Shown here piece by piece: positions 1 to 64,000 of a stretch of 64,000 nt of DNA. The DNA comes from Parcubacteria group bacterium (GTDB taxonomy: Bacteria > Patescibacteriota > Minisyncoccia > UBA6257 > Colwellbacteraceae). Where the stretch lies: assembly GCA_041649615.1 (NCBI GenBank), contig JBAZMT010000003.1, forward strand, positions 1,297 to 65,296, in the 5' to 3' direction. How positions within the stretch are numbered: the stretch's first letter is position 1; each line of letters begins with the position of its first letter. A program made the translations under genes and the position numbers. The notes beneath the pieces are model-generated. The model had not been told where the DNA came from, made no database searches, and saw nothing but the letters and a program-made list of their open reading frames with translations.

Positions 1-186
1 AAGCTCGGTCATGGACACGTGCTTCCGATTGCTGGGTTAGAGAGACGCGGACCAGATGGGCGATGGGCTTCGGCCGGAGGGCTTCGGTCACATCAAGCGA
101 AGGCTGAAGATTGGGAAGTCTTCGAAGAGAAGGCATGAAGGACAGTCAAACGTTCTAAGCGAATCCTATCGAGTCGGCGGTACTGA

Positions 187-3100
187 ATGTCCAAGATCGT
201 CCCCAACATACTACGAAACCTGATCACTGGTTCGTTCATGCCGTATGCTTATTATACGGGATCGAACGTCAAGGACATCACGACAGGTGACTTGTGTTGG
301 ATGTATTCCAACTCTGGACAGACGACTTCGTATCTGCGCACGCAACAAGGACAAGACATAGCTCCAGCGCAGGTTGCAACGGGACCAGGCCTTTACGTCG
401 TTGCATCGGCTCAGGACAGTTCTGGGAACATCCACTTCTTGTGCGAGTACGGTGGAGGGTTCTGTTACGCAAGAGCAACGATCACGCGGTCTGGTGGCCA
501 CATTACAGGATGGTCTGTCACCGACCCGTTCTACTTGCCGGCGATGACGTCTTCGCTAGGTGGCACACCATGGGGCGGCACAATTGCGATCATCAAAAAC
601 GGCAATGGTACCGAACGAGTGATGATCGTTCGGCTCGATGGAAGTGATACGACTCAATACTGTGCGGCATTGATTCATGCTCCACTCGATGCAGATGCCG
701 AATCGGACTTCGTTTCTCTTGCAGGTGTTGCGTCTACTTGGACGAAGGCCCCGACTCAGACTGCTTCGACTAACGTCGATGCTCCGTATTGCTTCAACGT
801 AGCGATTGAGCAACTTGGAACCAGCGCTAGCACGAACGGGAACTTCTTCGTCGTCGCTGGAGCGTCGTCTCGAGGTGACGTTGCCAACTATGCGTGCTCC
901 GTCGTTGGGTTCCGTGCGGTTGCTAGTGGCACGACATGGACGCTTGAAACTGGCACTCCGCGCACTCTTGCAGCAGAAAGCTACGAGTCGTTCTGTCTGC
1001 ATTCGTGCAAGGATGCTGATGGGAATGCCTATTTCGGATGGTGCACCCGAGCAACGGATTCGGCAGTTGTCACGTTTGGATTGTCGAAGGTGGCCGTAGA
1101 TGGAACCTTCACTCAGTCGTGGCTATCGTCGACATCGAGTGCTCAAGGTGAGTTGTCGATGTTCCCTGCCGTCTGCGATGACGGCACGGTGATTCTAGGG
1201 ATGGTTCCTGGTGACGTTGGTAGCTCGACCACGGAACAGGAAGTTCGTGTCTACTCAGGAGGCAATTGGTACACGTATCGAGCGGGAACGAACAAGTGGG
1301 TTGCCGCCACAGATCTAGGATGGGCGAACACTGGTTCCAGAGGTTGGAACAACGGCATCATTCTGTCGTGGGGATCTGGGAACACCGGTATCTTCGCCAA
1401 CGGCTCTTTCCACGTTCGTACCGGCAGTGAGACGGGCGTTCTCTACGAGAACTGGTCATGGCCAGTCTATTCAGGTACGGCAACTCTTTCGCCAACGTAC
1501 GCTCCAGCAGTCCCGCATTCAACTCGGGACATGCATATCTGTGTCGCGATACAGAAGAGCACGTCGGCGAGCGGTGGGACTATCACGTTCCCATCAGGTT
1601 GGACCGGACGAGGCGAAATCCTAGGCGCTGGAGGGTACGCTTCTCAAGCTGTCGACACTGGCAATGTTGATGTTTCGATCGCAACCAAGGATTCAGTAGA
1701 CGGTACTGAATCAGGTTCGATCAATGTCACTCTTGGGTCGTACAATACTGCCGGCGGTTTGATGATTCGGGCTACGAAGGCCGGCGATGGAACGTGGTCT
1801 TACGCTTCGGTTACTGGCAGCGATATCACTTCTGGTGCGGCTCTTTCGGTCACTTACACTTCGGCGATCGATCTAGCTCCAGGCGACTTGCTTGTGATTG
1901 CATGGGGTCAACCGACAGATGTCACGACTCCGAAGCAACTCACTGGTCAGGCAATTTCGGCGACTGGAATCACGTTTGGTGAAGTGACTCAACTGGCCGA
2001 GTTCGATTCGGCAACGGGCAACGATCTAGGCGGATCTGTATGGGTCTGTAGAGTGCTCTCTGGTTCCGGTACTGTCACACCGACGTTCACGGCAACGGCT
2101 TCAGGCACGACGACCAACGTCCGCGGTGGATCGGTTCTGTTGAGATTGAGAGAGGTCTCTTCAACGACAGAATCGTTGGCTTCTCAGTCTGTAGGCATCA
2201 CGAGCATTTCTGCAAACATCAGCGTGACTCGTGAAGTCAATTCGGTTAGCAACGGTTCTTCAGCTGTCAGTAGTGCGATCAACGTTTCGACTGCTGTCAC
2301 TTCGGTAGCTGGGACTAGTAGCGGAACCTCAGTTGTAAGCGGACCAGGACTCAGAATTCGAACTCGTCTTGGATCTAGTGTTGCAGGCTCTTCCACCGTT
2401 GCAGGTGGAGTCTCAAGAAAGAGAGGCGTCCTTGGAAGCAGCACTGGCACATCTGGTGTCGTAAGCAACGTCTCAAGGAAGAGAGGCGTCCTTGGAAGCA
2501 GCACTGGCACTTCTAGCGTTGGAAGTAGTGTTTCAAGGAAGAGAGGCGTCCTTGGAAATAGCGATGGCGTTTCTTCTGTCGGTAGTTCGATCAACGTTTC
2601 GACTGCTTCTACTTCTGTCAGCGGAACTAGCAACGGAACCTCGGTTGTAAGTGGAACCGGTCTTGGAATTCGAACTCGTCTTGGATCTAGTGTTACTGGT
2701 ACCGCAGGCGTAGGAGGCAATGTCTCAAGGCGGAGAGGTGTCGTTGGGACGAGCAACGGGTCATCGATTGTTCAAGGATCGTTGATGATTCGTACGTCAA
2801 TTGCCAGTCTCATATCAGGATCGTCTCTAACCGATATCGACTTGAATGTTCTCAAAGCCGCGATCGGTTCTTCGTCAAGCTCTTCTCTAGTGAACGGTGA
2901 AACCCTAATCACTAGAGGCATGATTGTCGAAATTGAAGCCTCTTCAACTATCAACGGTTCGATAGGAGTGTTCAAGCGACTTCAGTCTACGATCGCCGGT
3001 GTCGCTTCGGTAGTAGCTAGCTTCGACGCAGACGTCGCTGGAACTTCGAACGGTGTCGCATCAGTACTTGGCGGGCTCATTGTAGTTCGGTCTGTCAATG

Positions 3101-3537
3101 CTGCGTCCAGCGGCAAAGCTTCGGTGTCTGGGGCTGCGAAGGTCTTTTGCTTCCTAACTGGAAACAGCAACGGATCTTCAATATCCGATGCTGACTTGAT
3201 CAACTTCGTTCGACAGTCTGGTCAATCCAATGGTCTAGCGACCATTTCTGCGGCTCTGCAAGTGCATGAAGGTAGAGAACTTCTAGCTTCGGAATCGGAT
3301 GGTCAAAGCGTCATAGATGGAACTCTTCTCGTATCGAAAGCCCTGAACGTTTCGAGTGCAGGGTTGTCCAATCTTGTAGCTTCGTTGGGCGTCACAGGCA
3401 TCGGCGAAGACATCGACCTAGGCCTGAACTTGTCTAGAGGACGTGCTCGAGTCAGGGGGTCGTTGACGATGATGAAGTTCACGAGTAGTCAATCTAAGAA
3501 AACCAATCCTCGCATCATTACAAGGACTGTCCGATGA
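187..3537 (+). CDS. large (1116 aa) Ser/Gly/Thr-rich repetitive virion-associated protein (putative fibre/adhesin-like structural protein)
   Basis: Long ORF with ATG at 187. Internal tandem repeats VSRKRGVLGSSTGTS x3 and a ~50-aa duplicated unit (INVSTA..GIRTRLGSSV). Lies upstream of the tail genes. Function inferred from composition only. Confidence 0.6.
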   Translation: MSKIVPNILRNLITGSFMPYAYYTGSNVKDITTGDLCWMYSNSGQTTSYLRTQQGQDIAPAQVATGPGLYVVASAQDSSGNIHFLCEYGGGFCYARATITRSGGHITGWSVTDPFYLPAMTSSLGGTPWGGTIAIIKNGNGTERVMIVRLDGSDTTQYCAALIHAPLDADAESDFVSLAGVASTWTKAPTQTASTNVDAPYCFNVAIEQLGTSASTNGNFFVVAGASSRGDVANYACSVVGFRAVASGTTWTLETGTPRTLAAESYESFCLHSCKDADGNAYFGWCTRATDSAVVTFGLSKVAVDGTFTQSWLSSTSSAQGELSMFPAVCDDGTVILGMVPGDVGSSTTEQEVRVYSGGNWYTYRAGTNKWVAATDLGWANTGSRGWNNGIILSWGSGNTGIFANGSFHVRTGSETGVLYENWSWPVYSGTATLSPTYAPAVPHSTRDMHICVAIQKSTSASGGTITFPSGWTGRGEILGAGGYASQAVDTGNVDVSIATKDSVDGTESGSINVTLGSYNTAGGLMIRATKAGDGTWSYASVTGSDITSGAALSVTYTSAIDLAPGDLLVIAWGQPTDVTTPKQLTGQAISATGITFGEVTQLAEFDSATGNDLGGSVWVCRVLSGSGTVTPTFTATASGTTTNVRGGSVLLRLREVSSTTESLASQSVGITSISANISVTREVNSVSNGSSAVSSAINVSTAVTSVAGTSSGTSVVSGPGLRIRTRLGSSVAGSSTVAGGVSRKRGVLGSSTGTSGVVSNVSRKRGVLGSSTGTSSVGSSVSRKRGVLGNSDGVSSVGSSINVSTASTSVSGTSNGTSVVSGTGLGIRTRLGSSVTGTAGVGGNVSRRRGVVGTSNGSSIVQGSLMIRTSIASLISGSSLTDIDLNVLKAAIGSSSSSSLVNGETLITRGMIVEIEASSTINGSIGVFKRLQSTIAGVASVVASFDADVAGTSNGVASVLGGLIVVRSVNAASSGKASVSGAAKVFCFLTGNSNGSSISDADLINFVRQSGQSNGLATISAALQVHEGRELLASESDGQSVIDGTLLVSKALNVSSAGLSNLVASLGVTGIGEDIDLGLNLSRGRARVRGSLTMMKFTSSQSKKTNPRIITRTVR
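2401..2580 (+). repeat. three tandem 60-bp repeats (coding VSRKRGVLGSSTGTSxVxS) flanked by a ~150-bp, ~85%-identical direct duplication (about 2277-2430 vs 2590-2743)
   Basis: Read directly: tctcaaGAaagagaggcgtccttggaagcagcactggcac recurs with a 60-nt period at 2411, 2471 and 2531. Confidence 0.8.
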
Positions 3538-4556
3538 CTGACATCATCAAGCTTGGAGACACGGTAGTCGTCTACGGTACGTTGCTAGTCAACGACACAC
3601 CAACTGATCCAACCTCTCTTCGTCTCGAGATTCAAGATCCAGCTGGGACGTTGACTGAGTACGTTTGGACGGTAGATGCCGAAGTTGTGCGCGATAGCGT
3701 TGGTTCGTTCCATTACAACTTGATGGTGACGCAGAACGGAAACTGGATCTACAGATGGTTCAGCAACGGCGCGCTCACCGCGTTCGAAACTGGAACGATC
3801 GAAGTTGCGAACACGGTTGTCATTCAAACCGTCAGCAATGCAGTTCCGTCTGTTGCAGTGCCGTTCGTCACGTTCCGTATCTGGGACGGTGATGGAGCTA
3901 TTGTCGACACCGGATTTGATCCCCAACGAACCGACGCGAACGGCTCACTCTCAATTGCGTTGCCAGATGGTTCGTACCGACTGTCATCGACCAAGTTGAA
4001 TTGGATCTTCGACGTTCTCTACTTCGACATCTCTACGACACCGACTACTGTGCAACTCATCGGGCGCCCGATGGAAACTCGATGGCTGCAATGGGAAGAC
4101 CTCGAATCGATCGTGGATGTGGCCACAATCGACAGGCTCTTCAACGACAAGAATACGGCGATCCGTGACATGGTGCTCACCGAGCAGGTAATTCAGCAAG
4201 CCGAGACTCTTGCCGAAAGCCAGTTGCTTCGAAGTTGGACGCAGCAACAGATCGTGGACCTTGCCGCTCATGACCCCGCGCTTCGAGCTCAAGCGGCATG
4301 GCTCGCGCTGGAAGCCGCGTCTGAGCGCCGGCAAGAGTTCATCGCCGCTGATGGGAAGGGTCGGTATTGGGCGCAATACGAACGCTCGATGGCCTACTTC
4401 AAAGACCTGAGCAAGAGCAAGAGCCAGAGCCGCGGCGAAGAAACGGCCGGTCATGGTTCGAATGCCGGTGGTTCGTTGCGCCCAGCATTGCGACCGCGGC
4501 AAGCTCGGCGCATCTTCGCTGACGAGCCCGATGGAAGCGGGCATGGTGGCTTCTAA
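3534..4556 (+). CDS. hypothetical protein (structural module)
   Basis: 340-aa ORF; its start overlaps the upstream stop (ATGA); protein-like composition. Confidence 0.55.
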   Translation: MTDIIKLGDTVVVYGTLLVNDTPTDPTSLRLEIQDPAGTLTEYVWTVDAEVVRDSVGSFHYNLMVTQNGNWIYRWFSNGALTAFETGTIEVANTVVIQTVSNAVPSVAVPFVTFRIWDGDGAIVDTGFDPQRTDANGSLSIALPDGSYRLSSTKLNWIFDVLYFDISTTPTTVQLIGRPMETRWLQWEDLESIVDVATIDRLFNDKNTAIRDMVLTEQVIQQAETLAESQLLRSWTQQQIVDLAAHDPALRAQAAWLALEAASERRQEFIAADGKGRYWAQYERSMAYFKDLSKSKSQSRGEETAGHGSNAGGSLRPALRPRQARRIFADEPDGSGHGGF

Positions 4557-4975
4557 TGTCTGAAGAGATTGTCGAGTTCGATGGCAGCGAAGTGACCAAG
4601 GAGCTTAGGAAGCTCCAGGTTCGCGGCTACAACTTGGCAGAAGTCAACATGCAACTCGCACAGATCCTTCACGTCATGGTGGAGGACAAGTTCGAGAACG
4701 AAGGGCCAGGTTGGCAACCGTTCGCCGATTCGACGCTTCGGCGTCGTCGTCATTCCAAGTCACCAAAGCTCCTTCAAGACTCTGGTGATATGGTCGGCAG
4801 CTTGACGCCGTTTGGTGATCCCGAATACGCCGAAGTCTTCACGAATAAGGCGTACGCTCGCTATCACCTCGAAGGCGATGGCGTGCCGCAACGTGACTTC
4901 TTTGATATCGACGTACCCAAGGCGTTGGAGATGTTCGATGAGATCCTTACTACCGAGATCGCGAGGGGACGATGA
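4556..4975 (+). CDS. phage virion morphogenesis protein (Mu gpG / Phage_tail_S-like)
   Basis: Motif GPGWQPFADSTLRRR...SPKLLQDSGDMVGSL matches the W-x-P-L-x-x-T-x-x-R...ILxDTGxL signature of the Mu G family. Confidence 0.55.
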   Translation: MSEEIVEFDGSEVTKELRKLQVRGYNLAEVNMQLAQILHVMVEDKFENEGPGWQPFADSTLRRRRHSKSPKLLQDSGDMVGSLTPFGDPEYAEVFTNKAYARYHLEGDGVPQRDFFDIDVPKALEMFDEILTTEIARGR

Positions 4976-6000
4976 CTGACACGATGCGAAGCAACGCGAG
5001 CGTGATCGAACTTGCTCGAGACATCATGGCCGCGATTCTGCCCGTCACCGGAACCCGCGGTACCGGCAAAGTCCTCGTCAGAACCAAAGGCAAGACGCCC
5101 GTCTACTTGCCGCGCAATTGGTACCTGATGCCGCTCGTCAATGGAGCCGTGCGTGAAGAGCTCCTGTTCAAGGTTGGGCAAGGCCCGGGTCGTGCGCTCT
5201 ATCCCGAAGGCAAGCGGCGCAAGGCGAGCCCAGATGAACCCGATGCCGAATCATGGTGGGTGATTCAACCGGGTGGCACCCTCGTTGACATCGTGTCGGT
5301 GACCGGTGGGGTGCGCCACAATCTGCCCAAGGGCACTCGCTTCACGTTCGACCCGAACCATCCAGATCTGGAAGTCGAAGGCATCCTCCAGAACGCCATT
5401 ACCGACGGCGCCGATCCAACGCACTTCGGCGGATGCAAGAGCGTTGTCCAGTTCGAGCAACTGAACGCCCCGACTGCCTCGCTGGACGCATTTCGCGCAG
5501 CCGTAGGCAAGTTCCCCGCGGTCGTCATCGTGTGGGATGGTAGTGAGCCAGCCGATGGCACCACACAGAGCAGCATTGACCGAGGTCGAACGCGCGTTGG
5601 TTCGGTGTCGCAACTCTTCAAGGAGCGCTTCAATATCTTCGTGCTCAGCGAGCGGTTGGATAGCGGGCAACTTCGATCAGCCGAAGGCTTGAAGTTACTT
5701 GACGATATCACCTATTGGCTGACGGACTTGCAGGCTGTTGACGGCGAGATCTTCAGCTCCCCGACCGGTGTTCAGGTTCGAGGGCGAGCACGTATTTCTG
5801 GCGATAGTGCGGCCTACCAAGCCGTCTACATCTACATGCTCCAGATCAGCGTCACGTCGTGCATCGTGCCTTACGACTCGCGAACGTTCCATCCGTGGCT
5901 CCGAACGCATAACGAGATCTCAACGTTCCAGAAAGATGGAGCCGGTGAGCGAAAGGTCGTAGTCTCCCAGGACATCGACATGACGGCCGGTTCGGAGTAG
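4972..6000 (+). CDS. hypothetical protein (head/tail structural module)
   Basis: 342-aa ORF, translationally coupled (ATGA) to the upstream gene. Confidence 0.55.
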   Translation: MTDTMRSNASVIELARDIMAAILPVTGTRGTGKVLVRTKGKTPVYLPRNWYLMPLVNGAVREELLFKVGQGPGRALYPEGKRRKASPDEPDAESWWVIQPGGTLVDIVSVTGGVRHNLPKGTRFTFDPNHPDLEVEGILQNAITDGADPTHFGGCKSVVQFEQLNAPTASLDAFRAAVGKFPAVVIVWDGSEPADGTTQSSIDRGRTRVGSVSQLFKERFNIFVLSERLDSGQLRSAEGLKLLDDITYWLTDLQAVDGEIFSSPTGVQVRGRARISGDSAAYQAVYIYMLQISVTSCIVPYDSRTFHPWLRTHNEISTFQKDGAGERKVVVSQDIDMTAGSE

Positions 6001-6019
6001 ATTCGCAAGGAGGTTAGCC

Positions 6020-6427
6020 GTGCCAGAGTTCCACTATGTATCCTCAGTCAAGGGCCATCTCGTAACGAGGTTCCCTTCCCTACGGTCGAGCGTTGCTCAG
6101 TTCATTGGAGCAACGCGCAAAGGAAAGACGATCGTTTGGGACACGACAGAAGTCGTCGCCATCTCCGACAAGGAATGGCAGACGTATCGGCGCGAATATC
6201 GGCGTTGTCTTGCCGACAAGTCGATCGTCGAACGGACCAAGGAAGATTTCGAAGCCTACGTCAAGGAAAAGACTGAACGCGAGACCAAGGCTTTGGAAGC
6301 GGCCAAGGCGGATGCCGATGCGAAAGCGGCGGAAGAAGCCAAAGCAAACGAACAACCCACTTCGGAGGGGTCACCCCAACCGGCTGAGGGCACGTCACAA
6401 CCAAAAGGAAAGAGGGCTACTCGATAG
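6020..6427 (+). CDS. hypothetical protein with K/E/A-rich C-terminus
   Basis: GTG start 7 nt after an AAGGAGG ribosome-binding site; 135 aa. Confidence 0.5.
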   Translation: MPEFHYVSSVKGHLVTRFPSLRSSVAQFIGATRKGKTIVWDTTEVVAISDKEWQTYRREYRRCLADKSIVERTKEDFEAYVKEKTERETKALEAAKADADAKAAEEAKANEQPTSEGSPQPAEGTSQPKGKRATR

Positions 6428-6447
6428 GCCCCTGAAGGAGCACGATC

Positions 6448-7980
6448 ATGTCTCTACCTCTCGCAGTTAGCCCAAGCGTTCTGACGCCGGGGCTCTACCT
6501 CAAAGTCAACCTGCTCGCGGGAGCCGGCTCGGTAAGCTCGGCTATCTTACGAGTCCTGTTGATGGCTTCGAAGTCGTCGACCGGTACCCTCACCAATGAC
6601 ACCGAGGTTCGAGTCGGTGGGGGCGAAGACTCGGCTGGAATTGCCTACGGTGTCGGCACTCCCGGGCATCTCGCAGCGAAGCAACTCTACAAGGCGTATC
6701 CAAGCGCCGTCGTAGACTTCGTGTCGCCAGCGCCAGGGTCTGGCGTTGCTACCACGACCATCACGGTGAGCGGCGCTCCAACGGCGAACACCGGTATCGA
6801 AGTCACCGCCAAGGGGTTGATCTTCGACGTTGGATGGCTCGTTGGCGAAACGCCCGACAACGTACGTGACAAGATCATTGTCGCCATCAATAGCCGTACT
6901 GAACGCCTTCCGTTCGTTGCGTCGATCGGTGGAACTGGGATTGTCACTTGCACGTTCAAGACGGCAGGGCGTGTCGGCAACGATTGCAAGATCCGTTGCC
7001 GATTGACGGTTCCGCAGACGGGCACCGAAGCCGTTCTGCCGACCACGATGACGAACTTCTCTGGCGGCTCTACCGACGCGGACTTCACGAACGCGATGGA
7101 TGCTGCTCAGGGGCGTGAGTACCACTTCATCGTTCCTTGCATCAGCAATACCGACGCGTGCACGACTTCAAGTTCGAGCAACGTTGAACGTCTGTTGGCT
7201 CACATCCAACAATTCAACGAGGGCATCGACGCGAAGCTTCAGTCGATCGTTTACGCGAGCACTTCGAGTCAAGCGCTTGCTGAAGCGGCCGCTGTCGCGC
7301 GGAACGTTGGCTACTGTCAGCACGTTCTTTGCGTCAACGGTGGGTCGTTGCCTTGCGAGTTTGCGGCTGCCGAAGCCGGTGACCGTTTGGCGGCCATCAG
7401 TCTCGATCCAGCGGCGAACCGTATCGGGAACATCATCGGGAACGAACTCTACGGTTCTGCCGATGTCACCACCGACAAGCCAACACCTTCGCAGACCGAA
7501 AGCGCCATCGGCAACGGTGTCTCGATCATCAGCTACGACATGGCGGAGAACCTCCTTGCGGTTCGCCCCGTCACTACGTACTCGCAGAACTCGGCGGGTG
7601 GCCCCGATCGTCGGTTGCTCGACACCCAGAACGTCGACGCAACCTACATCATCGCACGCGACCTTCGCTCCTCCATCCCTGCGGAGTTCCCCAATGCCAA
7701 GATCCAGAAGGACTCGGCACCCGGGGCAGACCCCGCTCCGGCAGGAGTCATCGAAGAGCGCGACGTCAAGACGTTCGTCATCTCGCGATTGCGGGCATGG
7801 CAACGGGGCGGCGTCGTGCTCCAGTCCGCGCTGGATGCAGCCATTGCTGACGGTTCGTTGGCTGTCGAAGTCAACGCGAACGACCCGTCGCAAGTCGACA
7901 TCCTCGTTCCACTCCAAATCATCCCGCCTCTGGCCAAGTTCGGCGTCGTGGTCAACCGCGAGCCCGTCACTGTCACCTAA
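6448..7980 (+). CDS. putative contractile tail sheath protein
   Basis: 510-aa protein immediately upstream of a 125-aa tube-like protein, a chaperone-size ORF and the tape measure gene (canonical myovirus order). No diagnostic motif was recognised; the call rests on size and synteny. Confidence 0.5.
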   Translation: MSLPLAVSPSVLTPGLYLKVNLLAGAGSVSSAILRVLLMASKSSTGTLTNDTEVRVGGGEDSAGIAYGVGTPGHLAAKQLYKAYPSAVVDFVSPAPGSGVATTTITVSGAPTANTGIEVTAKGLIFDVGWLVGETPDNVRDKIIVAINSRTERLPFVASIGGTGIVTCTFKTAGRVGNDCKIRCRLTVPQTGTEAVLPTTMTNFSGGSTDADFTNAMDAAQGREYHFIVPCISNTDACTTSSSSNVERLLAHIQQFNEGIDAKLQSIVYASTSSQALAEAAAVARNVGYCQHVLCVNGGSLPCEFAAAEAGDRLAAISLDPAANRIGNIIGNELYGSADVTTDKPTPSQTESAIGNGVSIISYDMAENLLAVRPVTTYSQNSAGGPDRRLLDTQNVDATYIIARDLRSSIPAEFPNAKIQKDSAPGADPAPAGVIEERDVKTFVISRLRAWQRGGVVLQSALDAAIADGSLAVEVNANDPSQVDILVPLQIIPPLAKFGVVVNREPVTVT

Positions 7981-7992
7981 GGAGCCTGAATC

Positions 7993-8370
7993 ATGTCGGC
8001 AGAACCACAGAAACTCTATCCTCGTGGTTGGATCGCGATGGGCAATGGCGACCTCATTCAGGTCACCTCTGTCAAGATCGACCACACGAACAACGCGAAG
8101 CAAGTCCACACCATCCGGCGCAAGGGTGCGGGCATCACGCTCGGTGTCGAAGAGACCACGGTGTCGTTCGATGCAGTGGTCGACCAAGATGGTTCCGAGC
8201 GCGATTACCTGAAGATGCTCAAGCGGGGCGACATCAAGCAACTTCGCGTCAAGGTGCCCGGTGAAACCCTCACGATTACGGGCACGGTGAGCGCATTGTC
8301 GAAAGAGCTCCCGCTCGACGCCGAAATCAAGTATTCCATCACCTTCATCGGACGAACGGAGGATAACTAG
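7993..8370 (+). CDS. putative tail tube protein
   Basis: 125-aa ORF between the sheath-like and chaperone/tape-measure genes; call by synteny. Confidence 0.45.
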   Translation: MSAEPQKLYPRGWIAMGNGDLIQVTSVKIDHTNNAKQVHTIRRKGAGITLGVEETTVSFDAVVDQDGSERDYLKMLKRGDIKQLRVKVPGETLTITGTVSALSKELPLDAEIKYSITFIGRTEDN

Positions 8371-8375
8371 CAACC

Positions 8376-8975
8376 ATGCCCAAGATCGACCCTATCACCA
8401 TCGCGCACGATAGACAGAAGCTCATCCAAGAGATTCTGAAGCGGTCTTGGGCTGACCTGCAAGTTCTCGAGTTCCAGGGGCACCTGCTCTTCCCTCATCA
8501 AATCGTGCGCTACACGGCAACGGGCCGCGAATTGATCGATGTGATGTTGCGGGTGCCTCGGGAACCCGTCTCGCGTAAAGCAAGACTTCAAGCTCGGGCT
8601 TGGGCTTCCAAGGTTGGGCTCGACCCTGTTCTCGATCCAGATCTGTTCGACAACATGGACACAATGTGTCTCTTGTCGCTCAGCATCCGCAATCTCACGC
8701 CTCCTCACGAACCTTGGGAACCAGATCCCGCGGTACTCGAAGAGAAGTACGACCGCCCCTCGCTGGATGCGGCATGGGCCCGAATCGAAGCGCTTCGCAT
8801 GGTCATTGACCCGCAAGAGGGTGTCATCGACGAAGACACCTTTGCAATGCTCATCGCTACCATTGCGAAGAAGGGGAACATCGACCCTTTAGCCGTGCTC
8901 GATTCAAATGGGCTACAGAGCTTCATAGTGCGTACGGCGAAGCTTCTTCAGAGCTACCAGCCTTCCGAGTCTTGA
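8376..8975 (+). CDS. putative tail assembly chaperone
   Basis: 199-aa ORF between the tube and tape measure genes; call by position. Confidence 0.35.
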   Translation: MPKIDPITIAHDRQKLIQEILKRSWADLQVLEFQGHLLFPHQIVRYTATGRELIDVMLRVPREPVSRKARLQARAWASKVGLDPVLDPDLFDNMDTMCLLSLSIRNLTPPHEPWEPDPAVLEEKYDRPSLDAAWARIEALRMVIDPQEGVIDEDTFAMLIATIAKKGNIDPLAVLDSNGLQSFIVRTAKLLQSYQPSES

Positions 8976-9095
8976 TGGGAATCGTGCGGTTGCTAGATTG
9001 TGGTCGCATCACAATCAGTGACGTTCGAGGGCTCCTGAAGCCTTCAAGCAATTTCGAAGCGCTCATCAACGTGTTGAGCAAGTAAGGAGCAAGCC

Positions 9096-11102
9096 ATGGC
9101 AGTCAGGGAAGCAGCAATCCGCGTCAACATGAAGGCGCAAGGCTTCCTGAGTGGCCTTCGCCAGTTGCTTCGAGACGCTGACACGACAGCCAGAAAGATG
9201 GGTACCTCGTTCAAGAACGCGGTCGGCCCATCTTTTCGTGAGGGCATCAAAAAGTCGAAAGACGCCCTGAAAGATCTGGGCTCGGGCGTCAAAGAGAACA
9301 TGAAGAACGTCGCGACGCTCGGCGGCGCGATTGGTACCGGTGCATTGATCAACAATGCAATGCAACTTCAGGAGCTCTACGGGCAGGTTGCCTTCCAGCT
9401 CGAACGCTCGACAAGCAAAGCTCATTCGTTAGCCGAGGTTCAGAATTACGTTACGAGTTCGGCGCGCAAGACCAAGCGCACGCATGAAGAACTCGGCAAC
9501 GCGATGGCAGTGATGCTTGATCGTGGTGCTGACCCAACCTTCGCAATCCAAAGCCTCGAAGCCGTTGGTCACGTGATGAACGTGACAGGCAAGGAAAGCG
9601 AAAAGGTCGGGCGCTTGATGGCAGGCATGCAGATCAAGTATGGTCTCAATGCGAAGCAAGCGGCCGCGATGATGGACGAAGTGCTTGTCGCGCAAAGTGC
9701 GGGCAAGCTCTCCATGGAAGAGTACATGGAGGACTTCAACGAGTTCGGTTCTGTCGCAAAGACCGCGGGTCTTGGTGGAACCAAGGGGCTCCAGTTCATG
9801 CTGAGCATGATCACCAAGATGGGGCCAGCGCTCAACGGTTCAACGGGAGAAGTCAGCGCGGGCTTGGACATCCTGTTCGAGCGCTTGCGCGATGTGGGCA
9901 TCGTCGAGAACATCTTCAAGACGGCCGCCCCGAGCGTGAAGTTCGACAAGAAGCAATTCGTCGCGCTGGACAACGCTGTCGACCAGCTCGAGTTCATGGC
10001 CAAGGCTGGTCCAAAGGTATTGGCCGCGTTCAAGGAAAGCTTCACGGGTCGCGAAGAGACAGCTGCTATCGAAGCGATGATGGGGTCTTACTTCAAGACC
10101 TACAATGAGCAGATCGGAAAGGGCGTCAAGGCCACCCAAGCCCATCTCGATGCGATGGAAGACTTGCGGCTCGACTTCCGCGACATGACGCAACCGGTAG
10201 CCGATCAAGGCAAGGTCATCGAGCAGAGCGCCAAGATTCAGGAAACCGGCTCGGCCAAGGTCCGAAGCGCGATGAACATCCTGAGCGAGGCAATGACGAA
10301 GCCTCAGATGCTCGAAGCGATCGACAGCCTTGCGACGAACATGCCTACGCTCGCCTCGGGGTTTGCCAAGCTGATCGAATTCGTGGTGAAGCACCCATTG
10401 CTCGCAGCCGGCGGGTTCGCAGCCGGTAAGGTTGGGCTTTCTTTTGCCGGTGGGGCGCTCAGCAACGCCGGAGCACAGATCGGCAAAGCCGCGGCCAAGA
10501 GCATCGCGACGCAGGCCGTGGCGATGGGGCCATGGAAGACGGCAGGGGCCGCCCTAGGCATCGCCGCGGTCGCTTACCTGGCCTATAAGGGCGGTGAGGC
10601 GCTCATCGACTCGATGTATGAAGCCCGGGCCAAGGAGCACGGAGCGGCCGTTGGCGCCGAAGCATCCGCGTTCGCAACGGCAGGCGGAACCGACATGATG
10701 AAGAAGGAGCAGGAGCTCCAAGGCATCAGGGCTCAGCTTGCCAAGGCCAAGGAAGAGCAGTCGAGCGTCGGTGGTATGGCTTCGGACATGGCCAATTCGC
10801 TCTTCGCAGCCCTCGCTGGAGCAGGGGCAGCCGTAGGGCTCAACGACGACGTAGGGTACTCGGACACCCGTGCCGACAGCATCGCCAAGCTCGAAGCCGC
10901 TGAGCGAGAGCTCACGGCCAGTATCGACAAGCAAAAGCAGAGCACTCAAGGCGTCGCAACCGGTGGGGACAAGGCTGCTCAGGCTTTGAACGATGCAAGC
11001 GTTGCCGCGTCCAACTTCGCCAAGGCGATGCGAGATGCCGGCGGAGATGGGCTTGCACGGCCACAGAACACAGGACCAGGCTTCTTATTCAGCCAGGGGT
11101 GA
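9096..11102 (+). CDS. tail tape measure protein
   Basis: 668 aa, Ala/Gly/Met-rich alpha-helical composition, AAGGAG RBS, followed by the baseplate genes. Confidence 0.65.
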   Translation: MAVREAAIRVNMKAQGFLSGLRQLLRDADTTARKMGTSFKNAVGPSFREGIKKSKDALKDLGSGVKENMKNVATLGGAIGTGALINNAMQLQELYGQVAFQLERSTSKAHSLAEVQNYVTSSARKTKRTHEELGNAMAVMLDRGADPTFAIQSLEAVGHVMNVTGKESEKVGRLMAGMQIKYGLNAKQAAAMMDEVLVAQSAGKLSMEEYMEDFNEFGSVAKTAGLGGTKGLQFMLSMITKMGPALNGSTGEVSAGLDILFERLRDVGIVENIFKTAAPSVKFDKKQFVALDNAVDQLEFMAKAGPKVLAAFKESFTGREETAAIEAMMGSYFKTYNEQIGKGVKATQAHLDAMEDLRLDFRDMTQPVADQGKVIEQSAKIQETGSAKVRSAMNILSEAMTKPQMLEAIDSLATNMPTLASGFAKLIEFVVKHPLLAAGGFAAGKVGLSFAGGALSNAGAQIGKAAAKSIATQAVAMGPWKTAGAALGIAAVAYLAYKGGEALIDSMYEARAKEHGAAVGAEASAFATAGGTDMMKKEQELQGIRAQLAKAKEEQSSVGGMASDMANSLFAALAGAGAAVGLNDDVGYSDTRADSIAKLEAAERELTASIDKQKQSTQGVATGGDKAAQALNDASVAASNFAKAMRDAGGDGLARPQNTGPGFLFSQG

Positions 11103-11136
11103 ATCTCGCCCCTCGCTACGGTAGAGTGAGGGCAAG

Positions 11137-12069
11137 ATGACAGTCTTCGAGCAGTATCCCGTCGCCAGTTGGAAGGTCGGCAGCCTCCCTGAGCTGAAGT
11201 TCCCTGTCTCAGGTATCAGCGAGTCGGGTGGGAACCGGCTCGTCGAACGTGAACGTCCCTACCGTGATGGAGCAAAGCTCGACGACACGGGTAGCAAGGC
11301 GAAGAAGTGGGGTCTTCGGGTTTGCTTCGACAACGGGATCGAAGAGGAAGGGCTTGACGCGGGCAAGCTCCTCTATCCCGACGTGCTCAACGAGATGATC
11401 GCTAGTTTCGACATTCACGAAACTGGAGACTTGATCGTACCGACTCGAGGGCGTGTTCGAGTGCGGGCTGAGTCGTACCAACGTGAAGAAACCGAAAGCG
11501 AACGTGATGAAGCCGTAGTCACGTTCACGTTCGTCGAAGACAACGAAGACAACGTTGGGGCAAACCAAATCGAGCCGATGTCCATCAATGCCAGCGCGAA
11601 CAGGCTCACCGAGCAGACCGTGTTTAGCGCCACTAGCGAAGGGATGTGGGGCACATCGCTCGCAGATCTAAACGAGTTCGCAGGTGAGCTCGAGGGGCTT
11701 GCGAATTACCCTGGCGACACGCTCGCCAATATCGACAGCCAATGCAGCATCGTAATCGGCGCGGCGAACCGTGTCGGACGGGCCTTCACTCGAGAGAGCG
11801 AAGAGAACCGCAACATGCTCAACGATCCAGAACTGAGCTTGACGCAACGCAAGCTCGAAGAGACCAAGGACATGGCCGCCCGAGCGCGTGCTGAAGCGTA
11901 CAAGGGGCGGCCGCGGCTCGTTCCGTTCTACGTCACGGGGGATACCGACTTGTTCTCCGTTGCCGCGGCCCTGAGTATCGAAGCCGATGACCTGATCGAG
12001 ATCAATCGAAGCTTCGACCCGTTCTTCGTACCGAAGGGTTCGACGATCAATACTTTGGAGAAGGCATAA
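11137..12069 (+). CDS. Mu N-like DNA circularization / baseplate hub protein
   Basis: N-terminus FPVSGISESGGNRLVERERPYRDGAKLDDTG resembles the Mu gpN pattern (F..V.S.SGGRRV..HEYP.RD...EDLG). Confidence 0.5.
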   Translation: MTVFEQYPVASWKVGSLPELKFPVSGISESGGNRLVERERPYRDGAKLDDTGSKAKKWGLRVCFDNGIEEEGLDAGKLLYPDVLNEMIASFDIHETGDLIVPTRGRVRVRAESYQREETESERDEAVVTFTFVEDNEDNVGANQIEPMSINASANRLTEQTVFSATSEGMWGTSLADLNEFAGELEGLANYPGDTLANIDSQCSIVIGAANRVGRAFTRESEENRNMLNDPELSLTQRKLEETKDMAARARAEAYKGRPRLVPFYVTGDTDLFSVAAALSIEADDLIEINRSFDPFFVPKGSTINTLEKA

Positions 12070-13235
12070 TGGCTCGCGGTCCGAGCTCTACGAACAAGAG
12101 CCGAGGCAACTCGCAACGCTACTTGGACACTGTTCGAATCGAGAGCGAGAACGGCGAGAGCTTCGACATCTTCAATAGTCTGAGCATCGCGAACGACTTC
12201 ATGTCGCCAAGCGAAGCGGCTTTTGAAGTTGGCGACGATGGCACTTGGTCCGAGCTCGAAGACATCACCGGCATGGGGAAGAAGTTCAAGGTCTTCGTCA
12301 ACGACCGGTTGCGTCTTACCGGTCGAGTCGAGTTGAACGACATCCCTGTCGATTCGAGCAACGGGGCAGTGACGCGCTTCACAGTTCGAACGCTAATGGC
12401 CGATGCGATGTACGCTTGCGCCAATCCAAACGTGAAAGTGAAGTCTACTTCGATCAAGGACTTCATCCTGTACCTTTGGGCACCACTCGGCGTCAAAGAA
12501 TCGGATTTCGTCTTCTTGGCAGACGTGAGTCGCAACCTAATGACGGGCAAGTCCAGCGACGGCACGAAGCCGAAGGTCGCGCTGGAAGACCTCAACGAGG
12601 AGCAGGCAAAGGTCAATCCGCCCGAGACCATCTACCAAGCAACGGATCGCCATCTGCAACGGCACGGGTTCATGATCTGGGACGCACCAGACGGCAAGCT
12701 CGTTGTCGGTGCTCCCGACGACAAGCAATCGATCCTCTATCAGTTCCGTATGTTCGGTGAGCCGAGTAGGCGCAACATGAACAACGTTCTGAGCATGCAA
12801 CGGACCAAGGATTGGTCCGGCGTGCCCGGGCTGCTCTACATGGCAGGAACGGGCGGGAACAAGGATTGGACGAAGAGCAAGGTTCGAGGTTTCGTCACGC
12901 AGAACGAGATCGATAAAGCCGGGTTCTACCGCCCCGTTCTGCTCATCAATGAAGGATTGAAGAACGACAAGCTTGCCCAACGGCAAGCCGAGCGTGAGAT
13001 GACCAATCGGTCCAAGCGCTTGGACACTTGGACCATCACCGTCGACGGCCTGAGCTACTTCGACGGAATGGAGCGGTTTCAGTACGCAATCGACACGACA
13101 GCCGAAGTCATCAGTTCGGTTGCAGGTGGTCCGAACGGTGCTTACTTGGTGACACGCGTTCAACTCAATCGAAACGTCAACGAAGGTGATACCGCCGAGC
13201 TGACCTTGCTCAAGCGCGGGCTTTGGAGGTTGTGA
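12069..13235 (+). CDS. baseplate protein (Mu P / P2 gpD late-control-D-like)
   Basis: 388 aa; position after the N-like gene; start overlaps the upstream stop. Confidence 0.4.
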   Translation: MARGPSSTNKSRGNSQRYLDTVRIESENGESFDIFNSLSIANDFMSPSEAAFEVGDDGTWSELEDITGMGKKFKVFVNDRLRLTGRVELNDIPVDSSNGAVTRFTVRTLMADAMYACANPNVKVKSTSIKDFILYLWAPLGVKESDFVFLADVSRNLMTGKSSDGTKPKVALEDLNEEQAKVNPPETIYQATDRHLQRHGFMIWDAPDGKLVVGAPDDKQSILYQFRMFGEPSRRNMNNVLSMQRTKDWSGVPGLLYMAGTGGNKDWTKSKVRGFVTQNEIDKAGFYRPVLLINEGLKNDKLAQRQAEREMTNRSKRLDTWTITVDGLSYFDGMERFQYAIDTTAEVISSVAGGPNGAYLVTRVQLNRNVNEGDTAELTLLKRGLWRL

Positions 13236-13981
13236 TGGGCGCGTTCGACTTCGTTTCTCAGTTTGCTCGAGTGCTCGGTTCGAGCATGAACCCGAAGACG
13301 TATGCAATCCAAGTTGACTTGGGTGGCATCGGCAGCCTTGATGAAGTTGAGACGTCTGACGACAAGGGTGAGGTGAGCCCGCAAAGCGAGCTCTTCGGTG
13401 CGCTCGGGTTCGTTGGGCGCCCAAGGAACAAGCAAACGATCAAGGGCATCGAATACTTCTGCGAAGCCCTTTGCATGCGCACGGCCGACGGCCTCGTGCC
13501 AGTCAGTTGGCGTGATTTGCGCTTGAACTCGTTCTTTCCGAATGGCGTGCCCGAAGGGCGTATTGGGATGGTCGGCTACGGTGGAGGGTTCCACACGATT
13601 GATCTCACCGAAGCAAACAACGGTGACCAGAAGACGAGCATCCACTTCATCTACGCTCCCTATTCGTTCAGCAATGGCACGCCGAGCAAAGCGATGGCCA
13701 TCTGCCTCGACACGACACCGGGTGCCGAGAACATCTCGATGAGCATTGGCGGGGGAACGTCTGGCTACCAGATGACGATGAACGAAGTCGACGGCGTGCA
13801 AGTTCGAACGCCGAACACCGGGACTTGCTTCAACATCCGCGAAAAGGAAATCTTGCTGACCGCCGAAAAGATCATGCTCAAGGGGAATGTCTACGTTGGG
13901 TCCCAAGCCGAAGCCGGCATCCCACTCCTCGCTGGAGCGGCGAGCCCACCTTGCCCGAGTCTATTCGTCTCGTCAGTGTAG
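13223..13981 (+). CDS. putative baseplate spike (gpV / Mu gp45-like)
   Basis: 252 aa; position within the baseplate module; weak family resemblance only. Confidence 0.35.
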   Translation: MEVVMGAFDFVSQFARVLGSSMNPKTYAIQVDLGGIGSLDEVETSDDKGEVSPQSELFGALGFVGRPRNKQTIKGIEYFCEALCMRTADGLVPVSWRDLRLNSFFPNGVPEGRIGMVGYGGGFHTIDLTEANNGDQKTSIHFIYAPYSFSNGTPSKAMAICLDTTPGAENISMSIGGGTSGYQMTMNEVDGVQVRTPNTGTCFNIREKEILLTAEKIMLKGNVYVGSQAEAGIPLLAGAASPPCPSLFVSSV

Positions 13982-13990
13982 GAGCACCCC

Positions 13991-14320
13991 ATGGCGTTAG
14001 ATCCTGGTTCCATCTCAATTGACCCGGTATCGGGTACGACGATTGCTTCGACAGGGGCCGCGGGAGCCGCGTTCGATTCGCTCTTGGCCAAGACCGACTT
14101 CGGTAACCTTTCAGTGACGAACCCGCCGGCATACGCCAAGGCGAAGCAACAGATCGCAGACATCGCCGAAGCTATCGCAACGGCGACGGCTTACTTGCTC
14201 GAGAATGGCCAGCTGCAAGGCACGGTCGCACCTGGCATCGCCGTCTCCACCGCAGGGACAGCGGCCGCCCAAACCGGCGCAACGACAGCGCCAGGAACGG
14301 TCTCGGGCAAGGTCATCTGA
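13991..14320 (+). CDS. hypothetical Ala/Gly/Thr-rich small protein
   Basis: 109-aa ORF in the baseplate cluster; its stop overlaps the next start (TGATG). Confidence 0.45.
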   Translation: MALDPGSISIDPVSGTTIASTGAAGAAFDSLLAKTDFGNLSVTNPPAYAKAKQQIADIAEAIATATAYLLENGQLQGTVAPGIAVSTAGTAAAQTGATTAPGTVSGKVI

Positions 14321-14652
14321 TGGCGACTCTTTGCGCGTTCCCAAAGCTTCCAGGCTTACCGGTATTGATCATCCCTCTACCGGCCTTGCCAGCTTTGCCC
14401 GTGCTCCCAAGGCTGCCCTTCATCAATCTGCCCGGGCTGCCCCACCTGCCCGAACTGCCGATACTGATGATTCCATTGCCGGCATTGCCGGCTCTGCCGA
14501 CGCTTCCAACGTTGCCGTTCTTCGCGTTGCTGATCGGGCTGCCCCACCTGCCCGCGTTGCCAGTATTGGTGATCCCGTTGCCCGCGTTGCCGGCTCTTCC
14601 TACGTTGCCCACCTTGCCGACGCTACCGTGCCCGCTCGACCTTGCGGCATAG
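14320..14652 (+). CDS. (L-P-x)n proline/leucine triplet-repeat protein
   Basis: 110-aa ORF translationally coupled to the upstream gene. The DNA shows a 9-bp periodic repeat (TTGCCNNNN); the protein is essentially LPALPALPVLPRLPF... throughout. Confidence 0.45.
   Translation: MATLCAFPKLPGLPVLIIPLPALPALPVLPRLPFINLPGLPHLPELPILMIPLPALPALPTLPTLPFFALLIGLPHLPALPVLVIPLPALPALPTLPTLPTLPCPLDLAA
14341..14640 (+). repeat. 9-bp periodic microsatellite-like repeat (TTGCCNNNN)n encoding (LPx)n
   Basis: About 30 consecutive 9-nt units with a conserved T/C-TGCC core. Confidence 0.75.
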
Positions 14653-14760
14653 GTAGGTTCCCCGCGCTGGACCCCTCGCTAGCGCGTCGTTTGGCACCCT
14701 TGGCGGGCCTTTCGGCTTGACACTCTCGAACGATGTTGCTCGGGGTGATAGAGTCACCCC

Positions 14761-15219
14761 ATGGCGTTCCCCTACATTCCATCGGCAGGTATCTCACCAT
14801 TGGGAACCACCGAATTGTCGGAATACCGTCCCCTTCCACCTCCGCCGGTGATTCGGGCCGATAAACTGAACTATCAGGCTCAGGCGTTCGATAGTGTGTT
14901 CTCCGACCGAGACCCAACGGACGCCGCGGTAATCGAGGCTCTGTGGAGGGTTCGAGGTAGTGGGGCAGCCGTACGAAACACCGGCGCTCGATTCTTGGAC
15001 GTGCGCAAGCTCGACGACAAGGCCAAGATCTTGCTCGAGAACGAAGCACGCGTTGCCCTTGCACGGTTGGTCCGCCGTGGGGACATCACCATCACGAAGA
15101 TCACCGTTGAGACCGGCAACGATTGGGCCGAGATAACGGTGTTCTATGTGAACAACCGAACGGCCTTGGCCAAGAAGGACAGAACAGCAAAGAAGCGCTT
15201 GCCAGAGGAGATCGCGTAA
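14761..15219 (+). CDS. baseplate wedge protein (gp25 / GPW-like)
   Basis: 152 aa; C-terminal ITITKITVETGNDWAEITVFYVNN beta-rich pattern typical of the GPW/gp25 family; precedes the baseplate-J-like gene. Confidence 0.5.
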   Translation: MAFPYIPSAGISPLGTTELSEYRPLPPPPVIRADKLNYQAQAFDSVFSDRDPTDAAVIEALWRVRGSGAAVRNTGARFLDVRKLDDKAKILLENEARVALARLVRRGDITITKITVETGNDWAEITVFYVNNRTALAKKDRTAKKRLPEEIA

Positions 15220-16826
15220 TGGCTCTTTCAGAAGATCGAAAGTTCGTAACGTTCCGTCGTGGCAAGGTGCGCGACGACATCATTCTGGCTCGCTTTCGAA
15301 ACACCTTGCGCGGCAAGACCAACCCCGACACGGGCCAGCCGTTCACGGAAGACGAGATTGCGGTCATCACTCAGGAGGACAGTCGCTTCTTCATCGAAGC
15401 CGACGGGATCGATCTCTACGGGCAAGCCGTACAATCGCGTGCTCTGTGGTTCGTCGATCAGATTCATCCAGCGCGAGCAGCAAGCGGGTTCTTGCGGAAC
15501 TTCCATGGCGCTCTATGGCTGCCCGATGGGTTCTTGGATGCAACGGGCGGCTCGGGGCCAGTGCTTGCGACGGGTAGCGCCGGGACCATCTACGTCGGTA
15601 GCACCACGATCGGTGACCCGACTGCATCTATTGCCCGCGACCCCGCGGGCAAGCGCTATCAGGTGCTCGTCACAACGACTGCTGACAGCAACGGCAACGC
15701 GACGCTCCAGATGCAGGGCATCGACACGGGGGACTCGACCAACCCTGTCGCGGGTACGTTGCTCACGTGGATCAATCCGCCTTTGGGCACGGCCCCCGAA
15801 GCGCAAGTCATCACGTCGTTCACCGGCGGGTTCAACCAGGAAACCGAAGCCGAATTCGCTCAGCGCATCATGCGCAGAATTCGGAACAAGCCCGGAGCAG
15901 GGAACAACGCTCAGTTTCGCATCTGGGCAGGGCAATCGAGCAACGCTGTCCAGGATGCCTTCGTCTACGCGACGGCGCTTCATTCAGGGAGCACAATCGT
16001 TGCCATCGCTCAGAAGCGCGGGAACTCTGTGGGCCCCAATGCTCGCGTCGCCAGCATCGGCACCTTGACCACTGCAACGGCGTTCCTGACTCCCCCGACG
16101 AGCCCTGTCGTGCCGCATGGAGCGCACGTCTTGGTCGTACCCATGATTCCGCAATCGACGAACGTCGTGATGACGCTATCGATGCCTCGCGGTTCTGTTG
16201 GCGGTTGGGCAGACGTCGACCCATGGCCGCGCTGGAGCAGCAACTTCAACACCGGTGTTCAGGTTGGTACGATCATTAGCCAAACCGTATTCTCCGTCTT
16301 TACGGACGAAGGGCTTGCGGGTTTGGATTCGTATGGCGATGTCGTCATTGGGGAAGATGCCCCTGCGATGATGGTGTGGAACGACGCCATCTCTTCTTTC
16401 GAAGTGCTCGACGTTGACCGCATCAATTACATCGGTTTGAACGAGTACCAGATCGTTCTGAACACGGCCACGGCGAAGACGATCACGTACGGCGACATCA
16501 TTAGCCCGAAGAACAACCGCATGGAGATCATCACCGAAGTGTTCCAGGACTACTTCGACGAACTCGGGCCGAGCGAGCTCGTCGGTTCGACCGATGTTCG
16601 GTTCGTTCGAGCCGCACGGTTTCCACGGCCAGACCAGGAATACTCGATGCGAGCAGGGCAAAGCATCATTGCTCGCCTCGACGACCAATTAGGTGGGGCT
16701 CTGTCCGATGCCGAATTGAAGTTCATCACCCAGAACACGCCATCGGTTCCAAACGAGTATTCGATCATCAACGGTCCGACCTACTTGACTTTGGGACGTG
16801 TCGGCCTCTACGCCTCCGAAAGCTGA
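15219..16826 (+). CDS. baseplate J-like protein
   Basis: ~535 aa; start at a TAATG overlap with the gp25-like gene; call by position (Mu gp47 / P2 gpJ slot). Confidence 0.5.
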   Translation: MALSEDRKFVTFRRGKVRDDIILARFRNTLRGKTNPDTGQPFTEDEIAVITQEDSRFFIEADGIDLYGQAVQSRALWFVDQIHPARAASGFLRNFHGALWLPDGFLDATGGSGPVLATGSAGTIYVGSTTIGDPTASIARDPAGKRYQVLVTTTADSNGNATLQMQGIDTGDSTNPVAGTLLTWINPPLGTAPEAQVITSFTGGFNQETEAEFAQRIMRRIRNKPGAGNNAQFRIWAGQSSNAVQDAFVYATALHSGSTIVAIAQKRGNSVGPNARVASIGTLTTATAFLTPPTSPVVPHGAHVLVVPMIPQSTNVVMTLSMPRGSVGGWADVDPWPRWSSNFNTGVQVGTIISQTVFSVFTDEGLAGLDSYGDVVIGEDAPAMMVWNDAISSFEVLDVDRINYIGLNEYQIVLNTATAKTITYGDIISPKNNRMEIITEVFQDYFDELGPSELVGSTDVRFVRAARFPRPDQEYSMRAGQSIIARLDDQLGGALSDAELKFITQNTPSVPNEYSIINGPTYLTLGRVGLYASES

Positions 16827-16839
16827 AAGGAACAGCATC

Positions 16840-17337
16840 ATGTCAGGGTTTCCAAATCGTATCGGCCGAAGCAGCCTTGGTCCAACTCTCGAGGACAAGT
16901 GGCCAGTCGTCAATCCGAAGCACGATCTCGGCGCTGCTCAGTTCAACTTGGCCTTCCATCAGATCGCGGGGATGAACCTCGTGTCGGCACGTGGGCTCTT
17001 GTTCGTCGACGTGAATTCCGGCACGGGTACCGTCACGACAACCTATCAGGGCATCGCCTGGGATCCGGATGGCTTACTGCCGAAAGTCGTGTGGACGCGT
17101 TCGGCCGCGGGCATCTACTCATGGTCGTTGCCTCAGACGAGTTACCTCGACGAATCCGGCAACGCCATCACGGTCGAAGTGCTCGGCGGGTACCCGATGC
17201 CGCAAGAGCTCGTCGGTGGCAACGTAGTCATCGGTCAGCACGTCAAGACCGGGGTCCGCGCTGGAACGGTACATCTCATCGTTCCGGGGCTCGCCAACGC
17301 TCATTACGACTCGGACTTCATCTTCCTCTTCTGGTGA
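16840..17337 (+). CDS. putative tail protein (P2 gpI / Mu gp48-like)
   Basis: 165 aa, GAAAGG RBS; call by position after the J-like gene. Confidence 0.4.
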   Translation: MSGFPNRIGRSSLGPTLEDKWPVVNPKHDLGAAQFNLAFHQIAGMNLVSARGLLFVDVNSGTGTVTTTYQGIAWDPDGLLPKVVWTRSAAGIYSWSLPQTSYLDESGNAITVEVLGGYPMPQELVGGNVVIGQHVKTGVRAGTVHLIVPGLANAHYDSDFIFLFW

Positions 17338-17341
17338 TCTC

Positions 17342-18049
17342 ATGCCTCTAGCAAGCGGCAACTCACTTCCATTTCAAGTCGGTGGTAGCCCGACACGTTT
17401 CGAAGCGACCTATACGGCCTTGCAACGCATGGTCGGTCGAAACGGGTATTCTACCAACGACGACGAGATCGAAGCATTGTGGAGGCAAGCCAAGGCTGAC
17501 GCCTTGGCCGCCCTAGGTACCTTTGACGAACGTGCGGCAATGCAAGCGTCACCCGAAACGGCGACGGACTACATCCCTGTCTACGAAGAGATCTTGGGCA
17601 TCACTATCGACACCGAACGTTCCGATCAGCAACGGCGCGACGTCATCGTGCCTGACTACACGGGCGTTCCAGAAGCATGGACTACGGGGCTCAACGAAGC
17701 GATTGCTCGAATCGACACGTTGGCGTCTGTCTTGTTCAGGCCATGGAGGAATTCGGGGACGTGCCAGATTGGACGTTGGTACGAGCCTTTCGACGGCTCT
17801 GACCCGTACGATGCCAGCGGCTCGCGCAATTCAACGGCATGGCCCAACGTCAGCGACATGCATACCGTGATCGTCAAGTACGACATCGGTTCAGGCGTTG
17901 CACCGAACCGAGAGCAACTCCGCAAGGCCATTCAAATCCAAAACCACTTGAACGAAGTTTGCCCGTCTTGGGTGGACTTCCATCTCATCTACTCCACGGG
18001 CTTCATTCTTGATCGAAGCCTTTTGGACGCGACCGGATTCGGGAGCTAG
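17342..18049 (+). CDS. hypothetical tail-module protein
   Basis: 235-aa ORF. Confidence 0.5.
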   Translation: MPLASGNSLPFQVGGSPTRFEATYTALQRMVGRNGYSTNDDEIEALWRQAKADALAALGTFDERAAMQASPETATDYIPVYEEILGITIDTERSDQQRRDVIVPDYTGVPEAWTTGLNEAIARIDTLASVLFRPWRNSGTCQIGRWYEPFDGSDPYDASGSRNSTAWPNVSDMHTVIVKYDIGSGVAPNREQLRKAIQIQNHLNEVCPSWVDFHLIYSTGFILDRSLLDATGFGS

Positions 18050-18051
18050 CA

Positions 18052-18432
18052 ATGGGCATCATTCTCAACCCAAACGAGAGCTTTCAGCCTCGACACCTCG
18101 CGACAAGTACCGTCGCGATGAGCATCTACAATGTCCTAGCCGTCGCTGGACGTGAGTTGACGGTGAAGGAGATCTATCACGCGGTTTGCACTGGTCACAA
18201 TCAGGAGCTCCCGCCTGAGCAAGTTATCGAAGCGATGCATGGGCTTTGCAAGCGTCGCTTCTTGTGCGTTCATCATGCCGACGATAGAAACCCCACCGAA
18301 CGGTTCTCAACGGCAGACAAGCTTCATCGAGTCGTTCGCTCTCGTGACCGTTCTGGTGACGGGTGGGACAATTGGCGCGTCGTGAATCAAGACAATAGCG
18401 TGCAACGTTTGGAGGAGATCAATGTTCAGTAG
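18052..18432 (+). CDS. hypothetical protein
   Basis: 126-aa ORF. Confidence 0.45.
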   Translation: MGIILNPNESFQPRHLATSTVAMSIYNVLAVAGRELTVKEIYHAVCTGHNQELPPEQVIEAMHGLCKRRFLCVHHADDRNPTERFSTADKLHRVVRSRDRSGDGWDNWRVVNQDNSVQRLEEINVQ

Positions 18433-19519
18433 AGTCAATCCACTTGGTTGGGCGCTATTCGAAGAACTGACGAGCGCCCAGATGAACCTTCTCGACTTGA
18501 ATGCGAGTCGAGCAATCGACGGCACGTTCGGTGGAACGTACAATCCGAGCGGGCCCATCAACATCAACGGCACGTTGAACGTGACCAACTTGGTCTTCAC
18601 CGGCGGTACCGTTGACAACTTGACGGTGACCTACACGCTAGACGGAAACATCATCAATTGTAATGAGATCAACATTGCATCGGAGATGAACTGCAACGGC
18701 GTCGCGTTGCTGAACGATACGGTCTACTTCTACGACAATGCCTACTTCGTCGGCACGGGAACGAACTTCTACTTCTACAGTGGAGGCACGTTCGACTTCA
18801 CGAACGGCATCTTCCTTGTCCAGAACGGAGGCCTTGCGCGCTTCGCTTCGGACGTGGACTTCACGAACGATTGCACCGTTGTCGTTCAGACCAACTGCGA
18901 TTGGACGTTCAACAACTGGCCAGTCTTTCAGACTGGTTTGCGAGCGTACGGTTCGAACCTCTTCTACACGGCTCCAGCGTTCTACGAAGGGCTTTCGATT
19001 GCAGCTGGCAAGCTCATCACCTACTCAACACCCCAATCGTGGATCATTCGATTCCCGTTCGTCTTGGGTGGGCAAGTCACGTCGATGTCGAGTTCATACG
19101 ACATCGACTCGAGTGGCTTCTGCAAACAGATCGCGAACTCGTCATGGCCGATTCGACTTTGGTCTTTCCCTCAAGGTCTGTGGGGCAAGACCCCGGTCGA
19201 CATCATCGCGGCTGAATTCTACGCGCGAGCGAACGGTCTTAGCGGCATGCCGACTGGCGACACTCAGTTCCGCATCTTCAAGATCGACCATTACTGGAAC
19301 CCAATTGGATCGGCAGCAACGGCGAACGATTCGAACCCGAACAACTCAACGGACCATTACGTTCCGTGGAGCGGTACCATCACTCTTGATCCATCGACTG
19401 AGATCTTCGGTCTTGTGTTCCTTGGGTATAACGGCGGTGACACCCTCGGCGGTTCGAAGTGGTACGAAATCAAGTCCGTTCGCATGACGCTGCGAACGAA
19501 CGCGAGAGGCCTCTACTAA
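18422..19519 (+). CDS. putative tail fibre / receptor-binding protein
   Basis: 365 aa; Asn/Thr/Gly/Phe-rich beta-type composition (NGTLNVTNLVFTGGTVDNLTVTYTLDGN). Confidence 0.45.
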   Translation: MFSRVNPLGWALFEELTSAQMNLLDLNASRAIDGTFGGTYNPSGPININGTLNVTNLVFTGGTVDNLTVTYTLDGNIINCNEINIASEMNCNGVALLNDTVYFYDNAYFVGTGTNFYFYSGGTFDFTNGIFLVQNGGLARFASDVDFTNDCTVVVQTNCDWTFNNWPVFQTGLRAYGSNLFYTAPAFYEGLSIAAGKLITYSTPQSWIIRFPFVLGGQVTSMSSSYDIDSSGFCKQIANSSWPIRLWSFPQGLWGKTPVDIIAAEFYARANGLSGMPTGDTQFRIFKIDHYWNPIGSAATANDSNPNNSTDHYVPWSGTITLDPSTEIFGLVFLGYNGGDTLGGSKWYEIKSVRMTLRTNARGLY

Positions 19520-19938
19520 TGCCCGACTTCTTCGTCCAAGCGACTGGTTCGCCAGCTTTGGTGAACGCCCCTTGGGAAGATCCAGCGAGCGTTTCGAGGC
19601 CTAGCCGTATCACCAACCAGAACGACAGAACGTATCGTCGGATCAATGCGTTGGTTGGTACGGTGCTCACCATTTCAGCAATCCCCGAAGGGTACACGAC
19701 ACCGCAACCCGATTCGCTCGTCGGGTTGTTTACGATGTGGCCGCTCGAAGTGCCGTCGGGCAATGGGATGCCGATGCAAGCAATCCCGACGGCAGGGATG
19801 AGCGCCGTTCAGACGTTCGTCTTAGATCGCGTCGGCCACTACACGTTCGCAGTTCGCCACGAGGACACTAACGACGCGTCGCTTGCCGCGGCCGGTGGTT
19901 TCGTGGTTCTCCACTTCGAAAGCGTTGCATCGCTATGA
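19519..19938 (+). CDS. hypothetical protein
   Basis: Start at a TAATG overlap with the upstream gene; ~139 aa. Confidence 0.45.
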   Translation: MPDFFVQATGSPALVNAPWEDPASVSRPSRITNQNDRTYRRINALVGTVLTISAIPEGYTTPQPDSLVGLFTMWPLEVPSGNGMPMQAIPTAGMSAVQTFVLDRVGHYTFAVRHEDTNDASLAAAGGFVVLHFESVASL

Positions 19939-20300
19939 CCACTTCAGCCCGCATCGACGAGCTTTGCCCGACAGACGTTGGCGCTGAGAAGATTGTGCTC
20001 TCGCTCGATGTGCTCGACGTGAAACCATTGGCTCACGTGCCGTTCGCGGTGAACGTCGACTACTCGGGGGCAGGGGCAATCGGCATCTCGATGCCAGTCG
20101 AACTCGTGTTCCAAGGGCCCGTCGCTGGACAGCGCTTCAGGCGAGTGTTCAGCCGTTCGTTGCCGTCAAGCTTGCTGTTGACTCCACAGAGCGGGGGGCG
20201 GCATCTGGTGCTCTTGCGCGAACTATTCCATAACCGTTGGCAAGGTCAGCTCTTCGTTGACGTCGAAGGTGAAGACACGCAACAATCGGAGGATCGATAA
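19935..20300 (+). CDS. hypothetical protein
   Basis: 121-aa ORF with ATGA coupling to the upstream gene. Confidence 0.4.
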   Translation: MTTSARIDELCPTDVGAEKIVLSLDVLDVKPLAHVPFAVNVDYSGAGAIGISMPVELVFQGPVAGQRFRRVFSRSLPSSLLLTPQSGGRHLVLLRELFHNRWQGQLFVDVEGEDTQQSEDR

Positions 20301-20303
20301 CCC

Positions 20304-22391
20304 ATGGCAACTACGAATCTCGCTCGCTTCACCATCAACGGCACCCCTTCGGAAGACGCCAATGGAAAGCGCGGTTACGACGCCGGGGCAGGCGAAGCCC
20401 TAGCCATCACGCTCGAGGCCAATCCAGCGCTCGGCGTGCTGACCATTACCTACGACATCTACGATTCGACCAAGACGACTTCGCCACTGAACAGCCTTTA
20501 CGCTTCGAACCTAACGTTCACCGAGAACGGGGCGAAGTCGTACAGTTCGTCGGCGACCAATTCGACGGTCCACATCACGATCCCACCGACAGCCGATATC
20601 AGCTCGTACACGATTCGGGCAACGGCTGTCACGGCGACAGGGGCTCAGATCTTCGAACGGCTCGTCTGTGTTCGCAAGAACGGGCTTCGCATGACCATCC
20701 CTGCCGAGTCGCTGCAATACGCTCAGCGCGGTTGGAGCGATGCCCTGAACGAGCTGACGAAGCTCGTTGCCGATGGTGGGGTGTCGGTGTCGTTGGTCTC
20801 GAGCTCGGCGACGGGCACGGTTGCGGCTTTCCCAGCGAGCCAACGGCGCATCTTCCATTCGGATGGGGCAACGGCCGGCGGGGTCTGGACGGCGCTCACC
20901 AAGACCGACCTCGACTCCGCGCTGGCCGCTGCGAGTATCGACTACACGAAGCTCGCTCCTGGAACTGAAGGCTACGTCCTACGGACATCGGGTGGGTCTG
21001 TCGTGTGGGGTGCCGACGTTACCTTGAACCGCCCCACGAACCCCGGTCAGAACGGGTACGTTGCGACAGGGCTCAACGGTGATCTGTCCTACATTCTCAT
21101 CGGGGATGCCCAACTGGCAAGCAATGCCGGTATCACGGTCACCAAGATCGCCCCAGGAACAAGCGGTTTCGTTCTGAAGACCATTGGAACGACGGTGCAA
21201 TGGGCCGAGGACTTATGCCCAACCTTGCCCAATAGCCCGGCTGATGACGGCAAGGTTGCCCTCGCTTCGGGTGGTGATCTGGTCTACGGTTTCATCAGCA
21301 ACTTCCAAGTCGCAGCCAACGCCAACATCGCAGTCACCAAGCTTGCGACAGGAACCGAAGGCTATGTCCTAATGATCGTTGGAGGCGTGCCTACTTGGGC
21401 AGTCGGTGGGGGAGGTGGAACGAATCTTCCAGCGACGCCCGCAGACGATGGCAAGGTGGCTTTCGCGAACGCTGGGAACCTCGATTATGCCGACGGCGTG
21501 AAGATGCTCAACGTGAGCGGTAACCAGAACGCTATCTCGCTCAGCGGCATCATCATGCCTTCGACGACGATGCCGCTCGATCCCGTTGGTAGCGAATGCC
21601 TTCTTTGGAACAGCGTCGGGAACCTTTACTGGACCGACGTCGACGTCACTTACAATGTGCTTCGAAGCACTCAACCGATCCATACGACGGACGACTTCAA
21701 GGTGGCCGTTGCTCACTACGGGTTCTATGAGCCAGAGCTACTGACGAACAATAGCATCGCGTCGAACGCTGCGATTGCAGTCTCGAAACTTGCACCGGCC
21801 ATCACTGAGAACTACGTCCTACGAACAGTCTTTGGTGCGGTGTCGTGGGGTTACATCTCTGACGCGAACATCGCCTACAATGCTTCGATCGGTGTTTCGA
21901 AGTTGAGTGCCGTGAGCGGTTCCGAAGGTGACTACTTGCGCATCGTGAGCGGTGGAGTTGCTTGGTCGGCAACTCTTGACGGCGGCGATATCACGAACGG
22001 TACCGTCAATCCGCAAGCTCTCATCGGCGGCTCGGTGAACACCGTGCTCTTGATGGGGCTTACGAGCGTTCCTGTTTGGGACACCATCTCGAACGCGAAC
22101 GTCAAAGCCGGCGCTGGCATCTCGGTATCGAAGATTGAGATCGGAGCCTTTCGATCGGTTCTTGCAAGCAATAGTTCGAGCAACTACTGGACGACAGGAC
22201 CCGTCGTCGATACGTGTTCGGCGATGTATTACCTCGACACGAACGGCTATCTGTGGCTTCACCAAGCTGCAACCGAACCGCCAAACCCTGCCGCATGGGG
22301 TTGCAACGTCTACTCGGATATCGCCGTGCTCAAGGGCAAGTTCAACAACAATACCGTCTGGGAAATCGCCGCTCAGGCTTGGAGCGTGTAG
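20304..22391 (+). CDS. tail fibre protein with ~6 internal repeats
   Basis: 695 aa; repeated unit N-x-x-I-[AT]-V-[TS]-K-[IL]-A-[PT]-G-T-x-G-[YF]-V-L-[KR]-T-x-G-x-V-x-W recurs about every 60 aa. Confidence 0.6.
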   Translation: MATTNLARFTINGTPSEDANGKRGYDAGAGEALAITLEANPALGVLTITYDIYDSTKTTSPLNSLYASNLTFTENGAKSYSSSATNSTVHITIPPTADISSYTIRATAVTATGAQIFERLVCVRKNGLRMTIPAESLQYAQRGWSDALNELTKLVADGGVSVSLVSSSATGTVAAFPASQRRIFHSDGATAGGVWTALTKTDLDSALAAASIDYTKLAPGTEGYVLRTSGGSVVWGADVTLNRPTNPGQNGYVATGLNGDLSYILIGDAQLASNAGITVTKIAPGTSGFVLKTIGTTVQWAEDLCPTLPNSPADDGKVALASGGDLVYGFISNFQVAANANIAVTKLATGTEGYVLMIVGGVPTWAVGGGGGTNLPATPADDGKVAFANAGNLDYADGVKMLNVSGNQNAISLSGIIMPSTTMPLDPVGSECLLWNSVGNLYWTDVDVTYNVLRSTQPIHTTDDFKVAVAHYGFYEPELLTNNSIASNAAIAVSKLAPAITENYVLRTVFGAVSWGYISDANIAYNASIGVSKLSAVSGSEGDYLRIVSGGVAWSATLDGGDITNGTVNPQALIGGSVNTVLLMGLTSVPVWDTISNANVKAGAGISVSKIEIGAFRSVLASNSSSNYWTTGPVVDTCSAMYYLDTNGYLWLHQAATEPPNPAAWGCNVYSDIAVLKGKFNNNTVWEIAAQAWSV

Positions 22392-22400
22392 GAGAACGTC

Positions 22401-22817
22401 ATGGCTGATCATACTCATCGCATCCTTCGCAATTGGCGCAAGAAGGTCACGTCGACTTCCTACTCAGTTCTTTGGACCGAAGCGGCTTCGACGTTCTTCG
22501 GCGCGGGAACCGTTGTCGGTTCGGACAAGTGGGTCGCCTACGGCATGATCGAAGGCGTACTCGCACGTCCGAGCACCGGTGGTGACGGCCAGCGCCTCCC
22601 GTTCTTGCTCTACAAGGCTCCTGGCGCTGCGACGCCAAATCTATTGGTCGGCACGTTGCAGAACATGATCGGCACGTCGTCTCAGTTCATTCAGGTGTCG
22701 ATGAGCGGTTCGAACTTCCAAGTCGAAGGGCGTCTCCACGCGGACAATGGAATGACGGGCATCTTGAGCGTGACGCTTGACCTTCATCTCGTAGGAGGTA
22801 CAGGACCAGTATCGTGA
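22401..22817 (+). CDS. hypothetical protein (possible fibre assembly factor)
   Basis: 138-aa ORF immediately after the fibre gene. Confidence 0.4.
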   Translation: MADHTHRILRNWRKKVTSTSYSVLWTEAASTFFGAGTVVGSDKWVAYGMIEGVLARPSTGGDGQRLPFLLYKAPGAATPNLLVGTLQNMIGTSSQFIQVSMSGSNFQVEGRLHADNGMTGILSVTLDLHLVGGTGPVS

Positions 22818-23641
22818 AGCGTCTGAACGTCATCGTACCGCTGAGCCGCCCGTTGATGATTGACAACGTGCGAACCAACTTCGAACGACAGCGGTACCAG
22901 AACAAGAGGCTCGTGGTCGTGCAGAACGGCCTCGGCGCTTGTCAGCGTGCGGGGTTCCAACCCGACGTGCTCATCGACATCTGCAAAGCCCACCAAAGCA
23001 CGGCCAAGAACACCGCGCTGGAATACCTGCGGAGCCACGATGAGAGCTTCTTCGCAACGTTCGATGACGATGACTACTATGGCCCGGGCTACCTCGAAGA
23101 GATTGCAGATGGGCTCGATCGTGGTTTCGACGTGAGTGGCAAGTCGGCCATCTACATTCGGTTCGCCGACAACCGCATGGTCTTCGCAACGCAATCGGGT
23201 GAGAACTGCGAAGCCTGGAATGTGAACGGACCAACGATCTCAGGCGTGCTCACCAAGGACACGCCATTGTTCGAAGAATTGATCTGGGGAGAGGACAATA
23301 ACTGGCTCGATAAGATGGCGGCCATGGGCGCCAAGTTCTGGAGCTCGAGTCGGAACGGTTTCTGTTGGATGCGTCGTGGTGAGATGCATGGGCACACTTT
23401 CCGCATCACCGACGCAGGCTTGGAGAACTCGGTTTGCTCGTTGGGGCCCGTCTACGATTGCGGGGAATTCTCCGAACGCGTGGTCGACGGGGTGGACGCT
23501 CCTGCTCGGTTTGATAGGATGCCTGAGCAAGAGCTTGACTTGTCGCTACATCCGGCGGTCAGGTTCTGGGCTGAACAGGACAAGCAAGGAGAGCAACCCG
23601 AATGGCTGACATCTTTACAATCGCAGTTCCCGAACTTGTGA
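22814..23641 (+). CDS. family-2 (GT-A fold) glycosyltransferase
   Basis: N-terminal VIVPLSRP...; DDD motif FATFDDDDYY; general GT-2 architecture. Confidence 0.6.
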   Translation: MKRLNVIVPLSRPLMIDNVRTNFERQRYQNKRLVVVQNGLGACQRAGFQPDVLIDICKAHQSTAKNTALEYLRSHDESFFATFDDDDYYGPGYLEEIADGLDRGFDVSGKSAIYIRFADNRMVFATQSGENCEAWNVNGPTISGVLTKDTPLFEELIWGEDNNWLDKMAAMGAKFWSSSRNGFCWMRRGEMHGHTFRITDAGLENSVCSLGPVYDCGEFSERVVDGVDAPARFDRMPEQELDLSLHPAVRFWAEQDKQGEQPEWLTSLQSQFPNL

Positions 23642-23934
23642 TCGTTATCTCCGAAGACCAGAAGATGGACTTTGCGGGGTTCATTCGTTGGACGATCGCG
23701 ACGCATCCGAACTTCAACCAAGACGCCGCGGGCATTCGTGCCGCTGCTCGGCTCGAACGGAAGTTCGAATACATCACCGGGACCGAACCGCCGAAGAGTT
23801 TCGATCTCGATACCGAAGATCTGCAACGGCTCCGCGTCGCCGTTGAGAACCCGCAAGGCGGATATCCCATTCGCCCTGCTCACAGAATGCTTCCCTTCGT
23901 GGATGCAGTCGTAGACGCACAACAGAAGGAGTGA
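23602..23934 (+). CDS. hypothetical protein
   Basis: 110-aa ORF. Confidence 0.35.
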   Translation: MADIFTIAVPELVIVISEDQKMDFAGFIRWTIATHPNFNQDAAGIRAAARLERKFEYITGTEPPKSFDLDTEDLQRLRVAVENPQGGYPIRPAHRMLPFVDAVVDAQQKE

Positions 23935-23935
23935 C

Positions 23936-24412
23936 ATGGCAAAGCAATTGATCGCCGAAGCAGTCAACGCGCTGCTTCCCGTCATTGTGACCGTACTGAG
24001 CCTCGGCGTTGCCTGGCTCGGCAAGACTCTCAACGCATGGCTCAGCGCCAAGGTAAAGCACGAGCGTCTCCAGCTCGTGCTTCGGCGCATGAGCGAGGTC
24101 GTTTGCACGGTGGTTCTCGAGTTGCAGCAAACCGAGGTCGCCGCGCTCAAGTCCGCGCTGGATGAGGCGAGCCCCGGCGGTCGCAAGATTACGAAGGAAG
24201 AAGGTTCCATCCTTCTCGAGACGGCATTGCGCAAGGTTCGAACGTACCTCGGCGCCGATGGGTTGAAGCTCTTGACCTACGTTCTTGGCCTCACCGACGA
24301 GAAGGCATTGGATGCGTTCTTGGTGAGCCGAATCGAAGCGACACTTCACACCGTGAAGAACCAAACCACGACGACGCTCGCAGAGCCCGTCAAACTGCAA
24401 CCGACAACCTAG
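23936..24412 (+). CDS. membrane protein with N-terminal TM helix (i-spanin-like / holin candidate)
   Basis: Hydrophobic segment LLPVIVTVLSLGVAWLG followed by a helical charged domain; ATGA overlap with the upstream gene. Confidence 0.4.
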   Translation: MAKQLIAEAVNALLPVIVTVLSLGVAWLGKTLNAWLSAKVKHERLQLVLRRMSEVVCTVVLELQQTEVAALKSALDEASPGGRKITKEEGSILLETALRKVRTYLGADGLKLLTYVLGLTDEKALDAFLVSRIEATLHTVKNQTTTTLAEPVKLQPTT

Positions 24413-24421
24413 GAAAGATCG

Positions 24422-24919
24422 ATGACCAATCCGCTGAAGAAGTTCCTTTCGATGATGGTGCTCGTGCCCATGCTGATGGTGACCACGAGTTGCGCATGGT
24501 GGGCTGAGAACAAGGGTGATGTGAAGTCCGTGGTGAAGACCGTGGACGAAGTTGCTCAGGCTCTCTGTGGCGTGTTCTATGGCGACAAGATGAACATCAG
24601 CGTCCAAGACGCCGTTCGAACGTTCTGCGACACACGTGACAAGTACGAGCCATGGATCGATCAAGTGCTTGCGGGTGCCAAGGCCGGCGGTGATGCCAAG
24701 CTAGCGCCCAAGTCCAGCGCGGCCCCTCCGGCGCTCTTACCGCTCGGCGACCCTTGGGCGAAGCCTGCCGTTGCTCCGGCGCCGATCCCAACCGTCGAGA
24801 CCACGGCGACGCCTGCTCCGGCCCCTGCCGTTGCCCCGGCGACACCGGCCCCAACCCCTTCGCCTGTCGCTGAACCCCCCGCAAAGGGCAAGGCAGGCGG
24901 AAAGGGCGTGGCGAAGTAG
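24422..24919 (+). CDS. lipoprotein-like, Pro/Ala-rich protein (o-spanin candidate)
   Basis: Signal-like N-terminus MMVLVPMLMVTTSC and a proline-rich C-terminal half. Confidence 0.4.
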   Translation: MTNPLKKFLSMMVLVPMLMVTTSCAWWAENKGDVKSVVKTVDEVAQALCGVFYGDKMNISVQDAVRTFCDTRDKYEPWIDQVLAGAKAGGDAKLAPKSSAAPPALLPLGDPWAKPAVAPAPIPTVETTATPAPAPAVAPATPAPTPSPVAEPPAKGKAGGKGVAK

Positions 24920-24921
24920 CC

Positions 24922-25734
24922 ATGCTCACCCGGCTATTGAGCAGTCTGAGGCCTGGCCCTAAGAAGCCGGGCCTTGGGCTGCTCGGACCGGACACCCGAG
25001 CGCCCCAAGAGCAAGGAAAGTTCGATTGGGGTTTCGACAAGCTCGGGTTCGCCGGCACTTCGATTCTCAGCGTCGACTTGACGCCGCTGATCATCAACGT
25101 ACTGAATCAGCAATCGACGCAATCGTGTGTCGCCAATGCATGGGAGCAAGCCTTGCGCATGGAGCGCAAGCGGCTCGGCTTCCCAGTGGTCTTGGGATCG
25201 CGGTTGTTTGGCTACTCGAATTCGCGAGCTGAGCACTTCGAAGAGAAGAGCGATGCGGGGACGTACCTTCGAACCTATGCATGGGCTCTGAAGAAGGTCG
25301 GCAGTTGCCCCGAGGCAGATTGGCCTTTCGAACCGAACAAGGTGAACGTCCATCCGCCTGCTCGTGCATACCGCAACGCATGGGCGCTCCGTGGGATTCG
25401 AGGCTACTTCAAGATCTACGAAAGCGGCTACGCTCGAACAGCCGCAATCCGAGCCGCGCTGGCTGAAGGCAAAGCCGTCGTGTTCGGAACCGCTATCGAC
25501 GAAGCGTTCTTGGACGCTTCAGGCCCGTCGCTTGTAGCGAAGCCGAGAAGCATCTTCGGTCGTCACGCGATGTGCTTCTGCGGTTACTCACCCGACGAGA
25601 AGAACGGCGACTTCAAATACAAGCTCGTCAACTCGTGGACAGATCAATGGCGTGATGGTGGCTTCGTCCACCTGACGGAGGAATACGTGCAATGGGAAGA
25701 GCTCGAAGACTTGTGGGTTGTCTCGCTTGTTTGA
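24922..25734 (+). CDS. papain-like (C1-type) cysteine peptidase
   Basis: Q-x4-C-x3-W (QSTQSCVANAW), a His region HAMCFCGYS and NSWTDQWRDGGF match the papain Cys/His/Asn signature blocks. Confidence 0.55.
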   Translation: MLTRLLSSLRPGPKKPGLGLLGPDTRAPQEQGKFDWGFDKLGFAGTSILSVDLTPLIINVLNQQSTQSCVANAWEQALRMERKRLGFPVVLGSRLFGYSNSRAEHFEEKSDAGTYLRTYAWALKKVGSCPEADWPFEPNKVNVHPPARAYRNAWALRGIRGYFKIYESGYARTAAIRAALAEGKAVVFGTAIDEAFLDASGPSLVAKPRSIFGRHAMCFCGYSPDEKNGDFKYKLVNSWTDQWRDGGFVHLTEEYVQWEELEDLWVVSLV

Positions 25735-26033
25735 TCGTTGTCTGCGCGTGTTCCACACAGACGAAAGATCCTGTCGTTGGACCGGCCCCTGAAGGACCGG
25801 CCCCTGAACTCTGTGGGACGGTTTGCAGTCGATGGAAGGCCATGGGGTGCGCCGAAGGGGAGAAGGTGTGCGACAAGTACGCCGAGCCCTCGACGGTTTG
25901 CCAGACATGGATTACGTGCGAGCAATGGTGTGAAGGTGTAGAGACGGCGCAAAGTCAGCCGTTGAACCTGCAATGCTTGGCGACAGCGGCCGCTTCGACG
26001 TGTCAAGCTCTTGAGGATGCTTGCACGTATTGA
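25692..26033 (+). CDS. Cys-rich secreted/lipoprotein-like protein
   Basis: N-terminal signal MGRARRLVGCLACLIVVCAC; about 12 Cys in a ~90-aa mature region. Confidence 0.4.
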   Translation: MGRARRLVGCLACLIVVCACSTQTKDPVVGPAPEGPAPELCGTVCSRWKAMGCAEGEKVCDKYAEPSTVCQTWITCEQWCEGVETAQSQPLNLQCLATAAASTCQALEDACTY

Positions 26034-26072
26034 CAACGATGGTTTGACGCGAATAGTCGACGAATGTAGGAC

Positions 26073-26112
26073 GACCCCGATGAACCTCACCCCTTCACCG
26101 GGGTCTTCTTCT
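26073..26112 (+). terminator. terminator-like hairpin (GACCCC ... GGGGTC + CTTCTTCT) after the Cys-rich lipoprotein gene
   Basis: GC stem followed by a T-rich run, immediately before the AAGGAG RBS of the next gene. Confidence 0.35.
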
Positions 26113-26126
26113 AAGGAGCTTTGAAC

Positions 26127-26504
26127 GTGGAAGTCACATCAGTCATCAGCGCGGGTGCCTCCGTTTTGAGCTTCTCGATCATCGTGTTCATTGTGCCGTT
26201 GGTCAAGTACGTCATCTCGAGCAAGGACAAGCAGATTGACGAGCTGAAGACCCTCATCAATCAGGACAGGCAAAGTCGTTGTGAGTCTGATGAGCGCGTG
26301 CGTCAGCTCGAGATGCAGGTTGCTCGCTATGGCATTGAACTCGAAGTGACGAAGGGGATTCAAAGCAAGTTGGATGGGATCTCAGGGCGTGTCGAAGACA
26401 TCGCTCGGGAGATGAGTAGCGTGCAGACGTCCATCGCTTTTTTAGCTCGGGGACGCATCGTAAGCGTCCCTAGGTCGAAGCAGGATTCCATCAAGGAAGG
26501 GTAA
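26127..26504 (+). CDS. single-TM membrane protein with coiled coil (holin or i-spanin-like)
   Basis: GTG at 26127 lies 7 nt after AAGGAG; the ORF-track TTG at 26121 is too close to the RBS. TM segment VLSFSIIVFIVPLV followed by a heptad-like region. Confidence 0.45.
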   Translation: MEVTSVISAGASVLSFSIIVFIVPLVKYVISSKDKQIDELKTLINQDRQSRCESDERVRQLEMQVARYGIELEVTKGIQSKLDGISGRVEDIAREMSSVQTSIAFLARGRIVSVPRSKQDSIKEG

Positions 26505-26508
26505 CGTC

Positions 26509-27342
26509 ATGTCGCTAGATCATCGAACAATTCGATCGCAGGTGTTCGAGGGCTTCAAGCGCAAGTTCGGGCGCGAGGCTACGTTGCAAGAGGCTCAGTT
26601 CCTTCACGCCGTTGGCATGCTCGAAACGTCGTGCGGCACGGGCTGGAAGGGTGTGGGTGCTGGCTCATTCAACATGGGAGCCATCACGGCGGGTCCAGCG
26701 TGGAAGGGCGCGACGTTCGAGTATCGCGACAGCTACCCGGATGAGAATGGCGTCGACCATTGGTACACGACCAAGTTCCGCAAGTACGCTTCGGCCGTCG
26801 AAGGCTGGGAAGACCTTGCGAACATCATGTACGAAGATCGCCCCACCGTGCTCAAGGCTGCAACCGCGGGCGATGCATATGGGGTCAGCTCGGCTCTCTA
26901 CGAGACCAAGTACTACGCGGGCAGGGGCAAGACCGCCAAGGAGCGCATCGCGGGGCATCACGCGGCCGTGGCTCGTTCGCTGATCACCATCTGCAAAGCA
27001 CTCGGCGAGCCGTTGCCTTCGGGCGAAGAGCTACCGCGCAGAACGCTTCGTCGCGGAGATACCGGCGAAGAGGTCAAGGTGCTTCAGCGTTGGTTCGGGT
27101 TGGTTGTCGACGGCATCTTCGGGCCCGTGCTTGATGAGGCCGTGAAGGACTTCCAAACCGATGCCAAGCTCAAGGCCGATGGCATCGTTGGGAACCTCAC
27201 GTGGGATGCGCTGGAAGCCAAGTTCGAAGCCAAGGATGCCGAAACGTCCGACATCCTTGCCGAGCTAATTGGTAGGGCGGGCGAGTTGCAAACCAGGCTC
27301 GGGGAGTTCATTGCGGCTTCCCAAAAGGTGAAACCCGAGTAG
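26509..27342 (+). CDS. endolysin: GH73 N-acetylglucosaminidase domain + C-terminal PG_binding_1 domain
   Basis: LETSCGTGWKG...SFNMGAI...FRKYASAVEGWEDLANIM matches the GH73/FlgJ pattern (ALESGWG..NN.FGIK..FR.Y.S..ES..D). C-terminal LRRGDTGEEVKVLQRWFGLVVDGIFGPVLDEAVKDFQ matches the peptidoglycan-binding domain. Confidence 0.7.
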   Translation: MSLDHRTIRSQVFEGFKRKFGREATLQEAQFLHAVGMLETSCGTGWKGVGAGSFNMGAITAGPAWKGATFEYRDSYPDENGVDHWYTTKFRKYASAVEGWEDLANIMYEDRPTVLKAATAGDAYGVSSALYETKYYAGRGKTAKERIAGHHAAVARSLITICKALGEPLPSGEELPRRTLRRGDTGEEVKVLQRWFGLVVDGIFGPVLDEAVKDFQTDAKLKADGIVGNLTWDALEAKFEAKDAETSDILAELIGRAGELQTRLGEFIAASQKVKPE

Positions 27343-27348
27343 ACTGCA

Positions 27349-27413
27349 AGGGCTACCGAGCGCATCTGTGCAAGCTGATCTCCCCCGTTCGTTTGCTCTA
27401 CGTTCGGTAGCCC
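27349..27413. other. long-loop inverted repeat GGGCTACCGAG ... TTCGGTAGCCC at the start of the 720-bp intergenic hub
   Basis: 11-bp arms separated by ~43 nt, immediately after the endolysin stop codon. Confidence 0.4.
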
Positions 27414-27486
27414 TTACCTAAACCGCTCACCGGGGAGAGGTTTGCATTTGCCCCATCACTGGCACGGTTTGCCCGGGCATGAGTCG

Positions 27487-27498
27487 CTCACCGGTGAG
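27487..27498. promoter_or_regulatory. perfect 12-bp palindrome CTCACCGGTGAG, operator-like site, in the intergenic hub
   Basis: Perfect copies also at 34586-34597 and 48477-48488; near-copies at 27426-27437 (CTCACCGGGGAG) and 27870-27881 (CTCCCCGGTGAG). Confidence 0.45.
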
Positions 27499-28043
27499 CG
27501 GATTTGGGTGCCCATGCATGGGCGGTTTGCACCCCTACTATCGATCTAAATTGCCAAAACTGCCGATACGAAATCGAGCCAAAAAAGGCTGAAGTACGAA
27601 AAAAGCGACAGGGGGAGTTTCCTGTTTTTGCCCGGCCTGTCCATATGAAGGGGGGTAGGGGGGATGAGACAGAGAAATCACAAGCCAGCGAGAGAGGAGA
27701 AGCAACGAGTTCAGCAAACCATCTCTTCGCTCTGTCCGAAGGACAAGTTGATGAGTGGTTGGTTTGAAGGTTCTTCAGTAGATCAAAGAGAGAAGAGAAA
27801 ACGCGCGAGGCAAAGAACGGCAGGGTAAGCCCTCCGAGGAAGGGTTGGTTTCCCTCCCCCAACCAACCTCTCCCCGGTGAGCGAAAGAACGGTAACCGAT
27901 GGCCTCACCTGCGCAAGGGGTGATAGACTCGTCCCTGAGGCTTCGGCCTCTCCTTGCTGTTCCCAAAGACCCCTCGCTGGCCCCGAAAGGTGTTGGCGAG
28001 GGGTCGACTATTTCGTGGGGTGGGTTCAAGTTTTTGGTCGACC

Positions 28044-28053
28044 TATCCACACT
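28044..28053 (+). promoter_or_regulatory. TATCCACACT motif, copy 1, 12 nt upstream of the helicase gene ATG
   Basis: Shares the 10-mer core with the copies at 43311 and 57516. Confidence 0.4.
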
Positions 28054-28065
28054 TCACGGGGAACC

Positions 28066-29595
28066 ATGGTTCGAGTCATTGTCGACAACCGGCTACGCCT
28101 GCAAGAGAGCGACCTGCCTGATGGCATGGTCGAGTCGTTGCGGAGCGACTTCGAGCATTCGAATCCGAGCTATTACAGGCAACGGCAACGGGTGGTCGCA
28201 TGGGGCCGCAAGCGCGGGCGAAAGATCGATCCCAACACCATCAAGGTCAAGGGCGAGCCGCCAATCATCACCTCTTGGCAGAGCGATGGAATGGGGGGCC
28301 TGTCGTTCCCTCGTGGCGGGACCACAATCGTTCGCCAGGCGTTCGAGCGGTTCGGGCTTGGGGAACCGGACTGGGACGACAGGCGCGTCGCTGGCACGCC
28401 TGCAACGGGGATGCAGCTGGCAGGCTACGAGCATCGGGTCCGGCTCTGGGAGCACCAGGACGAGATCGTGGCCGCGGCCATGGAACGGGAGAATTGTCTA
28501 GTCCGGGCGGAAACGGGTTCGGGCAAGACCACGGCCGCCATTGCACTTGCCGTCAAGGTTGGACTGCCCACCATCATCATCGTGTGGTCGGCAAACCTGT
28601 TCGACCAATGGATGGAGCGGCTCGTGAAGGAGCTCGGCGTTGACCCCGACGAGATTGGGCAGATTCGGGGCAGCCGTCGCACGCTCGGGCCCATCACGAT
28701 GGCGATGCAGCAGACGCTCTATGCCAATCCTCGGTTCACGGAGAAGATCGCGCCTCAGTTCGGGTGCGTCATGGCGGACGAGGTTCAACGCTTCGCGGCC
28801 CGCACGTTCAACGACGTGATCGACAAGTTCCCCGCTCGGTACCGCATCGGGTTCAGTGCGGACGAGCACCGCAAGGACAAGAAAGAGTTCCTCATCTACG
28901 ACGCGTTCGGTTCAGTTGCTGCCGACATTGGGAGAGACGAAGTGGTCAAGCGCAAGTTGGTTTTGGACGTCGAAGTGCGAGTGATCCCCACTGAGTTCCG
29001 TGCCGATTGGTACCGCGAGCAGCAGAAGGAGGAGAGTCCAGACTTCAACCGATTGCTCGAAGAGCTCGTCGAAGACAAGGGCCGCAACCTGACGGCGCTT
29101 TCGGTGGCTCGCACCATGATGAGCCTCGGGCATCAGGTGCTGATGCTGACGCATCGGCGCGAGCATGCCGCGATGTTCGTGCGGTCCGAGCTCGAACGCA
29201 AGACTCGCGCTGGACTGTTACTCGGCGGGCCCGAGAACGAAGCCGAGTTCGCCATGACGGTGAAGGCCATTCGTGCGGGGGAATGCCAGTTCGCCGCGGG
29301 GACGTACCAAGCCATCGGGCAAGGGATGGACGTGCCCTCGGTCTCGAGGGGCGTCGCTTGCACTCCGATCGCTTCGAACAAGCAATTCTTCGGGCAGGTC
29401 AGGGGCAGGCTTTGCCGCAAGTGTGACGGTAAGAAAGACGCCGTGCTCTACTACATCTGGGATCAGCACGTGTTCGGGCTCGAACCGATCATGAACTTGC
29501 GTCGATGGAACCGCGTCGTGATGGTTCAGTACGAAGACGAGTGGCTCACGGCCGACGACTTCATCACCGAGTGGAACAAGCGGAGGAAGGGATGA
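28066..29595 (+). CDS. SF2 DNA helicase (DEAD/DEAH-like, ResIII-type)
   Basis: Walker A AETGSGKTT, DEVQ box, and a C-terminal helicase region QAIGQGMDVPS. ATG 12 nt downstream of a TATCCACACT motif. Confidence 0.7.
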   Translation: MVRVIVDNRLRLQESDLPDGMVESLRSDFEHSNPSYYRQRQRVVAWGRKRGRKIDPNTIKVKGEPPIITSWQSDGMGGLSFPRGGTTIVRQAFERFGLGEPDWDDRRVAGTPATGMQLAGYEHRVRLWEHQDEIVAAAMERENCLVRAETGSGKTTAAIALAVKVGLPTIIIVWSANLFDQWMERLVKELGVDPDEIGQIRGSRRTLGPITMAMQQTLYANPRFTEKIAPQFGCVMADEVQRFAARTFNDVIDKFPARYRIGFSADEHRKDKKEFLIYDAFGSVAADIGRDEVVKRKLVLDVEVRVIPTEFRADWYREQQKEESPDFNRLLEELVEDKGRNLTALSVARTMMSLGHQVLMLTHRREHAAMFVRSELERKTRAGLLLGGPENEAEFAMTVKAIRAGECQFAAGTYQAIGQGMDVPSVSRGVACTPIASNKQFFGQVRGRLCRKCDGKKDAVLYYIWDQHVFGLEPIMNLRRWNRVVMVQYEDEWLTADDFITEWNKRRKG

Positions 29596-29936
29596 ACGAG
29601 AACGACGTCTGGTTGCTCGTGCGCGCCGTTCGAGACAATCGATACGGGCAAACGAATTGTCGCGTTGAGCCTGGCGAGAAAGCCGCTGCGACGCGCTTAG
29701 TCAAGCGAGGCTTGGTTGGATGGGCGAACTCGTATTCGATCTGTCCAACGGAAGCAGGGTTCAGAATGGTTGATCTGTTTGGGTTCGTCTTGAAGACGGC
29801 TCGAATCGACGGGAGTGAGATCGAATATGGAAACATCACGACGCAGAATGAAGACCGCGATAGAAGCAGCAACGGGCAAGCCCAAGGTAGACGCAAGCGC
29901 CCCACCCGGGACACCAATCACGGTCATCTGGGGTGA
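29592..29936 (+). CDS. hypothetical protein
   Basis: ATGA-coupled to the helicase gene; the 3' end overlaps the next ORF, so the true end is uncertain. Confidence 0.4.
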   Translation: MNENDVWLLVRAVRDNRYGQTNCRVEPGEKAAATRLVKRGLVGWANSYSICPTEAGFRMVDLFGFVLKTARIDGSEIEYGNITTQNEDRDRSSNGQAQGRRKRPTRDTNHGHLG

Positions 29937-30132
29937 GGAGACGTTCAGCCCGGTCCAGTACAATTCGTTCCGCATTGGCGGGCACTCGGTGACCGTTGTC
30001 GTGCAAGAAGGCGAGACCGCGCTGGATGCATGGAAGCGGGGATGGGCCTTGCTCGAAGAGGCGGCTGAGATTCAGTTCGACGACAAGCTCAGGGGTTTCA
30101 AGGAACGCATCGACAGATCGAAGCGAGGGTAA
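29848..30132 (+). CDS. hypothetical protein
   Basis: Protein-like composition from MKTAIEAATGKP onwards; start chosen to minimise overlap with the upstream ORF. Confidence 0.4.
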   Translation: MKTAIEAATGKPKVDASAPPGTPITVIWGEETFSPVQYNSFRIGGHSVTVVVQEGETALDAWKRGWALLEEAAEIQFDDKLRGFKERIDRSKRG

Positions 30133-30134
30133 CC

Positions 30135-30662
30135 ATGGCACGCGTTCCAAAGAGCGAAGCAGATGCAAAGGCTTTGAAAGCCAAGACTGCTCTCGTACTC
30201 AAAGGACGTGAGAACCTTGGAGCACTGAGCAGAAAGCGCACCAAGAAAACCAAGTGCGCTCGGGGCGTGTCGAAGTTGAAGGCCGAGCAATACGTGCTTC
30301 AGATCGACGAGCTCATCGAGAGCGGGTTGAATGGTGAAGAGCTGACGCCGACGTTGTTCGTCGCGTTGTTCTGTTGGATGCATGACGCCATCTACGACGT
30401 CGAATGCGTCGACGAGGTTGCGCCAGAATGGAACGTTGCGGCGAGTAGATTGTCGTTGATGATCGAAGAAGACTTCGAAGGCGACAAGGCCGAGTTCTTG
30501 ACCTATCTGCAATGGGCCGCAAAGGACGAAGAACGCGTTGAGCTTTGGCGCCGAAGCAATCGGCAGCAAGGCAAGCGCATCAAGTGGCGCGATTGGTTCA
30601 TGTTGAAGTCGAAGCTGTCCGACTACAGATTGTTCAAGATACGGACGCAAGGGGTTGACTGA
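30135..30662 (+). CDS. hypothetical protein
   Basis: 175-aa ORF. Confidence 0.5.
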   Translation: MARVPKSEADAKALKAKTALVLKGRENLGALSRKRTKKTKCARGVSKLKAEQYVLQIDELIESGLNGEELTPTLFVALFCWMHDAIYDVECVDEVAPEWNVAASRLSLMIEEDFEGDKAEFLTYLQWAAKDEERVELWRRSNRQQGKRIKWRDWFMLKSKLSDYRLFKIRTQGVD

Positions 30663-32201
30663 ATGAGCAAAGAGCAAGGCTACGCGACACCAGACTTCAA
30701 GATCACGCACGATGTGCTGAACGAGCAAACGATTCTGGCCGCGGCCATTGTCGATCCCAAGGTTCGAGCAGAGCTCGCGTCGAGGGTACGGGCGGAGCAC
30801 TTCCAAGACACAGACCACGCGCTCGCATGGGCTTCGATCTTGCGTGCTACCGCCCAAGGGCATGACCCGTCGCCAACGGCGATCGTTCAGTTGTCGGGTG
30901 GTAAGCTCGACAAGAAATATCTCGAAGACGTAGTTGCGGCGAACCCAAAGGTACCGCGCGACATTCGGTTCCACATCGACGCGCTCCAATGGGACATGAC
31001 GAGGGCGAAGGCCGTGCAAGGGCCGTTGAGCGAATTGCTCAGGGCGTTGCAGGACCCCGGCATGAGCCAGGAACGCGTTCGGGCGCTCGCCAAGCAGATC
31101 CCAATCTCGTTCCAGGGAAGCTCGTCTAGGACGCACTTGCGCGACGGCGCGAAGCTAGTTGCTGACCATCGTGCCGTCTTGCGGCAACGCATGAACGGCA
31201 TCGGGCTCTATCCAACGGGTATCGAAGGCCTTGACCGTTACCCCCCGAACAGCCTCGACGACAACGGCAACGATGTGAGCGGCCAACCCTTGCTCGTCCC
31301 CGGGCTGGAACCAGGCAAGATCACGACGGTGACGGCAATTTCTGGCGGTGGAAAGAGCACCATCGTTGCCAAGCTAGCGTTGAATCAAGCCAGGATGTGC
31401 GCCGAGCGTGAATGCGGGAAGGTGCTCTACGGCGCTTGGGAGATGTCGCCAGCGGATGTTCTCGAGCTGATGGCATGCATCAGCACGGGCATTTCGAGAA
31501 ACCGTGTGAAGACTGGTCAGATCACGGATGCCGAATGGAAGTTGCTTTGCAACACGATGGACGCGATTGCCCAATGGGTGAAGTTCGTCGACATGCCATT
31601 CCACAAGGAACGAGGCGTTCGACACACTCATGACGAAGTGCTCGACGTGATCCATGGTTACATCGCCGACAGTGGGGCGAGCATTGCAATCTTCGATCTG
31701 TGGCGACGCGCCTTCAGACGCATGAAGGACGAGAGCGATGAGCAGGAAGCGCTCTACCGTCAGCAGGCGATAGCCGAAGAGACGAACTGCCATTGCTTGC
31801 TCGTTCAGCAGCAACGCTTGAAAGACATTGAAACCAGACAGAACCCAATGCCGACACGCGAAGGCGTGAAGGGTTCGAGCGCATGGGTCGACGTGAGCGA
31901 TACGATGATCGGCGTTTACTTGCCGGGGCTCATGAAGCGGGTGAGCCGCAACGTCATTCAGTTGCTCGTGCTCAAGCAACGATACGGTCGTTGGCCATTG
32001 ACGATCGAATACCAATGGGACGGTGATATCGTTCATCTGCATAGCGGTCAGCTCGTGTGGGACGTTGCGATCGGTGACGAGAGCAAGGTTCAAAGCGGGC
32101 CGAGTGGGCACAATGGCAAGAAGAAGAAAGACCTGTCGAAGGCGGTCAACGTCGTGCCAGCGTCAAAGCTTCAGAAGGGGAAAGGATCGAAGGCAAAGTG
32201 A
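30663..32201 (+). CDS. dnaB: DnaB-like replicative DNA helicase
   Basis: DnaB-like N-terminal domain (EQTILAAAIVDP); RecA-fold Walker A GLEPGKITTVTAISGGGKST; length 512 aa. Confidence 0.75.
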   Translation: MSKEQGYATPDFKITHDVLNEQTILAAAIVDPKVRAELASRVRAEHFQDTDHALAWASILRATAQGHDPSPTAIVQLSGGKLDKKYLEDVVAANPKVPRDIRFHIDALQWDMTRAKAVQGPLSELLRALQDPGMSQERVRALAKQIPISFQGSSSRTHLRDGAKLVADHRAVLRQRMNGIGLYPTGIEGLDRYPPNSLDDNGNDVSGQPLLVPGLEPGKITTVTAISGGGKSTIVAKLALNQARMCAERECGKVLYGAWEMSPADVLELMACISTGISRNRVKTGQITDAEWKLLCNTMDAIAQWVKFVDMPFHKERGVRHTHDEVLDVIHGYIADSGASIAIFDLWRRAFRRMKDESDEQEALYRQQAIAEETNCHCLLVQQQRLKDIETRQNPMPTREGVKGSSAWVDVSDTMIGVYLPGLMKRVSRNVIQLLVLKQRYGRWPLTIEYQWDGDIVHLHSGQLVWDVAIGDESKVQSGPSGHNGKKKKDLSKAVNVVPASKLQKGKGSKAK

Positions 32202-33253
32202 GCGCGCAGAATCGACAGAGCGCCGATGTGCCAAGGTTGCTTGATGCGTTGGGTATTCGGTACCGAACGCACGGGCACGAGCTCTGGGCGCCATGTCCGC
32301 ATCCAGACCACAAGGAGACGCGCCCGAGTTGGAGCATCTCCCACAACCCACAGAGCCCGGGTAATGGTTCACACCATTGCTTCGGGTGCGCATTCAACGG
32401 GGGGCCCGTAGATCTGGTGATGGCCGTGCGAGGCCTGAGCATGGGTGGCTCGCGCGCATGGATCACGGATAACGGGCTTTGGCTCAAAGGGTCATTGCCG
32501 CTCGCGGTATCGTTCGAGATCACGAAGCTCTTGTCGAACCGTCTTCGCATCCCGAGCAAGTTGCTGAGCGGCCCGCTCAATGCTTGGGTGACGCCCGTTC
32601 GAAAGTACGCCTTGCAACGCGGGCTCACCGACGCGCAATGCCTGCGATGGGACATCTGTTACGCGATCGACGGCGCCATGGGTGGTCGCATCGTGTTCCC
32701 CGTCAAGGACGAGAACGAAGAGTGGCTCGGTTGGCACGCTCGCACGTTCTGCAAACAGGACAAGCGGTACAAGAACGCCAGCGAGGCCGACGGCTACGAC
32801 CCCGGGGCGATCTTTGGGATGCGCCATTGGCCTCCCTACGATGCACGGGCAGGCCTTTCCCTAGTGCTTACCGAGGGCGCGCTGGATGCGCTAGCGTGCG
32901 AACGTGCGGGTGCTAGGTTTCTTGCGGCTATTGGAGGCAGTGAGCCGCACGCAAGGCAACTCCTGAAGCTCCAACAATGGGACCGGATACTCGTTGCCAC
33001 AGATGGAGACCATGCCGGTGACAGAATGTTCGAGACGTTGCGGGGACTACTTGGGAGGAAAGTCGATATTCGAAGGGTGGAGATCCCTCGAGATTGCGAT
33101 GCCGCGGAGCTCACTCGAGATCAGTTGAGAGAGTTGCTATGGCAAGCCGAAGGCTCAGGAAGAAGCCCAAACGAAGCAAGAAGTACAAGCGGAAGAGTGG
33201 TCCGCCGAAGAAGAGTGGTTACCCTGCAAGGAAACCAGCTCACCCAGAAATAA
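32198..33253 (+). CDS. dnaG: DnaG-like DNA primase (CHC2 zinc finger + TOPRIM)
   Basis: CPHPDHKETRPSW...HCFGCAFNG zinc-binding motif; TOPRIM acidic residues (LVLTEGALDALA ... LVATDGDHAGD). Confidence 0.75.
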   Translation: MSAQNRQSADVPRLLDALGIRYRTHGHELWAPCPHPDHKETRPSWSISHNPQSPGNGSHHCFGCAFNGGPVDLVMAVRGLSMGGSRAWITDNGLWLKGSLPLAVSFEITKLLSNRLRIPSKLLSGPLNAWVTPVRKYALQRGLTDAQCLRWDICYAIDGAMGGRIVFPVKDENEEWLGWHARTFCKQDKRYKNASEADGYDPGAIFGMRHWPPYDARAGLSLVLTEGALDALACERAGARFLAAIGGSEPHARQLLKLQQWDRILVATDGDHAGDRMFETLRGLLGRKVDIRRVEIPRDCDAAELTRDQLRELLWQAEGSGRSPNEARSTSGRVVRRRRVVTLQGNQLTQK

Positions 33254-33492
33254 GGGATGATGCGCATAAGTTGATCTTGGCTCGAACGTTGAGGAAGGAC
33301 TTGATTGCAACCGGTGGAGACATCTCGAGAGCGGCACATCGAACGGCGGTATCGAGAAAGGCTGCATACAACATGATCAAGTATTGGGGACTTTGGCCGC
33401 TCGTGAACGAGTGCAGACGCAAGCGCTACGAAGCAACCGAGGTTGATGGCTCCAATCTCATTCAACGAACGCACCTAGCGATGAGAGGTTGA
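33139..33492 (+). CDS. small basic HTH DNA-binding protein
   Basis: K/R-rich N-terminus and a C-terminal HTH-like segment IATGGDISRAAHRTAVSRKAAYNMIKYW. The start is uncertain: it overlaps the primase 3' end, and an alternative TTG start lies near 33270. Confidence 0.4.
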   Translation: MASRRLRKKPKRSKKYKRKSGPPKKSGYPARKPAHPEIRDDAHKLILARTLRKDLIATGGDISRAAHRTAVSRKAAYNMIKYWGLWPLVNECRRKRYEATEVDGSNLIQRTHLAMRG

Positions 33493-33493
33493 G

Positions 33494-33805
33494 ATGGCAC
33501 GTAACGAGACAGAAATTGGATCTGAGATTCGCGCCTACCGTTACGAGGTAGCGATGGAGATGCTTGTTCCTCTGCTGAAGAAGCATGGTGGCAATACGGT
33601 TCACGCTGCGAAGGACGCTGACGTGCATCACGCAACTCTCAAGCGTTGGATTGTGGCGCTCGATGACGCCGGGCAACCCATCCGCGAAGCGTTGGATGAG
33701 ATGCGTGGGGTGACCGCTCGCAAGCTGGCCAGGGCCAAGGCCACGAAGAAGAAAGGGCCCAAACGGGCGGTGAAGAGCGCGGGCAGAGCCCACCAATCGG
33801 CTTGA
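33494..33805 (+). CDS. Fis-type HTH DNA-binding protein
   Basis: GNTVHAAKDADVHHATLKRWI is a classical helix-turn-helix; basic C-terminal tail. Confidence 0.5.
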   Translation: MARNETEIGSEIRAYRYEVAMEMLVPLLKKHGGNTVHAAKDADVHHATLKRWIVALDDAGQPIREALDEMRGVTARKLARAKATKKKGPKRAVKSAGRAHQSA

Positions 33806-33848
33806 TTCTACCGAGTTACAGAATTCTCGATCTCGGCTGAGGAATTCG

Positions 33849-33875
33849 TTGGCGCGCTAGCGCATGGCATGCGAA
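33849..33875 (+). promoter_or_regulatory. TTGGCGCGCTAGCGCATGGCATGCGA conserved intergenic element, copy 1 (contains the 10-bp palindrome GCGCTAGCGC)
   Basis: 15-mer GCGCGCTAGCGCATG identical to the copy at 35828; upstream of the gene starting at 33926. Confidence 0.5.
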
Positions 33876-33925
33876 GGTTGATCCGTCGAAGGGAACAACC
33901 CACGGCAAGAAAGGTAGAATCCAGA

Positions 33926-34582
33926 ATGACCGACCTATCCAACACTAGCGCCAATGCAACGACCACCGAGACCGCCAAAGCCGCCAAGGCCAAGATCGAC
34001 AAGAAGCAAGCCACGGCCGCGCTCAGCAACCTGACGCAGGCGAAGCGGGTCATCGAAGGCAAGGCAGTGACCAAGAAAGCCCAGAAGCGCGAGGCAGTGA
34101 TTGCTCGACGCGAAGAGGAGAAGAAGGCTGCCCTGGTATTGCTCGACACGGGATCGACGAAGAAGTGGTCAGCGCGGTTTGCCCTAGTGCGCGCCGTCAC
34201 CGCGATGAAGATGGGTGCCAGCGCGGAAGAGTTGCGCGGTTGCAAAGCCCTCATGACCGTGACCGATTGGCCCGCGCTGGAACAACCCGTGCGTGACTAC
34301 GCGGTAGCCGTTCAGGCGGATGCGGACAAGATTGCGAGCATCCTTTGCACGAAGCCCGCGGCCCCTGCCCCTGCCCCTGCCCCTACCCCTGCCCCTGCCC
34401 CGGTTGCAGTGGCCCCCAAGGCGGAGCCCAAGCCCGAGCCCAAGGCGGAGTCGGTCAAGCCCCCGACCCCTATTCGCCCGCCCATGACGGCGGTCAAGCC
34501 GCTCGGTACCAAGCCGGCAACGGCTGCTCCCGCGGCAAAGCCTGCCAAGCCCCCCGCAAAGCCGGTCAGTCGCGCCTCCTAA
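33926..34582 (+). CDS. hypothetical protein with (PA)n / KP-rich C-terminus
   Basis: Start placed downstream of the conserved GCGCGCTAGCGCATG promoter-like motif. PAAPAPAPAPTPAPAP low-complexity region. Confidence 0.5.
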   Translation: MTDLSNTSANATTTETAKAAKAKIDKKQATAALSNLTQAKRVIEGKAVTKKAQKREAVIARREEEKKAALVLLDTGSTKKWSARFALVRAVTAMKMGASAEELRGCKALMTVTDWPALEQPVRDYAVAVQADADKIASILCTKPAAPAPAPAPTPAPAPVAVAPKAEPKPEPKAESVKPPTPIRPPMTAVKPLGTKPATAAPAAKPAKPPAKPVSRAS

Positions 34583-34585
34583 ACG

Positions 34586-34597
34586 CTCACCGGTGAG
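34586..34597. promoter_or_regulatory. palindrome CTCACCGGTGAG, copy placed immediately between a stop codon and a terminator hairpin
   Basis: Exact 12-mer, extended as CTCACCGGTGAGAGG as at 27426 and 48477. Confidence 0.45.
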
Positions 34598-34602
34598 AGG
34601 TT

Positions 34603-34639
34603 CCCCGTGGTCTAGCGATGGGCCACGGGGTTCTTCTTG
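34603..34639 (+). terminator. rho-independent terminator-like hairpin (CCCCGTGG ... CCACGGGG + TTCTTCTTG)
   Basis: 8-bp GC-rich stem, 12-nt loop, T-rich tail; downstream of the stop at 34582. Confidence 0.5.
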
Positions 34640-34655
34640 AAGAAAGGACAGTTCG

Positions 34656-35759
34656 ATGCTCAACGAAACAGCGACAGGTAAGTTCAGTTCGGCGCGCAAG
34701 GCAGGAGAGGCGTTCTTAGGTGTGGAGGTGGCTTGGAACATGGGGGAGCAGGCGACGGACCTGGCGATTCCCCGTGGACAGTTCGAAGCGTTGTTCATGG
34801 CTGTCACCAACCGGAAGGAGTTCTTCAAGAAGATCACGGCCGAGGACAGCCTCACCGTCGCCGCGAAGCTCGGCTGGAGCCTGCAACTGAAGATCGATCC
34901 CCGCACGGTCACAGTCAAGCAACTGAGCAAGCCCGATAAGGACACACCCCTAGCGTTCGGCGTTTACTACCGGGTCAGCCTTGAAGGCGAGCGCGACAAG
35001 TGGGAGCTCGGGGCACGGGTTCGCGTGCAAGACGGGCAGGTCGTTGTCTGCCCGCCAATGGACGAGACGGAGTTCCCGAGCGAGTCGGCGAAGCGTTGGG
35101 GTGAAGCGATGGCAACCTACGCCAACGAGTGCTTCGGTACCGCGTTCAACTACCACATCAGTCACGCGTTGCTCGATCTCGGTGACGAGCTTGGATGGGT
35201 CAGTCGCCGAGTGAGCGGCGGAGTGTACTTTCTACCGGGCGACTCCGGTGAGAAGTTCACTCAGGTGCTCGACGGCCTTGCCGAGTTGACCAACGAGAAG
35301 CCGGTGAAGTTCGAAGGATCGGCGATCCCTCAGTACGCTGACCCGCGAACGCTCTCGACGTGGAAGCGCCGTACTGAGCAGACGTTCGAAGGCGAGCTCG
35401 ACCAACTGAACGCGCGTCTCGCCGACATGGTTTCGAGCGACAAGACACGCGAGTCGACGTTCGATACCAAGGTCTTCGAATGCGCCGAGCTCCTTCTGAA
35501 GGCGGACCGTTACGCGAACATCCTTCAGGAGCGGCTTGGGCCGCTCAAGGAGAAGATTGACGAAGTGAGGGCCAAGTTCGCCGACGCGAAAGCTGAGTTG
35601 CAGGCGAGCAAGGGCAAGGCCGACAAGGCGTTCAACGACGTCGCCAAAGCCGCCAAGGGCGCCAAGGCTGCCCCCACAGTGGTCGCGCAGCCAGCCAAGC
35701 CGGCGGGTCCCGTAAAGGTCCGCACCAAAGCCGAGCTCATGGCCCTTTTCGCGATCTGA
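34656..35759 (+). CDS. hypothetical protein
   Basis: 367-aa ORF, ends before the terminator hairpin at 35782. Confidence 0.55.
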   Translation: MLNETATGKFSSARKAGEAFLGVEVAWNMGEQATDLAIPRGQFEALFMAVTNRKEFFKKITAEDSLTVAAKLGWSLQLKIDPRTVTVKQLSKPDKDTPLAFGVYYRVSLEGERDKWELGARVRVQDGQVVVCPPMDETEFPSESAKRWGEAMATYANECFGTAFNYHISHALLDLGDELGWVSRRVSGGVYFLPGDSGEKFTQVLDGLAELTNEKPVKFEGSAIPQYADPRTLSTWKRRTEQTFEGELDQLNARLADMVSSDKTRESTFDTKVFECAELLLKADRYANILQERLGPLKEKIDEVRAKFADAKAELQASKGKADKAFNDVAKAAKGAKAAPTVVAQPAKPAGPVKVRTKAELMALFAI

Positions 35760-35781
35760 CGGCCCCAAGCCCAAGCCTAAA

Positions 35782-35825
35782 ACGGGCCAGCGTGCGACCT
35801 CCGCGCTGGCCCGTTGATGATTTCT
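35782..35825 (+). terminator. rho-independent terminator-like hairpin (ACGGGCCAGCG ... CGCTGGCCCGT + TGATGATTTCTATT)
   Basis: 11-bp perfect stem after the stop at 35759. Confidence 0.55.
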
Positions 35826-35850
35826 ATTGCGCGCTAGCGCATGCCGTGCG
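35826..35850 (+). promoter_or_regulatory. TTGCGCGCTAGCGCATGCCGTGCGA conserved intergenic element, copy 2
   Basis: Directly after the terminator at 35782-35825 and about 50 nt upstream of the MoxR ATPase ATG. Confidence 0.5.
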
Positions 35851-35898
35851 ACTGTGATTTCGTTGTTTGGTTGCCCCAACCGGGGCAGGGAGATCAGC

Positions 35899-37161
35899 AT
35901 GGAAGAGATCGGTAGAGTCGGTCGAAGGCGTCGCCGCCAAGAGACCAAGGAAGCCAACCCCATCGTCGCCCCAGAAGAAGCGGGTGTTGTCGACGGAGGG
36001 ATCGTTGGCGAGTTGCCAGTCGTGACGCGGTTGAACAATGCCGCAAAGCAACTGAACGGGTTCTTCGCTGAACGCGAAGCGGCTGTTCGATGCATGATGA
36101 TCGCGTTGCTGACGGGAATGAACTACTTGCTCGTCGGGCCGCGAGGCACTGCGAAGACGGTGCTCAGCAAGGCGATGATGAAGCACGTTGACGGGTCGAA
36201 GCACTTTTCGACGCTGCTCGGTAGCTTCTCGACGTTGAACGATCTGATTGGTCGAATCGACTTGGCCGCCCTGCAACGCGGTGAGGAGAAGCGGAAGATC
36301 GAGGGCAAGTTGCTTGACTGCGACACCGCGTTCATTGACGAGGCCTTGAAGGGTAGCGATGGCGTTCTGAACAGCCTGCTCGGGCTGCTCAGTGACGAGC
36401 GCGACTTCGACGGCGTTCGGGCGCCCCTTTGGAGCGTTGGAAGCGCGACGAACTGGCCAGAAGTGAACCGCCGTACTGACCGCATCGCCGCGCTCTACGA
36501 CCGGTTCCATATCAAGGTTCCGGTGACCGCGGTGAAGACGCGAGCGGGCCGAGTGCAAGTGCTCAGGGCGAGCCGAGTCGTTGGCACCTACACGCCGACC
36601 GAGGACTCGATTGTGACCCTCGACGAGCTACGTGATGCCGCGCTGGAAGTAGCGAATATCCAGATCGACGCTTCAATCGAAGACCTACTTTGCAGCATCC
36701 AAGAACGTTGCATCAAGGATGAGATCGACATCAGCGATAGAAAGCTCGGCCAGTGGCAACGAGGCATTCAGGCGAATGCATGGTTGTCGGGGCGAACCGA
36801 AGTGTCCGTCGAAGACATGGACATCTTGCCCTTCATGGCATGGGACAACGAGAAGGACATTGCCAAGGCGACAGCGATCATCAGTAGTTGTGACCTTGAG
36901 CTTGCGCAAGGGCTCATCAAGCGGGTTGACGAAGCGCGGCAAGCCTACGCGAACATCAAGCGCACGGGTTTGACAGCGGCTAACGCGAGTCAGGTGCTCG
37001 AGAAGATCATCAGAACCGCGGAAAGCGTCTCGGGCGACATGAAGCGCTTCAAGCTTCGCGAGTCCAGCAGGAACGACGTCGCTCGTGCGGTGAAGAGCCT
37101 GCAACGTGACTTCGAAGAGCTCTACTCGAAGTTCCAACCGGCATTAGATGGGGAAGGGTGA
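35899..37161 (+). CDS. MoxR-family AAA+ ATPase (CobS/RavA-like)
   Basis: Walker A LLVGPRGTAKT, Walker B CDTAFIDEA; AAA_3/AAA_5-like. Start placed downstream of the conserved promoter-like motif at 35826. Confidence 0.7.
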   Translation: MEEIGRVGRRRRRQETKEANPIVAPEEAGVVDGGIVGELPVVTRLNNAAKQLNGFFAEREAAVRCMMIALLTGMNYLLVGPRGTAKTVLSKAMMKHVDGSKHFSTLLGSFSTLNDLIGRIDLAALQRGEEKRKIEGKLLDCDTAFIDEALKGSDGVLNSLLGLLSDERDFDGVRAPLWSVGSATNWPEVNRRTDRIAALYDRFHIKVPVTAVKTRAGRVQVLRASRVVGTYTPTEDSIVTLDELRDAALEVANIQIDASIEDLLCSIQERCIKDEIDISDRKLGQWQRGIQANAWLSGRTEVSVEDMDILPFMAWDNEKDIAKATAIISSCDLELAQGLIKRVDEARQAYANIKRTGLTAANASQVLEKIIRTAESVSGDMKRFKLRESSRNDVARAVKSLQRDFEELYSKFQPALDGEG

Positions 37162-38500
37162 TCCAATGTTCGACTCGATGTTCAGCTACGATGTTCTTTC
37201 GTTTGACGAAGCCGTTCAACGTCATGGCATGATCCGTGATTGCCTTGCGAAGTTGACGAAGGGGCATACGCCCAATCTACCTAACGACAAGGCGAAGCAG
37301 ATTGTTGGATACCTGCAAGACGCGTGGAACGAATGCATTGGGGCGGGCTCGCCCGACAGTGCAATCGCAGCGGCTCTTCGAGGTATCGTGCCGCTCGACT
37401 ACGTTCCACTTCTCCGCATGCGGAGCGGCATCCCGGCGTCGTACCTGATTGCACGGCTCACGGACGTGCTCATTGACGCTGTTCTGAAGGGCGTAGACAT
37501 CGACGACGACATGCTCTTGCGCGGGCTAGTTGCGGAAGCGTTCAAGGCCTTCGAAGAGCGTCGCAAGAGTGCCGACACGTTGGAGGAAGGGTTCGGCTTC
37601 GATCGGTCTGATGCATGGGCGCAGATGCGCCAAGTGGAAGACCGTCAGGGCGAGGTTTCGCATCTGATGAAGCAGATCGCAAACCTCGCCGGGCGTATGT
37701 ATAAGAGCTTCGAGTACAATGCGATCCCGAGCAAGTGCAAGGACCCGCAAGAAGTCGAAGGTATCGAAACGGGCGGTGACCTCGACAGAATGCTCGACGA
37801 CGAGAAGGCGAGCATCGGTATTGATCCCGACGTTGCCGTTCGAGTTAGCGAAGACCGCGCCAATCAGTTCCGCATGGCAGGCGAGTCAACGAAGAGCCGC
37901 GGCCCGCTCGTAGTTGCAGTTGATGAGTCTGGTTCGATGCACGACCATCGTGAGATCTGGGCCAAGGCCTGCTCAGTGGCGTTGATTCGAGTTGCCCTGC
38001 AAGAGGGGCGAACCGTGCGCATGGTGCACTTCTCGACGGTGACGGATGTTCACGATGTGCGCCCGAACGAGCCGAACGACATGCTCCTCGTCGCCGAAAG
38101 CCATTGCGGTGGAGGCACCGATATCGATGTCGCGATGGAAGTGGCGTTGGAGCAGATCGGAAACCTAGAGAAGGACGGCAAAGAAGGCGCCGACATCGTG
38201 TTCATCACCGACGGCTTGGACAGCTACTCGAAGAGCCACTTCGACAAGATGGTTCAGATGGGCGTTCAGCTTTGGACCGTCGCCATCGACGTGGACATCA
38301 AGGCCGTGTCGGAGCAGCAGAAGCGCAACCGCGGAGCAGCGGGTGCCAGCGGATGGCTCTACGACTACGCTCGGGCGTACGTCCACATCAGCGACTCGAC
38401 TATTCGCGGCAACGGGGCAGGAGCCATCAACGCGGCCCTGCAATTGCGCGAAGCCGCGCTGGACAACGTGACGCGTGAAGAAGAGGCCAGTCGTGGCTGA
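37148..38500 (+). CDS. von Willebrand factor A (VWA) domain protein, partner of the MoxR ATPase (CobT/ViaA-like)
   Basis: C-terminal VWA with MIDAS motif VVAVDESGSM ... TDGLDS. Confidence 0.65.
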   Translation: MGKGDPMFDSMFSYDVLSFDEAVQRHGMIRDCLAKLTKGHTPNLPNDKAKQIVGYLQDAWNECIGAGSPDSAIAAALRGIVPLDYVPLLRMRSGIPASYLIARLTDVLIDAVLKGVDIDDDMLLRGLVAEAFKAFEERRKSADTLEEGFGFDRSDAWAQMRQVEDRQGEVSHLMKQIANLAGRMYKSFEYNAIPSKCKDPQEVEGIETGGDLDRMLDDEKASIGIDPDVAVRVSEDRANQFRMAGESTKSRGPLVVAVDESGSMHDHREIWAKACSVALIRVALQEGRTVRMVHFSTVTDVHDVRPNEPNDMLLVAESHCGGGTDIDVAMEVALEQIGNLEKDGKEGADIVFITDGLDSYSKSHFDKMVQMGVQLWTVAIDVDIKAVSEQQKRNRGAAGASGWLYDYARAYVHISDSTIRGNGAGAINAALQLREAALDNVTREEEASRG

Positions 38501-39317
38501 AGGCCTCATCAGGCAAGGAATTAGGGGACTCAGCGAGGGGTGGACTCTCGCTGAGTTCGAGCAGTATGCCGGCGGAGAAGTCCGCCGGTTGGCGAACAAG
38601 ATGCTTCGTCAGCAACGCTACATCCCTCTCGAGCTTGACGACTTGGTTCAGGTCATCATGTTCACGATCTGGGATCGTTGCATTCACTGGGATGGCCGTG
38701 GCTCAGTCGAGGGCTACGTGATGTTCAAGGTTCGGTGTCAAGTCGTTCGTGAGATGATGTGGGCGAAGGGGCTCGCCCGCGACAGTCACAACCAATGGGT
38801 CGGGGCCGCGTTGATACCGGTGGGCGATGACTTCTCGTTCGAGCCTGAAGTGTTCGAAGGTGTGACACCTGAAGATCTGGCAGATGCCAAACGGAGCGTC
38901 GATGAGTTCGTCGAACTAGCGTGCAAGACTGAGCGTGAAACGGTGCTAGTGATGACGGCCTTGAAGGAAGGAACTCAGCACGGGGCGAAGGTCCTTTACG
39001 AGCAAGAGAACGTCGAAGCGCTCGGGCTAGTCCGGGACATCGAGTGGATTCAAAAGGCAATCACCCGCGCATTGAAGCGGGCGAGGAAAGAATACTATGG
39101 CGACGAAACGTACGATGAAGCCGAAGGTGGAGAAGATCGTAGAGGGTGTGAGGCTGAAGGAAGTCAAGGAGGACATTGCGCGCAAAGCCTACAGACTCGC
39201 GAAGAAGGCTGCGAGCAAGATGTCCCTTCCACCGATGGAGTTACCAGACGAAAGCGGACTCGATCTCGAAGGCGTAGTTCGCAACCTAGTGCTCTGGTAT
39301 CGTGTTGCGACGCCTGA
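38475..39317 (+). CDS. sigma-70 family (ECF-like) sigma factor
   Basis: Region-2-like LDDLVQVIMFTIWDRC...YVMFKVRCQVVREMMW and a region-4-like HTH near the C-terminus. The 3' ~220 nt overlap the next gene out of frame, so the true end is uncertain. Confidence 0.45.
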   Translation: MKKRPVVAEGLIRQGIRGLSEGWTLAEFEQYAGGEVRRLANKMLRQQRYIPLELDDLVQVIMFTIWDRCIHWDGRGSVEGYVMFKVRCQVVREMMWAKGLARDSHNQWVGAALIPVGDDFSFEPEVFEGVTPEDLADAKRSVDEFVELACKTERETVLVMTALKEGTQHGAKVLYEQENVEALGLVRDIEWIQKAITRALKRARKEYYGDETYDEAEGGEDRRGCEAEGSQGGHCAQSLQTREEGCEQDVPSTDGVTRRKRTRSRRRSSQPSALVSCCDA

Positions 39318-40620
39318 ACGAGATCTGTGTGATTGCACGACGTGCGGTGGAGACAGCGATTCGCGTTTGGATGCGTGCCCGTTCTGCGGGGACAGCGAGA
39401 CCGAGGCAGACGCCCCCGAAGAGCTAGCCAAGCCGGCCGCGCCAGAAAAGCCCGTCAAGGCGGAGAAGCCCGCCAAGGCGGAGAAGCCTGCCAAAGAGGA
39501 GAAGCCTGCCAAGCCTGTCAAGGCGGAGAAGCCTGCCAAGTCCGCTAAGGAGGAGAAGCCTGCCAAGGCAGAGAAGGCCGAGCCCAAAGAGGAACCGAAG
39601 CCAACGCCGAAGCCAGAGGCTCCAGCGAGGCGAAAGGTGAAGCCAGCCGTGACGCTCGACCCTCCGCTGGAAACGAATGCCCCGGTCGCATCGAAGGTGA
39701 TTGCGAAGACGGAGGATGGTACCGAGGTCATCGACAAGGATGCAGCCAAGGTCGATTCGCTCGACGACGCGGTTCAGAAGATTGCTGAGCTGAAGAACCG
39801 TTCGGCGAAGGGCATCTGGGACATGGGGGTAGAGATTCAGCGCATCTTCGATCAGAAGCTTTGGCGCTTGCGCGTGACAGAGAAGGGTCATGCAACGTAC
39901 AAGACGTTCGCTCAGTTCTGCAAAGCAGAGCTCGAGATGGGGTACTCGCACGCGAACCGGTTGATGCAGGTAGCGTCAACGTTCCCGAAGGAGATGATGG
40001 AGAGAATTGGGATTTCGAAGTGCTCCATCATGCTGCATTTGCCACCCGAAGCCCGTGCGAAGTTGCTCGAGGGAGCAGAGAACAAGAGCAAGTCGACGCT
40101 CAGCAAAGAAGCACGTGAGCTGAAGGAAGGCGATGCACCGAAGATACCTCGAACGGCTTTGACCGTTGCGATGGCACCCGGTGTCGTCGAGATCCCGATG
40201 ATGGCTCGACCGAAGGACGGTATTCGAAAGAATGGCGAAGTGCCAGCGGTGTCGCTCGATGACGAGCCGGCTTGCATTGAGAAGCTCCCGAACAACGTTC
40301 AGGTGAGGTACATCATCTTGAGAGATCGCGAAGGCAAGTTGTTCCTTCGCATCGATCGCCGTCGAATTGCAGACGGTAGGCTTTTCACGGACGAGCCTGA
40401 AAACCAGGACGCCGAAGAAGAAAGGGACGAGTTGGATATGGACGTGCTCGACGAAGTTGAAGGTGACGAAGAGGATACCGACGAGAACGAAGACGAAGAG
40501 GATACCGACGCCGAAGAAGTCGACGACGAAGACGAGGACGACGACGAAGACGAGGACGACGACGAAGACGAGGACGACGACGAAGACGAGGACGAGGACG
40601 ACGAAGAGGAAGAGAAGTAG
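39097..40620 (+). CDS. DNA-binding protein: Zn-ribbon + (KPAKAEKPAK)n lysine repeats + HTH-like core + ~65-residue poly-Asp/Glu C-terminal tail
   Basis: CDCTTCGG...CPFCGD; AKP/EKP repeats; IAELKNRSAKGIWDMGVEIQRIF core; terminal DEDEDDDEDEDDDEDEDDDEDEDEDDEEEEK encoded by GAC/GAA/GAG codon repeats. Confidence 0.55.
   Translation: MATKRTMKPKVEKIVEGVRLKEVKEDIARKAYRLAKKAASKMSLPPMELPDESGLDLEGVVRNLVLWYRVATPERDLCDCTTCGGDSDSRLDACPFCGDSETEADAPEELAKPAAPEKPVKAEKPAKAEKPAKEEKPAKPVKAEKPAKSAKEEKPAKAEKAEPKEEPKPTPKPEAPARRKVKPAVTLDPPLETNAPVASKVIAKTEDGTEVIDKDAAKVDSLDDAVQKIAELKNRSAKGIWDMGVEIQRIFDQKLWRLRVTEKGHATYKTFAQFCKAELEMGYSHANRLMQVASTFPKEMMERIGISKCSIMLHLPPEARAKLLEGAENKSKSTLSKEARELKEGDAPKIPRTALTVAMAPGVVEIPMMARPKDGIRKNGEVPAVSLDDEPACIEKLPNNVQVRYIILRDREGKLFLRIDRRRIADGRLFTDEPENQDAEEERDELDMDVLDEVEGDEEDTDENEDEEDTDAEEVDDEDEDDDEDEDDDEDEDDDEDEDEDDEEEEK
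40435..40617 (+). repeat. GAC/GAA/GAG codon-repeat tract encoding a poly-Asp/Glu tail
   Basis: gacgacgaagacgaggacgac... spanning about 180 nt. Confidence 0.8.
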
Positions 40621-40623
40621 ATC

Positions 40624-43227
40624 ATGAGGCGTTTAGTAACCAACGGGCAGAAGGAACGTCAGGTGCGGATCGATGCAATTGTCGATCTCCCAAACCAAAC
40701 AACAATCGCACCTGATGTTCCTCCTGTCCGTGGGTTGCTGAACGTCGCTCAGAACAAGGACAACATCATCATCGTTGAGCGCAATGGCGATGAGGTCATT
40801 GTGCGAGAACGGGCCGCTGAATTCTCGTGCTTCATTAGGAACGACATCGACGATGAAACGAAGCGGAAGATTCGAAACCATCGAGCCGTCAAAGGCATGC
40901 TCGAAGAGGGCGATTGGATTCGGATCTTGTGGAAGAGTAGCTTCGAAAGAGAAGATCTCTGCAAGAAGCTCGAAGCGGACGGCGTGCGAACATACGAAGG
41001 AGATGTCGGCGCCGTCCGCCGCTTTTTGACAGATCACAAGATCCCGCACGTTACGCCGAGGCTTTGCTACTACGACATTGAAACGGACAGTCGCGTGCCC
41101 GTGCGGCTTGCAGCCGAAGGCAAAGCTCGAATCCTATGTTGGTCTGTTATCGGTGCTGACGGCAAGGTGACCGTCGGCGTGCTTGATGATGACACTGACA
41201 CGGCCGAACGAGCGTTGCTGCAACGGCTCATCAAGACGCTTGAACAATACGATCAAGTCGCTTCGTGGAACGGGGACAACTTCGACTTCCCCGCAACGAA
41301 GGCGCGATGCGCCCAACGACGCATCTCAGTGAACTTCGACCGATGGCTATGGCTCGACCAGATGGATCTCTTCATCCGGATGAACACCATGGCCGCGGAG
41401 TCCGGAGAAGAGAAGGCGAGCTACTCGTTGCAGGCCATCTCGATGGCATTGCTCGGCGTTGGCAAGGACGACATCGACGCGAGCAGGACCTACGAGTATT
41501 GGGCAGCCGGTGGTGAAGAGCGCCAGAAGCTCGTTCGATACAACGTCACCGACGTGAAGCGACAGCGCGGTATCGAAGAGAAGACGGGCTACATCGCGCT
41601 CCTTCAGACGTTGGCGGAAACGACCAACGTGTTCCCCGACTCGAGGGGCATGAACCCAACGATCCAGGCCGAAGGCTTCTTGCTTCGTCTTGGCGCTGAT
41701 AGGAACTATCGGTTCCCAAGCAACTTCGAACGCGGGCACTCGGACAGGTTCAAGGGCGCCTTCGTGATGGAGCCGCAAGGAAGCGGCATCATCAAGAACG
41801 TTCACGTCGGCGACTTCGCGTCTCTGTACCCGAGCATCATCGTCACGTGGAACATGAGCCCAGAGACGCTGATTGCGGATGAAGCATTGGCGCAAGCGAG
41901 CGCGCTGGACGAACCGTATTGCACGGCCCCAATCACGGGCACGTGCTTCCTAACCAGAGAAGAAGGCATTCTTCCGCACGCCGTCAAAGAGGTGATGCGG
42001 TTGCGGAAGTATTGGAACGATCTGAAGGCGTCGTATCCGCCAGGTTCAGACGAATGGGTGAGCGCGAATCGCAAGGCGACGGCATACAAGATCGCAGCGA
42101 ACTCGTTCTACGGTGTCATCGGTAGCCCGATGAGCCGCTTCTTCAGTCGAGATGTAGCTGAAGCGGTGACGCAGGCAGGAGCATGGCTCATTCAAGAGAC
42201 GATGGCGGCCGCCGAAGCGCGGACGATGCATTCGATCTATGGAGACACCGATTCGCTCTTCATTGGTAACTGTACTCGCACGCAATTTGAGGTCTTCGTC
42301 GAATGGTGCAATCACGACTTCTACCCGGTGAAGCTCAAGGACCTTGGTTGCAAGGAGAATCTGATCAAGCTTGCCTACGAGAAGGAATTCGAACGCATCA
42401 TCTTCATCTCAGCGAAGAAGTATGTTGGGCGCTACGTTCACTTCAAAGGCACGATGGCAGACGCGTCGAGCAAGCCCGAAGTCAAAGGCCTCGAGTACAA
42501 GCGCGGCGACAGCATCAGGGTCGCGCGTAACTTCCAAGCCGAGGTGATCGATCTACTGGTAGGCATGGAGAACGGTGGTCACGAGGACACCGAAACGTTC
42601 GATGAGGTCATTGCACGTTGGCAGGCTTCGATCTTGAACGACCCGTTGACGATAGACGACATCTCGATGGCGAAGCGCTTGAACAAGCCGCTCAACGAGT
42701 ATGCCCGCAAGCGCACGAAGGACGGCGGTTGGGCGAAGCAACTTCCGCACATCGAACTCGCACGCAAGATGATTGAACGCGGTGAGGACGTGCGCGAAGG
42801 CACGAAGGTCACGTACTTCGTCTATGACGCCAGTCACAAGGGTGACGTCGAATACCGGCTCAAGGAAGAGTGGGACGGTACCTTCGATCGGTACGAATGC
42901 TGGGAGAAGCTTACTTGGCCACCGACGCAACGGTTGCTCGAAGCGGCGTTCCCCGGGCACCCTTGGGACGACCAATACGGGTCGGTCCGCCCCAAGACCC
43001 CACGAGCTCCGCGGGCTACCAAGGCCAAGGCCCCACCGAAGGGCGCCTACACCCAAGACATGACGGAGGAGTTTTCCCAGGCTCAGCAGGAGGTCGCCAG
43101 CGGCCTAGGCAAGCGAGGCACGGCCAAGGCCCCACCCGTGCGGGGCTCCGCGCTGGACCCCTCGCCTATGACGACGCCAGCCGGGCCAGGTCGGAGACGC
43201 CGTGTCTCGTCGGCTGCTTCCTCCTGA
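40624..43227 (+). CDS. family B DNA polymerase with 3'-5' proofreading exonuclease
   Basis: Exo I YYDIETD, Exo II WNGDNFDFP, Exo III YNVTDV; PolB motif A DFASLYPSI and motif C YGDTDSLFI. Confidence 0.85.
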   Translation: MRRLVTNGQKERQVRIDAIVDLPNQTTIAPDVPPVRGLLNVAQNKDNIIIVERNGDEVIVRERAAEFSCFIRNDIDDETKRKIRNHRAVKGMLEEGDWIRILWKSSFEREDLCKKLEADGVRTYEGDVGAVRRFLTDHKIPHVTPRLCYYDIETDSRVPVRLAAEGKARILCWSVIGADGKVTVGVLDDDTDTAERALLQRLIKTLEQYDQVASWNGDNFDFPATKARCAQRRISVNFDRWLWLDQMDLFIRMNTMAAESGEEKASYSLQAISMALLGVGKDDIDASRTYEYWAAGGEERQKLVRYNVTDVKRQRGIEEKTGYIALLQTLAETTNVFPDSRGMNPTIQAEGFLLRLGADRNYRFPSNFERGHSDRFKGAFVMEPQGSGIIKNVHVGDFASLYPSIIVTWNMSPETLIADEALAQASALDEPYCTAPITGTCFLTREEGILPHAVKEVMRLRKYWNDLKASYPPGSDEWVSANRKATAYKIAANSFYGVIGSPMSRFFSRDVAEAVTQAGAWLIQETMAAAEARTMHSIYGDTDSLFIGNCTRTQFEVFVEWCNHDFYPVKLKDLGCKENLIKLAYEKEFERIIFISAKKYVGRYVHFKGTMADASSKPEVKGLEYKRGDSIRVARNFQAEVIDLLVGMENGGHEDTETFDEVIARWQASILNDPLTIDDISMAKRLNKPLNEYARKRTKDGGWAKQLPHIELARKMIERGEDVREGTKVTYFVYDASHKGDVEYRLKEEWDGTFDRYECWEKLTWPPTQRLLEAAFPGHPWDDQYGSVRPKTPRAPRATKAKAPPKGAYTQDMTEEFSQAQQEVASGLGKRGTAKAPPVRGSALDPSPMTTPAGPGRRRRVSSAASS

Positions 43228-43300
43228 CCCTTGGGGGATCACCCCCTACGCCCAACGGGTTGACGCCCGGGCAAAAGGTCTGGCTTGGGGTTTCGAGAAA

Positions 43301-43320
43301 TTGGGTGAGATATCCACACT
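43301..43320 (+). promoter_or_regulatory. TTGGGTGAGATATCCACACT conserved promoter-like element, copy 2
   Basis: 20/21 nt identical to the copy at 57506; 19 nt upstream of the ATG at 43340. Confidence 0.5.
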
Positions 43321-43339
43321 GAAGGCAACGGAGACAGGC

Positions 43340-44098
43340 ATGGCAAGCAACACAGAGCGCGCAGACGCGGCAATCAATAGTCTCTTCAGAACAGCGCCGT
43401 CGAACCGTTCAGCGGCGCAGAAGATAGAAGCGGTCGGTGACCAGCGGATTGCAACGATGCGCCGAAAGGCTGAGCAGGTGAAGGAGCTTGCTAATGCCCC
43501 GGCGACGGAGACAGGCAAGGTTGAACGGCGCAAGCCAGTCATGCCAGAGACAACGGAGAAGAAGCGGGTTGCCCGTTCGTTCGATCCTTCAGCCGAGATA
43601 TCGATCGAAGACATGCCCTTACTCCCGCCGTCGTGGATGCGCATCCAGGAACGCGCCTTCAAGTTGGAGGACCCTGAGGCCGAGTTCAACGAATTGGAAG
43701 AAGCCCTAAAGCTCACCGACGCGTTGACGCCGGGCAACCTGCAAGAGGCCTTGAACCGAGCGGAGGACAACGCTCGGCGCGCTCATCGGCTCTACATTGT
43801 CGCTCGTATCGAGTACGAGAAGTTCGAACTCGAGGCCTCGCCAATCATCGAAGCGATGCGGGATGCCGCGAGCAAGGACTTGCAGGGTGAGAAAGATCGC
43901 AAGGAGCGGTCAAAGGCTATTACCGAGGCCGATATCAAAGGCCGGGCCAGCGTGCTCTTCGCCGACGAATGGGCGATTGCCATGGAACGGAAGATCAAGG
44001 CCGAGGGCATGATGGACACCCTGAAGTCGTTCGCGGAGCTTTGGCGGCAACGTTGCTTCTCGTTGAGCTCGATGCTCAACAGTGGTAAGCGTAGCTAG
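43340..44098 (+). CDS. hypothetical coiled-coil protein
   Basis: ATG 19 nt downstream of the TTGGGTGAGATATCCACACT motif; charged helical composition. Confidence 0.5.
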   Translation: MASNTERADAAINSLFRTAPSNRSAAQKIEAVGDQRIATMRRKAEQVKELANAPATETGKVERRKPVMPETTEKKRVARSFDPSAEISIEDMPLLPPSWMRIQERAFKLEDPEAEFNELEEALKLTDALTPGNLQEALNRAEDNARRAHRLYIVARIEYEKFELEASPIIEAMRDAASKDLQGEKDRKERSKAITEADIKGRASVLFADEWAIAMERKIKAEGMMDTLKSFAELWRQRCFSLSSMLNSGKRS

Positions 44099-44160
44099 TT
44101 GATCGAGAAAGTTGCCAGGACGTGGAACACCCTGGCATCGTGAGCAGCAAGGAGATCTGA

Positions 44161-44406
44161 ATGTCGAACCCCGCTTGGAACTGTCCGCACTGCGGAAGTC
44201 GTGTTGCCGTCGAAGGTAAGCTCGATTCGAACGTTGCACTTCGGTGCTCCGCATGCGGCCAACTGCAAACCTTTCAACGCTTCGAAGACTTGATTCGGTA
44301 TGAAGATCGTCTCGAGGCGTTGCAGGTGGTTCAGCCATTGACTGAGCCAAGGAACCTCGCACGCGAAGCGATGCTGTCAATGCAGTGCTCGCATCTCGTG
44401 CATTGA
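44161..44406 (+). CDS. small Zn-ribbon protein
   Basis: CPHCGS...CSACGQ motif; 81 aa. Confidence 0.45.
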   Translation: MSNPAWNCPHCGSRVAVEGKLDSNVALRCSACGQLQTFQRFEDLIRYEDRLEALQVVQPLTEPRNLAREAMLSMQCSHLVH

Positions 44407-44421
44407 TAGAAAGAGACGAAG

Positions 44422-44922
44422 ATGAGCAAGAGCATTCTCGTTAGCGATGATACGTACAAGACGATCAAGGAGTTCTCCGACGCGTCGGGGAAGGACATCA
44501 AGGCGACGGCTGAGAAGCTGATCAATACCGGCGTCAGCCGTTTGGCGGCTCTCGCCAAGTACTCCGGTGCGAAGGCGAAGCCGAAGAAGGAAAAGAAGGC
44601 CAAGGCTTTGAAGCCCCCGAAGGCTGCGAAGTCCAAGCCCCCGAAGGCTTCGAAGGCCTCGAACGACGTGAAGGTGCCGAAGGCCCCGAAGACTCCCAAG
44701 GTCGCCAAGGAAGCCAAGGCCCCGAAGGTTGCCAAGGAAGCCAAGGCTCCCCGCGCTCGCAAGGCACGAAGCCCAAAAGCCGTAGCGACCGAAGCAGACC
44801 CCGATCGAGTTGAGACGGTCCAGGACCAATCAACCGTTCGCGCTTCGGTCGCGGCCATCGAACTTCCGGCTCCCGAGCAACGCATGGACGTCGGCGTAGA
44901 AGACGCTCCGGGGTTCGAATGA
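44422..44922 (+). CDS. histone H1-like lysine/alanine/proline-rich DNA-binding protein
   Basis: AKAKPKKEKKAKALKPPKAAKSKPPKASKA repeats following a small globular N-terminal domain. Confidence 0.5.
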   Translation: MSKSILVSDDTYKTIKEFSDASGKDIKATAEKLINTGVSRLAALAKYSGAKAKPKKEKKAKALKPPKAAKSKPPKASKASNDVKVPKAPKTPKVAKEAKAPKVAKEAKAPRARKARSPKAVATEADPDRVETVQDQSTVRASVAAIELPAPEQRMDVGVEDAPGFE

Positions 44923-45161
44923 CCAACGAGAAGCGGTTATCGATCGCGCTGGAAAACTGTCTACGGACAATGACGGCGGAACAACTCAAGGCTCTCTGCA
45001 ACGAGCAGATTGACAGCCTTGTCAAGAGCCTTCCGAAAGAAGCGGGCGGCTCAAAGGTGGTGATGGAAGGGCGGTCCCGTGGTAAGGGTACCGCTCAACC
45101 AACGGCTCAAACGAACCTGCCAAAGGTTCGAAAGGCCGTAGGATCATTGGACGTCCGCTAG
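44919..45161 (+). CDS. hypothetical protein
   Basis: 80-aa ORF with ATGA coupling. Confidence 0.35.
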   Translation: MTNEKRLSIALENCLRTMTAEQLKALCNEQIDSLVKSLPKEAGGSKVVMEGRSRGKGTAQPTAQTNLPKVRKAVGSLDVR

Positions 45162-45202
45162 GGCGTTCAAGGGCAAACAACGGACAACTAGAGGACAATC
45201 AC

Positions 45203-46591
45203 ATGGCATCAAGATCACTTGCGATGGATCAGTTTTTGGGGCACTCGACGAAGAGCGGTGGAACGGGTCAGTTCCTTCGTGGATGGCGAAAGCGCAATCC
45301 TCCCGCGGTTCAGATCGTACTCCACAAGCACGCTCCCATCGTGGCGCTCTGGCAACATGGCATCCCTCGCATCTTCGAAAAGAAGGACGAGAAAACTGGC
45401 GAGGTGACTCGCGTTACGTTCGGCGGGAACTTCAACTGTCTCGAAGACGAATCGGTGTTGGTGAAGCAATACCGTCGCGATCGAGATACCGGGGAGCGCG
45501 TGCTTCCACCGGTAGTTTGCCCCGTCTGTCGACTGCTCGAAGCGTTACGAATGCTCTACGCTGATGGGCAGATTGGTTTCGCTGACGACGTGTTCCGATG
45601 GGACGGTGACGACCCGAACGACGTCCAAGTGTTGACGCTCGGCGGTATGCTCAATCTGTACGGAAACAACAGACTGAGCGACGAAGAGAAGGAAGCCATG
45701 TCGGACGCGGGCATCAAGCTCAGCGAGGCATGGAAAGAGAACACTTGGTCGAAGTGCAACTACCTTTTCACCGTTGTCGATTCCGATGAACCTGAAGCCG
45801 GTGTTCAGATTGCAATCGAAACGACGGGGCTCGGCGACGCGACGAAGGAGTGCATCCATAGTCAGATCGTTTCAGAAGGCGAAGAGCGCGGTAACCCAAT
45901 CGTGACACCCTACGTGATTCGGTGGGAGCACCATCCGAACGCGAAGGAGTTCAACAAGAAGTACAAGGCCTATCCGGTTCGAAAGATCGCCATCACTCCG
46001 CAGGTGATGGAGCTCATTGACAGCGATCCACCAGACATCGACAACCTGATTCGGGGCGGCAACGTCACGAAACTGCGAGCCGAGCTGGAGGCCCGTTGCG
46101 TGCTCAAGGACCCGAGCATCATCCCGTGGGATGACGTCTTCGGGCCAGCGGAAGCCGCGGGCTACGGTGACAAGGAAGAGGAGCCCGAGCCCGATGCAGA
46201 GCCGGAAGACGCGCCTCCGCCTGTCGTTCGTAAGAAGGCCGAGCCTGCCCCTGCCAAGGCTGAGAGCAAGGCCCCACCGGCGAAGGCCGAGCCTGCCCCT
46301 GCCCCGGCTGCATCTGGGCGCAAGCGTAAGGAAACGAAGCCCGAGCCGGAGCCAGAGCCTGAACCACCGGCAAGCGAAGAGACGATTCCGTGTGATGAGT
46401 GCGGAGCGCCAATGTCGCCGACGGCTACGAAGTGTGAGAAGTGTGGTGCCGAGTACGAAGTCGAGCCAGACGAGCCAGCTGAGCCCGCCAAGGCAGAACC
46501 ACCGGCGAAGCCTGCCAAGCCAGCGAAGGCGGAAACCAAGCCCGCGGCCGCTGCTCCTGCAACAACTGGGAAGAAGAAGCTTCCTTTCTGA
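45203..46591 (+). CDS. hypothetical protein with acidic/PA-rich linker and C-terminal Zn-ribbon (possible ssDNA-binding / recombination mediator)
   Basis: 462 aa; CPVC in the N-terminal domain, CDECGAPM...CEKCG at the C-terminus; sits beside the RecA-like gene. The functional guess is inference only. Confidence 0.5.
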   Translation: MASRSLAMDQFLGHSTKSGGTGQFLRGWRKRNPPAVQIVLHKHAPIVALWQHGIPRIFEKKDEKTGEVTRVTFGGNFNCLEDESVLVKQYRRDRDTGERVLPPVVCPVCRLLEALRMLYADGQIGFADDVFRWDGDDPNDVQVLTLGGMLNLYGNNRLSDEEKEAMSDAGIKLSEAWKENTWSKCNYLFTVVDSDEPEAGVQIAIETTGLGDATKECIHSQIVSEGEERGNPIVTPYVIRWEHHPNAKEFNKKYKAYPVRKIAITPQVMELIDSDPPDIDNLIRGGNVTKLRAELEARCVLKDPSIIPWDDVFGPAEAAGYGDKEEEPEPDAEPEDAPPPVVRKKAEPAPAKAESKAPPAKAEPAPAPAASGRKRKETKPEPEPEPEPPASEETIPCDECGAPMSPTATKCEKCGAEYEVEPDEPAEPAKAEPPAKPAKPAKAETKPAAAAPATTGKKKLPF

Positions 46592-46634
46592 ACTGACTGA
46601 TTGATCGTGCTAGGTATTGGGAACCACCCGAGCG

Positions 46635-46658
46635 GGAACCTCGGGTGGTCCCAGCGTT
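46635..46658 (+). terminator. hairpin CCACCCGAG cgggaacc CTCGGGTGG between 45203-46591 and the RecA-like gene
   Basis: 9-bp perfect stem; there is no clear T-tract, so this may be an attenuator or processing site rather than a terminator. Confidence 0.3.
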
Positions 46659-46668
46659 GGAGGATCGA

Positions 46669-47856
46669 ATGGCAAGGAAGACGAAGAAGAAGGTTGCGCC
46701 GAAGGCAGAAGAGAAGAAGCCGGAGAAGGTGATTGCTCAAGCGGTATCGGGCACGGTCGATCGCTTGAACTCGCTCTACCAAGTATCGAAGCGGGTGAAG
46801 GGCTTCAGGCCAGCGATGGAAGTGCTGACGAAGGTTCGAGCGCATCCAACGATCTTCCCGCTCTACGACAGGGCGACAGGTGTTGGCGGACACCCGATTG
46901 AACGTATCGCGATGATTCATGGGCCGTCAAACCACGGCAAGACGGCGTTCGTTCACGGGCTAGGGTTGTCGTTCCTCCGCGCTGGCAACTTCTACGCGTA
47001 TATCGACGCAGAGTTCACGTCGCCAGAAGACTGGCTTCGAACGTTGATGCGGCAGTATGCCGATCATCCAGGGTTCCTTGCGAAGCGCCCCAAGAGCTAC
47101 GAAGACACCGTGGACAGCGTGCGTGACTTCGTGAACACGATTGCCGAAGCTCGAGTGAAGGGCGAGATTGAATCGGATACGACGGCGCTCGTCGTGGTCG
47201 ATAGCATTCGAAAGCTCGTGCCTGAAGGACTGCTCAAGAAGCTTCTAAAGGGTGATGGTGGGCTTGATGGTGCTTCGGGGCGTGGAGCCATGATGAAGGC
47301 TGCCCTGAACGCGCAATGGCTCGATGAGCTCGTGCCGTTGCTCTATCACACGAAGACGGCTCTCGTGTTCATTGCTCGCGAGTACGACACGACGCCTGAT
47401 GCCTACAAGAGCGTTGAGCCAGGCGAGGGCAAAGATTACAAGGTCGGGGGCGGCAAGGGTTTGATCTTCGAGAGCAGTGTTGTCGGCCGCGTCACTCGGA
47501 CTTGGGTGAAGGATGGAACTGGCGAGACTGCCCGGGTTGTCGGTGAACGGCATTGCGTCGAGATCACCAAGACCAAGGTGAGCGGCAAGCAACACAAGGT
47601 CGAACGCGGTTACTTCCACACGAGCAACGGGTTGCTCGTTCCAGCGGGCTTCGACAGAGCCAGAGACGTGCTCGAACTCGCGCTGGATGCAGGTGTTGTT
47701 CAGCAGAGCGGTTCGTGGTTCTCGTTTGATGGCGAGCGTATTGGCAACGGGACGTCGGCGGCAGTAAAGGCTTTGACGTCGAACGAAGCATTGCTCGACA
47801 CGATTGAAGGAGAAGCACGTGGAAGCGAAGCACCCGAAGCACCGGACGACGAGTGA
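46669..47856 (+). CDS. RecA-family recombinase (RecA/UvsX/Sak4-like)
   Basis: Walker A IHGPSNHGKTAF, Walker B VVVDSI. GGAGG RBS 6 nt upstream of the ATG at 46669. Confidence 0.7.
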   Translation: MARKTKKKVAPKAEEKKPEKVIAQAVSGTVDRLNSLYQVSKRVKGFRPAMEVLTKVRAHPTIFPLYDRATGVGGHPIERIAMIHGPSNHGKTAFVHGLGLSFLRAGNFYAYIDAEFTSPEDWLRTLMRQYADHPGFLAKRPKSYEDTVDSVRDFVNTIAEARVKGEIESDTTALVVVDSIRKLVPEGLLKKLLKGDGGLDGASGRGAMMKAALNAQWLDELVPLLYHTKTALVFIAREYDTTPDAYKSVEPGEGKDYKVGGGKGLIFESSVVGRVTRTWVKDGTGETARVVGERHCVEITKTKVSGKQHKVERGYFHTSNGLLVPAGFDRARDVLELALDAGVVQQSGSWFSFDGERIGNGTSAAVKALTSNEALLDTIEGEARGSEAPEAPDDE

Positions 47857-48184
47857 GTGGATTCGAACGCATCTAGAGTTCATTGCCGGCATGGCGTCAG
47901 TCTTGTCGAAGGCTGAGATCGACAAGCATGTAGAAGAGCGGTTGTCCAGAGCGTTTGGGTTGATCCGAGCTCGTGTTGGGATGGGTCTCATTCGGTATGA
48001 GAGCAACCGTGGGAGATCTCCGTGTTACTTCGAATGGCTTCAGGCTTCGCTCAAGAGGTACGAAGAAACGAAGAACCTCGATGCGTTGCTCGATGTCGCG
48101 TTCTACGCGATAGCCGAGTTCGAGAACCCGTCCCGTGAAGGTACATACTACGATCCAATTCGAGAAGTTCGGAACGAGAGATAG
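47804..48184 (+). CDS. hypothetical protein
   Basis: ORF overlaps the RecA 3' end; an alternative ATG lies near 47891. Confidence 0.35.
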   Translation: MKEKHVEAKHPKHRTTSEWIRTHLEFIAGMASVLSKAEIDKHVEERLSRAFGLIRARVGMGLIRYESNRGRSPCYFEWLQASLKRYEETKNLDALLDVAFYAIAEFENPSREGTYYDPIREVRNER

Positions 48185-48188
48185 CGGT

Positions 48189-48632
48189 ATGGCACATCAA
48201 GATTTCCATCGTGGTCACGTCAAAGCCGTTGGGGTTTGCCCTCTCTGTGGTGAGATCATCACGCGGACGTACCAAGTCGATATGGAGACGGGTAATGAAC
48301 TGGTCTACGGTATCGGCGGCGTCAGGGGAGTCACGCAAAGGCACGCTCCGACTATTCGAGTCAAGTGGATGTGTGCGGGCGGTTGTGACATCGAAGTCAA
48401 GGGAGCCTATCCAGCCGGGCGTGAGCTTGACTTCTTTGGTTCTAGCGATGAACCGAAAGCGCCAGAACCTGAACCTCTCACCGGTGAGAGCTTGCGCGAG
48501 CTTTCACCAATGGCTGAGCGAGCAAAGCATGCCTTAGATGAACTCGGGGAAGGAATTGACCATGGTACTAAGGGTGAAAGACGGAACGACGTTGAGCCCG
48601 GGCGACCTAGTGGCTCTGAACGAGAACGGTGA
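48189..48632 (+). CDS. hypothetical Cys-containing protein
   Basis: CPLCGE...CAGGC; the 3' end overlaps the next gene. Confidence 0.35.
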   Translation: MAHQDFHRGHVKAVGVCPLCGEIITRTYQVDMETGNELVYGIGGVRGVTQRHAPTIRVKWMCAGGCDIEVKGAYPAGRELDFFGSSDEPKAPEPEPLTGESLRELSPMAERAKHALDELGEGIDHGTKGERRNDVEPGRPSGSERER

Positions 48633-49590
48633 AATCATCAAGGCCGGCAAGGTCTATGACCCCGTTGGGGTCGTGATGATGGATGCACGGCTCGGGCACC
48701 CGGTTGTCAGAACAATCACCAAAGATGGTTACACGGGTGAAGCCATCGAAGTCCAGAATCTCGTAGCGGCTTCGTGGAACCCGCGGAAGGATCCTGACCC
48801 GATTGCCGATATCAAGCGGGCAGTGATGGGGTCTTCGAACGCACCTAAGGAACGATCTACCTTGATAGAAGAGATGATGCGGTTCGTTCGGACTGACCCG
48901 CACTTGCCGGCGATAGTTCGAGACAGGCTAGATCGAAGGCAAGCTGAGCAAGAAGCGCAAGCCGCAATGATTCAAACTCAGGCTCAGATCTTAGGCACGG
49001 CCATGAACAGCGCGCTCGCTGGACAGCTCGCAGAGATTCATCTTGGTGGTCACAAGCTACCAACGTTCGAGATTCGAATGCCTGATCCTCCACCGTTGCC
49101 GATGCCGGGAATACCGAGCTTGCCAACGTACAAGACTCCAATGGACGACAATTCTCAATCGGTCAAGATCGTGTTCGACAAGGATGGCAAGCGACCGTTC
49201 TGGGTTGGGTTGCTTCTTCAGGACGGGCGTGAAGTTCAGGCCCCCGAATACGACAGGCAGATTGTCGAGATCGATATGCGTGGTTCATCGGTCAGCACGA
49301 AGTTCCCAACCGCTGCTCGCGATTGGGGTGTCGTTACTCATGTCGCATTGTACGACTCGCCAGATGCATCGACACCGATGCTCACGTTCCCGACCAACGT
49401 TGCAACCAACGTGACGGCGGGATCGGTGTTGAACTTGGCTGACGTTCGAATCAACACGATGCCTGTCGGCTTGGCACCAGAGAAACGACTTCATCTTGGG
49501 CCGCCCAAGGTTGCTGAGGACGAACGAGAGCCGTTGAAGCAGAAGATGGAAGAAGCGCGAGCGCGCTTGAAGGGCATCCTTGGATCATGA
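48562..49590 (+). CDS. hypothetical protein
   Basis: GGAAGG RBS upstream of the ATG at 48562; ~343 aa; protein-like composition throughout. Confidence 0.5.
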   Translation: MVLRVKDGTTLSPGDLVALNENGEIIKAGKVYDPVGVVMMDARLGHPVVRTITKDGYTGEAIEVQNLVAASWNPRKDPDPIADIKRAVMGSSNAPKERSTLIEEMMRFVRTDPHLPAIVRDRLDRRQAEQEAQAAMIQTQAQILGTAMNSALAGQLAEIHLGGHKLPTFEIRMPDPPPLPMPGIPSLPTYKTPMDDNSQSVKIVFDKDGKRPFWVGLLLQDGREVQAPEYDRQIVEIDMRGSSVSTKFPTAARDWGVVTHVALYDSPDASTPMLTFPTNVATNVTAGSVLNLADVRINTMPVGLAPEKRLHLGPPKVAEDEREPLKQKMEEARARLKGILGS

Positions 49591-50309
49591 AGATCGTAGT
49601 CACAAGCGATTGGCATCTCGACGCGATGACGGACGGGGTGCAACGTGCTGAAGAGATCAATCGCCTCGTTGACCATAGCGTCAAGGTGGCCATCGAAGAA
49701 GGAGCAGCGCTCTACGTCTTCGTTGGAGATCTGTGCAACCCTGACGGGTGGAACGCAATTCGCGCGATGGCGAAGCCAATCGAAGTCGCGTTGAAACTCA
49801 ACGACTACGACATCAATAGTGTCTGGGTCGCAGGCAACCATGACGTCTCCGAAGATGGATTGGGTACGACGACGCTCACGCCGTTAGCGGCCGCTGATGT
49901 TGCCGCGCAAGTGTTCGAGCAACCTGGCGAGTTCATCTTCAACGGCAAGAAGATGGATCTTCACATCGTCGGGCTTCCGTTCACGCCTGCCTCTCACAAG
50001 TACGATCCCGAAGCCACAGTGAAGAAGATGAGCAAGCCGAAGCTCGGCATGCCGACGCTCGTGCTTGGGCACTTGAACTTGAAGGGCATCGCGGCTGGAA
50101 GCGAAACGAAGGAGCTTGCTCGAGGACGCGAAGTCTATTGGCCTGTCGATGTCATCAAGAAGAAGTGGCCCGGTTGCGTGATGGTCGGTGGTCACTACCA
50201 CTACGCCCAAGAGTTCGAAGGCATCCACATTGTCGGAAGCCTTGCTCGTCTTCGTCACGACGAAGAAGACCACAATCCGAGCATCATGATCTTGGACTTG
50301 GAGGCGTAA
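49587..50309 (+). CDS. sbcD: SbcD/Mre11-like metallophosphoesterase nuclease
   Basis: Phosphoesterase motifs DWHL, GDLCNP, GNHD; upstream of the SbcC-like ATPase. Confidence 0.7.
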   Translation: MKIVVTSDWHLDAMTDGVQRAEEINRLVDHSVKVAIEEGAALYVFVGDLCNPDGWNAIRAMAKPIEVALKLNDYDINSVWVAGNHDVSEDGLGTTTLTPLAAADVAAQVFEQPGEFIFNGKKMDLHIVGLPFTPASHKYDPEATVKKMSKPKLGMPTLVLGHLNLKGIAAGSETKELARGREVYWPVDVIKKKWPGCVMVGGHYHYAQEFEGIHIVGSLARLRHDEEDHNPSIMILDLEA

Positions 50310-50310
50310 C

Positions 50311-50688
50311 ATGCCGATCAAAGTAATACGCAAGGTCATCCCGAGCTCGAAGCTTGCGACAGTTGACGAGCACGTTGATCCGATGATGTTCACCGGTCAG
50401 TTCGTCCGGGTATTGCCAACGTCCAGCGCAACCGATGTTCAGCTGAAGACGTTCAAGGGTGAGCTCGAACGAGCAGGGGTTGCAGCCGTTCGAATGATGC
50501 CTCGGCCGCAAGGGAACAAGGTGCAACTCGGTGGGGCAGCCCAGACGGTGAAGTTGCTGATGGGGCCAGACGATTCGATTCCACCGGTTCGAGAACTCGT
50601 TTCGTCGCTCGTTACGTCGAGCACGAGCGCACGCAAAGCAGAACTCGAAGAGCTCCTGATGAAGCTCGCAGACGAAGAGGGGTTGTGA
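50311..50688 (+). CDS. hypothetical protein
   Basis: 125-aa ORF between sbcD and sbcC. Confidence 0.45.
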   Translation: MPIKVIRKVIPSSKLATVDEHVDPMMFTGQFVRVLPTSSATDVQLKTFKGELERAGVAAVRMMPRPQGNKVQLGGAAQTVKLLMGPDDSIPPVRELVSSLVTSSTSARKAELEELLMKLADEEGL

Positions 50689-52670
50689 TGGATCTCTACC
50701 CTGTCGAACTGAAACTGAAGAACCTCTATTGCTTCAAGGGTGAGCAATCGGTCGCGCTGGAACCAACCGTCTACGCGGTGATTGCTCAGGCCGATGACAA
50801 CCCAGAGAGAAGCAACTGGCTCGGCAAGAGTACGTTCCTTCTCTCGTTCGCCTATGCGTTGTTCGGTTGGCATACGAAGCGAACCGACAACGAGATCATC
50901 ACGACGGGGCAAGACGAATGCTCCGTTGCCTTGCGATTGAACGATGGGACCATCATCGAGCGGTCGAAGGCGAACGGTAAGAGCGAGCAACTCAAGTTCG
51001 TTGCACCTGGCAAGAAGCCGATCACGCAAGCTCAGGCGCAGAAGGCCATCGAGCAACACATCGGTCTCAACAAGGACAACTTCTTCGCGATGCACTTCTT
51101 CGAGCAGAAGCGCATCGGCGCTCTCGTAACGGCAAAGGGTGCCGAGCGGGTGAACATCATTGAAGGGTGGCTCGCCGAAGAGCTTGACCCAATCATGCGG
51201 TTGAACGACGCAGCCGTTCGAGCCCACAAGAAAGCGTCGTTGGAGCTTGCAGACTTGGAGCGTGAACGTGCTGAGCTGAAGGAGGATTGGCGCAAGCTCG
51301 TCATCGACTTGATTGGTACTGAAGACGCAACGGTCGACGTGAAGGCTACGATCGAAGACATGCTCGAGAAGGCCAAGGCCGAGCATGAAGCGAAGAAGCA
51401 AGAGCTAGTCGCCGCTCGCAAGGTAGCAACCGAAGAGGAGATTCAGAAGCGACTCTTGGCAGAGAAGCTCGAGAAGGCTGCCGAGTACGACGCAATCGTT
51501 GCAAGCGGATTGGAAGTTCGAAAGGCGTTCGATCTGATTCCAGCGACGGCTCAGAAGGAGTACGAGGACGCCCAAGCAAGCGCCACATCGGCGAAGACGG
51601 CGTTGGAAAAGTGCGGTGAGAAGCTCAAGATCCTTCAACATGGCTTCTACGTCTTTGATGGGCAATGTCCCATCACTTGCACGGCTTGCCCTTCGAAGTC
51701 GTGGGTCGATAGTAGGGCAACGAGCAAGGAAGTGCTTGATGCTGCGAAGCAAGAACTGGAGAAGGCCAGAACGTCCCACGTCGAGCTGACCAGGACGGCG
51801 ACAGCGAAGAGGGACACCGCACGGGAACGGGCCGCGCTGGAAACCAAGCTGACGGCGCTCCGGGCCAAGGCCGAGCAACTGGCAGACGTCGCTGAAGAGA
51901 TGGAGGGCAAGGAGGAGGAAGCTAAGAAGCCGAGCAAGGCGAACGAACACGTCGCAGCGTTGGAGACTGCCTTGGAGCGGCTCGCCGACAAGGTTCGGCA
52001 ACTCACAGAGGACAAGGCTTGGGCGACCAAGGCTATTGGCAGAGTCTGGGAACTGGAAACCCACATCCATCACGCCAAGGAGAAGCGGGCCCTCATCGTG
52101 GAGGCCGTGCAACTGACGGGGCGAACCGGTGCTCAGCAGGCCATTCAAGAGATCGTGATGACCAAGATAGAAGCCAAAGCCAACGAGCTACTGACGAACG
52201 CCGGCATCCCGCTTCAGATCGACGTCAAATGGGAGCAGGAGACCAGCGGGCTCGCCAAGGTCTGCCCAACGTGCGGCACGGCCTTCCCTACGAGTCAGCG
52301 CGCCAAGGCCTGCGAATCGTGTGGGGCTATTCGGGGGCCCAACATCCAGAGCAAGCTACTCATCGAGCCGACGAACCGTAGCGGAGCGGCTGAGGACCTT
52401 GCGGGTGTTGCCCTCGGCGTTGCTGCGAGCCGTTGGTTGCGCGCTCAGCGCGGGTCAAAGTGGTCGGCGGTCTTCATTGACGAACCGTTCGGCGCTCTCG
52501 ACCCGCACAACCGAACGGCGCTGAGCAGCCATATCGCGTCGATGCTCCGCAACGAGTTCCGCATGGCGTTCGTCGTGGCGCACGAACGGTCTGTGCTGAT
52601 GGCAATGCCTGCTCAACTCAAGATCGGCGCTGGACCAAGCGGTTCGCGCATTGAAGGGACGGTGACGTGA
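50685..52670 (+). CDS. sbcC: SbcC/Rad50-like SMC ATPase
   Basis: N-terminal Walker A NWLGKSTFLL; long coiled coil with a CPITCTACP zinc-hook; C-terminal VFIDEPFGALD D-loop/Walker B. Confidence 0.75.
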   Translation: MMDLYPVELKLKNLYCFKGEQSVALEPTVYAVIAQADDNPERSNWLGKSTFLLSFAYALFGWHTKRTDNEIITTGQDECSVALRLNDGTIIERSKANGKSEQLKFVAPGKKPITQAQAQKAIEQHIGLNKDNFFAMHFFEQKRIGALVTAKGAERVNIIEGWLAEELDPIMRLNDAAVRAHKKASLELADLERERAELKEDWRKLVIDLIGTEDATVDVKATIEDMLEKAKAEHEAKKQELVAARKVATEEEIQKRLLAEKLEKAAEYDAIVASGLEVRKAFDLIPATAQKEYEDAQASATSAKTALEKCGEKLKILQHGFYVFDGQCPITCTACPSKSWVDSRATSKEVLDAAKQELEKARTSHVELTRTATAKRDTARERAALETKLTALRAKAEQLADVAEEMEGKEEEAKKPSKANEHVAALETALERLADKVRQLTEDKAWATKAIGRVWELETHIHHAKEKRALIVEAVQLTGRTGAQQAIQEIVMTKIEAKANELLTNAGIPLQIDVKWEQETSGLAKVCPTCGTAFPTSQRAKACESCGAIRGPNIQSKLLIEPTNRSGAAEDLAGVALGVAASRWLRAQRGSKWSAVFIDEPFGALDPHNRTALSSHIASMLRNEFRMAFVVAHERSVLMAMPAQLKIGAGPSGSRIEGTVT

Positions 52671-53422
52671 TGCCTGAGAAGTACGTCGTAAGGAATATCG
52701 AAGACTCGCTCATCAGCGAAGGTGCAATGGTTGGAACGCGGGCCATCCGTGTCGTCTTCGGTGGATGCAATTACTGGGATGGAACTCCTGAAGGAAGGCA
52801 GAAGGGGCTCGGCGCTTGTTCGAAGTGGTGCGACGAAGACTTTGGTTCGTCGTGTTCGAAGGGGATGACGGCTGACGAAATTGCTTCGAAGGTCGAATCG
52901 CTTCTTGAGGACAAGCCGAACCAATGGGTTCTTCTAACGGGTGGTGAGCCATTGATGTTCGTCGACGAGGCTCTCGTCGATACCTTGGCTGACTACGGTT
53001 TCAAGATCTATCTCGAGACGAATTGCTCGATTCCGGCTGAGGATAGGACCGTGCTCAAGCGGATCGACTACATCAGCGCAAGACCGAAGCTCGAGTACGA
53101 CAAGAAGACTGGCAAGCTTCAGGTCCCGATGTTGGGGGTTGTGACCGCCAACGAGCTAGTCATTGCGCTACCTGGCTCGATTGATGGTAAAGGTTGGAGT
53201 GATGAACAACTGCACGAGATTGAAATGGACGGCGATTGGGACGATCTCTACGTCGTTCCGATGGACCCTACAGATAAGCGAACGGTCTTAGTGACCCATC
53301 TTCGCGGGGGATACGAGCGGCCAGAAGAGCTCGATGCAGCGGTCAAGCGTTGCCTCGAATGGGTTCGTGAGCATCCGAAGTGGAAGATCGGCGTGCAATT
53401 GAACAAGGTTCTCAACCTCTGA
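52667..53422 (+). CDS. queE: QueE-like radical-SAM enzyme (7-carboxy-7-deazaguanine synthase family) with variant Cys motif
   Basis: SEGAMVGTRAIRVVFGGC..., VLLTGGEPLM and YLETNC blocks parallel the QueE SxQGEG / GC / TGGEP / ETNG signatures. Cys spacing is C-x17-C-x3-C. NrdG-like activases are an alternative assignment. Confidence 0.45.
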   Translation: MMPEKYVVRNIEDSLISEGAMVGTRAIRVVFGGCNYWDGTPEGRQKGLGACSKWCDEDFGSSCSKGMTADEIASKVESLLEDKPNQWVLLTGGEPLMFVDEALVDTLADYGFKIYLETNCSIPAEDRTVLKRIDYISARPKLEYDKKTGKLQVPMLGVVTANELVIALPGSIDGKGWSDEQLHEIEMDGDWDDLYVVPMDPTDKRTVLVTHLRGGYERPEELDAAVKRCLEWVREHPKWKIGVQLNKVLNL

Positions 53423-53431
53423 AAGAACACC

Positions 53432-54352
53432 ATGGCCAGAAAGACCAAGACAGCAAACCCGGCAACGCCCAAGGCAGAGTTCCATAAGATCCACGAGCAA
53501 CTACTTGGGATGAAGATTCCAATTGGGATGCTCGTATTGGACCCGGAGAACGCACGGGATCACAACGAGCAGAACATCGACTCGATCAAGACATCGCTCG
53601 ATGAGTTCGGTCAGCGCAAGTGCATCGTCGTCAAGAAGAGCGACATGACCATCACTGCCGGCAACGGTACGGTGACGGCTGCGAAGCAACTTGGATGGAC
53701 GCACATCGCGGCTCTCATCACCGACGATGACGAGGTAACCGCGGCCGCGTATGCACTCGCCGACAATCGAACCGGTGAGCTCGCGACGTGGAACTACGAT
53801 CGCCTCGTCAAAACGATGTCGAGCTTGCACAAGAACGGGTTCGAGCTCTTGAAGCTAGGTTGGGACGACACCGAGACGCGCATGATGATGCAGCTCGACT
53901 CGTCGGCGTTCAAGGACATGCAACGGCTCAACGTCGATGCGACGCTGAGCAATAGCGTTGTTCGAGAACTCGGTGAGGGGAAGGATTCGAATTGCGACAA
54001 GAACGAGCAGTGGTTCTACTGTGAGTTCTACAAGGACGAAGAGACCTTCAAGCGCCTCAGCGACAAGCTCCGACCGTATCTGCGCACGGAGCACGAGATC
54101 TCGGGCGAGTTCTTCGCACAGATGGTTGATGCGTTCATCGCAGACCATGCGTCTGACTTGCCTCCACCCGTTGCGAATCCCGAACCAGAACCGAAGCCTG
54201 AGCCCAAAGCTAAGGCCGACCCCGCGCTGGACCAGAAGGTGAAGCCGAAGAAGCCAAGCAACGTCGAGAAGAGCGTGAGCGAGCCGGTGAAGACGAAGCG
54301 TAAGTGCACGAAGAAAGGTTGCAAGGACAAGGGTAAGGAGAAGGCTCGATGA
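53432..54352 (+). CDS. ParB-like nuclease-domain protein (DpdB-like?)
   Basis: ParB N-terminal domain pattern LVLDPENARDHNE...IVVKKSDMTITAGNGTVTAAKQLGW; basic, Cys-containing C-terminus. Confidence 0.6.
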   Translation: MARKTKTANPATPKAEFHKIHEQLLGMKIPIGMLVLDPENARDHNEQNIDSIKTSLDEFGQRKCIVVKKSDMTITAGNGTVTAAKQLGWTHIAALITDDDEVTAAAYALADNRTGELATWNYDRLVKTMSSLHKNGFELLKLGWDDTETRMMMQLDSSAFKDMQRLNVDATLSNSVVRELGEGKDSNCDKNEQWFYCEFYKDEETFKRLSDKLRPYLRTEHEISGEFFAQMVDAFIADHASDLPPPVANPEPEPKPEPKAKADPALDQKVKPKKPSNVEKSVSEPVKTKRKCTKKGCKDKGKEKAR

Positions 54353-55881
54353 GCGGCAAGAAGCTTCCGGTGCTCGACGAGCGCCGATATCAACGAGTCG
54401 ACACTTGCGCCGAATGCCGGATGTGCGGTGGAACGACTTGCAACGACGCGAAGGCTTCAGGGCTTCGAAGCTATAGCGGCATCAGGTTCACGAGTGACGG
54501 GTTCGATTGTGCATTACCAGTAACGATCGATTCCCATTCGCATTGCTCGTTTGCTTGTCTCTATTGCTTCAGCGAACAACTGACGGGGCACGTCGAAACG
54601 AAGGTGAAGCCTATCGGGCAGACGTCACTCAGTACCATCGAATCCATCTTCAGCGGTGGAGGTGGCCAAGACGCGGAGAACATTCGCCTAGCGCTCAAGT
54701 ACGACCGCAAAGTGAATGGATTCCCGTGTCCAGTCCAGCTCGGTGGTATCAACGATCCTGGCGATAACATCGAGCGTCAGCAAGGGTGGTTCCTCAAGTT
54801 CGCCGAGCTCGTGATCAAGTACAATCAACCCGTCCGCATCAGCACGAAGGGGAACACGTTCCGTCAGCCTGAATACCTTCGAGTCTTTGCCAAGGCGCCT
54901 CATCTGTTCTGGGTTGCGTTCTCGACCATCACTTGCGATGACGAGCTGATCGAACGTATCGACATCGGTGCCCCCAATGCAACCGAGCGCTTGAGAACGA
55001 TGAAGGCACTCAGCGACGTTGGGGTGAAGACGTCGTTACGCTTCAGGCCGATGCTTCCTGGAGTGAGCGATAGGACACCGCGGTACCGTCAAGCGTACAA
55101 GACGCTCATCGAACGGGCCGCGGCCGCGGGATGCAAGGCCATCAGCTACGAGTGCGGCTTCTACCCGAACCGTGGAGGTACCGAGGTCACGAAGAAGTGG
55201 AACCAACTGTCGAAGGTGACCAACGTGCCGTTCAAGGCCTTGTTCGACAAGATCGGGTCGAACGAAGCATGTCGGCGGGCGAGCCCGGCATGGACCGAGA
55301 ACATCATGCACGCGGTCAAGGAAGAGGCCGTGCGGCATGGTCTCTGGGTCGGCGTTAGCGATCCCATCTGGAAGCAACTGAGCGACACCGGGTGTTGCTG
55401 CGGAATCCTTCCAGGGGACCCCGTGTTCGGCAACTGGGAGCGAGAGAACGCCACCGAGGCGCTCTTGCGCGCCAAGAACAACGGCGAGACCGTTTGGCCC
55501 GAGGACATCATCCCGCCTTGGGCCAATCGCGTGCTCGTGAGCAAGATGGCCGCGCTCGGCGCTGGACCGACGACGGTCTGGAAGAAGCGTCACATGCTTT
55601 GGGCTGAGAAGCTCCGAGGGGTGTGGAACGATCCCTACTCGCAACGAGGACCGCTTGTCTACTTCCAAGGAGCCTTGCAACCAACAGATCGACGAGCCAA
55701 TGGCGACATCGGATACAAGTACGTCGGTATCGAGCGAAGGAACTTGCCCGAAGTGCCCTTCTGGGACATCAGTCCGGGGAAGGCTGACATTGCCATTGAT
55801 CCTAACCATGCTCGTCATTGTAAGCTTGCAGACCAATGCGACGGAAACCGATGTCCCAAGGGGTGCATCGAGAAAAGGTAG
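54349..55881 (+). CDS. radical-SAM enzyme, SplB/COG1533 (DNA-repair photolyase)-like
   Basis: C-x3-C-x2-C motif in HSHCSFACLYCFSE, resembling the COG1533 GCxxxCxYCY block; 510 aa. Confidence 0.5.
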   Translation: MSGKKLPVLDERRYQRVDTCAECRMCGGTTCNDAKASGLRSYSGIRFTSDGFDCALPVTIDSHSHCSFACLYCFSEQLTGHVETKVKPIGQTSLSTIESIFSGGGGQDAENIRLALKYDRKVNGFPCPVQLGGINDPGDNIERQQGWFLKFAELVIKYNQPVRISTKGNTFRQPEYLRVFAKAPHLFWVAFSTITCDDELIERIDIGAPNATERLRTMKALSDVGVKTSLRFRPMLPGVSDRTPRYRQAYKTLIERAAAAGCKAISYECGFYPNRGGTEVTKKWNQLSKVTNVPFKALFDKIGSNEACRRASPAWTENIMHAVKEEAVRHGLWVGVSDPIWKQLSDTGCCCGILPGDPVFGNWERENATEALLRAKNNGETVWPEDIIPPWANRVLVSKMAALGAGPTTVWKKRHMLWAEKLRGVWNDPYSQRGPLVYFQGALQPTDRRANGDIGYKYVGIERRNLPEVPFWDISPGKADIAIDPNHARHCKLADQCDGNRCPKGCIEKR

Positions 55882-55887
55882 AAACCA

Positions 55888-56844
55888 ATGAGAACGATCT
55901 GGCTATTGACCGATACAACGAATGACCCATTGATGGGCGAAAGCCCGTTGAAGCTCGTTCGAGAGTTTCTTCGAGCTAACGGGCACATCACCCGTCTCGA
56001 GGGTGAGCTGACCAATGTTGCAGAGCGCGTCGTCAAGGGCGATGTAGTCTTTGGGGTTGGTTGGGATGAACGGTTGATCGATATCAAACCGCTCATCGAG
56101 AAGGCTGCAATCGAGCGCGAGGCAAAGAAGCGCAAGATCAGCGTCGAAGAAGCCTCGAAGCTCAAAGACATCGAAGTGCCTGAGGTGAAGCTCGTCGCCC
56201 TGCTACCGTGGGGCCCTGCTCAAGCCGAAGGTGTAGCAACCGAGCGTCGGGAGTTCGAAGAGCGCTTGCTTCGCGCGCTGGATGCCGCGCTCGTTCGAAG
56301 TGCAACGGAGAAGACCGGGCTTCTGTGGCAACATCAGATCTTCCACGGCGATGACTTGCACGTCGTTGGAGGGTTCGAGACCATCTTCAACGTGCTCAAC
56401 GTATGCCCGAAGGTCAGTTGGGAAGCGCGAGAGAACCGCATCGTGTTCCCGTATCCTGAGCTGAAGAGCATGGGCTACGACGAGCTCGTCGAATTGGTTG
56501 CCGAGTACTCGGCAAGGTATCCAGCGGATAACCTGAAGCTCATTCCATTGTTCGGGCGCCTATCGTCGAGGGAGCTCTACCTTGCTGAGGTGGCCAAGGC
56601 CAAGGTCATCTTCAGCGGGCGTTCCGTTGGGTGGCCCACCGAGCTCATCGACGCGTCGTTCTTGGGTGTTTACCCGATGACGACCAACGAAGGCATCTTC
56701 AAGGAGATGATCCCCGAAGGCTATCGCTACACGAACCGAGGCAACCGTGTCGATCGCTTGCATGACTTGCTCCATCAGGAAGACGGTTGCCCGATGCTGA
56801 ACTTCGCTTCGGTGTCGTTGCTCGAATTGCTGAAGGCGTTGTGA
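55888..56844 (+). CDS. hypothetical protein (weak TGT/DpdA-like resemblance; speculative)
   Basis: 318 aa; N-terminal LLTDTTND resembles the TGT LTDSGG catalytic block and ELIDASFLG resembles the GVDxFDC block. The match is very weak. Confidence 0.45.
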   Translation: MRTIWLLTDTTNDPLMGESPLKLVREFLRANGHITRLEGELTNVAERVVKGDVVFGVGWDERLIDIKPLIEKAAIEREAKKRKISVEEASKLKDIEVPEVKLVALLPWGPAQAEGVATERREFEERLLRALDAALVRSATEKTGLLWQHQIFHGDDLHVVGGFETIFNVLNVCPKVSWEARENRIVFPYPELKSMGYDELVELVAEYSARYPADNLKLIPLFGRLSSRELYLAEVAKAKVIFSGRSVGWPTELIDASFLGVYPMTTNEGIFKEMIPEGYRYTNRGNRVDRLHDLLHQEDGCPMLNFASVSLLELLKAL

Positions 56845-56845
56845 G

Positions 56846-57403
56846 ATGGTGCAAGGTCACCTGAAGGGGCCGAAGGGTGAGAACGAAGTGGTCCGTCTGC
56901 TCTCATCATGGTGGGGGCAGATGGAACCCGACGTGAAGTTCAAGCGCACGCCGAAGAGCGGTGGATGGGGCAACGCCGACGTCCGCGGTGACATGAAGGT
57001 AGCCGGTGACATCTGCACAACGAGCCATTCTTGGCCGTTCACCGTTGAAGTAAAGCGTCGGGAATCTTGGACCTTCGGAGCCTTCGCCGAGGGGCGCCTT
57101 TCTCCAGTGTGGAAGTGGTGGCGACAGTGCATTGACGCGGCCGCTGAAGAAGACCGCATCCCCTTGCTCTGGGCCCGCAAGAATCGACGGCCTTGGATAG
57201 TGCTTGCCCCCGAGCGCTTGCTTGTACCGTTGCTCGTTGCCCGCGGGATGGACCCCGACGTCGTTTTCGTTAGGCTGTCCGCCAGAGTAGACGACGGCGA
57301 CATCAGGCCAGCGTGCGTGATGGGTGACAAGTTCCTGAGCTTGCCGCCCCAAGCATGGGTCCCCAAGCGCCGGAGCACGGGCCGATTGATCCTTGCGACG
57401 TAA
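56846..57403 (+). CDS. Hjc/PD-(D/E)xK-like Holliday-junction resolvase candidate
   Basis: GENEVVRLL...RTPKSGGWGNADVRGD...ICTTSHSWPFTVEVKRRE parallels the archaeal Hjc pattern G.xxE..L...G....R...SG...D......IEVK. Confidence 0.4.
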   Translation: MVQGHLKGPKGENEVVRLLSSWWGQMEPDVKFKRTPKSGGWGNADVRGDMKVAGDICTTSHSWPFTVEVKRRESWTFGAFAEGRLSPVWKWWRQCIDAAAEEDRIPLLWARKNRRPWIVLAPERLLVPLLVARGMDPDVVFVRLSARVDDGDIRPACVMGDKFLSLPPQAWVPKRRSTGRLILAT

Positions 57404-57454
57404 AGACCGCTCTGGCACGTTGCAGATCGAGACCCCCAACCTGCCCCCCTTGCG

Positions 57455-57512
57455 ATTGGTCGCCCCAAAAAAGCGACCAGAGGGCAGGGAGGGGGTTTCG
57501 CTTTTTTGGGGG
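57455..57512. terminator. large A6/T6-containing inverted repeat CCCCAAAAAAGCG ... CGCTTTTTTGGGG (13-bp arms, ~23-nt spacer); bidirectional terminator-like or protein-binding site
   Basis: Arms at 57463-57475 and 57499-57511. An alternative small hairpin GGTCGC/GCGACC sits at 57458-57478. Lies directly upstream of promoter-like motif copy 3. Confidence 0.4.
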
Positions 57513-57525
57513 AGATATCCACACT
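57506..57525 (+). promoter_or_regulatory. TTGGGGGAGATATCCACACT conserved promoter-like element, copy 3
   Basis: Immediately downstream of the large hairpin at 57463-57511; 40 nt upstream of the ATG at 57566. Confidence 0.5.
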
Positions 57526-57565
57526 AGGTTTGGAGCCAAGCAAAGGGCCAACCCAAGGAAACGCC

Positions 57566-58210
57566 ATGCCGACGAACGACGAAAAGCGCGAAGCAATAAT
57601 GATCGAGCTGAACAAGCGAGCCATCGCCGAAGGGACGACGGAACGCTACTTCGCGATCTTGACTCCTGCGATTGCGACAGCCTACCTCTACGCGAAGGGC
57701 GATGCCGTGAAGCTGATGGGCCTTGCTCAGGCATTGCTCAGGCATGCGACGACAGTCTTCTACGCGTCGGCAACGACGCCAGCAGACTTGCAGGTTCGCG
57801 TCGCTGAAGACGTCGCCAAGATGGCCGGCGTCGTGTGGGACGAGACGTGTCGACACACTGAGCAACTCGTTGCCGCTCTCTTGCAAAAGGGCGCAGACGT
57901 ACCGCAAGAGATGATCAATCGTGTCAACGCGATGCCGAGCGACCCGAGCAAGCGCCCAGACGTTGCCCCTGTCGACTCCTCCGCTGGAGCAGCGGGGCGA
58001 CCGCGTTCGGTTGCCGACTTGCTGTCGAAGCTCAACGAACCTGAGCCGGAGCCTGAACCGCAAGTTCAGACCACGGAAGAACCGAAGCCTGAAGAGCCGA
58101 AGGAAGCATCGGCGCCGAAGGTTAGAATCAAGCCTCCAGAATACGTTGCGTGGTCTGGTGGTTCCACGATGCAAGAGTTGTCGAAGGTCGGTAACGGCAA
58201 GGGGAACTGA
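57566..58210 (+). CDS. hypothetical protein
   Basis: ATG downstream of the TTGGGGGAGATATCCACACT motif; 214 aa. Confidence 0.5.
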   Translation: MPTNDEKREAIMIELNKRAIAEGTTERYFAILTPAIATAYLYAKGDAVKLMGLAQALLRHATTVFYASATTPADLQVRVAEDVAKMAGVVWDETCRHTEQLVAALLQKGADVPQEMINRVNAMPSDPSKRPDVAPVDSSAGAAGRPRSVADLLSKLNEPEPEPEPQVQTTEEPKPEEPKEASAPKVRIKPPEYVAWSGGSTMQELSKVGNGKGN

Positions 58211-58211
58211 G

Positions 58212-58667
58212 ATGATCTCCTATGACGAAACCACCGGGCTCGTGACGCTCGAGTGCGATTCGCCAGGCTGCAAGAAGTCGCACTCGTTGGTTTCAACCGT
58301 TGGCGATCAAGGACGCATGGCGATGAACTCGCTCTTCGCGACCATGATGCAGGATGGTTGGTACACTGAGATCAACGGAAAGGAAGACCGCATCAAGCAC
58401 TTCTGTCCGGGGTGTGGTGCGGGAATGGAAGGGGTTCAGCAATTGGTCCCGAGAAAGATTCCGCCGGGAAGTGCCGGCGTGTCGGGTATCGTCTCAGCCC
58501 AAGAATTGAGGCAAGCTAGAAGCGTTGACGAGGCGATGAAGATTCGGAGCGCCCGAAGGCGTGATGAAGAACGTGGGACGCCAGGACTCAGCGACATGGA
58601 TGACGGGAGCAAGGAACGCCTTCGGTCCATGATGGCAAAGGGAAGGAAGATCTTCGACGATGGTTGA
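58212..58667 (+). CDS. small Zn-ribbon protein
   Basis: CDSPGC...CPGCG; TGA/ATG junction with the upstream gene. Confidence 0.45.
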   Translation: MISYDETTGLVTLECDSPGCKKSHSLVSTVGDQGRMAMNSLFATMMQDGWYTEINGKEDRIKHFCPGCGAGMEGVQQLVPRKIPPGSAGVSGIVSAQELRQARSVDEAMKIRSARRRDEERGTPGLSDMDDGSKERLRSMMAKGRKIFDDG

Positions 58668-59415
58668 CTTCAAGAAAGCTTTAGATCAATTCAGATCGAA
58701 GAAGCAAACACAATTGAGTGAACCGCTGAAGAACGCGCAGACGGCGATCATTCAGCAACCTGTAAGTACGGAGCTCTACGAGATGGAAGTGCTTCGGCGG
58801 TCGTTGCCGTTCGTTGTCAAGATCGACATCGAGACAGACGAGACGACGACCAAGGCTGCATCGGTCATCGTCCACTACAAGAACGGGCTCATCGCGAAGA
58901 TCGAGTGCTACCGCAAGCCTGAGAAGACCGAAGAGCTCATCAACGTCGCGCTCGCTGGAACCCATCAATGTCTTTCGGACTTGGCGTACGGAGCGCTCTT
59001 TTCGTTCGCAGGCAAAGACCGCCGGGTATGGCGTGAGGCCGTGCAAACTATTGATGACATGGTGCCGATCATCATCTCTACGGAGCTGAGCAGCGACGCG
59101 CCGAAGTTCACCAATGCTGTTCCTGATGGAGCTCCAGGCTTGCGTGACATCTTGCTATCGCTTCCGGGTGTTGCTTGCATGCCGGGTGAGAACTCGACGA
59201 GCAACTCTCAAGTGAAGGGGCGGCAAGGAATCAAGATCTCTTCGATGGACGACCCTCGAGTTGCCATGATGGAGCGGGGTCGCATCAGGCATGACCGTGT
59301 AGAGAAGCCGAAGTTGGACAAGACGACAGCTACTCGGGCAACGACTGCGATGGCTGAGTTGCTCAGATCGGTAGGGATAGATGGAAGCGAAGAAAAGACT
59401 GACGAAAAGCGCTGA
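58660..59415 (+). CDS. hypothetical protein
   Basis: 251-aa ORF. Confidence 0.5.
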   Translation: MVDFKKALDQFRSKKQTQLSEPLKNAQTAIIQQPVSTELYEMEVLRRSLPFVVKIDIETDETTTKAASVIVHYKNGLIAKIECYRKPEKTEELINVALAGTHQCLSDLAYGALFSFAGKDRRVWREAVQTIDDMVPIIISTELSSDAPKFTNAVPDGAPGLRDILLSLPGVACMPGENSTSNSQVKGRQGIKISSMDDPRVAMMERGRIRHDRVEKPKLDKTTATRATTAMAELLRSVGIDGSEEKTDEKR

Positions 59416-59896
59416 AGCAAAAGACACCGTGCTCGAGAACGCCAAGGCGTTGAACGACTTGAAGTCAACGCTCTTCACGATGCAAGACTTAGCCGAACGC
59501 TACGTCAAAGCGATACGGCGCGTGAAGGTGATGGAGACCGTCAAGGGCATACGACAAGCCCTCAAGGACATGGCCGCCATCAGCAAGGAGTTCGCCGAGC
59601 TATCCGACAAGGCTTACGAGATGTCGGGCTTGAAGTGCGCCTATTGCGGGGGGCCAGCGCAAGGCAACTATTCGCTCCATCGCGATGGGTTCTGCGTTGG
59701 GCCAGAGGTCGATCTCTGTGACAATTGCGGTTCAGGTGTGACGCCATCGTGCGAGCAGATCTGGGACCAGATTGCGGTCCGTAAAGACCGCCCGCACAAG
59801 ACGAAGAAAGCTCTCAAGGCAGACGCCCGTCTCGAGAAGCGCTTCACCGATGCCAACTCCAAGATCAACCATCTGTTGCAGGGACTTGGACAGTGA
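59381..59896 (+). CDS. hypothetical Cys-cluster protein
   Basis: CAYCGG...CDNCGSG...C motif; 171 aa. Confidence 0.45.
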   Translation: MEAKKRLTKSAEAKDTVLENAKALNDLKSTLFTMQDLAERYVKAIRRVKVMETVKGIRQALKDMAAISKEFAELSDKAYEMSGLKCAYCGGPAQGNYSLHRDGFCVGPEVDLCDNCGSGVTPSCEQIWDQIAVRKDRPHKTKKALKADARLEKRFTDANSKINHLLQGLGQ

Positions 59897-60464
59897 GCTT
59901 CGGCAGCCGCTTCAGCTCCTCTGCGACGAGCTCTTGCACTTCAGCCGGGCTCATGGTGCCGAGCACTTGGAGCGTCGCTTGCTGCAACCGGGCATCTACC
60001 GTGATGTGCGTCTCAGACACGCTCTCGGTGCCTTGGATCTTGCTCAGTTGGCTTTCGAGGTTAGCGACGGCGCCCCATTGGTTCGCACTGCTCGCCTTCA
60101 CGATGTGCTTGTGGATGCGCCGTATTGCCGCGGGCTTGAACAGAGCGGCGTTCTCATCGTGCTCAGCAAGCAATGCCGCTCGAACCTTCTCCTTCATCTT
60201 CTCGATCTCGTCGTCGGTGATGCCGGGGAAGTTGTTCTGCATCAACTCGATGAGCTCGTCGTTGCTCACGCCGTTGCAGATGAGGTCGGTCATCGCCATG
60301 CGGCGAGCCTTGGCTTCCTTCGCCGTCACGGTTCTTGAACCGGTGAGGCCACCGATGCCAGCGAACCGCGCTGGACTGTTCTGATTGTCGAAATCTACGT
60401 TGCTGTCCATGCCGGTAGGATAACCCCATGAATCAGTCAAGACAATGTGCCCACACCTCCGCAC
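59865..60464 (-). CDS. hypothetical protein, the only convincing minus-strand gene in the window
   Basis: Balanced, protein-like composition (EIEKMKEKVRAALLAEHDENAALFKPAAIRRIHKHI), whereas both overlapping + strand ORFs are Arg-rich junk. Start may be the internal ATG at 60410. Confidence 0.5.
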   Translation of the reverse strand: MRRCGHIVLTDSWGYPTGMDSNVDFDNQNSPARFAGIGGLTGSRTVTAKEAKARRMAMTDLICNGVSNDELIELMQNNFPGITDDEIEKMKEKVRAALLAEHDENAALFKPAAIRRIHKHIVKASSANQWGAVANLESQLSKIQGTESVSETHITVDARLQQATLQVLGTMSPAEVQELVAEELKRLPKLTVQVPATDG

Positions 60465-60862
60465 AGACCCCGAAGGAGCACGACGTGACGTGCCCCGAAT
60501 GCGGAGCGAAGATGATCCTTAGGAACAGCCGTTACGGCTGGTTCTACGGTTGCTCGGCGTTCCCGAAGTGCCGAGCCGCTCATGGAGCCCACCCCAACGG
60601 CGAGCCCTTGGGCATACCAGCCGACTCCAAGACGAAGAGATGGAGGATGAAGGCTCACGTCGAATTCGACAAGCTTTGGAAGGGCCCCGACGCCCAGATG
60701 TCCAGGTCGGAAGCCTACCGATGGATGATCGACACCTTGGCCCTTCCAAAGGATGACGCTCACATCGCCAAGTTCAGCACCGAGCAATGTCAGACGCTCA
60801 TTGCCGCGCTGGCGATGCGTGACCAACTAGATGCGATCAACGGAAAGGGAACAGCAAGATGA
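60428..60862 (+). CDS. Zn-ribbon protein
   Basis: CPECGAKM...CSAFPKC topoisomerase-type zinc ribbon; 144 aa. Confidence 0.45.
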   Translation: MNQSRQCAHTSAQTPKEHDVTCPECGAKMILRNSRYGWFYGCSAFPKCRAAHGAHPNGEPLGIPADSKTKRWRMKAHVEFDKLWKGPDAQMSRSEAYRWMIDTLALPKDDAHIAKFSTEQCQTLIAALAMRDQLDAINGKGTAR

Positions 60863-61083
60863 AGCACGTGGTCGTGATGTTGCCGTCGGGAGATTGGACG
60901 GTGCTCCCACATCGAGGCAAGCTCGAGATCGCAGTCGTCGATGATGCCGCGGTCGAAGACTTGCGTAAAGGAGCAGACATCAGGGACATCAAGGCCGAAG
61001 CTAAGTTCGGTCTCTACTTCTCGAGCGCCGATGCAAACCTGGCAACTCAACTGATCGAGGAATACGATGATCAAGTTGGTTGA
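60859..61083 (+). CDS. hypothetical protein
   Basis: 74-aa ORF with ATGA coupling. Confidence 0.4.
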   Translation: MKHVVVMLPSGDWTVLPHRGKLEIAVVDDAAVEDLRKGADIRDIKAEAKFGLYFSSADANLATQLIEEYDDQVG

Positions 61084-61217
61084 AGTGTTGGCTCTCTTCT
61101 TTTGGCGGGTTCGAATCTGGTGGTTGATTCGCAAGCTGAAGAGGAAGTTCGCAGAGTCAGGGTATCAGCTCAACGTCATTGAGCTTGAAGTATTGATCAA
61201 GGAGAGGTCCAAGTGAC

Positions 61218-61526
61218 GTGTCGCGCTATCGTGGCAATCACGATGAGTGCCCGTCTTGCGGTCTTACTTATGGCGACTTTCGTACGGGGATGTCTTACCG
61301 AGAAGTCTTCGGTCTTCTTATGGACAATTCCGACGATCCAGCGGACTGGCACAACAAGACGCGTCACACCGTGCTCGGCAAGTGGCATGAACTCAAGAAG
61401 CTTTGGTGGGCCCATCACATCGAAGAGTGCGCGATGCAGAAGGAGTTTGAGGTTGAATCGGGGAAAGGTGATGCGTGGGAGCATCCAAACGTTGATGGTG
61501 AATCTGTGGAAGGAGAGCCGTTCTGA
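61218..61526 (+). CDS. small Zn-binding protein
   Basis: ECPSCG...HH.EEC. Preferred over the overlapping alternative-frame ORF 61213-61533 on composition. Confidence 0.4.
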   Translation: MSRYRGNHDECPSCGLTYGDFRTGMSYREVFGLLMDNSDDPADWHNKTRHTVLGKWHELKKLWWAHHIEECAMQKEFEVESGKGDAWEHPNVDGESVEGEPF

Positions 61527-62005
61527 TGGCTAGGGTACTGAAGAAGCCAGGTTCTGTTGAGATACCACCATCGCCGTTGACACCTGAAACGACTGGAGAA
61601 GTTCGTCAGGTGTTGGGCATGATGCGACGAAGGGTGCTGAAGGAGAAGGAACACCCGGCGATCGCTCAGTTCTCAGATCCTGAAGCCAAGGCACGGGTCA
61701 AGGAAGCGTTGGCGGTGAATCCAAACCTTCAGCCGACGGCGTTCAGCCATCGACCAGGACGAGAAGGCTGCTTCCTGACTGCCATAGAGTCTTGTCGGGT
61801 ATTGAGCGGGAAGAGCATTCATATCGCGGGGTTCGGGTTCGCAGTCGATGACCGCGCTGGAGACGCGATGTGCTTGAAATGCTACTTGGAACAAGGGCAG
61901 CCGTCACAAGTGCCCGGAAGAGGATTCACGATTGCACTCTTCGAGTCGAAGACTGTTGATCGCGTGTGTGTTTACTGCGGAACAGAGTTCAAGGGAGAAC
62001 GGTAA
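61526..62005 (+). CDS. hypothetical protein
   Basis: 159-aa ORF with a C-terminal CxxC...CxxC cluster. Confidence 0.5.
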   Translation: MARVLKKPGSVEIPPSPLTPETTGEVRQVLGMMRRRVLKEKEHPAIAQFSDPEAKARVKEALAVNPNLQPTAFSHRPGREGCFLTAIESCRVLSGKSIHIAGFGFAVDDRAGDAMCLKCYLEQGQPSQVPGRGFTIALFESKTVDRVCVYCGTEFKGER

Positions 62006-62304
62006 TGGAAGACAAGGAATCGAAGCTCGACAAGATAGCGAATGCACCGGTTGAGACACCGAAGAGACCTCCTTCGTATGAGCCTTCGGTTTTCACTGCC
62101 GTCTTCTTCTCGTTCACTGGTGAGCAAGACAGAAACGTGCGGACGAATTGGCCTGGTGAGTTGCCTCGTGTTGGTGAGACGGTGCAACTCAAGGGTCGCG
62201 ACACCATCTGGAAGATCAGTGGGTTGCAGTGGATATTCGACATCGACCCAAGCGAGCAGCGGTTCCAGCGAGCAGCCGTCATATCACTCGAGAAGTTGTC
62301 ATGA
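62005..62304 (+). CDS. hypothetical protein
   Basis: TAATG overlap with the upstream gene. Confidence 0.45.
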   Translation: MEDKESKLDKIANAPVETPKRPPSYEPSVFTAVFFSFTGEQDRNVRTNWPGELPRVGETVQLKGRDTIWKISGLQWIFDIDPSEQRFQRAAVISLEKLS

Positions 62305-62561
62305 GCAAGGAACCACCCAAGGTCTGTGGTGACACTCCTTCAGTGGACGTCACTTGGAAAGTGTTGCTCAACGTTCGACGAGAACCACCGTTGCTTTCGG
62401 TGTCGTACGAAGTCGCAAGGACGGCCTTCAGTGCCTTCCAGAAAGCGAGCCCGAAGTTGGGCAACCCTTCGTTCTCCGGTGTTGTCTGCACGATTGTTGA
62501 GGAACGGCAAGTCTCCGCGCTGGAACCCAAACGAAAGTTGAAGAGGAAGAGAAAGCTATGA
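62301..62561 (+). CDS. hypothetical protein
   Basis: ATGA overlap with the upstream gene; 86 aa. Confidence 0.4.
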   Translation: MSKEPPKVCGDTPSVDVTWKVLLNVRREPPLLSVSYEVARTAFSAFQKASPKLGNPSFSGVVCTIVEERQVSALEPKRKLKRKRKL

Positions 62562-63127
62562 CGATGTTCACAGTGATCTTGGGCATGCTGAACGCACTAC
62601 GACCTTTCTACATGGACGTCGAAAGTGCAGATGCACGAAACGAACGGATGACGGTCATCGCTTTGAGCATTGCTCAGGCAACCGAAGAGGCGACTTGCAC
62701 AGGAGCGTTCGCAAAGGATGGTTGCGTGCCCAAGTTCAAGGGTGAGCCAGAAGAGCTCGCGATGGGGTTGTTCACGATAGGCAAGTTCGAGACTCGATAT
62801 GCCAAGCATGTCCATGAGGACAAGTGTCGTCCATGGGAGTGCGACACCGGGTTGGCCAAGAGTCTGTTCCAGGTTCACGTGTCCAAGACGACGCCTCGAG
62901 AGGTTTGGGTGCGGCTTGGGGGTACTTCTCAAGAGAGTACTTTGCTGTCGGCTAGGGCGGCCGCTGCGTCGTTTTCTTGGGCCTGGCAATGCGGTTCTCT
63001 CGACCGTGCCTTCGCTGGTTACATGACGAGTTATTGCCAAACAATCAAGGCGGGGAAAGAACGGGCGAACGACTACTTGGCGAACCTTAGGAGGTATCGC
63101 CGGTTGATGAAGGGACAGCAAGGATGA
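62558..63127 (+). CDS. hypothetical Cys-rich protein
   Basis: 189-aa ORF. Confidence 0.5.
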   Translation: MTMFTVILGMLNALRPFYMDVESADARNERMTVIALSIAQATEEATCTGAFAKDGCVPKFKGEPEELAMGLFTIGKFETRYAKHVHEDKCRPWECDTGLAKSLFQVHVSKTTPREVWVRLGGTSQESTLLSARAAAASFSWAWQCGSLDRAFAGYMTSYCQTIKAGKERANDYLANLRRYRRLMKGQQG

Positions 63128-64000
63128 AGACGACACACTCGGCAAGGGTACTTGCAGACTCGATTGCGAATGGAGTACGGCTGGTCACAATGGAAGTGAC
63201 CTTCCCTCGCATAATCTTGGCAGAGGTGAACACTCATCGGGTGTTCTCGCGCTGCTCAGCAAGCTCGAGGGCTATCCCAATCGAGAAGATGATCGAACGG
63301 GCAATGACTGACCCGTACGTTCCGAAGCGTTGGCTCACCAATCAACGTGGGATGCAGGGTGGCGAGGAGATACCAGTCAGTGCTCAGCTTGCTGCTCGAA
63401 CTCAATGGCTCATTGCCAGAGATCGTGCAGTCGAGCAGGCGACGGTCTTGAAGGGCTTAGGCATTCACAAGCAATGGGCGAACAGGCTCCTCGAGCCGTT
63501 TCTTTGGCATACTGCCATCATCAGTTCTACCGAGTGGGACAACTTCTTTTTCCAGCGCATCCATCCCGATGCTCACCCTGACATGTTCGAGACTGCGACT
63601 GCGATGGGTGTAGCGATGCGTGAGAGCACGCCTCAGCAATTCCTCAGTGACAGTGAATGGCATCTACCGTTCATTGACAATGCCGACTTCTATTCCCATC
63701 CGGAGTTTCGACGCAACTTCGAATGGAAGAAGGTTAGCGTCGGCAGGTGCGCTCGCATCAGCTACCTGAATCACAACGGCGTTTGTGATGTGTCTGAGGA
63801 CATCGCGCTTCATGATCGCATGATGGAGCACGGGCACATGAGCCCGTACGAGCACGTCGCACGCCCGATGTCGGACAAGGAACTCGAGTTCGGAACCTAT
63901 TGTTGGACGAAGGAGAAGGGCGATTTCATCGCCGCTCCGTTCAAGGGAAACTTCCGAGGGTGGGTTTCTTATAGGAAGGAAATTCAAGGTGAGGAGAACA
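63124..64000 (+). CDS. thyX: flavin-dependent thymidylate synthase ThyX-like (3' end truncated by the window edge)
   Basis: My translation from the ATG at 63124: NTHRVFSRCSASSRA resembles the ThyX RHR-x7-S-x-R motif, and MEHGHMSPYEHVA resembles the conserved GH.S..EH block. No stop codon before position 64000. Confidence 0.5.
   Translation, partial: MKTTHSARVLADSIANGVRLVTMEVTFPRIILAEVNTHRVFSRCSASSRAIPIEKMIERAMTDPYVPKRWLTNQRGMQGGEEIPVSAQLAARTQWLIARDRAVEQATVLKGLGIHKQWANRLLEPFLWHTAIISSTEWDNFFFQRIHPDAHPDMFETATAMGVAMRESTPQQFLSDSEWHLPFIDNADFYSHPEFRRNFEWKKVSVGRCARISYLNHNGVCDVSEDIALHDRMMEHGHMSPYEHVARPMSDKELEFGTYCWTKEKGDFIAAPFKGNFRGWVSYRKEIQGEEN

Follow-up and report, generated by a model that had tools for sequence, protein, structure and literature searches.

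The window, by which we mean the whole stretch of 64,000 nucleotides analyzed here, belongs to a metagenomic phage contig of 66.7 kb that was binned into a 'Parcubacteria' MAG (protein MFA5052795.1). Its GC content is 57.5%, and its + strand carries all of the sizeable genes, which are laid out as follows (S1, S2, and S3 denote copies of the repeated element with which this analysis is concerned).

1-27.3 kb, + strand: tail sheath, tape-measure, and baseplate genes
26509-27342, + strand: endolysin gene, which closes the structural part and precedes S3
28066..29595, + strand: SF2 DNA helicase gene, the first gene after S3
28066 to 43227, + strand: block after S3, coding for the helicase, DnaB, primase, MoxR, VWA, sigma, and family-B DNA polymerase (PolB)
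38475..39317, + strand: gene for a phage sigma-70-family protein, the candidate cognate factor, inside the S3 unit
43340..44098, + strand: first gene after S1, no function assigned
up to 57403, + strand: block after S1, coding for RecA, a Mre11-like phosphoesterase, and Rad50-like, ParB-like, radical-SAM, and PDDEXK nuclease proteins
57566..58210, + strand: first gene after S2, no function assigned
from S2 onward: block running towards a Thy1/ThyX-like gene (faint Pfam match)

Judged by this gene content, the source is an uncultured, contractile-tailed phage that encodes a PolB. A blastn search with the 42-46 kb region against deposited phages gave no match, the best PolB match among deposited phages stays below 30% identity, and the relatives found in IMG/VR reach only 44-45% PolB identity and have no comparable element. 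With relatives as long as 88-95 kb, the contig probably does not cover the complete genome. Near-identical contigs come from samples that include JGI 3300037067, ENA ERZ27247363, and the Logan runs SRR22988830 and SRR26548587. Neither tRNAs nor matches to Rfam families were found in the window. The gene at the end of the contig we take to be dCMP-deaminase-like, and a 1116-aa ORF gave only a faint pectate-lyase-like match. The gene in front of S2, previously read as a resolvase, is that of the PDDEXK nuclease.

The sequence-only reading had pointed out a 20-nt element at 43301-43320 and 57506-57525, along with a core-only copy at 28043-28053, and all three sites are present as described. The two long copies, TTGGGTGAGATATCCACACT and TTGGGGGAGATATCCACACT, are indeed nearly identical, the correct figure being 19/20 rather than 20/21, and their likeness continues upstream (28/34 identical). 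The third copy reads CTATCCACACT. Exact copies of the 10-mer TATCCACACT begin at 28044, 43311, and 57516, all of them on the coding strand and intergenic. The first ATGs behind S3, S1, and S2 lie at 28066 (within the long reading frame of the helicase), 43340, and 57566, which yields gaps of 12, 19, and 40 nt and bears out the range of 12-40 nt given earlier. These three exact copies compare with 0.03 expected from 300 dinucleotide shuffles, and no further match with up to one mismatch was found on either strand of the window. Recurrence of a 10-mer was rejected as evidence when taken alone, with 803 different 10-mers recurring at least three times on the + strand of the window because of composition and codon bias. 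Intergenic DNA makes up 4.6% of the window, and for only 2 of these 803, TATCCACACT and CGCTCACCGG, is every copy intergenic. A PWM scan of both strands of the window retrieved above 14 bits only S1 (43 bits), S2 (43.8 bits), S3 (44.5 bits), and a degenerate fourth copy, S0, whose 32 bits are to be read with its membership in the PWM training set in mind. All four copies are intergenic. No additional copy was found in the 1.4 kb beyond the window (L139), and a scan of IMG/VR with the 14-mer GAGATATCCACACT gave only scattered single chance matches.

Through alignment of these sites we found that the element is wider than first noted. The 20-mer is the downstream part of a two-box element of 32 nt in total, made up of rGkTTC, 16 nt of spacer, and TATCCACAyT, which occurs at four sites.

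27616..27647, + strand: S0, degenerate copy, AGTTTC-16-TGTCCATATG, then GAAGGGGGGTAGGGGGG
28022..28053, + strand: S3, GGGTTC-16-TATCCACACT, upstream of the SF2 helicase ATG
43289..43320, + strand: S1, GGTTTC-16-TATCCACACT, with a -35-like box at 43289-43294 and a -10 region at 43311-43320
57494..57525, + strand: S2, GGTTTC-16-TATCCACACT, upstream of ATG 57566 and behind the PDDEXK nuclease gene

S0 came to light when the 720 nt of noncoding DNA in front of the helicase were aligned with the orthologous region of a relative (L134), and no conserved ORF lies downstream of S0. Every paralog has the rGkTTC box exactly 16 nt upstream of the 10-nt box, and so do the orthologous sites on five related contigs. 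Identities amount to 58/64 in the boxes and 32/64 in the spacer (Fisher p=6e-7, from comparisons that are partly nonindependent). The spacer is constrained in length, and its sequence, which includes a T-rich/TTGG patch, is for the most part unconstrained. S1 lies within a 112-nt gap behind PolB and is conserved in three orthologs (L130, L131, and L128). Its surroundings are noncoding, since L128 carries indels of -1 and +6 there; a long ORF that spans S1 (43202-44098) was accordingly rejected, the indels in L128 being out of frame, and the 1-nt deletion leaves the 16-nt spacing unchanged. The S3 orthologs in L132 and L134 retain both boxes, with a diverged spacer. The element is asymmetric, not palindromic, and is found in a single orientation, co-directional with the genes. 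It had been described as unlike a sigma-70 -35/-10 pair, which is true of its noncanonical sequence and untrue of its geometry, the succession of hexamer, 16 nt, and 10-nt box being of the -35/-10 type.

Several further signals flank these sites.

27921..27929, + strand: TGATAGACT, resembling a host-type extended -10 box, ~100 nt in front of S3, unchanged in lineages whose S-element is different
27970..28015, + strand: terminator-like hairpin CCCCTCGCTGG...TTGGCGAGGGG with a T-rich tail, directly upstream of S3
43233..43272, + strand: two small hairpins (GGGGGATCACCCCC; GCCC...GGGC), z=0.3, not significant
57428..57507, + strand: large GC-rich hairpin with CTTTTTT, terminator-like, z = -2.7, ending inside S2

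A hairpin or terminator-like structure had been claimed in front of each copy. Such structures are strong at S2 and S3, but those at S1 are small and nonsignificant; more precisely, a GC-rich hairpin with a T-run lies upstream of or overlaps S2, S0, and S3, and not S1. The hairpin at 27970-28003 (z = -3.1) shows compensatory pairs, and at S2 the hairpin reaches with its 3' arm and T-run into the -35-like box and the T-rich spacer. All six genomes compared have retained the block with the two small hairpins, situated behind the PolB stop. In no case does the TATCCACACT box belong to a hairpin, and a common RNA structure for the element was rejected, with S1 folding no better than its shuffles (z=0.3). 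Two strong hairpins are also found inside the S3 block, at 34603-34630 and 35781-35815, and the block structure is therefore more complex than four promoters.

Searches with PolB and the helicase provided a graded series of relatives, the contigs of which we compared. Relatives at 83-96% protein identity keep both boxes at S1 and S3, and L134 has GGTTTC-16-TGTCCACATT at S0. At S3 and S0, respectively, L142 (70% helicase identity) has GGTTTC-16-TGTCCCTATG and GGTTTC-16-TGTTGCTATG, whereas at S1, L129 (71% PolB identity) has GGGTAC-16-TGTCCATAAG; among the more distant relatives, the changed box takes the form TGTyyCTATG in one genome. The 38.8-kb contig L135/L136 (58% helicase and 66% PolB identity) carries three copies of rTGCAC-15-TGGCATGTATG, which occupy exactly the counterparts of S0, S3, and S1, and at the S0 ortholog (L135:9594) it is again that lineage's own motif that is found. 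Orthologous positions hold lineage-specific boxes, and a copy is therefore more similar to the other copies in its own genome than to its orthologs. At 58-71% identity in helicase or PolB, the motif is radically different from phage to phage, whereas the TAGACT box, located between S0 and S3, is invariant in L134, L142, and L135, as is the sequence behind it. From these patterns, the TAGACT box acts like a site read by a factor that does not vary, presumably one of the host, and the S-element like a site read by a factor particular to each lineage; different hosts are another possible source of the concerted change.

A further relative (L137/L138), for which ~30 kb is available, is without MoxR, VWA, and sigma genes. 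We found no sigma homolog in these ~30 kb, which contain ordinary TATAAT/TAGAAT-type boxes and no long invariant element. No orthologs of S2 were retrieved, the protein encoded downstream of it having no relative in IMG/VR. A radical-SAM query on genome contigs gave L140, a differently organized phage of 65% GC without an S2 site, and a helicase scan of metagenomes gave two short contigs only.

The product of 38475-39317 contains two helical domains within residues 1-215 (38475-39119), and the DNA encoding its C-terminal 65 residues is shared with the next ORF, which runs in another frame. Its own match to Pfam Sigma70_r2 is weak (E=8e-4). Profile searches recovered nine members of the family among 1.84 billion protein representatives, five of which pass the curated Pfam cutoff for Sigma70_r2; TIGR02937 is matched by all four assembled homologs, and three homologs were independently labeled as sigma-24 family by JGI. 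No member was found in IMG/VR. A profile of 13 sequences searched against PDB retrieved sigma factors only (sigma-H, 2e-4; SigK, 4e-4). Structure prediction with a shallow alignment gave a poor first AlphaFold model (pLDDT 48), the fold search with which was nonsignificant, whereas AlphaFold (AF2) with a diverse alignment predicted two confident helical domains (pLDDT 82.5). In Foldseek searches of PDB, all of the top 50 matches of this model are sigma factors, with alignments that span both domains, at weak E-values of 3e-3 and higher. As for region 4, a profile of the C-terminal domain gave only spurious matches against PDB, and the case for it consists of the confidently predicted second helical domain (residues 130-210) and the full-length sigma alignments from Foldseek with their weak E-values. 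Taken together, profiles and predicted fold indicate that the protein is a genuine member of the sigma-70 family. Its identity is 79% in L128, which keeps the motif, and 45-47% in L129 and 31% in L136, both of which have a changed motif; PolB in the same three is 86%, 71%, and 66% identical, and the sigma protein therefore diverges faster than PolB. The promoter sequence thus covaries with the sigma factor in a qualitative manner across four lineages, and the sigma-less lineage, known from partial coverage, is without the element.

We found two boxes with a fixed spacer at intergenic sites co-oriented with the genes, and a gene with sigma region 2 in the same genome. From this layout the S-elements are probably promoters. 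With the criterion of TTGACA-17-TATAAT at 9/12 or more, and with A required as the second and T as the sixth letter of the -10 hexamer, no canonical sigma-70 promoter was found at the S-sites or in 27.3-45 kb, versus 3.8 expected in the latter; nor do the eight aligned sites contain the AAC (-35) and CGT (-10) of a canonical ECF promoter. The boxes match no characterized sigma specificity. The sequence-only reading had proposed a promoter recognized by the phage sigma factor or by a phage activator, and this proposal gains support from the missing canonical sigma-70 promoter, the genuine sigma gene, the concerted change among relatives, and the nonstructural roles of the genes that follow the element. 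On balance, we favor the phage sigma factor as the reader of the S-element promoters, if only by a modest degree of confidence.

On the basis of these observations, a mechanism can be conceived in which the host core RNA polymerase, combined with the phage sigma-70-family protein, reads the elements. Region 2 of the sigma factor would contact the TATCCACAyT box and its C-terminal domain the rGkTTC box, and transcription would, by analogy, start ~3-9 nt downstream of the 10-nt box. S3 would serve the unit from the helicase to PolB, the sigma gene included; S1, the unit from RecA to the PDDEXK nuclease; S2, the unit heading to the Thy1/ThyX-like gene; and S0, a G-rich leader or noncoding region. 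The genes behind the elements function in replication, recombination, and nucleotide metabolism and are not structural, and we infer that their transcripts belong to an early or middle timing class. With the sigma gene inside the S3 unit, its first expression would have to come from read-through of host-type transcription, which might begin at the TGATAGACT promoter at 27921 and pass the hairpin at 27970-28003. Positive feedback could follow, with the sigma factor amplifying its own unit as well as the others. The position of its gene downstream of S3 and behind the two strong internal hairpins counts against this model.

A possible, though rather unlikely, alternative is that these promoters are read by a host sigma factor, either a primary one with an unusual consensus or an alternative/ECF one, possibly aided by a phage activator, with the phage sigma factor being devoted to other genes, such as late ones. 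The promoter-like architecture would fit any sigma reader, and the presence of the sigma gene within the S3-headed unit is awkward for a purely self-dependent factor. It also fits this alternative that TGnTAGAnT boxes are the only second motif class found to which the phage sigma could be assigned. It does not readily explain why the motif changes so radically at 58-71% helicase or PolB identity while the adjoining TAGACT box stays invariant in the same genomes, as would be expected of a host-read signal, or why the sigma-less relative has ordinary -10 boxes. We consider it improbable that the elements are sites for a phage DNA-binding regulator, be it a repressor or an activator, or for recombination at module boundaries, with no initiation taking place there. 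They are lineage specific, intergenic, and repeated, and the window does encode a ParB-like protein and other unassigned proteins, but asymmetric sites with a two-box layout and a strict spacer are typical of sigma recognition, and their single orientation with the genes, behind terminators and before start codons, likewise argues for initiation. A separate palindromic element, CTCACCGGTGAG, is also a better candidate for an operator than are the S-elements.

A different set of alternatives concerns the 10-nt box itself, the core of which, (A/C)TATCCACA, resembles the DnaA box TTATCCACA. S1, S2, and S3 match this 9-mer at 8/9 positions and are the sole such matches in the window, the S0 ortholog of L134, CTGTCCACA, is 8/9 identical to TTGTCCACA, a DnaA box variant of actinobacteria, and the genes downstream are replication genes. 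The elements might hence be parts of an origin or promoters controlled by the DnaA of the host. That they are such host DnaA boxes is nevertheless very improbable, because they are dispersed single boxes 14-15 kb apart with no cluster, enrichment (3 vs 5.4 expected), or inflection of the skew; the likeness is not conserved in orthologs, being lost at TGTCCATATG, TGTCCCTATG, TGTTGCTATG, TGTCCATAAG, and TGGCATGTATG (S0 and orthologous sites); and the hexamer conserved at exactly 16 nt, to which the box is tied, is left unexplained. Almost as improbable is a dual use in which the -10 box would be recognized by the phage sigma factor and would also act as a DnaA box for the host, the same resemblances being its basis, such that the operons would be gated by DnaA or would titrate it; if true, this would couple expression of the phage middle genes to the replication-initiation state of the host. 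No better prospects can be given to promoters for a phage RNA polymerase, single subunit or noncanonical multisubunit, whose gene would lie outside the sequenced 65.4 kb. An invariant box of 10-11 nt does exceed the usual -10 element, and the contig, as noted above, falls short of the 88-95 kb of its relatives. However, neither an RNA polymerase gene nor a DxDGD motif is found in the 65.4 kb or in the retrieved parts of the relatives, a sigma gene is present, and the conservation is bipartite instead of forming one continuous block of ~20 nt. The least probable of the possibilities weighed here is a signal acting in RNA, such as a processing site, a leader structure, or a translation-associated sequence; its attraction is the closeness to start codons (12-40 nt), but the distance to the ATG is variable, S0 has no conserved ORF downstream, a common RNA fold and an Rfam match are both lacking, and the upstream hexamer would fall in or before the terminator.

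Promoters read by a phage sigma factor, the reading that we prefer, would have several counterparts among known systems. The Bacillus phage SPO1 uses a sigma cascade of gp28 and gp33/34 that reads bipartite phage promoters, with gp28 driving the middle (replication) genes. The present case differs in its sequences and host, and no cascade is evident. Bacterial ECF (group 4) promoters are of the GGAAC-N16-17-CGT type and are read by a two-domain sigma factor that is often autoregulated. Our system is similar to these in that it has a sigma factor with two domains, boxes ~16 nt apart, and a strongly specific sequence, and in that autoregulation is proposed for it; it differs in having no AAC/CGT signatures, in the 10-nt length of its -10 box, and in that no anti-sigma gene was recognized.

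The closest parallels are offered by two phages in which the sigma factor is known. In phage 7-11, the sigma factor gp47 reads late promoters of the form GTAAtg-(16)-aCTA (Lavysh et al. 2022, PMC8948821). The gene for gp47 lies inside a cluster under its own control, for which a start by read-through followed by positive feedback has been proposed (PMC8948821). Both systems have a bipartite consensus with a 16-nt spacer, and a reader made up of the host core polymerase and a phage sigma-70-family protein, which is proposed in our case; both have few copies, each heading a gene block, and a sigma gene inside the controlled cluster. Phage 7-11 and phiEco32 have promoter positions in common but not promoter sequences (PMC8948821), and the relatives compared here likewise keep the positions and not the sequences. 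The differences are that the box sequences are unrelated, that replication and recombination genes take the place of the late genes, that the sigma family here is a separate and very small clade, and that our phage has PolB and, with its tail-sheath and baseplate genes, a contractile-tailed virion. In phiEco32 itself, gp36, which is without region 4, reads middle/late promoters with the single element tAATGTAtA (PMC8948821). There, as proposed here, a phage sigma factor redirects the host polymerase to a phage motif that is not of the sigma-70 type, but in our case a second box is conserved at a fixed distance.

Phage sigma factors with private promoters are already well known; what is new here is the phage group, and current concepts are unchanged by the finding. 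If confirmed, it would yield a transcription map of a phage clade, contractile-tailed and PolB-encoding, that is uncultured and without cultured relatives. It would also furnish a natural series of diverging sigma/promoter pairs, with at least three specificities among phages 58-86% identical in their replication proteins. Orthogonal expression parts could be drawn from such pairs, which would also make a case study of the genome-wide, concerted coevolution of sigma specificity and promoters.

Between S0 (27616-27647) and S3 (28022-28053), two copies of the putative bipartite promoter element of the phage, lies a candidate small RNA gene (27921-28015) with the following parts:

27921, + strand: -10-like box TGATAGACT, which opens the candidate gene
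27937-27950: C(UUCG)G hairpin downstream of the TGATAGACT box
27948-27963: invariant, single-stranded CUCUCCUUGCUGUUCC, after the C(UUCG)G hairpin
27970-28003: terminator hairpin with a U-rich tail, after CUCUCCUUGCUGUUCC

The candidate gene is kept in the related metagenomic phage contigs L134 and L142 and in the distant L135, with three compensatory base pairs, and Rfam returned no match for 27921-28015. Directly downstream of S0, GGGGGGTAGGGGGG (27650-27663) is likewise kept in L134 and L142; it recurs in L135, where it stands behind that lineage's own motif. This sequence might mark where a transcript begins, form a G-quadruplex-like structure, or serve as the ribosome-binding site of a tiny ORF.

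A perfect palindrome of 12 bp, CTCACCGGTGAG, which is kept in L134, is present in three exact copies and two with a single mismatch (window positions 27426, 27487, 27870, 34586, and 48477). Four of the five are intergenic, the exception being the exact copy at 48477, close to the end of ORF 48211-48537. When up to two mismatches are allowed, 12 matches are found versus 4 expected. The palindrome probably serves a dimeric regulator as its operator, or else forms a short hairpin.

Matches on the + strand to the extended -10-like pattern TGnTAGAnT number three in the window (8991, 14746, and 27921), all intergenic, with two located in the structural module; similar TAGAGT/TAGAAT boxes are seen in the relative whose retrieved ~30 kb holds no sigma homolog. 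These boxes may represent host-type promoters. A search of 27300-45000 for canonical sigma-70 -35/-10 pairs yielded no match, versus 3.8 +/- 1.6 expected from shuffles. Within the helicase-to-PolB gene block that follows S3, strong terminator-like hairpins are found at two places:

34603-34630: terminator-like hairpin
35781-35815: terminator-like hairpin

The roughly 50 nt directly 3' of the PolB stop codon (43228-43275, CCCTTGGGGGATCACCCCCTACGCCCAACGGGTTGACGCC) are kept in all six genomes compared and are more conserved than the promoter spacer; small hairpins in this block are without statistical support. Further upstream, about 220 nt (39097-39317) are shared, in different frames, by the ORF of the phage sigma-70-family protein (38475-39317) and the ORF that follows it (39097-40620). 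The sigma-family protein has an arginine/serine-rich tail, which homologs of 274 to 281 aa also carry and family members of about 200 aa lack.

The commonest 8-mer of the whole window, CGCGCTGG, is strongly skewed between the strands (31 copies on the + strand versus 4 on the - strand), and CCGCGCTGGA has strand counts of 16 versus 1. The copies are spread across the window at an average of roughly one per 2 kb and fall mostly in one codon phase; the pattern could stem from a polar signal, Chi-like or otherwise, or from a codon artefact. The k-mer list also brought out short in-frame tandem repeats in coding regions, whose kinds include a 60-nt unit repeated three times, CCCCTG, an 18-nt Lys/Pro/Ala type, and the acidic GACGAAGACGAGGACGAC:

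2419-2548: tandem repeat
34361-34392: tandem repeat
39455-39560: tandem repeat
40521-40600: tandem repeat

Certain PolB homologs are about 220 to 250 aa longer (1089 to 1114 aa), and certain helicase homologs carry the intein and HNH-endonuclease domains PF14890 and PF13392 of Pfam (the homologs concerned are P0003, P0005 [L128:3192-6461], P0134, P0159, and P0162). These observations suggest that replication genes in this clade of phages have been interrupted by inteins. The contig, deposited within a "Parcubacteria group bacterium" MAG, is clearly a fragment of a tailed-phage genome, and the bin assignment is therefore not to be taken as its host.

Follow-up and report, generated by a model that had tools for sequence, protein, structure and literature searches.

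The 64-kb window, the whole stretch of DNA analysed here, contains four open reading frames (ORFs) on the + strand. They are flanked on the left by SbcD-like (49587-50309) and SbcC-like (50685-52670) nuclease genes with a small ORF between them (50311-50688), and on the right by a gene for a PDDEXK_15 (RusA-like) resolvase (56846..57403), all likewise on the + strand. ORF A (52667..53422, 251 aa) encodes a QueE-derived radical-SAM protein, ORF B (53432..54352, 306 aa) a ParB-like partner protein, ORF C (54349..55881, 510 aa) a spore-photoproduct-lyase (SPL)-like radical-SAM enzyme, and ORF D (55888..56844, 318 aa) a putative divergent GT-B (GT4-like) glycosyltransferase-like protein. The SbcC and A genes as well as the B and C genes overlap by 4 nt, the remaining intergenic gaps measure 1-9 nt, and no promoter or terminator signal above chance was detected on the + strand across 49-58.5 kb. 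The original prediction had described these four ORFs with matching coordinates and strand, and all the motifs it quoted could be located, namely ISEGAMVGTRAIRVVFGGC, TGGEP and ETN in ORF A, CSFACLYCF in ORF C, and LLTDTTND and ELIDASF in ORF D. Also present in the window is the motif CGCGCTGGA, whose predicted strand bias is real and strong (26 occurrences on the + strand and 2 on the - strand, with 1.4 expected); its suggested tie to the module found no backing, as nothing links the two. A ThyX gene predicted at 63124 is weakly supported (Thy1, E=1.5e-5).

Comparison with related phage loci shows that the genes around the module are kept while different cassettes lie between them. The left boundary (49587..52670, comprising the SbcD-like gene, the small ORF and the SbcC-like gene) is retained in L004, L009, L011 and L017, and the resolvase gene adjoins homologs of ORF D in L007, L017, L018, L019 and the P0149 contig. 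Identity between the window and L017 is 72% for SbcD, 66% for SbcC and 71% for the resolvase, and at exactly the same position L017 carries QueD-QueE-FolE-ParB-DpdA-QueC-D', which makes up a complete preQ0/DpdA cassette together with a D homolog (D'). The slot holds QueC and a D homolog in L018, a syntenic relative, and an MTase-like/PLP fusion in the P0149 contig, and L004 has Mom together with a B-C pair in an adjacent, rearranged region. The slot between the SbcCD and resolvase genes is an exchange site for DNA-modification cassettes, an exchange that is directly visible in these loci. With about even confidence, we read the region as a hybrid DNA-modification cassette occupying a hypervariable slot that extends from the SbcCD-like nuclease genes to the PDDEXK resolvase. 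The element that hosts the cassette is a myovirus with a Mu-like tail.

ORF B and ORF C form the conserved core of the cassette. We compared 43 other phage loci of the C family, 41 of which were informative in that upstream sequence was present, and in all 41 a B-type ORF (with a ParB_N domain, a WFY domain or both) precedes the C homolog, in most cases directly next to or overlapping it and at a distance of at most 1.3 kb. This adjacency of a ParB-fold gene to its cognate enzyme gene is a direct count, and neither A nor D was found in any of the 43 loci. Seven of them carry an Asn_synthase PP-loop domain, either fused to C or next to it, and the fetched flanks of 16 include a terminase large-subunit gene; overall, C recurs in the company of asparagine-synthetase-type amidotransferases, Mom, MTases and terminase, and not of repair genes. 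A word-index search returned 263 C-family matches at E<=1e-5, the best 120 of which are all at least 50% identical, and the family alignment contains 66 invariant columns. The family is almost confined to phage and metagenome contigs, with two loci among 185,579 species genomes. Within the same relatives of the window, C is 89-97% and B 74-82% identical, compared with 49-77% for A and 42-64% for D.

ORF C has a radical-SAM core, C66-x3-C70-x2-C73, with F74 as the next, invariant residue. To this are added an N-terminal motif (C20-x2-C23-x2-C26-x4-C31), invariant C54 and C308, and a C349-C350-C351 triplet. Its AF2 model, which is confident (pLDDT 87.8), shows an SPL-like fold, and in a Foldseek search against the PDB the top six matches are SPL entries (E 3.5e-7 to 2.8e-6, target TM 0.56-0.62), the best being 4fhg and 4fhc (E=3.5e-7), with PFL-activase and RiPP maturases following after them. 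The structural similarity to SPL is moderate (target TM ~0.6, 13-14% identity); at the sequence level ORF C has no SPL match, and its matches to the PA0069 and Rv2578c families are weak and far under their cutoffs. Together, the radical-SAM profile matches and SPL as the closest solved fold bear out the earlier SplB/COG1533-like assignment. Compared with SplB (PDB 4FHC), with which it shares the Cx3Cx2C core, ORF C is ~170 residues longer, carries the N-terminal four-Cys motif and the CCC triplet, and has an invariant Phe where SPL has its radical-return Tyr, right after the third cysteine of the cluster. In SPL this Tyr is Y98, part of the H-atom return chain; the H-donor of SPL is Cys140.

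ORF B matches phrog_620 (1.4e-33), which upholds its predicted likeness to ParB; against Pfam ParB_N it scores 23.8, under the cutoff of 26.3. It consists of a ParB/Srx N-terminal (NTPase-fold) domain (residues ~28-150, 53513..53881, + strand), a C-terminal domain with the pattern WFYxEFY...HEI..FF (residues ~185-240, 53984..54151, + strand), here termed the WFY domain, and a Lys/Pro-rich tail. The N-domain is closest to ParB domains that occur fused to DNA methyltransferases (phrog_498, 2.7e-26; PADLOC MTase_II, 6e-17) and shares 51% identity with the ParB from the L017 deazaguanine cassette, which has no WFY domain. Only partners of the C family have the WFY domain; in at least two loci (L013, L014) it occurs as a stand-alone small ORF beside the radical-SAM gene, and four further loci match the WFY model only. 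The arginine of the GxxR motif is replaced in ORF B, which reads AGNGT, as does the ParB of L017, while more distant B-family members read GHQR or GNQR. Since this arginine is missing, NTP-dependent clamping may not operate in ORF B, and previous work showed that a ParB associated with 5mYOX also tolerated such NTP-motif mutations (PMC13229309).

ORF A descends, by homology, from a genuine phage QueE, which agrees with the QueE-like character proposed for it. It aligns over its full length with the B. multivorans QueE (PDB 4njg, E=1.8e-21). Its score against TIGR04508, at 98.2 bits, lies well below the cutoff of 240, and other QueE models give at most 32 bits. The radical-SAM cluster cysteines and the GGE motif expected of a QueE are in place, and ORF A keeps the SAM-binding GGEP (TGGEP) and ETN motifs as well as the C-terminal HPKWK..Q..K of B. 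multivorans-type enzymes. In contrast to the Cx14CxxC cluster of these enzymes, the motif in ORF A is C34-x16-C51-x3-C55, accompanied by an extra conserved Cys64 and a ~40-aa insertion; the cluster spacing is thus indeed unusual, as predicted, with x16 in place of the x17 originally given. The L017 QueE, 48-50% identical to ORF A, shares both the Cx16Cx3C motif and the insertion. Among the substrate and Mg ligands Q13, E15, R27, T51 and H204 (B. multivorans / E. coli QueE numbering), ORF A keeps E15 only. The CPH4-binding residues are replaced (Q13 by I, R27 by V, T51 by E and H204 by N), a loss read directly from an alignment in which the L017 QueE and bacterial QueEs retain all four. Homologs of ORF A occur in the closest relatives only (L007 57%, L009 49%, L011 69% and L019 77% identical) and are missing in L004. 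In our reading, ORF A is a phage QueE that was kept while the remaining preQ0/DpdA cassette was replaced; it retains its radical-SAM machinery and has a remodelled substrate pocket, so that CDG would no longer be made, and it probably serves a new substrate.

ORF D itself has no PHROG, Pfam or NCBIfam match. A profile of its clade retrieves 25 proteins in 1.84 billion; in the alignment of these 25 sequences, 12 match Glycos_transf_1 and eight match Glyco_transf_4, and the family profile matches the GT4 enzyme WbaZ-1 (E=9e-7) at the EX7E region. From these remote homologies we tentatively assign ORF D as a divergent GT-B glycosyltransferase-like protein, which differs from GT4-type enzymes in that ORF D lacks a Pfam match of its own, has a degenerate EX7E motif (V...D) and yields a low-confidence AF2 model (pLDDT 44.7). 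Where a D homolog occurs, it immediately precedes the resolvase gene, and it does so next to three different types of cassette, the unrelated MTase/PLP cassette of the P0149 contig among them; L011 and L004 lack it. ORF D would be a fast-evolving GT-B-like accessory that is not tied to this cassette. The original prediction had put ORF D forward as a candidate DpdA, reading LLTDTTND and ELIDASF as weak echoes of TGT/DpdA blocks. We rejected this assignment: ORF D has no TGT match, its remote homologs are GT-B glycosyltransferases, and in L017 a D homolog adjoins a separate 324-aa DpdA (phrog_887, 2.5e-19). Our suggestions for the roles of ORF A and ORF D are guesses.

The region resembles the 7-deazaguanine cassettes of phages such as VpKK5 and 9g (FolE/QueD/QueE/QueC plus DpdA) in the QueE lineage of ORF A and, through L017, in a ParB-like gene next to DpdA that is related to the B N-domain. 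It differs from them in that the position of DpdA is occupied by the SPL-like ORF C, and in its gene content. Pfam scans of the 64-kb window found no FolE, QueD, QueC or TGT, and phmmer with the VpKK5 DpdA returned nothing at E<=10 against all window ORFs; nor did QueC, QueD, FolE or DpdA have a match in the examined stretches of L004, L007, L009, L011 and L015. VpKK5 and L017 served as positive controls, and the FolE/QueD/QueC genes were also readily detected in L017/L018. The window is part of a genome, the remainder of which could contain que or dpdA genes. A partial but functional pathway, in which ORF A would make CDG from host CPH4 and ORF D (or C) would insert or elaborate the product, was the original prediction; it draws on the ancestry of ORF A, on the full cassette in the homologous slot of L017 and on the limited portion of the genome that was seen. 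We consider it very improbable, as the missing pathway genes are joined by the replaced pocket residues of ORF A, one of which, R27, inactivates E. coli QueE when mutated to alanine (PMC11142719), by the GT-B-like nature of ORF D, and by previous work in which every virus known to have 7-deazaguanine synthesis genes also encodes DpdA (PMC10516641). The 7-deazaguanine reading holds, on the sequence evidence, as ancestry only and does not amount to a working pathway in the window. A further explanation, compatible with a B-C modification system, is that ORF A and possibly ORF D are non-functional leftovers of the replaced deazaguanine cassette, as they are the least conserved members of the block and each is missing from some relatives. 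We regard this as unlikely, since the reading frame of ORF A is intact in at least nine diverged sequences, its cluster cysteines, GGEP, ETN and C-terminal motif are invariant, and the replacements at positions 13 and 27 are themselves conserved as I/V, a pattern that resembles shifted specificity rather than decay.

By analogy with ParB/5mYOX and DpdB/DpdA, we propose that the B-C module is a ParB-assisted, oxygen-independent system for radical modification of DNA after replication, a model that we judge to have an even chance of being right. The evidence favours what the original prediction had kept as its fallback, a different radical-SAM-based DNA modification. The core would comprise two genes, the ParB-fold ORF B with its dedicated WFY domain and the large, multi-cysteine ORF C, translationally coupled through the 4-nt overlap of the B stop and C start. 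ORF B would load ORF C onto double-stranded phage DNA or give it access, and ORF C would use a 5'-deoxyadenosyl radical to functionalise a base without oxygen. The likeliest target would be the C5-methyl or C6 of thymine, because SPL and gp53 of phage M6 both work via thymine-centred radicals in DNA. In some phages an asparagine-synthetase-type enzyme may further process the product of C, which would imply a carboxylate intermediate. We infer DNA as the substrate of the C family from fold analogy and gene context, and likewise infer the targeted base and the chemistry.

This proposal is consistent with previous studies showing that the DpdB ATPase is required for DpdA in bacteria (PMC10164549), and that thymine dioxygenase activity on dsDNA is switched on by a phage ParB, in pathways found alongside glycosyltransferases, ParBs and terminases (PMC13229309). 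As in these systems, a ParB-fold gene lies beside a base-modifying enzyme as its cognate partner, glycosyltransferase or terminase genes co-occur, and NTP-motif residues are seemingly dispensable or degenerate. Here, however, the partner would be a radical-SAM enzyme that needs no oxygen, in place of the Fe/2OG dioxygenase or transglycosylase, and ORF B has the distinct C-terminal WFY domain, sometimes found as a separate small protein. Besides SPL, the only radical-SAM enzyme with known activity on DNA is gp53, an SPL-like isomerase that serves in hypermodification (PMC8989533); ORF C differs from it and from SplB in its obligatory ParB-type partner, and no 5-hmdU kinase or aGPT-Pplase genes lie near ORF C.

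Since the module sits amid RecA, SbcCD and resolvase genes, a role in DNA repair would fit its neighbourhood equally well: as a lyase-type repair enzyme, ORF C could reverse spore photoproduct, or a thymine lesion akin to it, in the tightly packed, dehydrated DNA of the capsid, with ORF B aiding the scanning. SPL as the closest solved fold and the source annotation of C relatives as 'DNA repair photolyase' speak for this, while the invariant Phe in place of the SPL Tyr, the ~170 extra residues with their additional invariant Cys motifs, the modification-type gene partners of C and the DNA-modification cassettes in the same slot of relatives argue against it, making repair, in our estimate, a minority prospect. 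Alternatively, ORF C might act on a nucleotide, small molecule or protein in an anti-defence or metabolic role, in which case ORF B would regulate it through NTP binding and not load it onto DNA. Proteins of the ParB fold bind ATP, CTP or GTP and serve many functions outside DNA segregation (PMC12704722), radical-SAM folds are promiscuous, as the PFL-activase and RiPP maturase matches illustrate, and asparagine-synthetase partners usually act on small molecules. We think this quite doubtful, given that six SPL entries rank above every other structural match of ORF C, that the B N-domain is nearest to ParB domains fused to DNA methyltransferases, and that the slot in relatives houses DNA-modification cassettes. 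Under the proposed model of ParB-assisted DNA modification, the B-C pair, widespread in uncultured phages, likely carries out DNA modification of a kind not yet described.

Four consecutive forward-strand genes, lying exactly where the original prediction had placed them, encode a QueE-like protein (A; 52667–53422, 251 aa), a ParB-like protein with a C-terminal WFY domain (B; 53432–54352, 306 aa), a radical-SAM protein resembling spore photoproduct lyase, SPL (C; 54349–55881, 510 aa), and a putative GT-B-like protein (D; 55888–56844, 318 aa). They are co-directional with SbcD-like and SbcC-like genes upstream and a PDDEXK_15 resolvase gene downstream, and the junctions within this SbcD-to-resolvase string are 4-nt overlaps or gaps of 1–9 nt; no forward-strand promoter or terminator signals above chance were found across 49–58.5 kb. 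The window is a phage, with a Mu-like contractile-tail and baseplate module (0–24 kb), lysis genes (near 25–27 kb), a subsequent replication and recombination block (helicase, DnaB, primase, MoxR/vWA, family-B polymerase and RecA-like genes) and ThyX at its end. A nucleotide search of INPHARED phages gave no DNA match to the region.

Several other genes of this phage deserve mention. A 1116-aa tail-fibre-like protein (187–3537) contains repeated Ser/Gly-rich SRKRGVLGSSTGTS units, and directly 3′ of the tail-fibre genes lies a GT2-like glycosyltransferase gene (22814–23641; weak Pfam match, DDDD motif), whose product may target a virion or host surface glycan. A papain-family (Peptidase_C1-like) protein (24922–25734) adjoins the lysis genes, and an endolysin with a PG_binding_1 domain is encoded at 26509–27342. 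Within the replication module, a MoxR-type AAA+ ATPase (bpMoxR, 5.7e-28) is paired with a vWA-domain protein (35827–38500), and a 507-aa protein (39097–40620) ends in a long C-terminal tail of Asp and Glu only.

The full length of A aligns with Burkholderia multivorans QueE (PDB 4njg, E=1.8e-21), and A scores 98 bits against TIGR04508, the Cx14CxxC QueE model (cutoff 240), compared with 26 bits against NrdG2; since a glycyl-radical enzyme was also not found in the window, we rejected an NrdG/PflA-type activase. A protein search of INPHARED with A returned distant QueE matches only. The motifs quoted in the original prediction are all present, with the correction that the Fe-S motif of A reads C34-x16-C51-x3-C55 and not x17. 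Alignment with bacterial QueEs showed that, of the five residues that serve as substrate or Mg ligands (B. multivorans/E. coli numbering), four are replaced in A and its close relatives: Q13 by I/V and R27 by V/I throughout the A clade, and T51 by E/A and H204 by N/D in A and in the majority of its relatives. E15 is retained, as are the cluster cysteines, GGEP, ETN and the C-terminal motif. In canonical QueE, R27 contacts the carboxylate of CPH4 (PMC5347944), and the R27A mutation abolishes Q synthesis in E. coli (PMC11142719). Judged by its sequence, A appears to be a QueE with a remodelled pocket, retooled after loss of its pathway.

We reached a related locus, L017, through P0144, a homolog of D with 39% identity; L017 is syntenic with the window (SbcD 72%, SbcC 66% and resolvase 71% identical). 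Its interval from SbcC to the resolvase encodes, in order, QueD (PTPS, 1.6e-29), QueE (phrog_2076, 5e-28), FolE (2.6e-70), a 219-aa ParB, a 324-aa DpdA (phrog_887 ‘queuine tRNA-ribosyltransferase’, 2.5e-19), QueC (3.4e-47) and the D homolog. Its QueE is 48–50% identical to A and shares with it the Cx16Cx3C motif, an extra Cys and an insertion of ~40 aa; it retains Q13, E15, R27, T51 and H204, whereas A retains E15 alone of these five. The L017 ParB is 51% identical to the N-terminal domain of B, with AGNGT in both, but lacks the C-terminal domain of B. On these shared features, A and the N-terminal domain of B have their origin in a genuine deazaguanine cassette. Relative to L017, the window lineage has no QueD, FolE, DpdA or QueC, the pocket of A is remodelled, and C occupies the DpdA position. 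Searches for the pathway genes folE, queD and queC within the window found none, and Pfam searches covering the replication half and, in the structural half, the mid-sized ORFs detected no GTP cyclohydrolase I, PTPS/QueD, QueC or TGT. As a control, we took QueE, QueC, QueD, FolE and DpdA from their canonical block in Vibrio phage VpKK5 as queries against every window ORF, and QueE was the only one to find a match, to A. With FolE, QueD, QueC and TGT missing from the window and four ligands of A replaced, the functional preQ0-type module originally predicted does not hold.

The same comparison bears on D, which had been proposed to be the DpdA of this module. That assignment is ruled out because a D homolog and a separate DpdA occur together in L017. 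D itself has no match in Pfam, PHROGs, NCBIfam or the PDB, in a protein search of INPHARED phages or in a direct search of IMG/VR, and only six close homologs were recovered. Since the AF2 model built from seven sequences (pLDDT 44.7) was too poor for a fold search, we assigned D by profile searches. A D-clade profile retrieved 25 proteins from 1.84 billion representatives; in the 25-sequence alignment of D with its profile matches, 12 sequences match Glycos_transf_1 and eight Glyco_transf_4, and the joint profile matches the GT4 mannosyltransferase WbaZ-1 (2f9f) at the EX7E region (E=9e-7). These remote-homolog matches suggest that D is a divergent GT-B-like protein, not of the TGT fold, and EX7E has degenerated to V...D in D. 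No other gene of the block diverges as fast: D (55888–56844) and its copy in the relative L019 (3766–4728) are 42% identical, and their neighbours 74–90%, which suggests that this gene either diverges very rapidly or undergoes allelic replacement.

Across related loci, the interval between SbcC and the resolvase (window 49587–57403, boundaries included) swaps cassettes, as seen in comparison with L004, L011, L017, L018, L019 and the P0149 contig. Its three occupants are a full preQ0/DpdA cassette, the altered QueE-ParB-radical-SAM cassette and an MTase-like/PLP-enzyme fusion, and D homologs adjoin the resolvase beside all three of these unrelated types: the deazaguanine cassette in L017 and L018, A-B-C in the window, L007 and L019, and the fusion on the P0149 contig. 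D is absent from L011. L004 is rearranged, with SbcC followed by the resolvase, and Mom and the ParB-radical-SAM pair downstream of it; in one variant, the Mom gene lies between a second ParB gene and B-C. Comparison of L004 (8074–8694) with two otherwise identical 88-kb contigs shows this Mom-family gene, between the ParB_N gene and B-C, to be present or absent, an insertion/deletion polymorphism of a DNA-modification gene.

The window also carries a strand-biased motif, CGCGCTGGA, at 28 sites from 4304 to 62524 (26 on the forward and two on the reverse strand; 1.4 expected). The sites fall in all three reading frames at a spacing of roughly 2.3 kb, their flanks are not conserved, and the forward bias recurs in close relatives (L007 4:0, L009 3:0, L011 2:0). 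It looks like a Chi-like or other polar host-interaction motif. The suggestion that it is tied to the module, as a modification target, found no support, and the short loci of relatives contain too few copies to tie it to the presence of C.

C is weakly similar to the PA0069 and Rv2578c (COG1533) families. Its AF2 model, built from a 44-sequence alignment, is of high confidence (pLDDT 87.8, pTM 0.88), and its six best PDB fold matches are all SPL (E=3.5e-7 to 2.8e-6; TM 0.56–0.62 on target). Because a PDB sequence search with C alone found nothing and the C-family profile gave only chance-level matches (E 0.39–1.3), the predicted link to SPL is structural only. In BFVD, a fold search yielded neither a close viral relative nor a named M6 gp53-like protein. 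Among the 66 positions that are invariant in the C family are those of an N-terminal C-x2-C-x2-C-x4-C, of the core C-x3-C-x2-C with the Phe directly after it, and of a CCC triplet. A word-index search yielded 263 family members at E<=1e-5, of which the best 120 are all at least 50% identical; almost all are metagenomic or phage sequences, with two loci among 185,579 GTDB species genomes, too few for a host assignment, and essentially nothing in the cultured phages of INPHARED apart from one partial match.

Using HMMs for both B domains, A and D, we searched 43 loci with a C homolog. A ParB_N and/or ‘WFYxEFY...HE..FF’ ORF precedes C in all 41 loci with upstream sequence, mostly adjacent or overlapping and within 1.3 kb in every case. 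None of the 43 yielded a gene resembling A or D. The WFY domain forms a separate small ORF in at least two loci (L013 and L014), marking it as a probable specific partner element of C, and the WFY model alone matched in four further loci. The ParB N-terminal domain of B matches phrog_620 (1.4e-33; Pfam slightly under threshold), followed by ParB domains fused to DNA methyltransferases (phrog_498; PADLOC MTase_II). PADLOC matched none of A, C and D to a defence system. A terminase large-subunit gene is present in the fetched flanks of 16/43 loci. In seven, C is fused to, or lies beside, an Asn_synthase PP-loop domain, in some cases accompanied by a GATase domain (L005, 8001–10409; L014, 5187–6599; L023, L027, L030, L036 and L057), which hints that the C product may bear a carboxylate that is later amidated. 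Our literature searches turned up no account of a phage pair of ParB and SPL-like radical-SAM proteins, and we rate B-C as a putative phage DNA-modification module that combines a ParB-type helper with an enzyme of a new class.

Experiments have established two systems in which a ParB-fold protein enables a base-modifying enzyme to work on dsDNA. DpdA needs the ATPase of DpdB to insert preQ0 (PMC10164549), and a phage ParB switches on a thymine dioxygenase on dsDNA specifically, in pathways found together with glycosyltransferases, ParBs and terminases (PMC13229309). Action on DNA is known for just two radical-SAM enzymes, SPL and phage M6 gp53, and both work via thymine-centred radicals (PMC8989533). 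With the homologies, B-C pairing, residue losses and cassette exchange observed directly, the most economical model would have B load C onto phage DNA, or open the DNA for it, and C carry out an O2-independent radical functionalisation of a base, thymine being our favoured guess. In some phages, an Asn-synthetase-type partner would amidate a carboxylate on the adduct, and A, with its new pocket, and D would be lineage-specific accessories; the substrate, site and chemistry, together with what A and D do, are what we infer here. We propose, tentatively and at somewhat less than even confidence, that ParB-WFY and the SPL-like radical-SAM protein form an undescribed, widespread, O2-independent writer of a new phage DNA base modification, to which this lineage adds a neofunctionalised QueE and a GT-B-like enzyme, giving a more elaborate hypermodified base.

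Other readings of the locus have to be weighed against this model. A repair enzyme of the SPL type is plausible, given the SPL-like fold of C and the recombination genes adjoining the module; however, C has Phe at the SPL Tyr position and extra Cys motifs, its neighbours include amidotransferase, Mom and MTase genes, and the slot exchanges DNA-modification cassettes. Action of C on a non-DNA substrate is a further rival. The genome extends past the window, leaving room for the deazaguanine pathway fed by host precursors that was first envisaged, yet the changed pocket of A and the missing DpdA make this unlikely. A and D might instead be decaying relics, which is unlikely for A, as its radical-SAM motifs and new residues are conserved. 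The original observation is largely borne out; of its readings, a different radical-SAM-based modification, given there as a fallback, is in our judgement the right one, unlike the preQ0 one.

Phages evade restriction and CRISPR through DNA modifications, which have also been a source of biotechnology enzymes. The C family, with hundreds of highly conserved, ParB-partnered members, is a strong candidate for a new DNA-acting radical-SAM enzyme that would work without O2 and, if this is true, would be the first of its kind to write a DNA modification de novo in partnership with a ParB-type loader. A ‘QueE-like’ annotation in a phage does not by itself indicate 7-deazaguanine DNA. The slot offers a clean evolutionary case, in which deazaguanine, radical-SAM and MTase/PLP cassettes are traded at one site, and the B-C pair would extend an emerging view in which loading DNA base-modifying enzymes is a general role of ParB-fold proteins.
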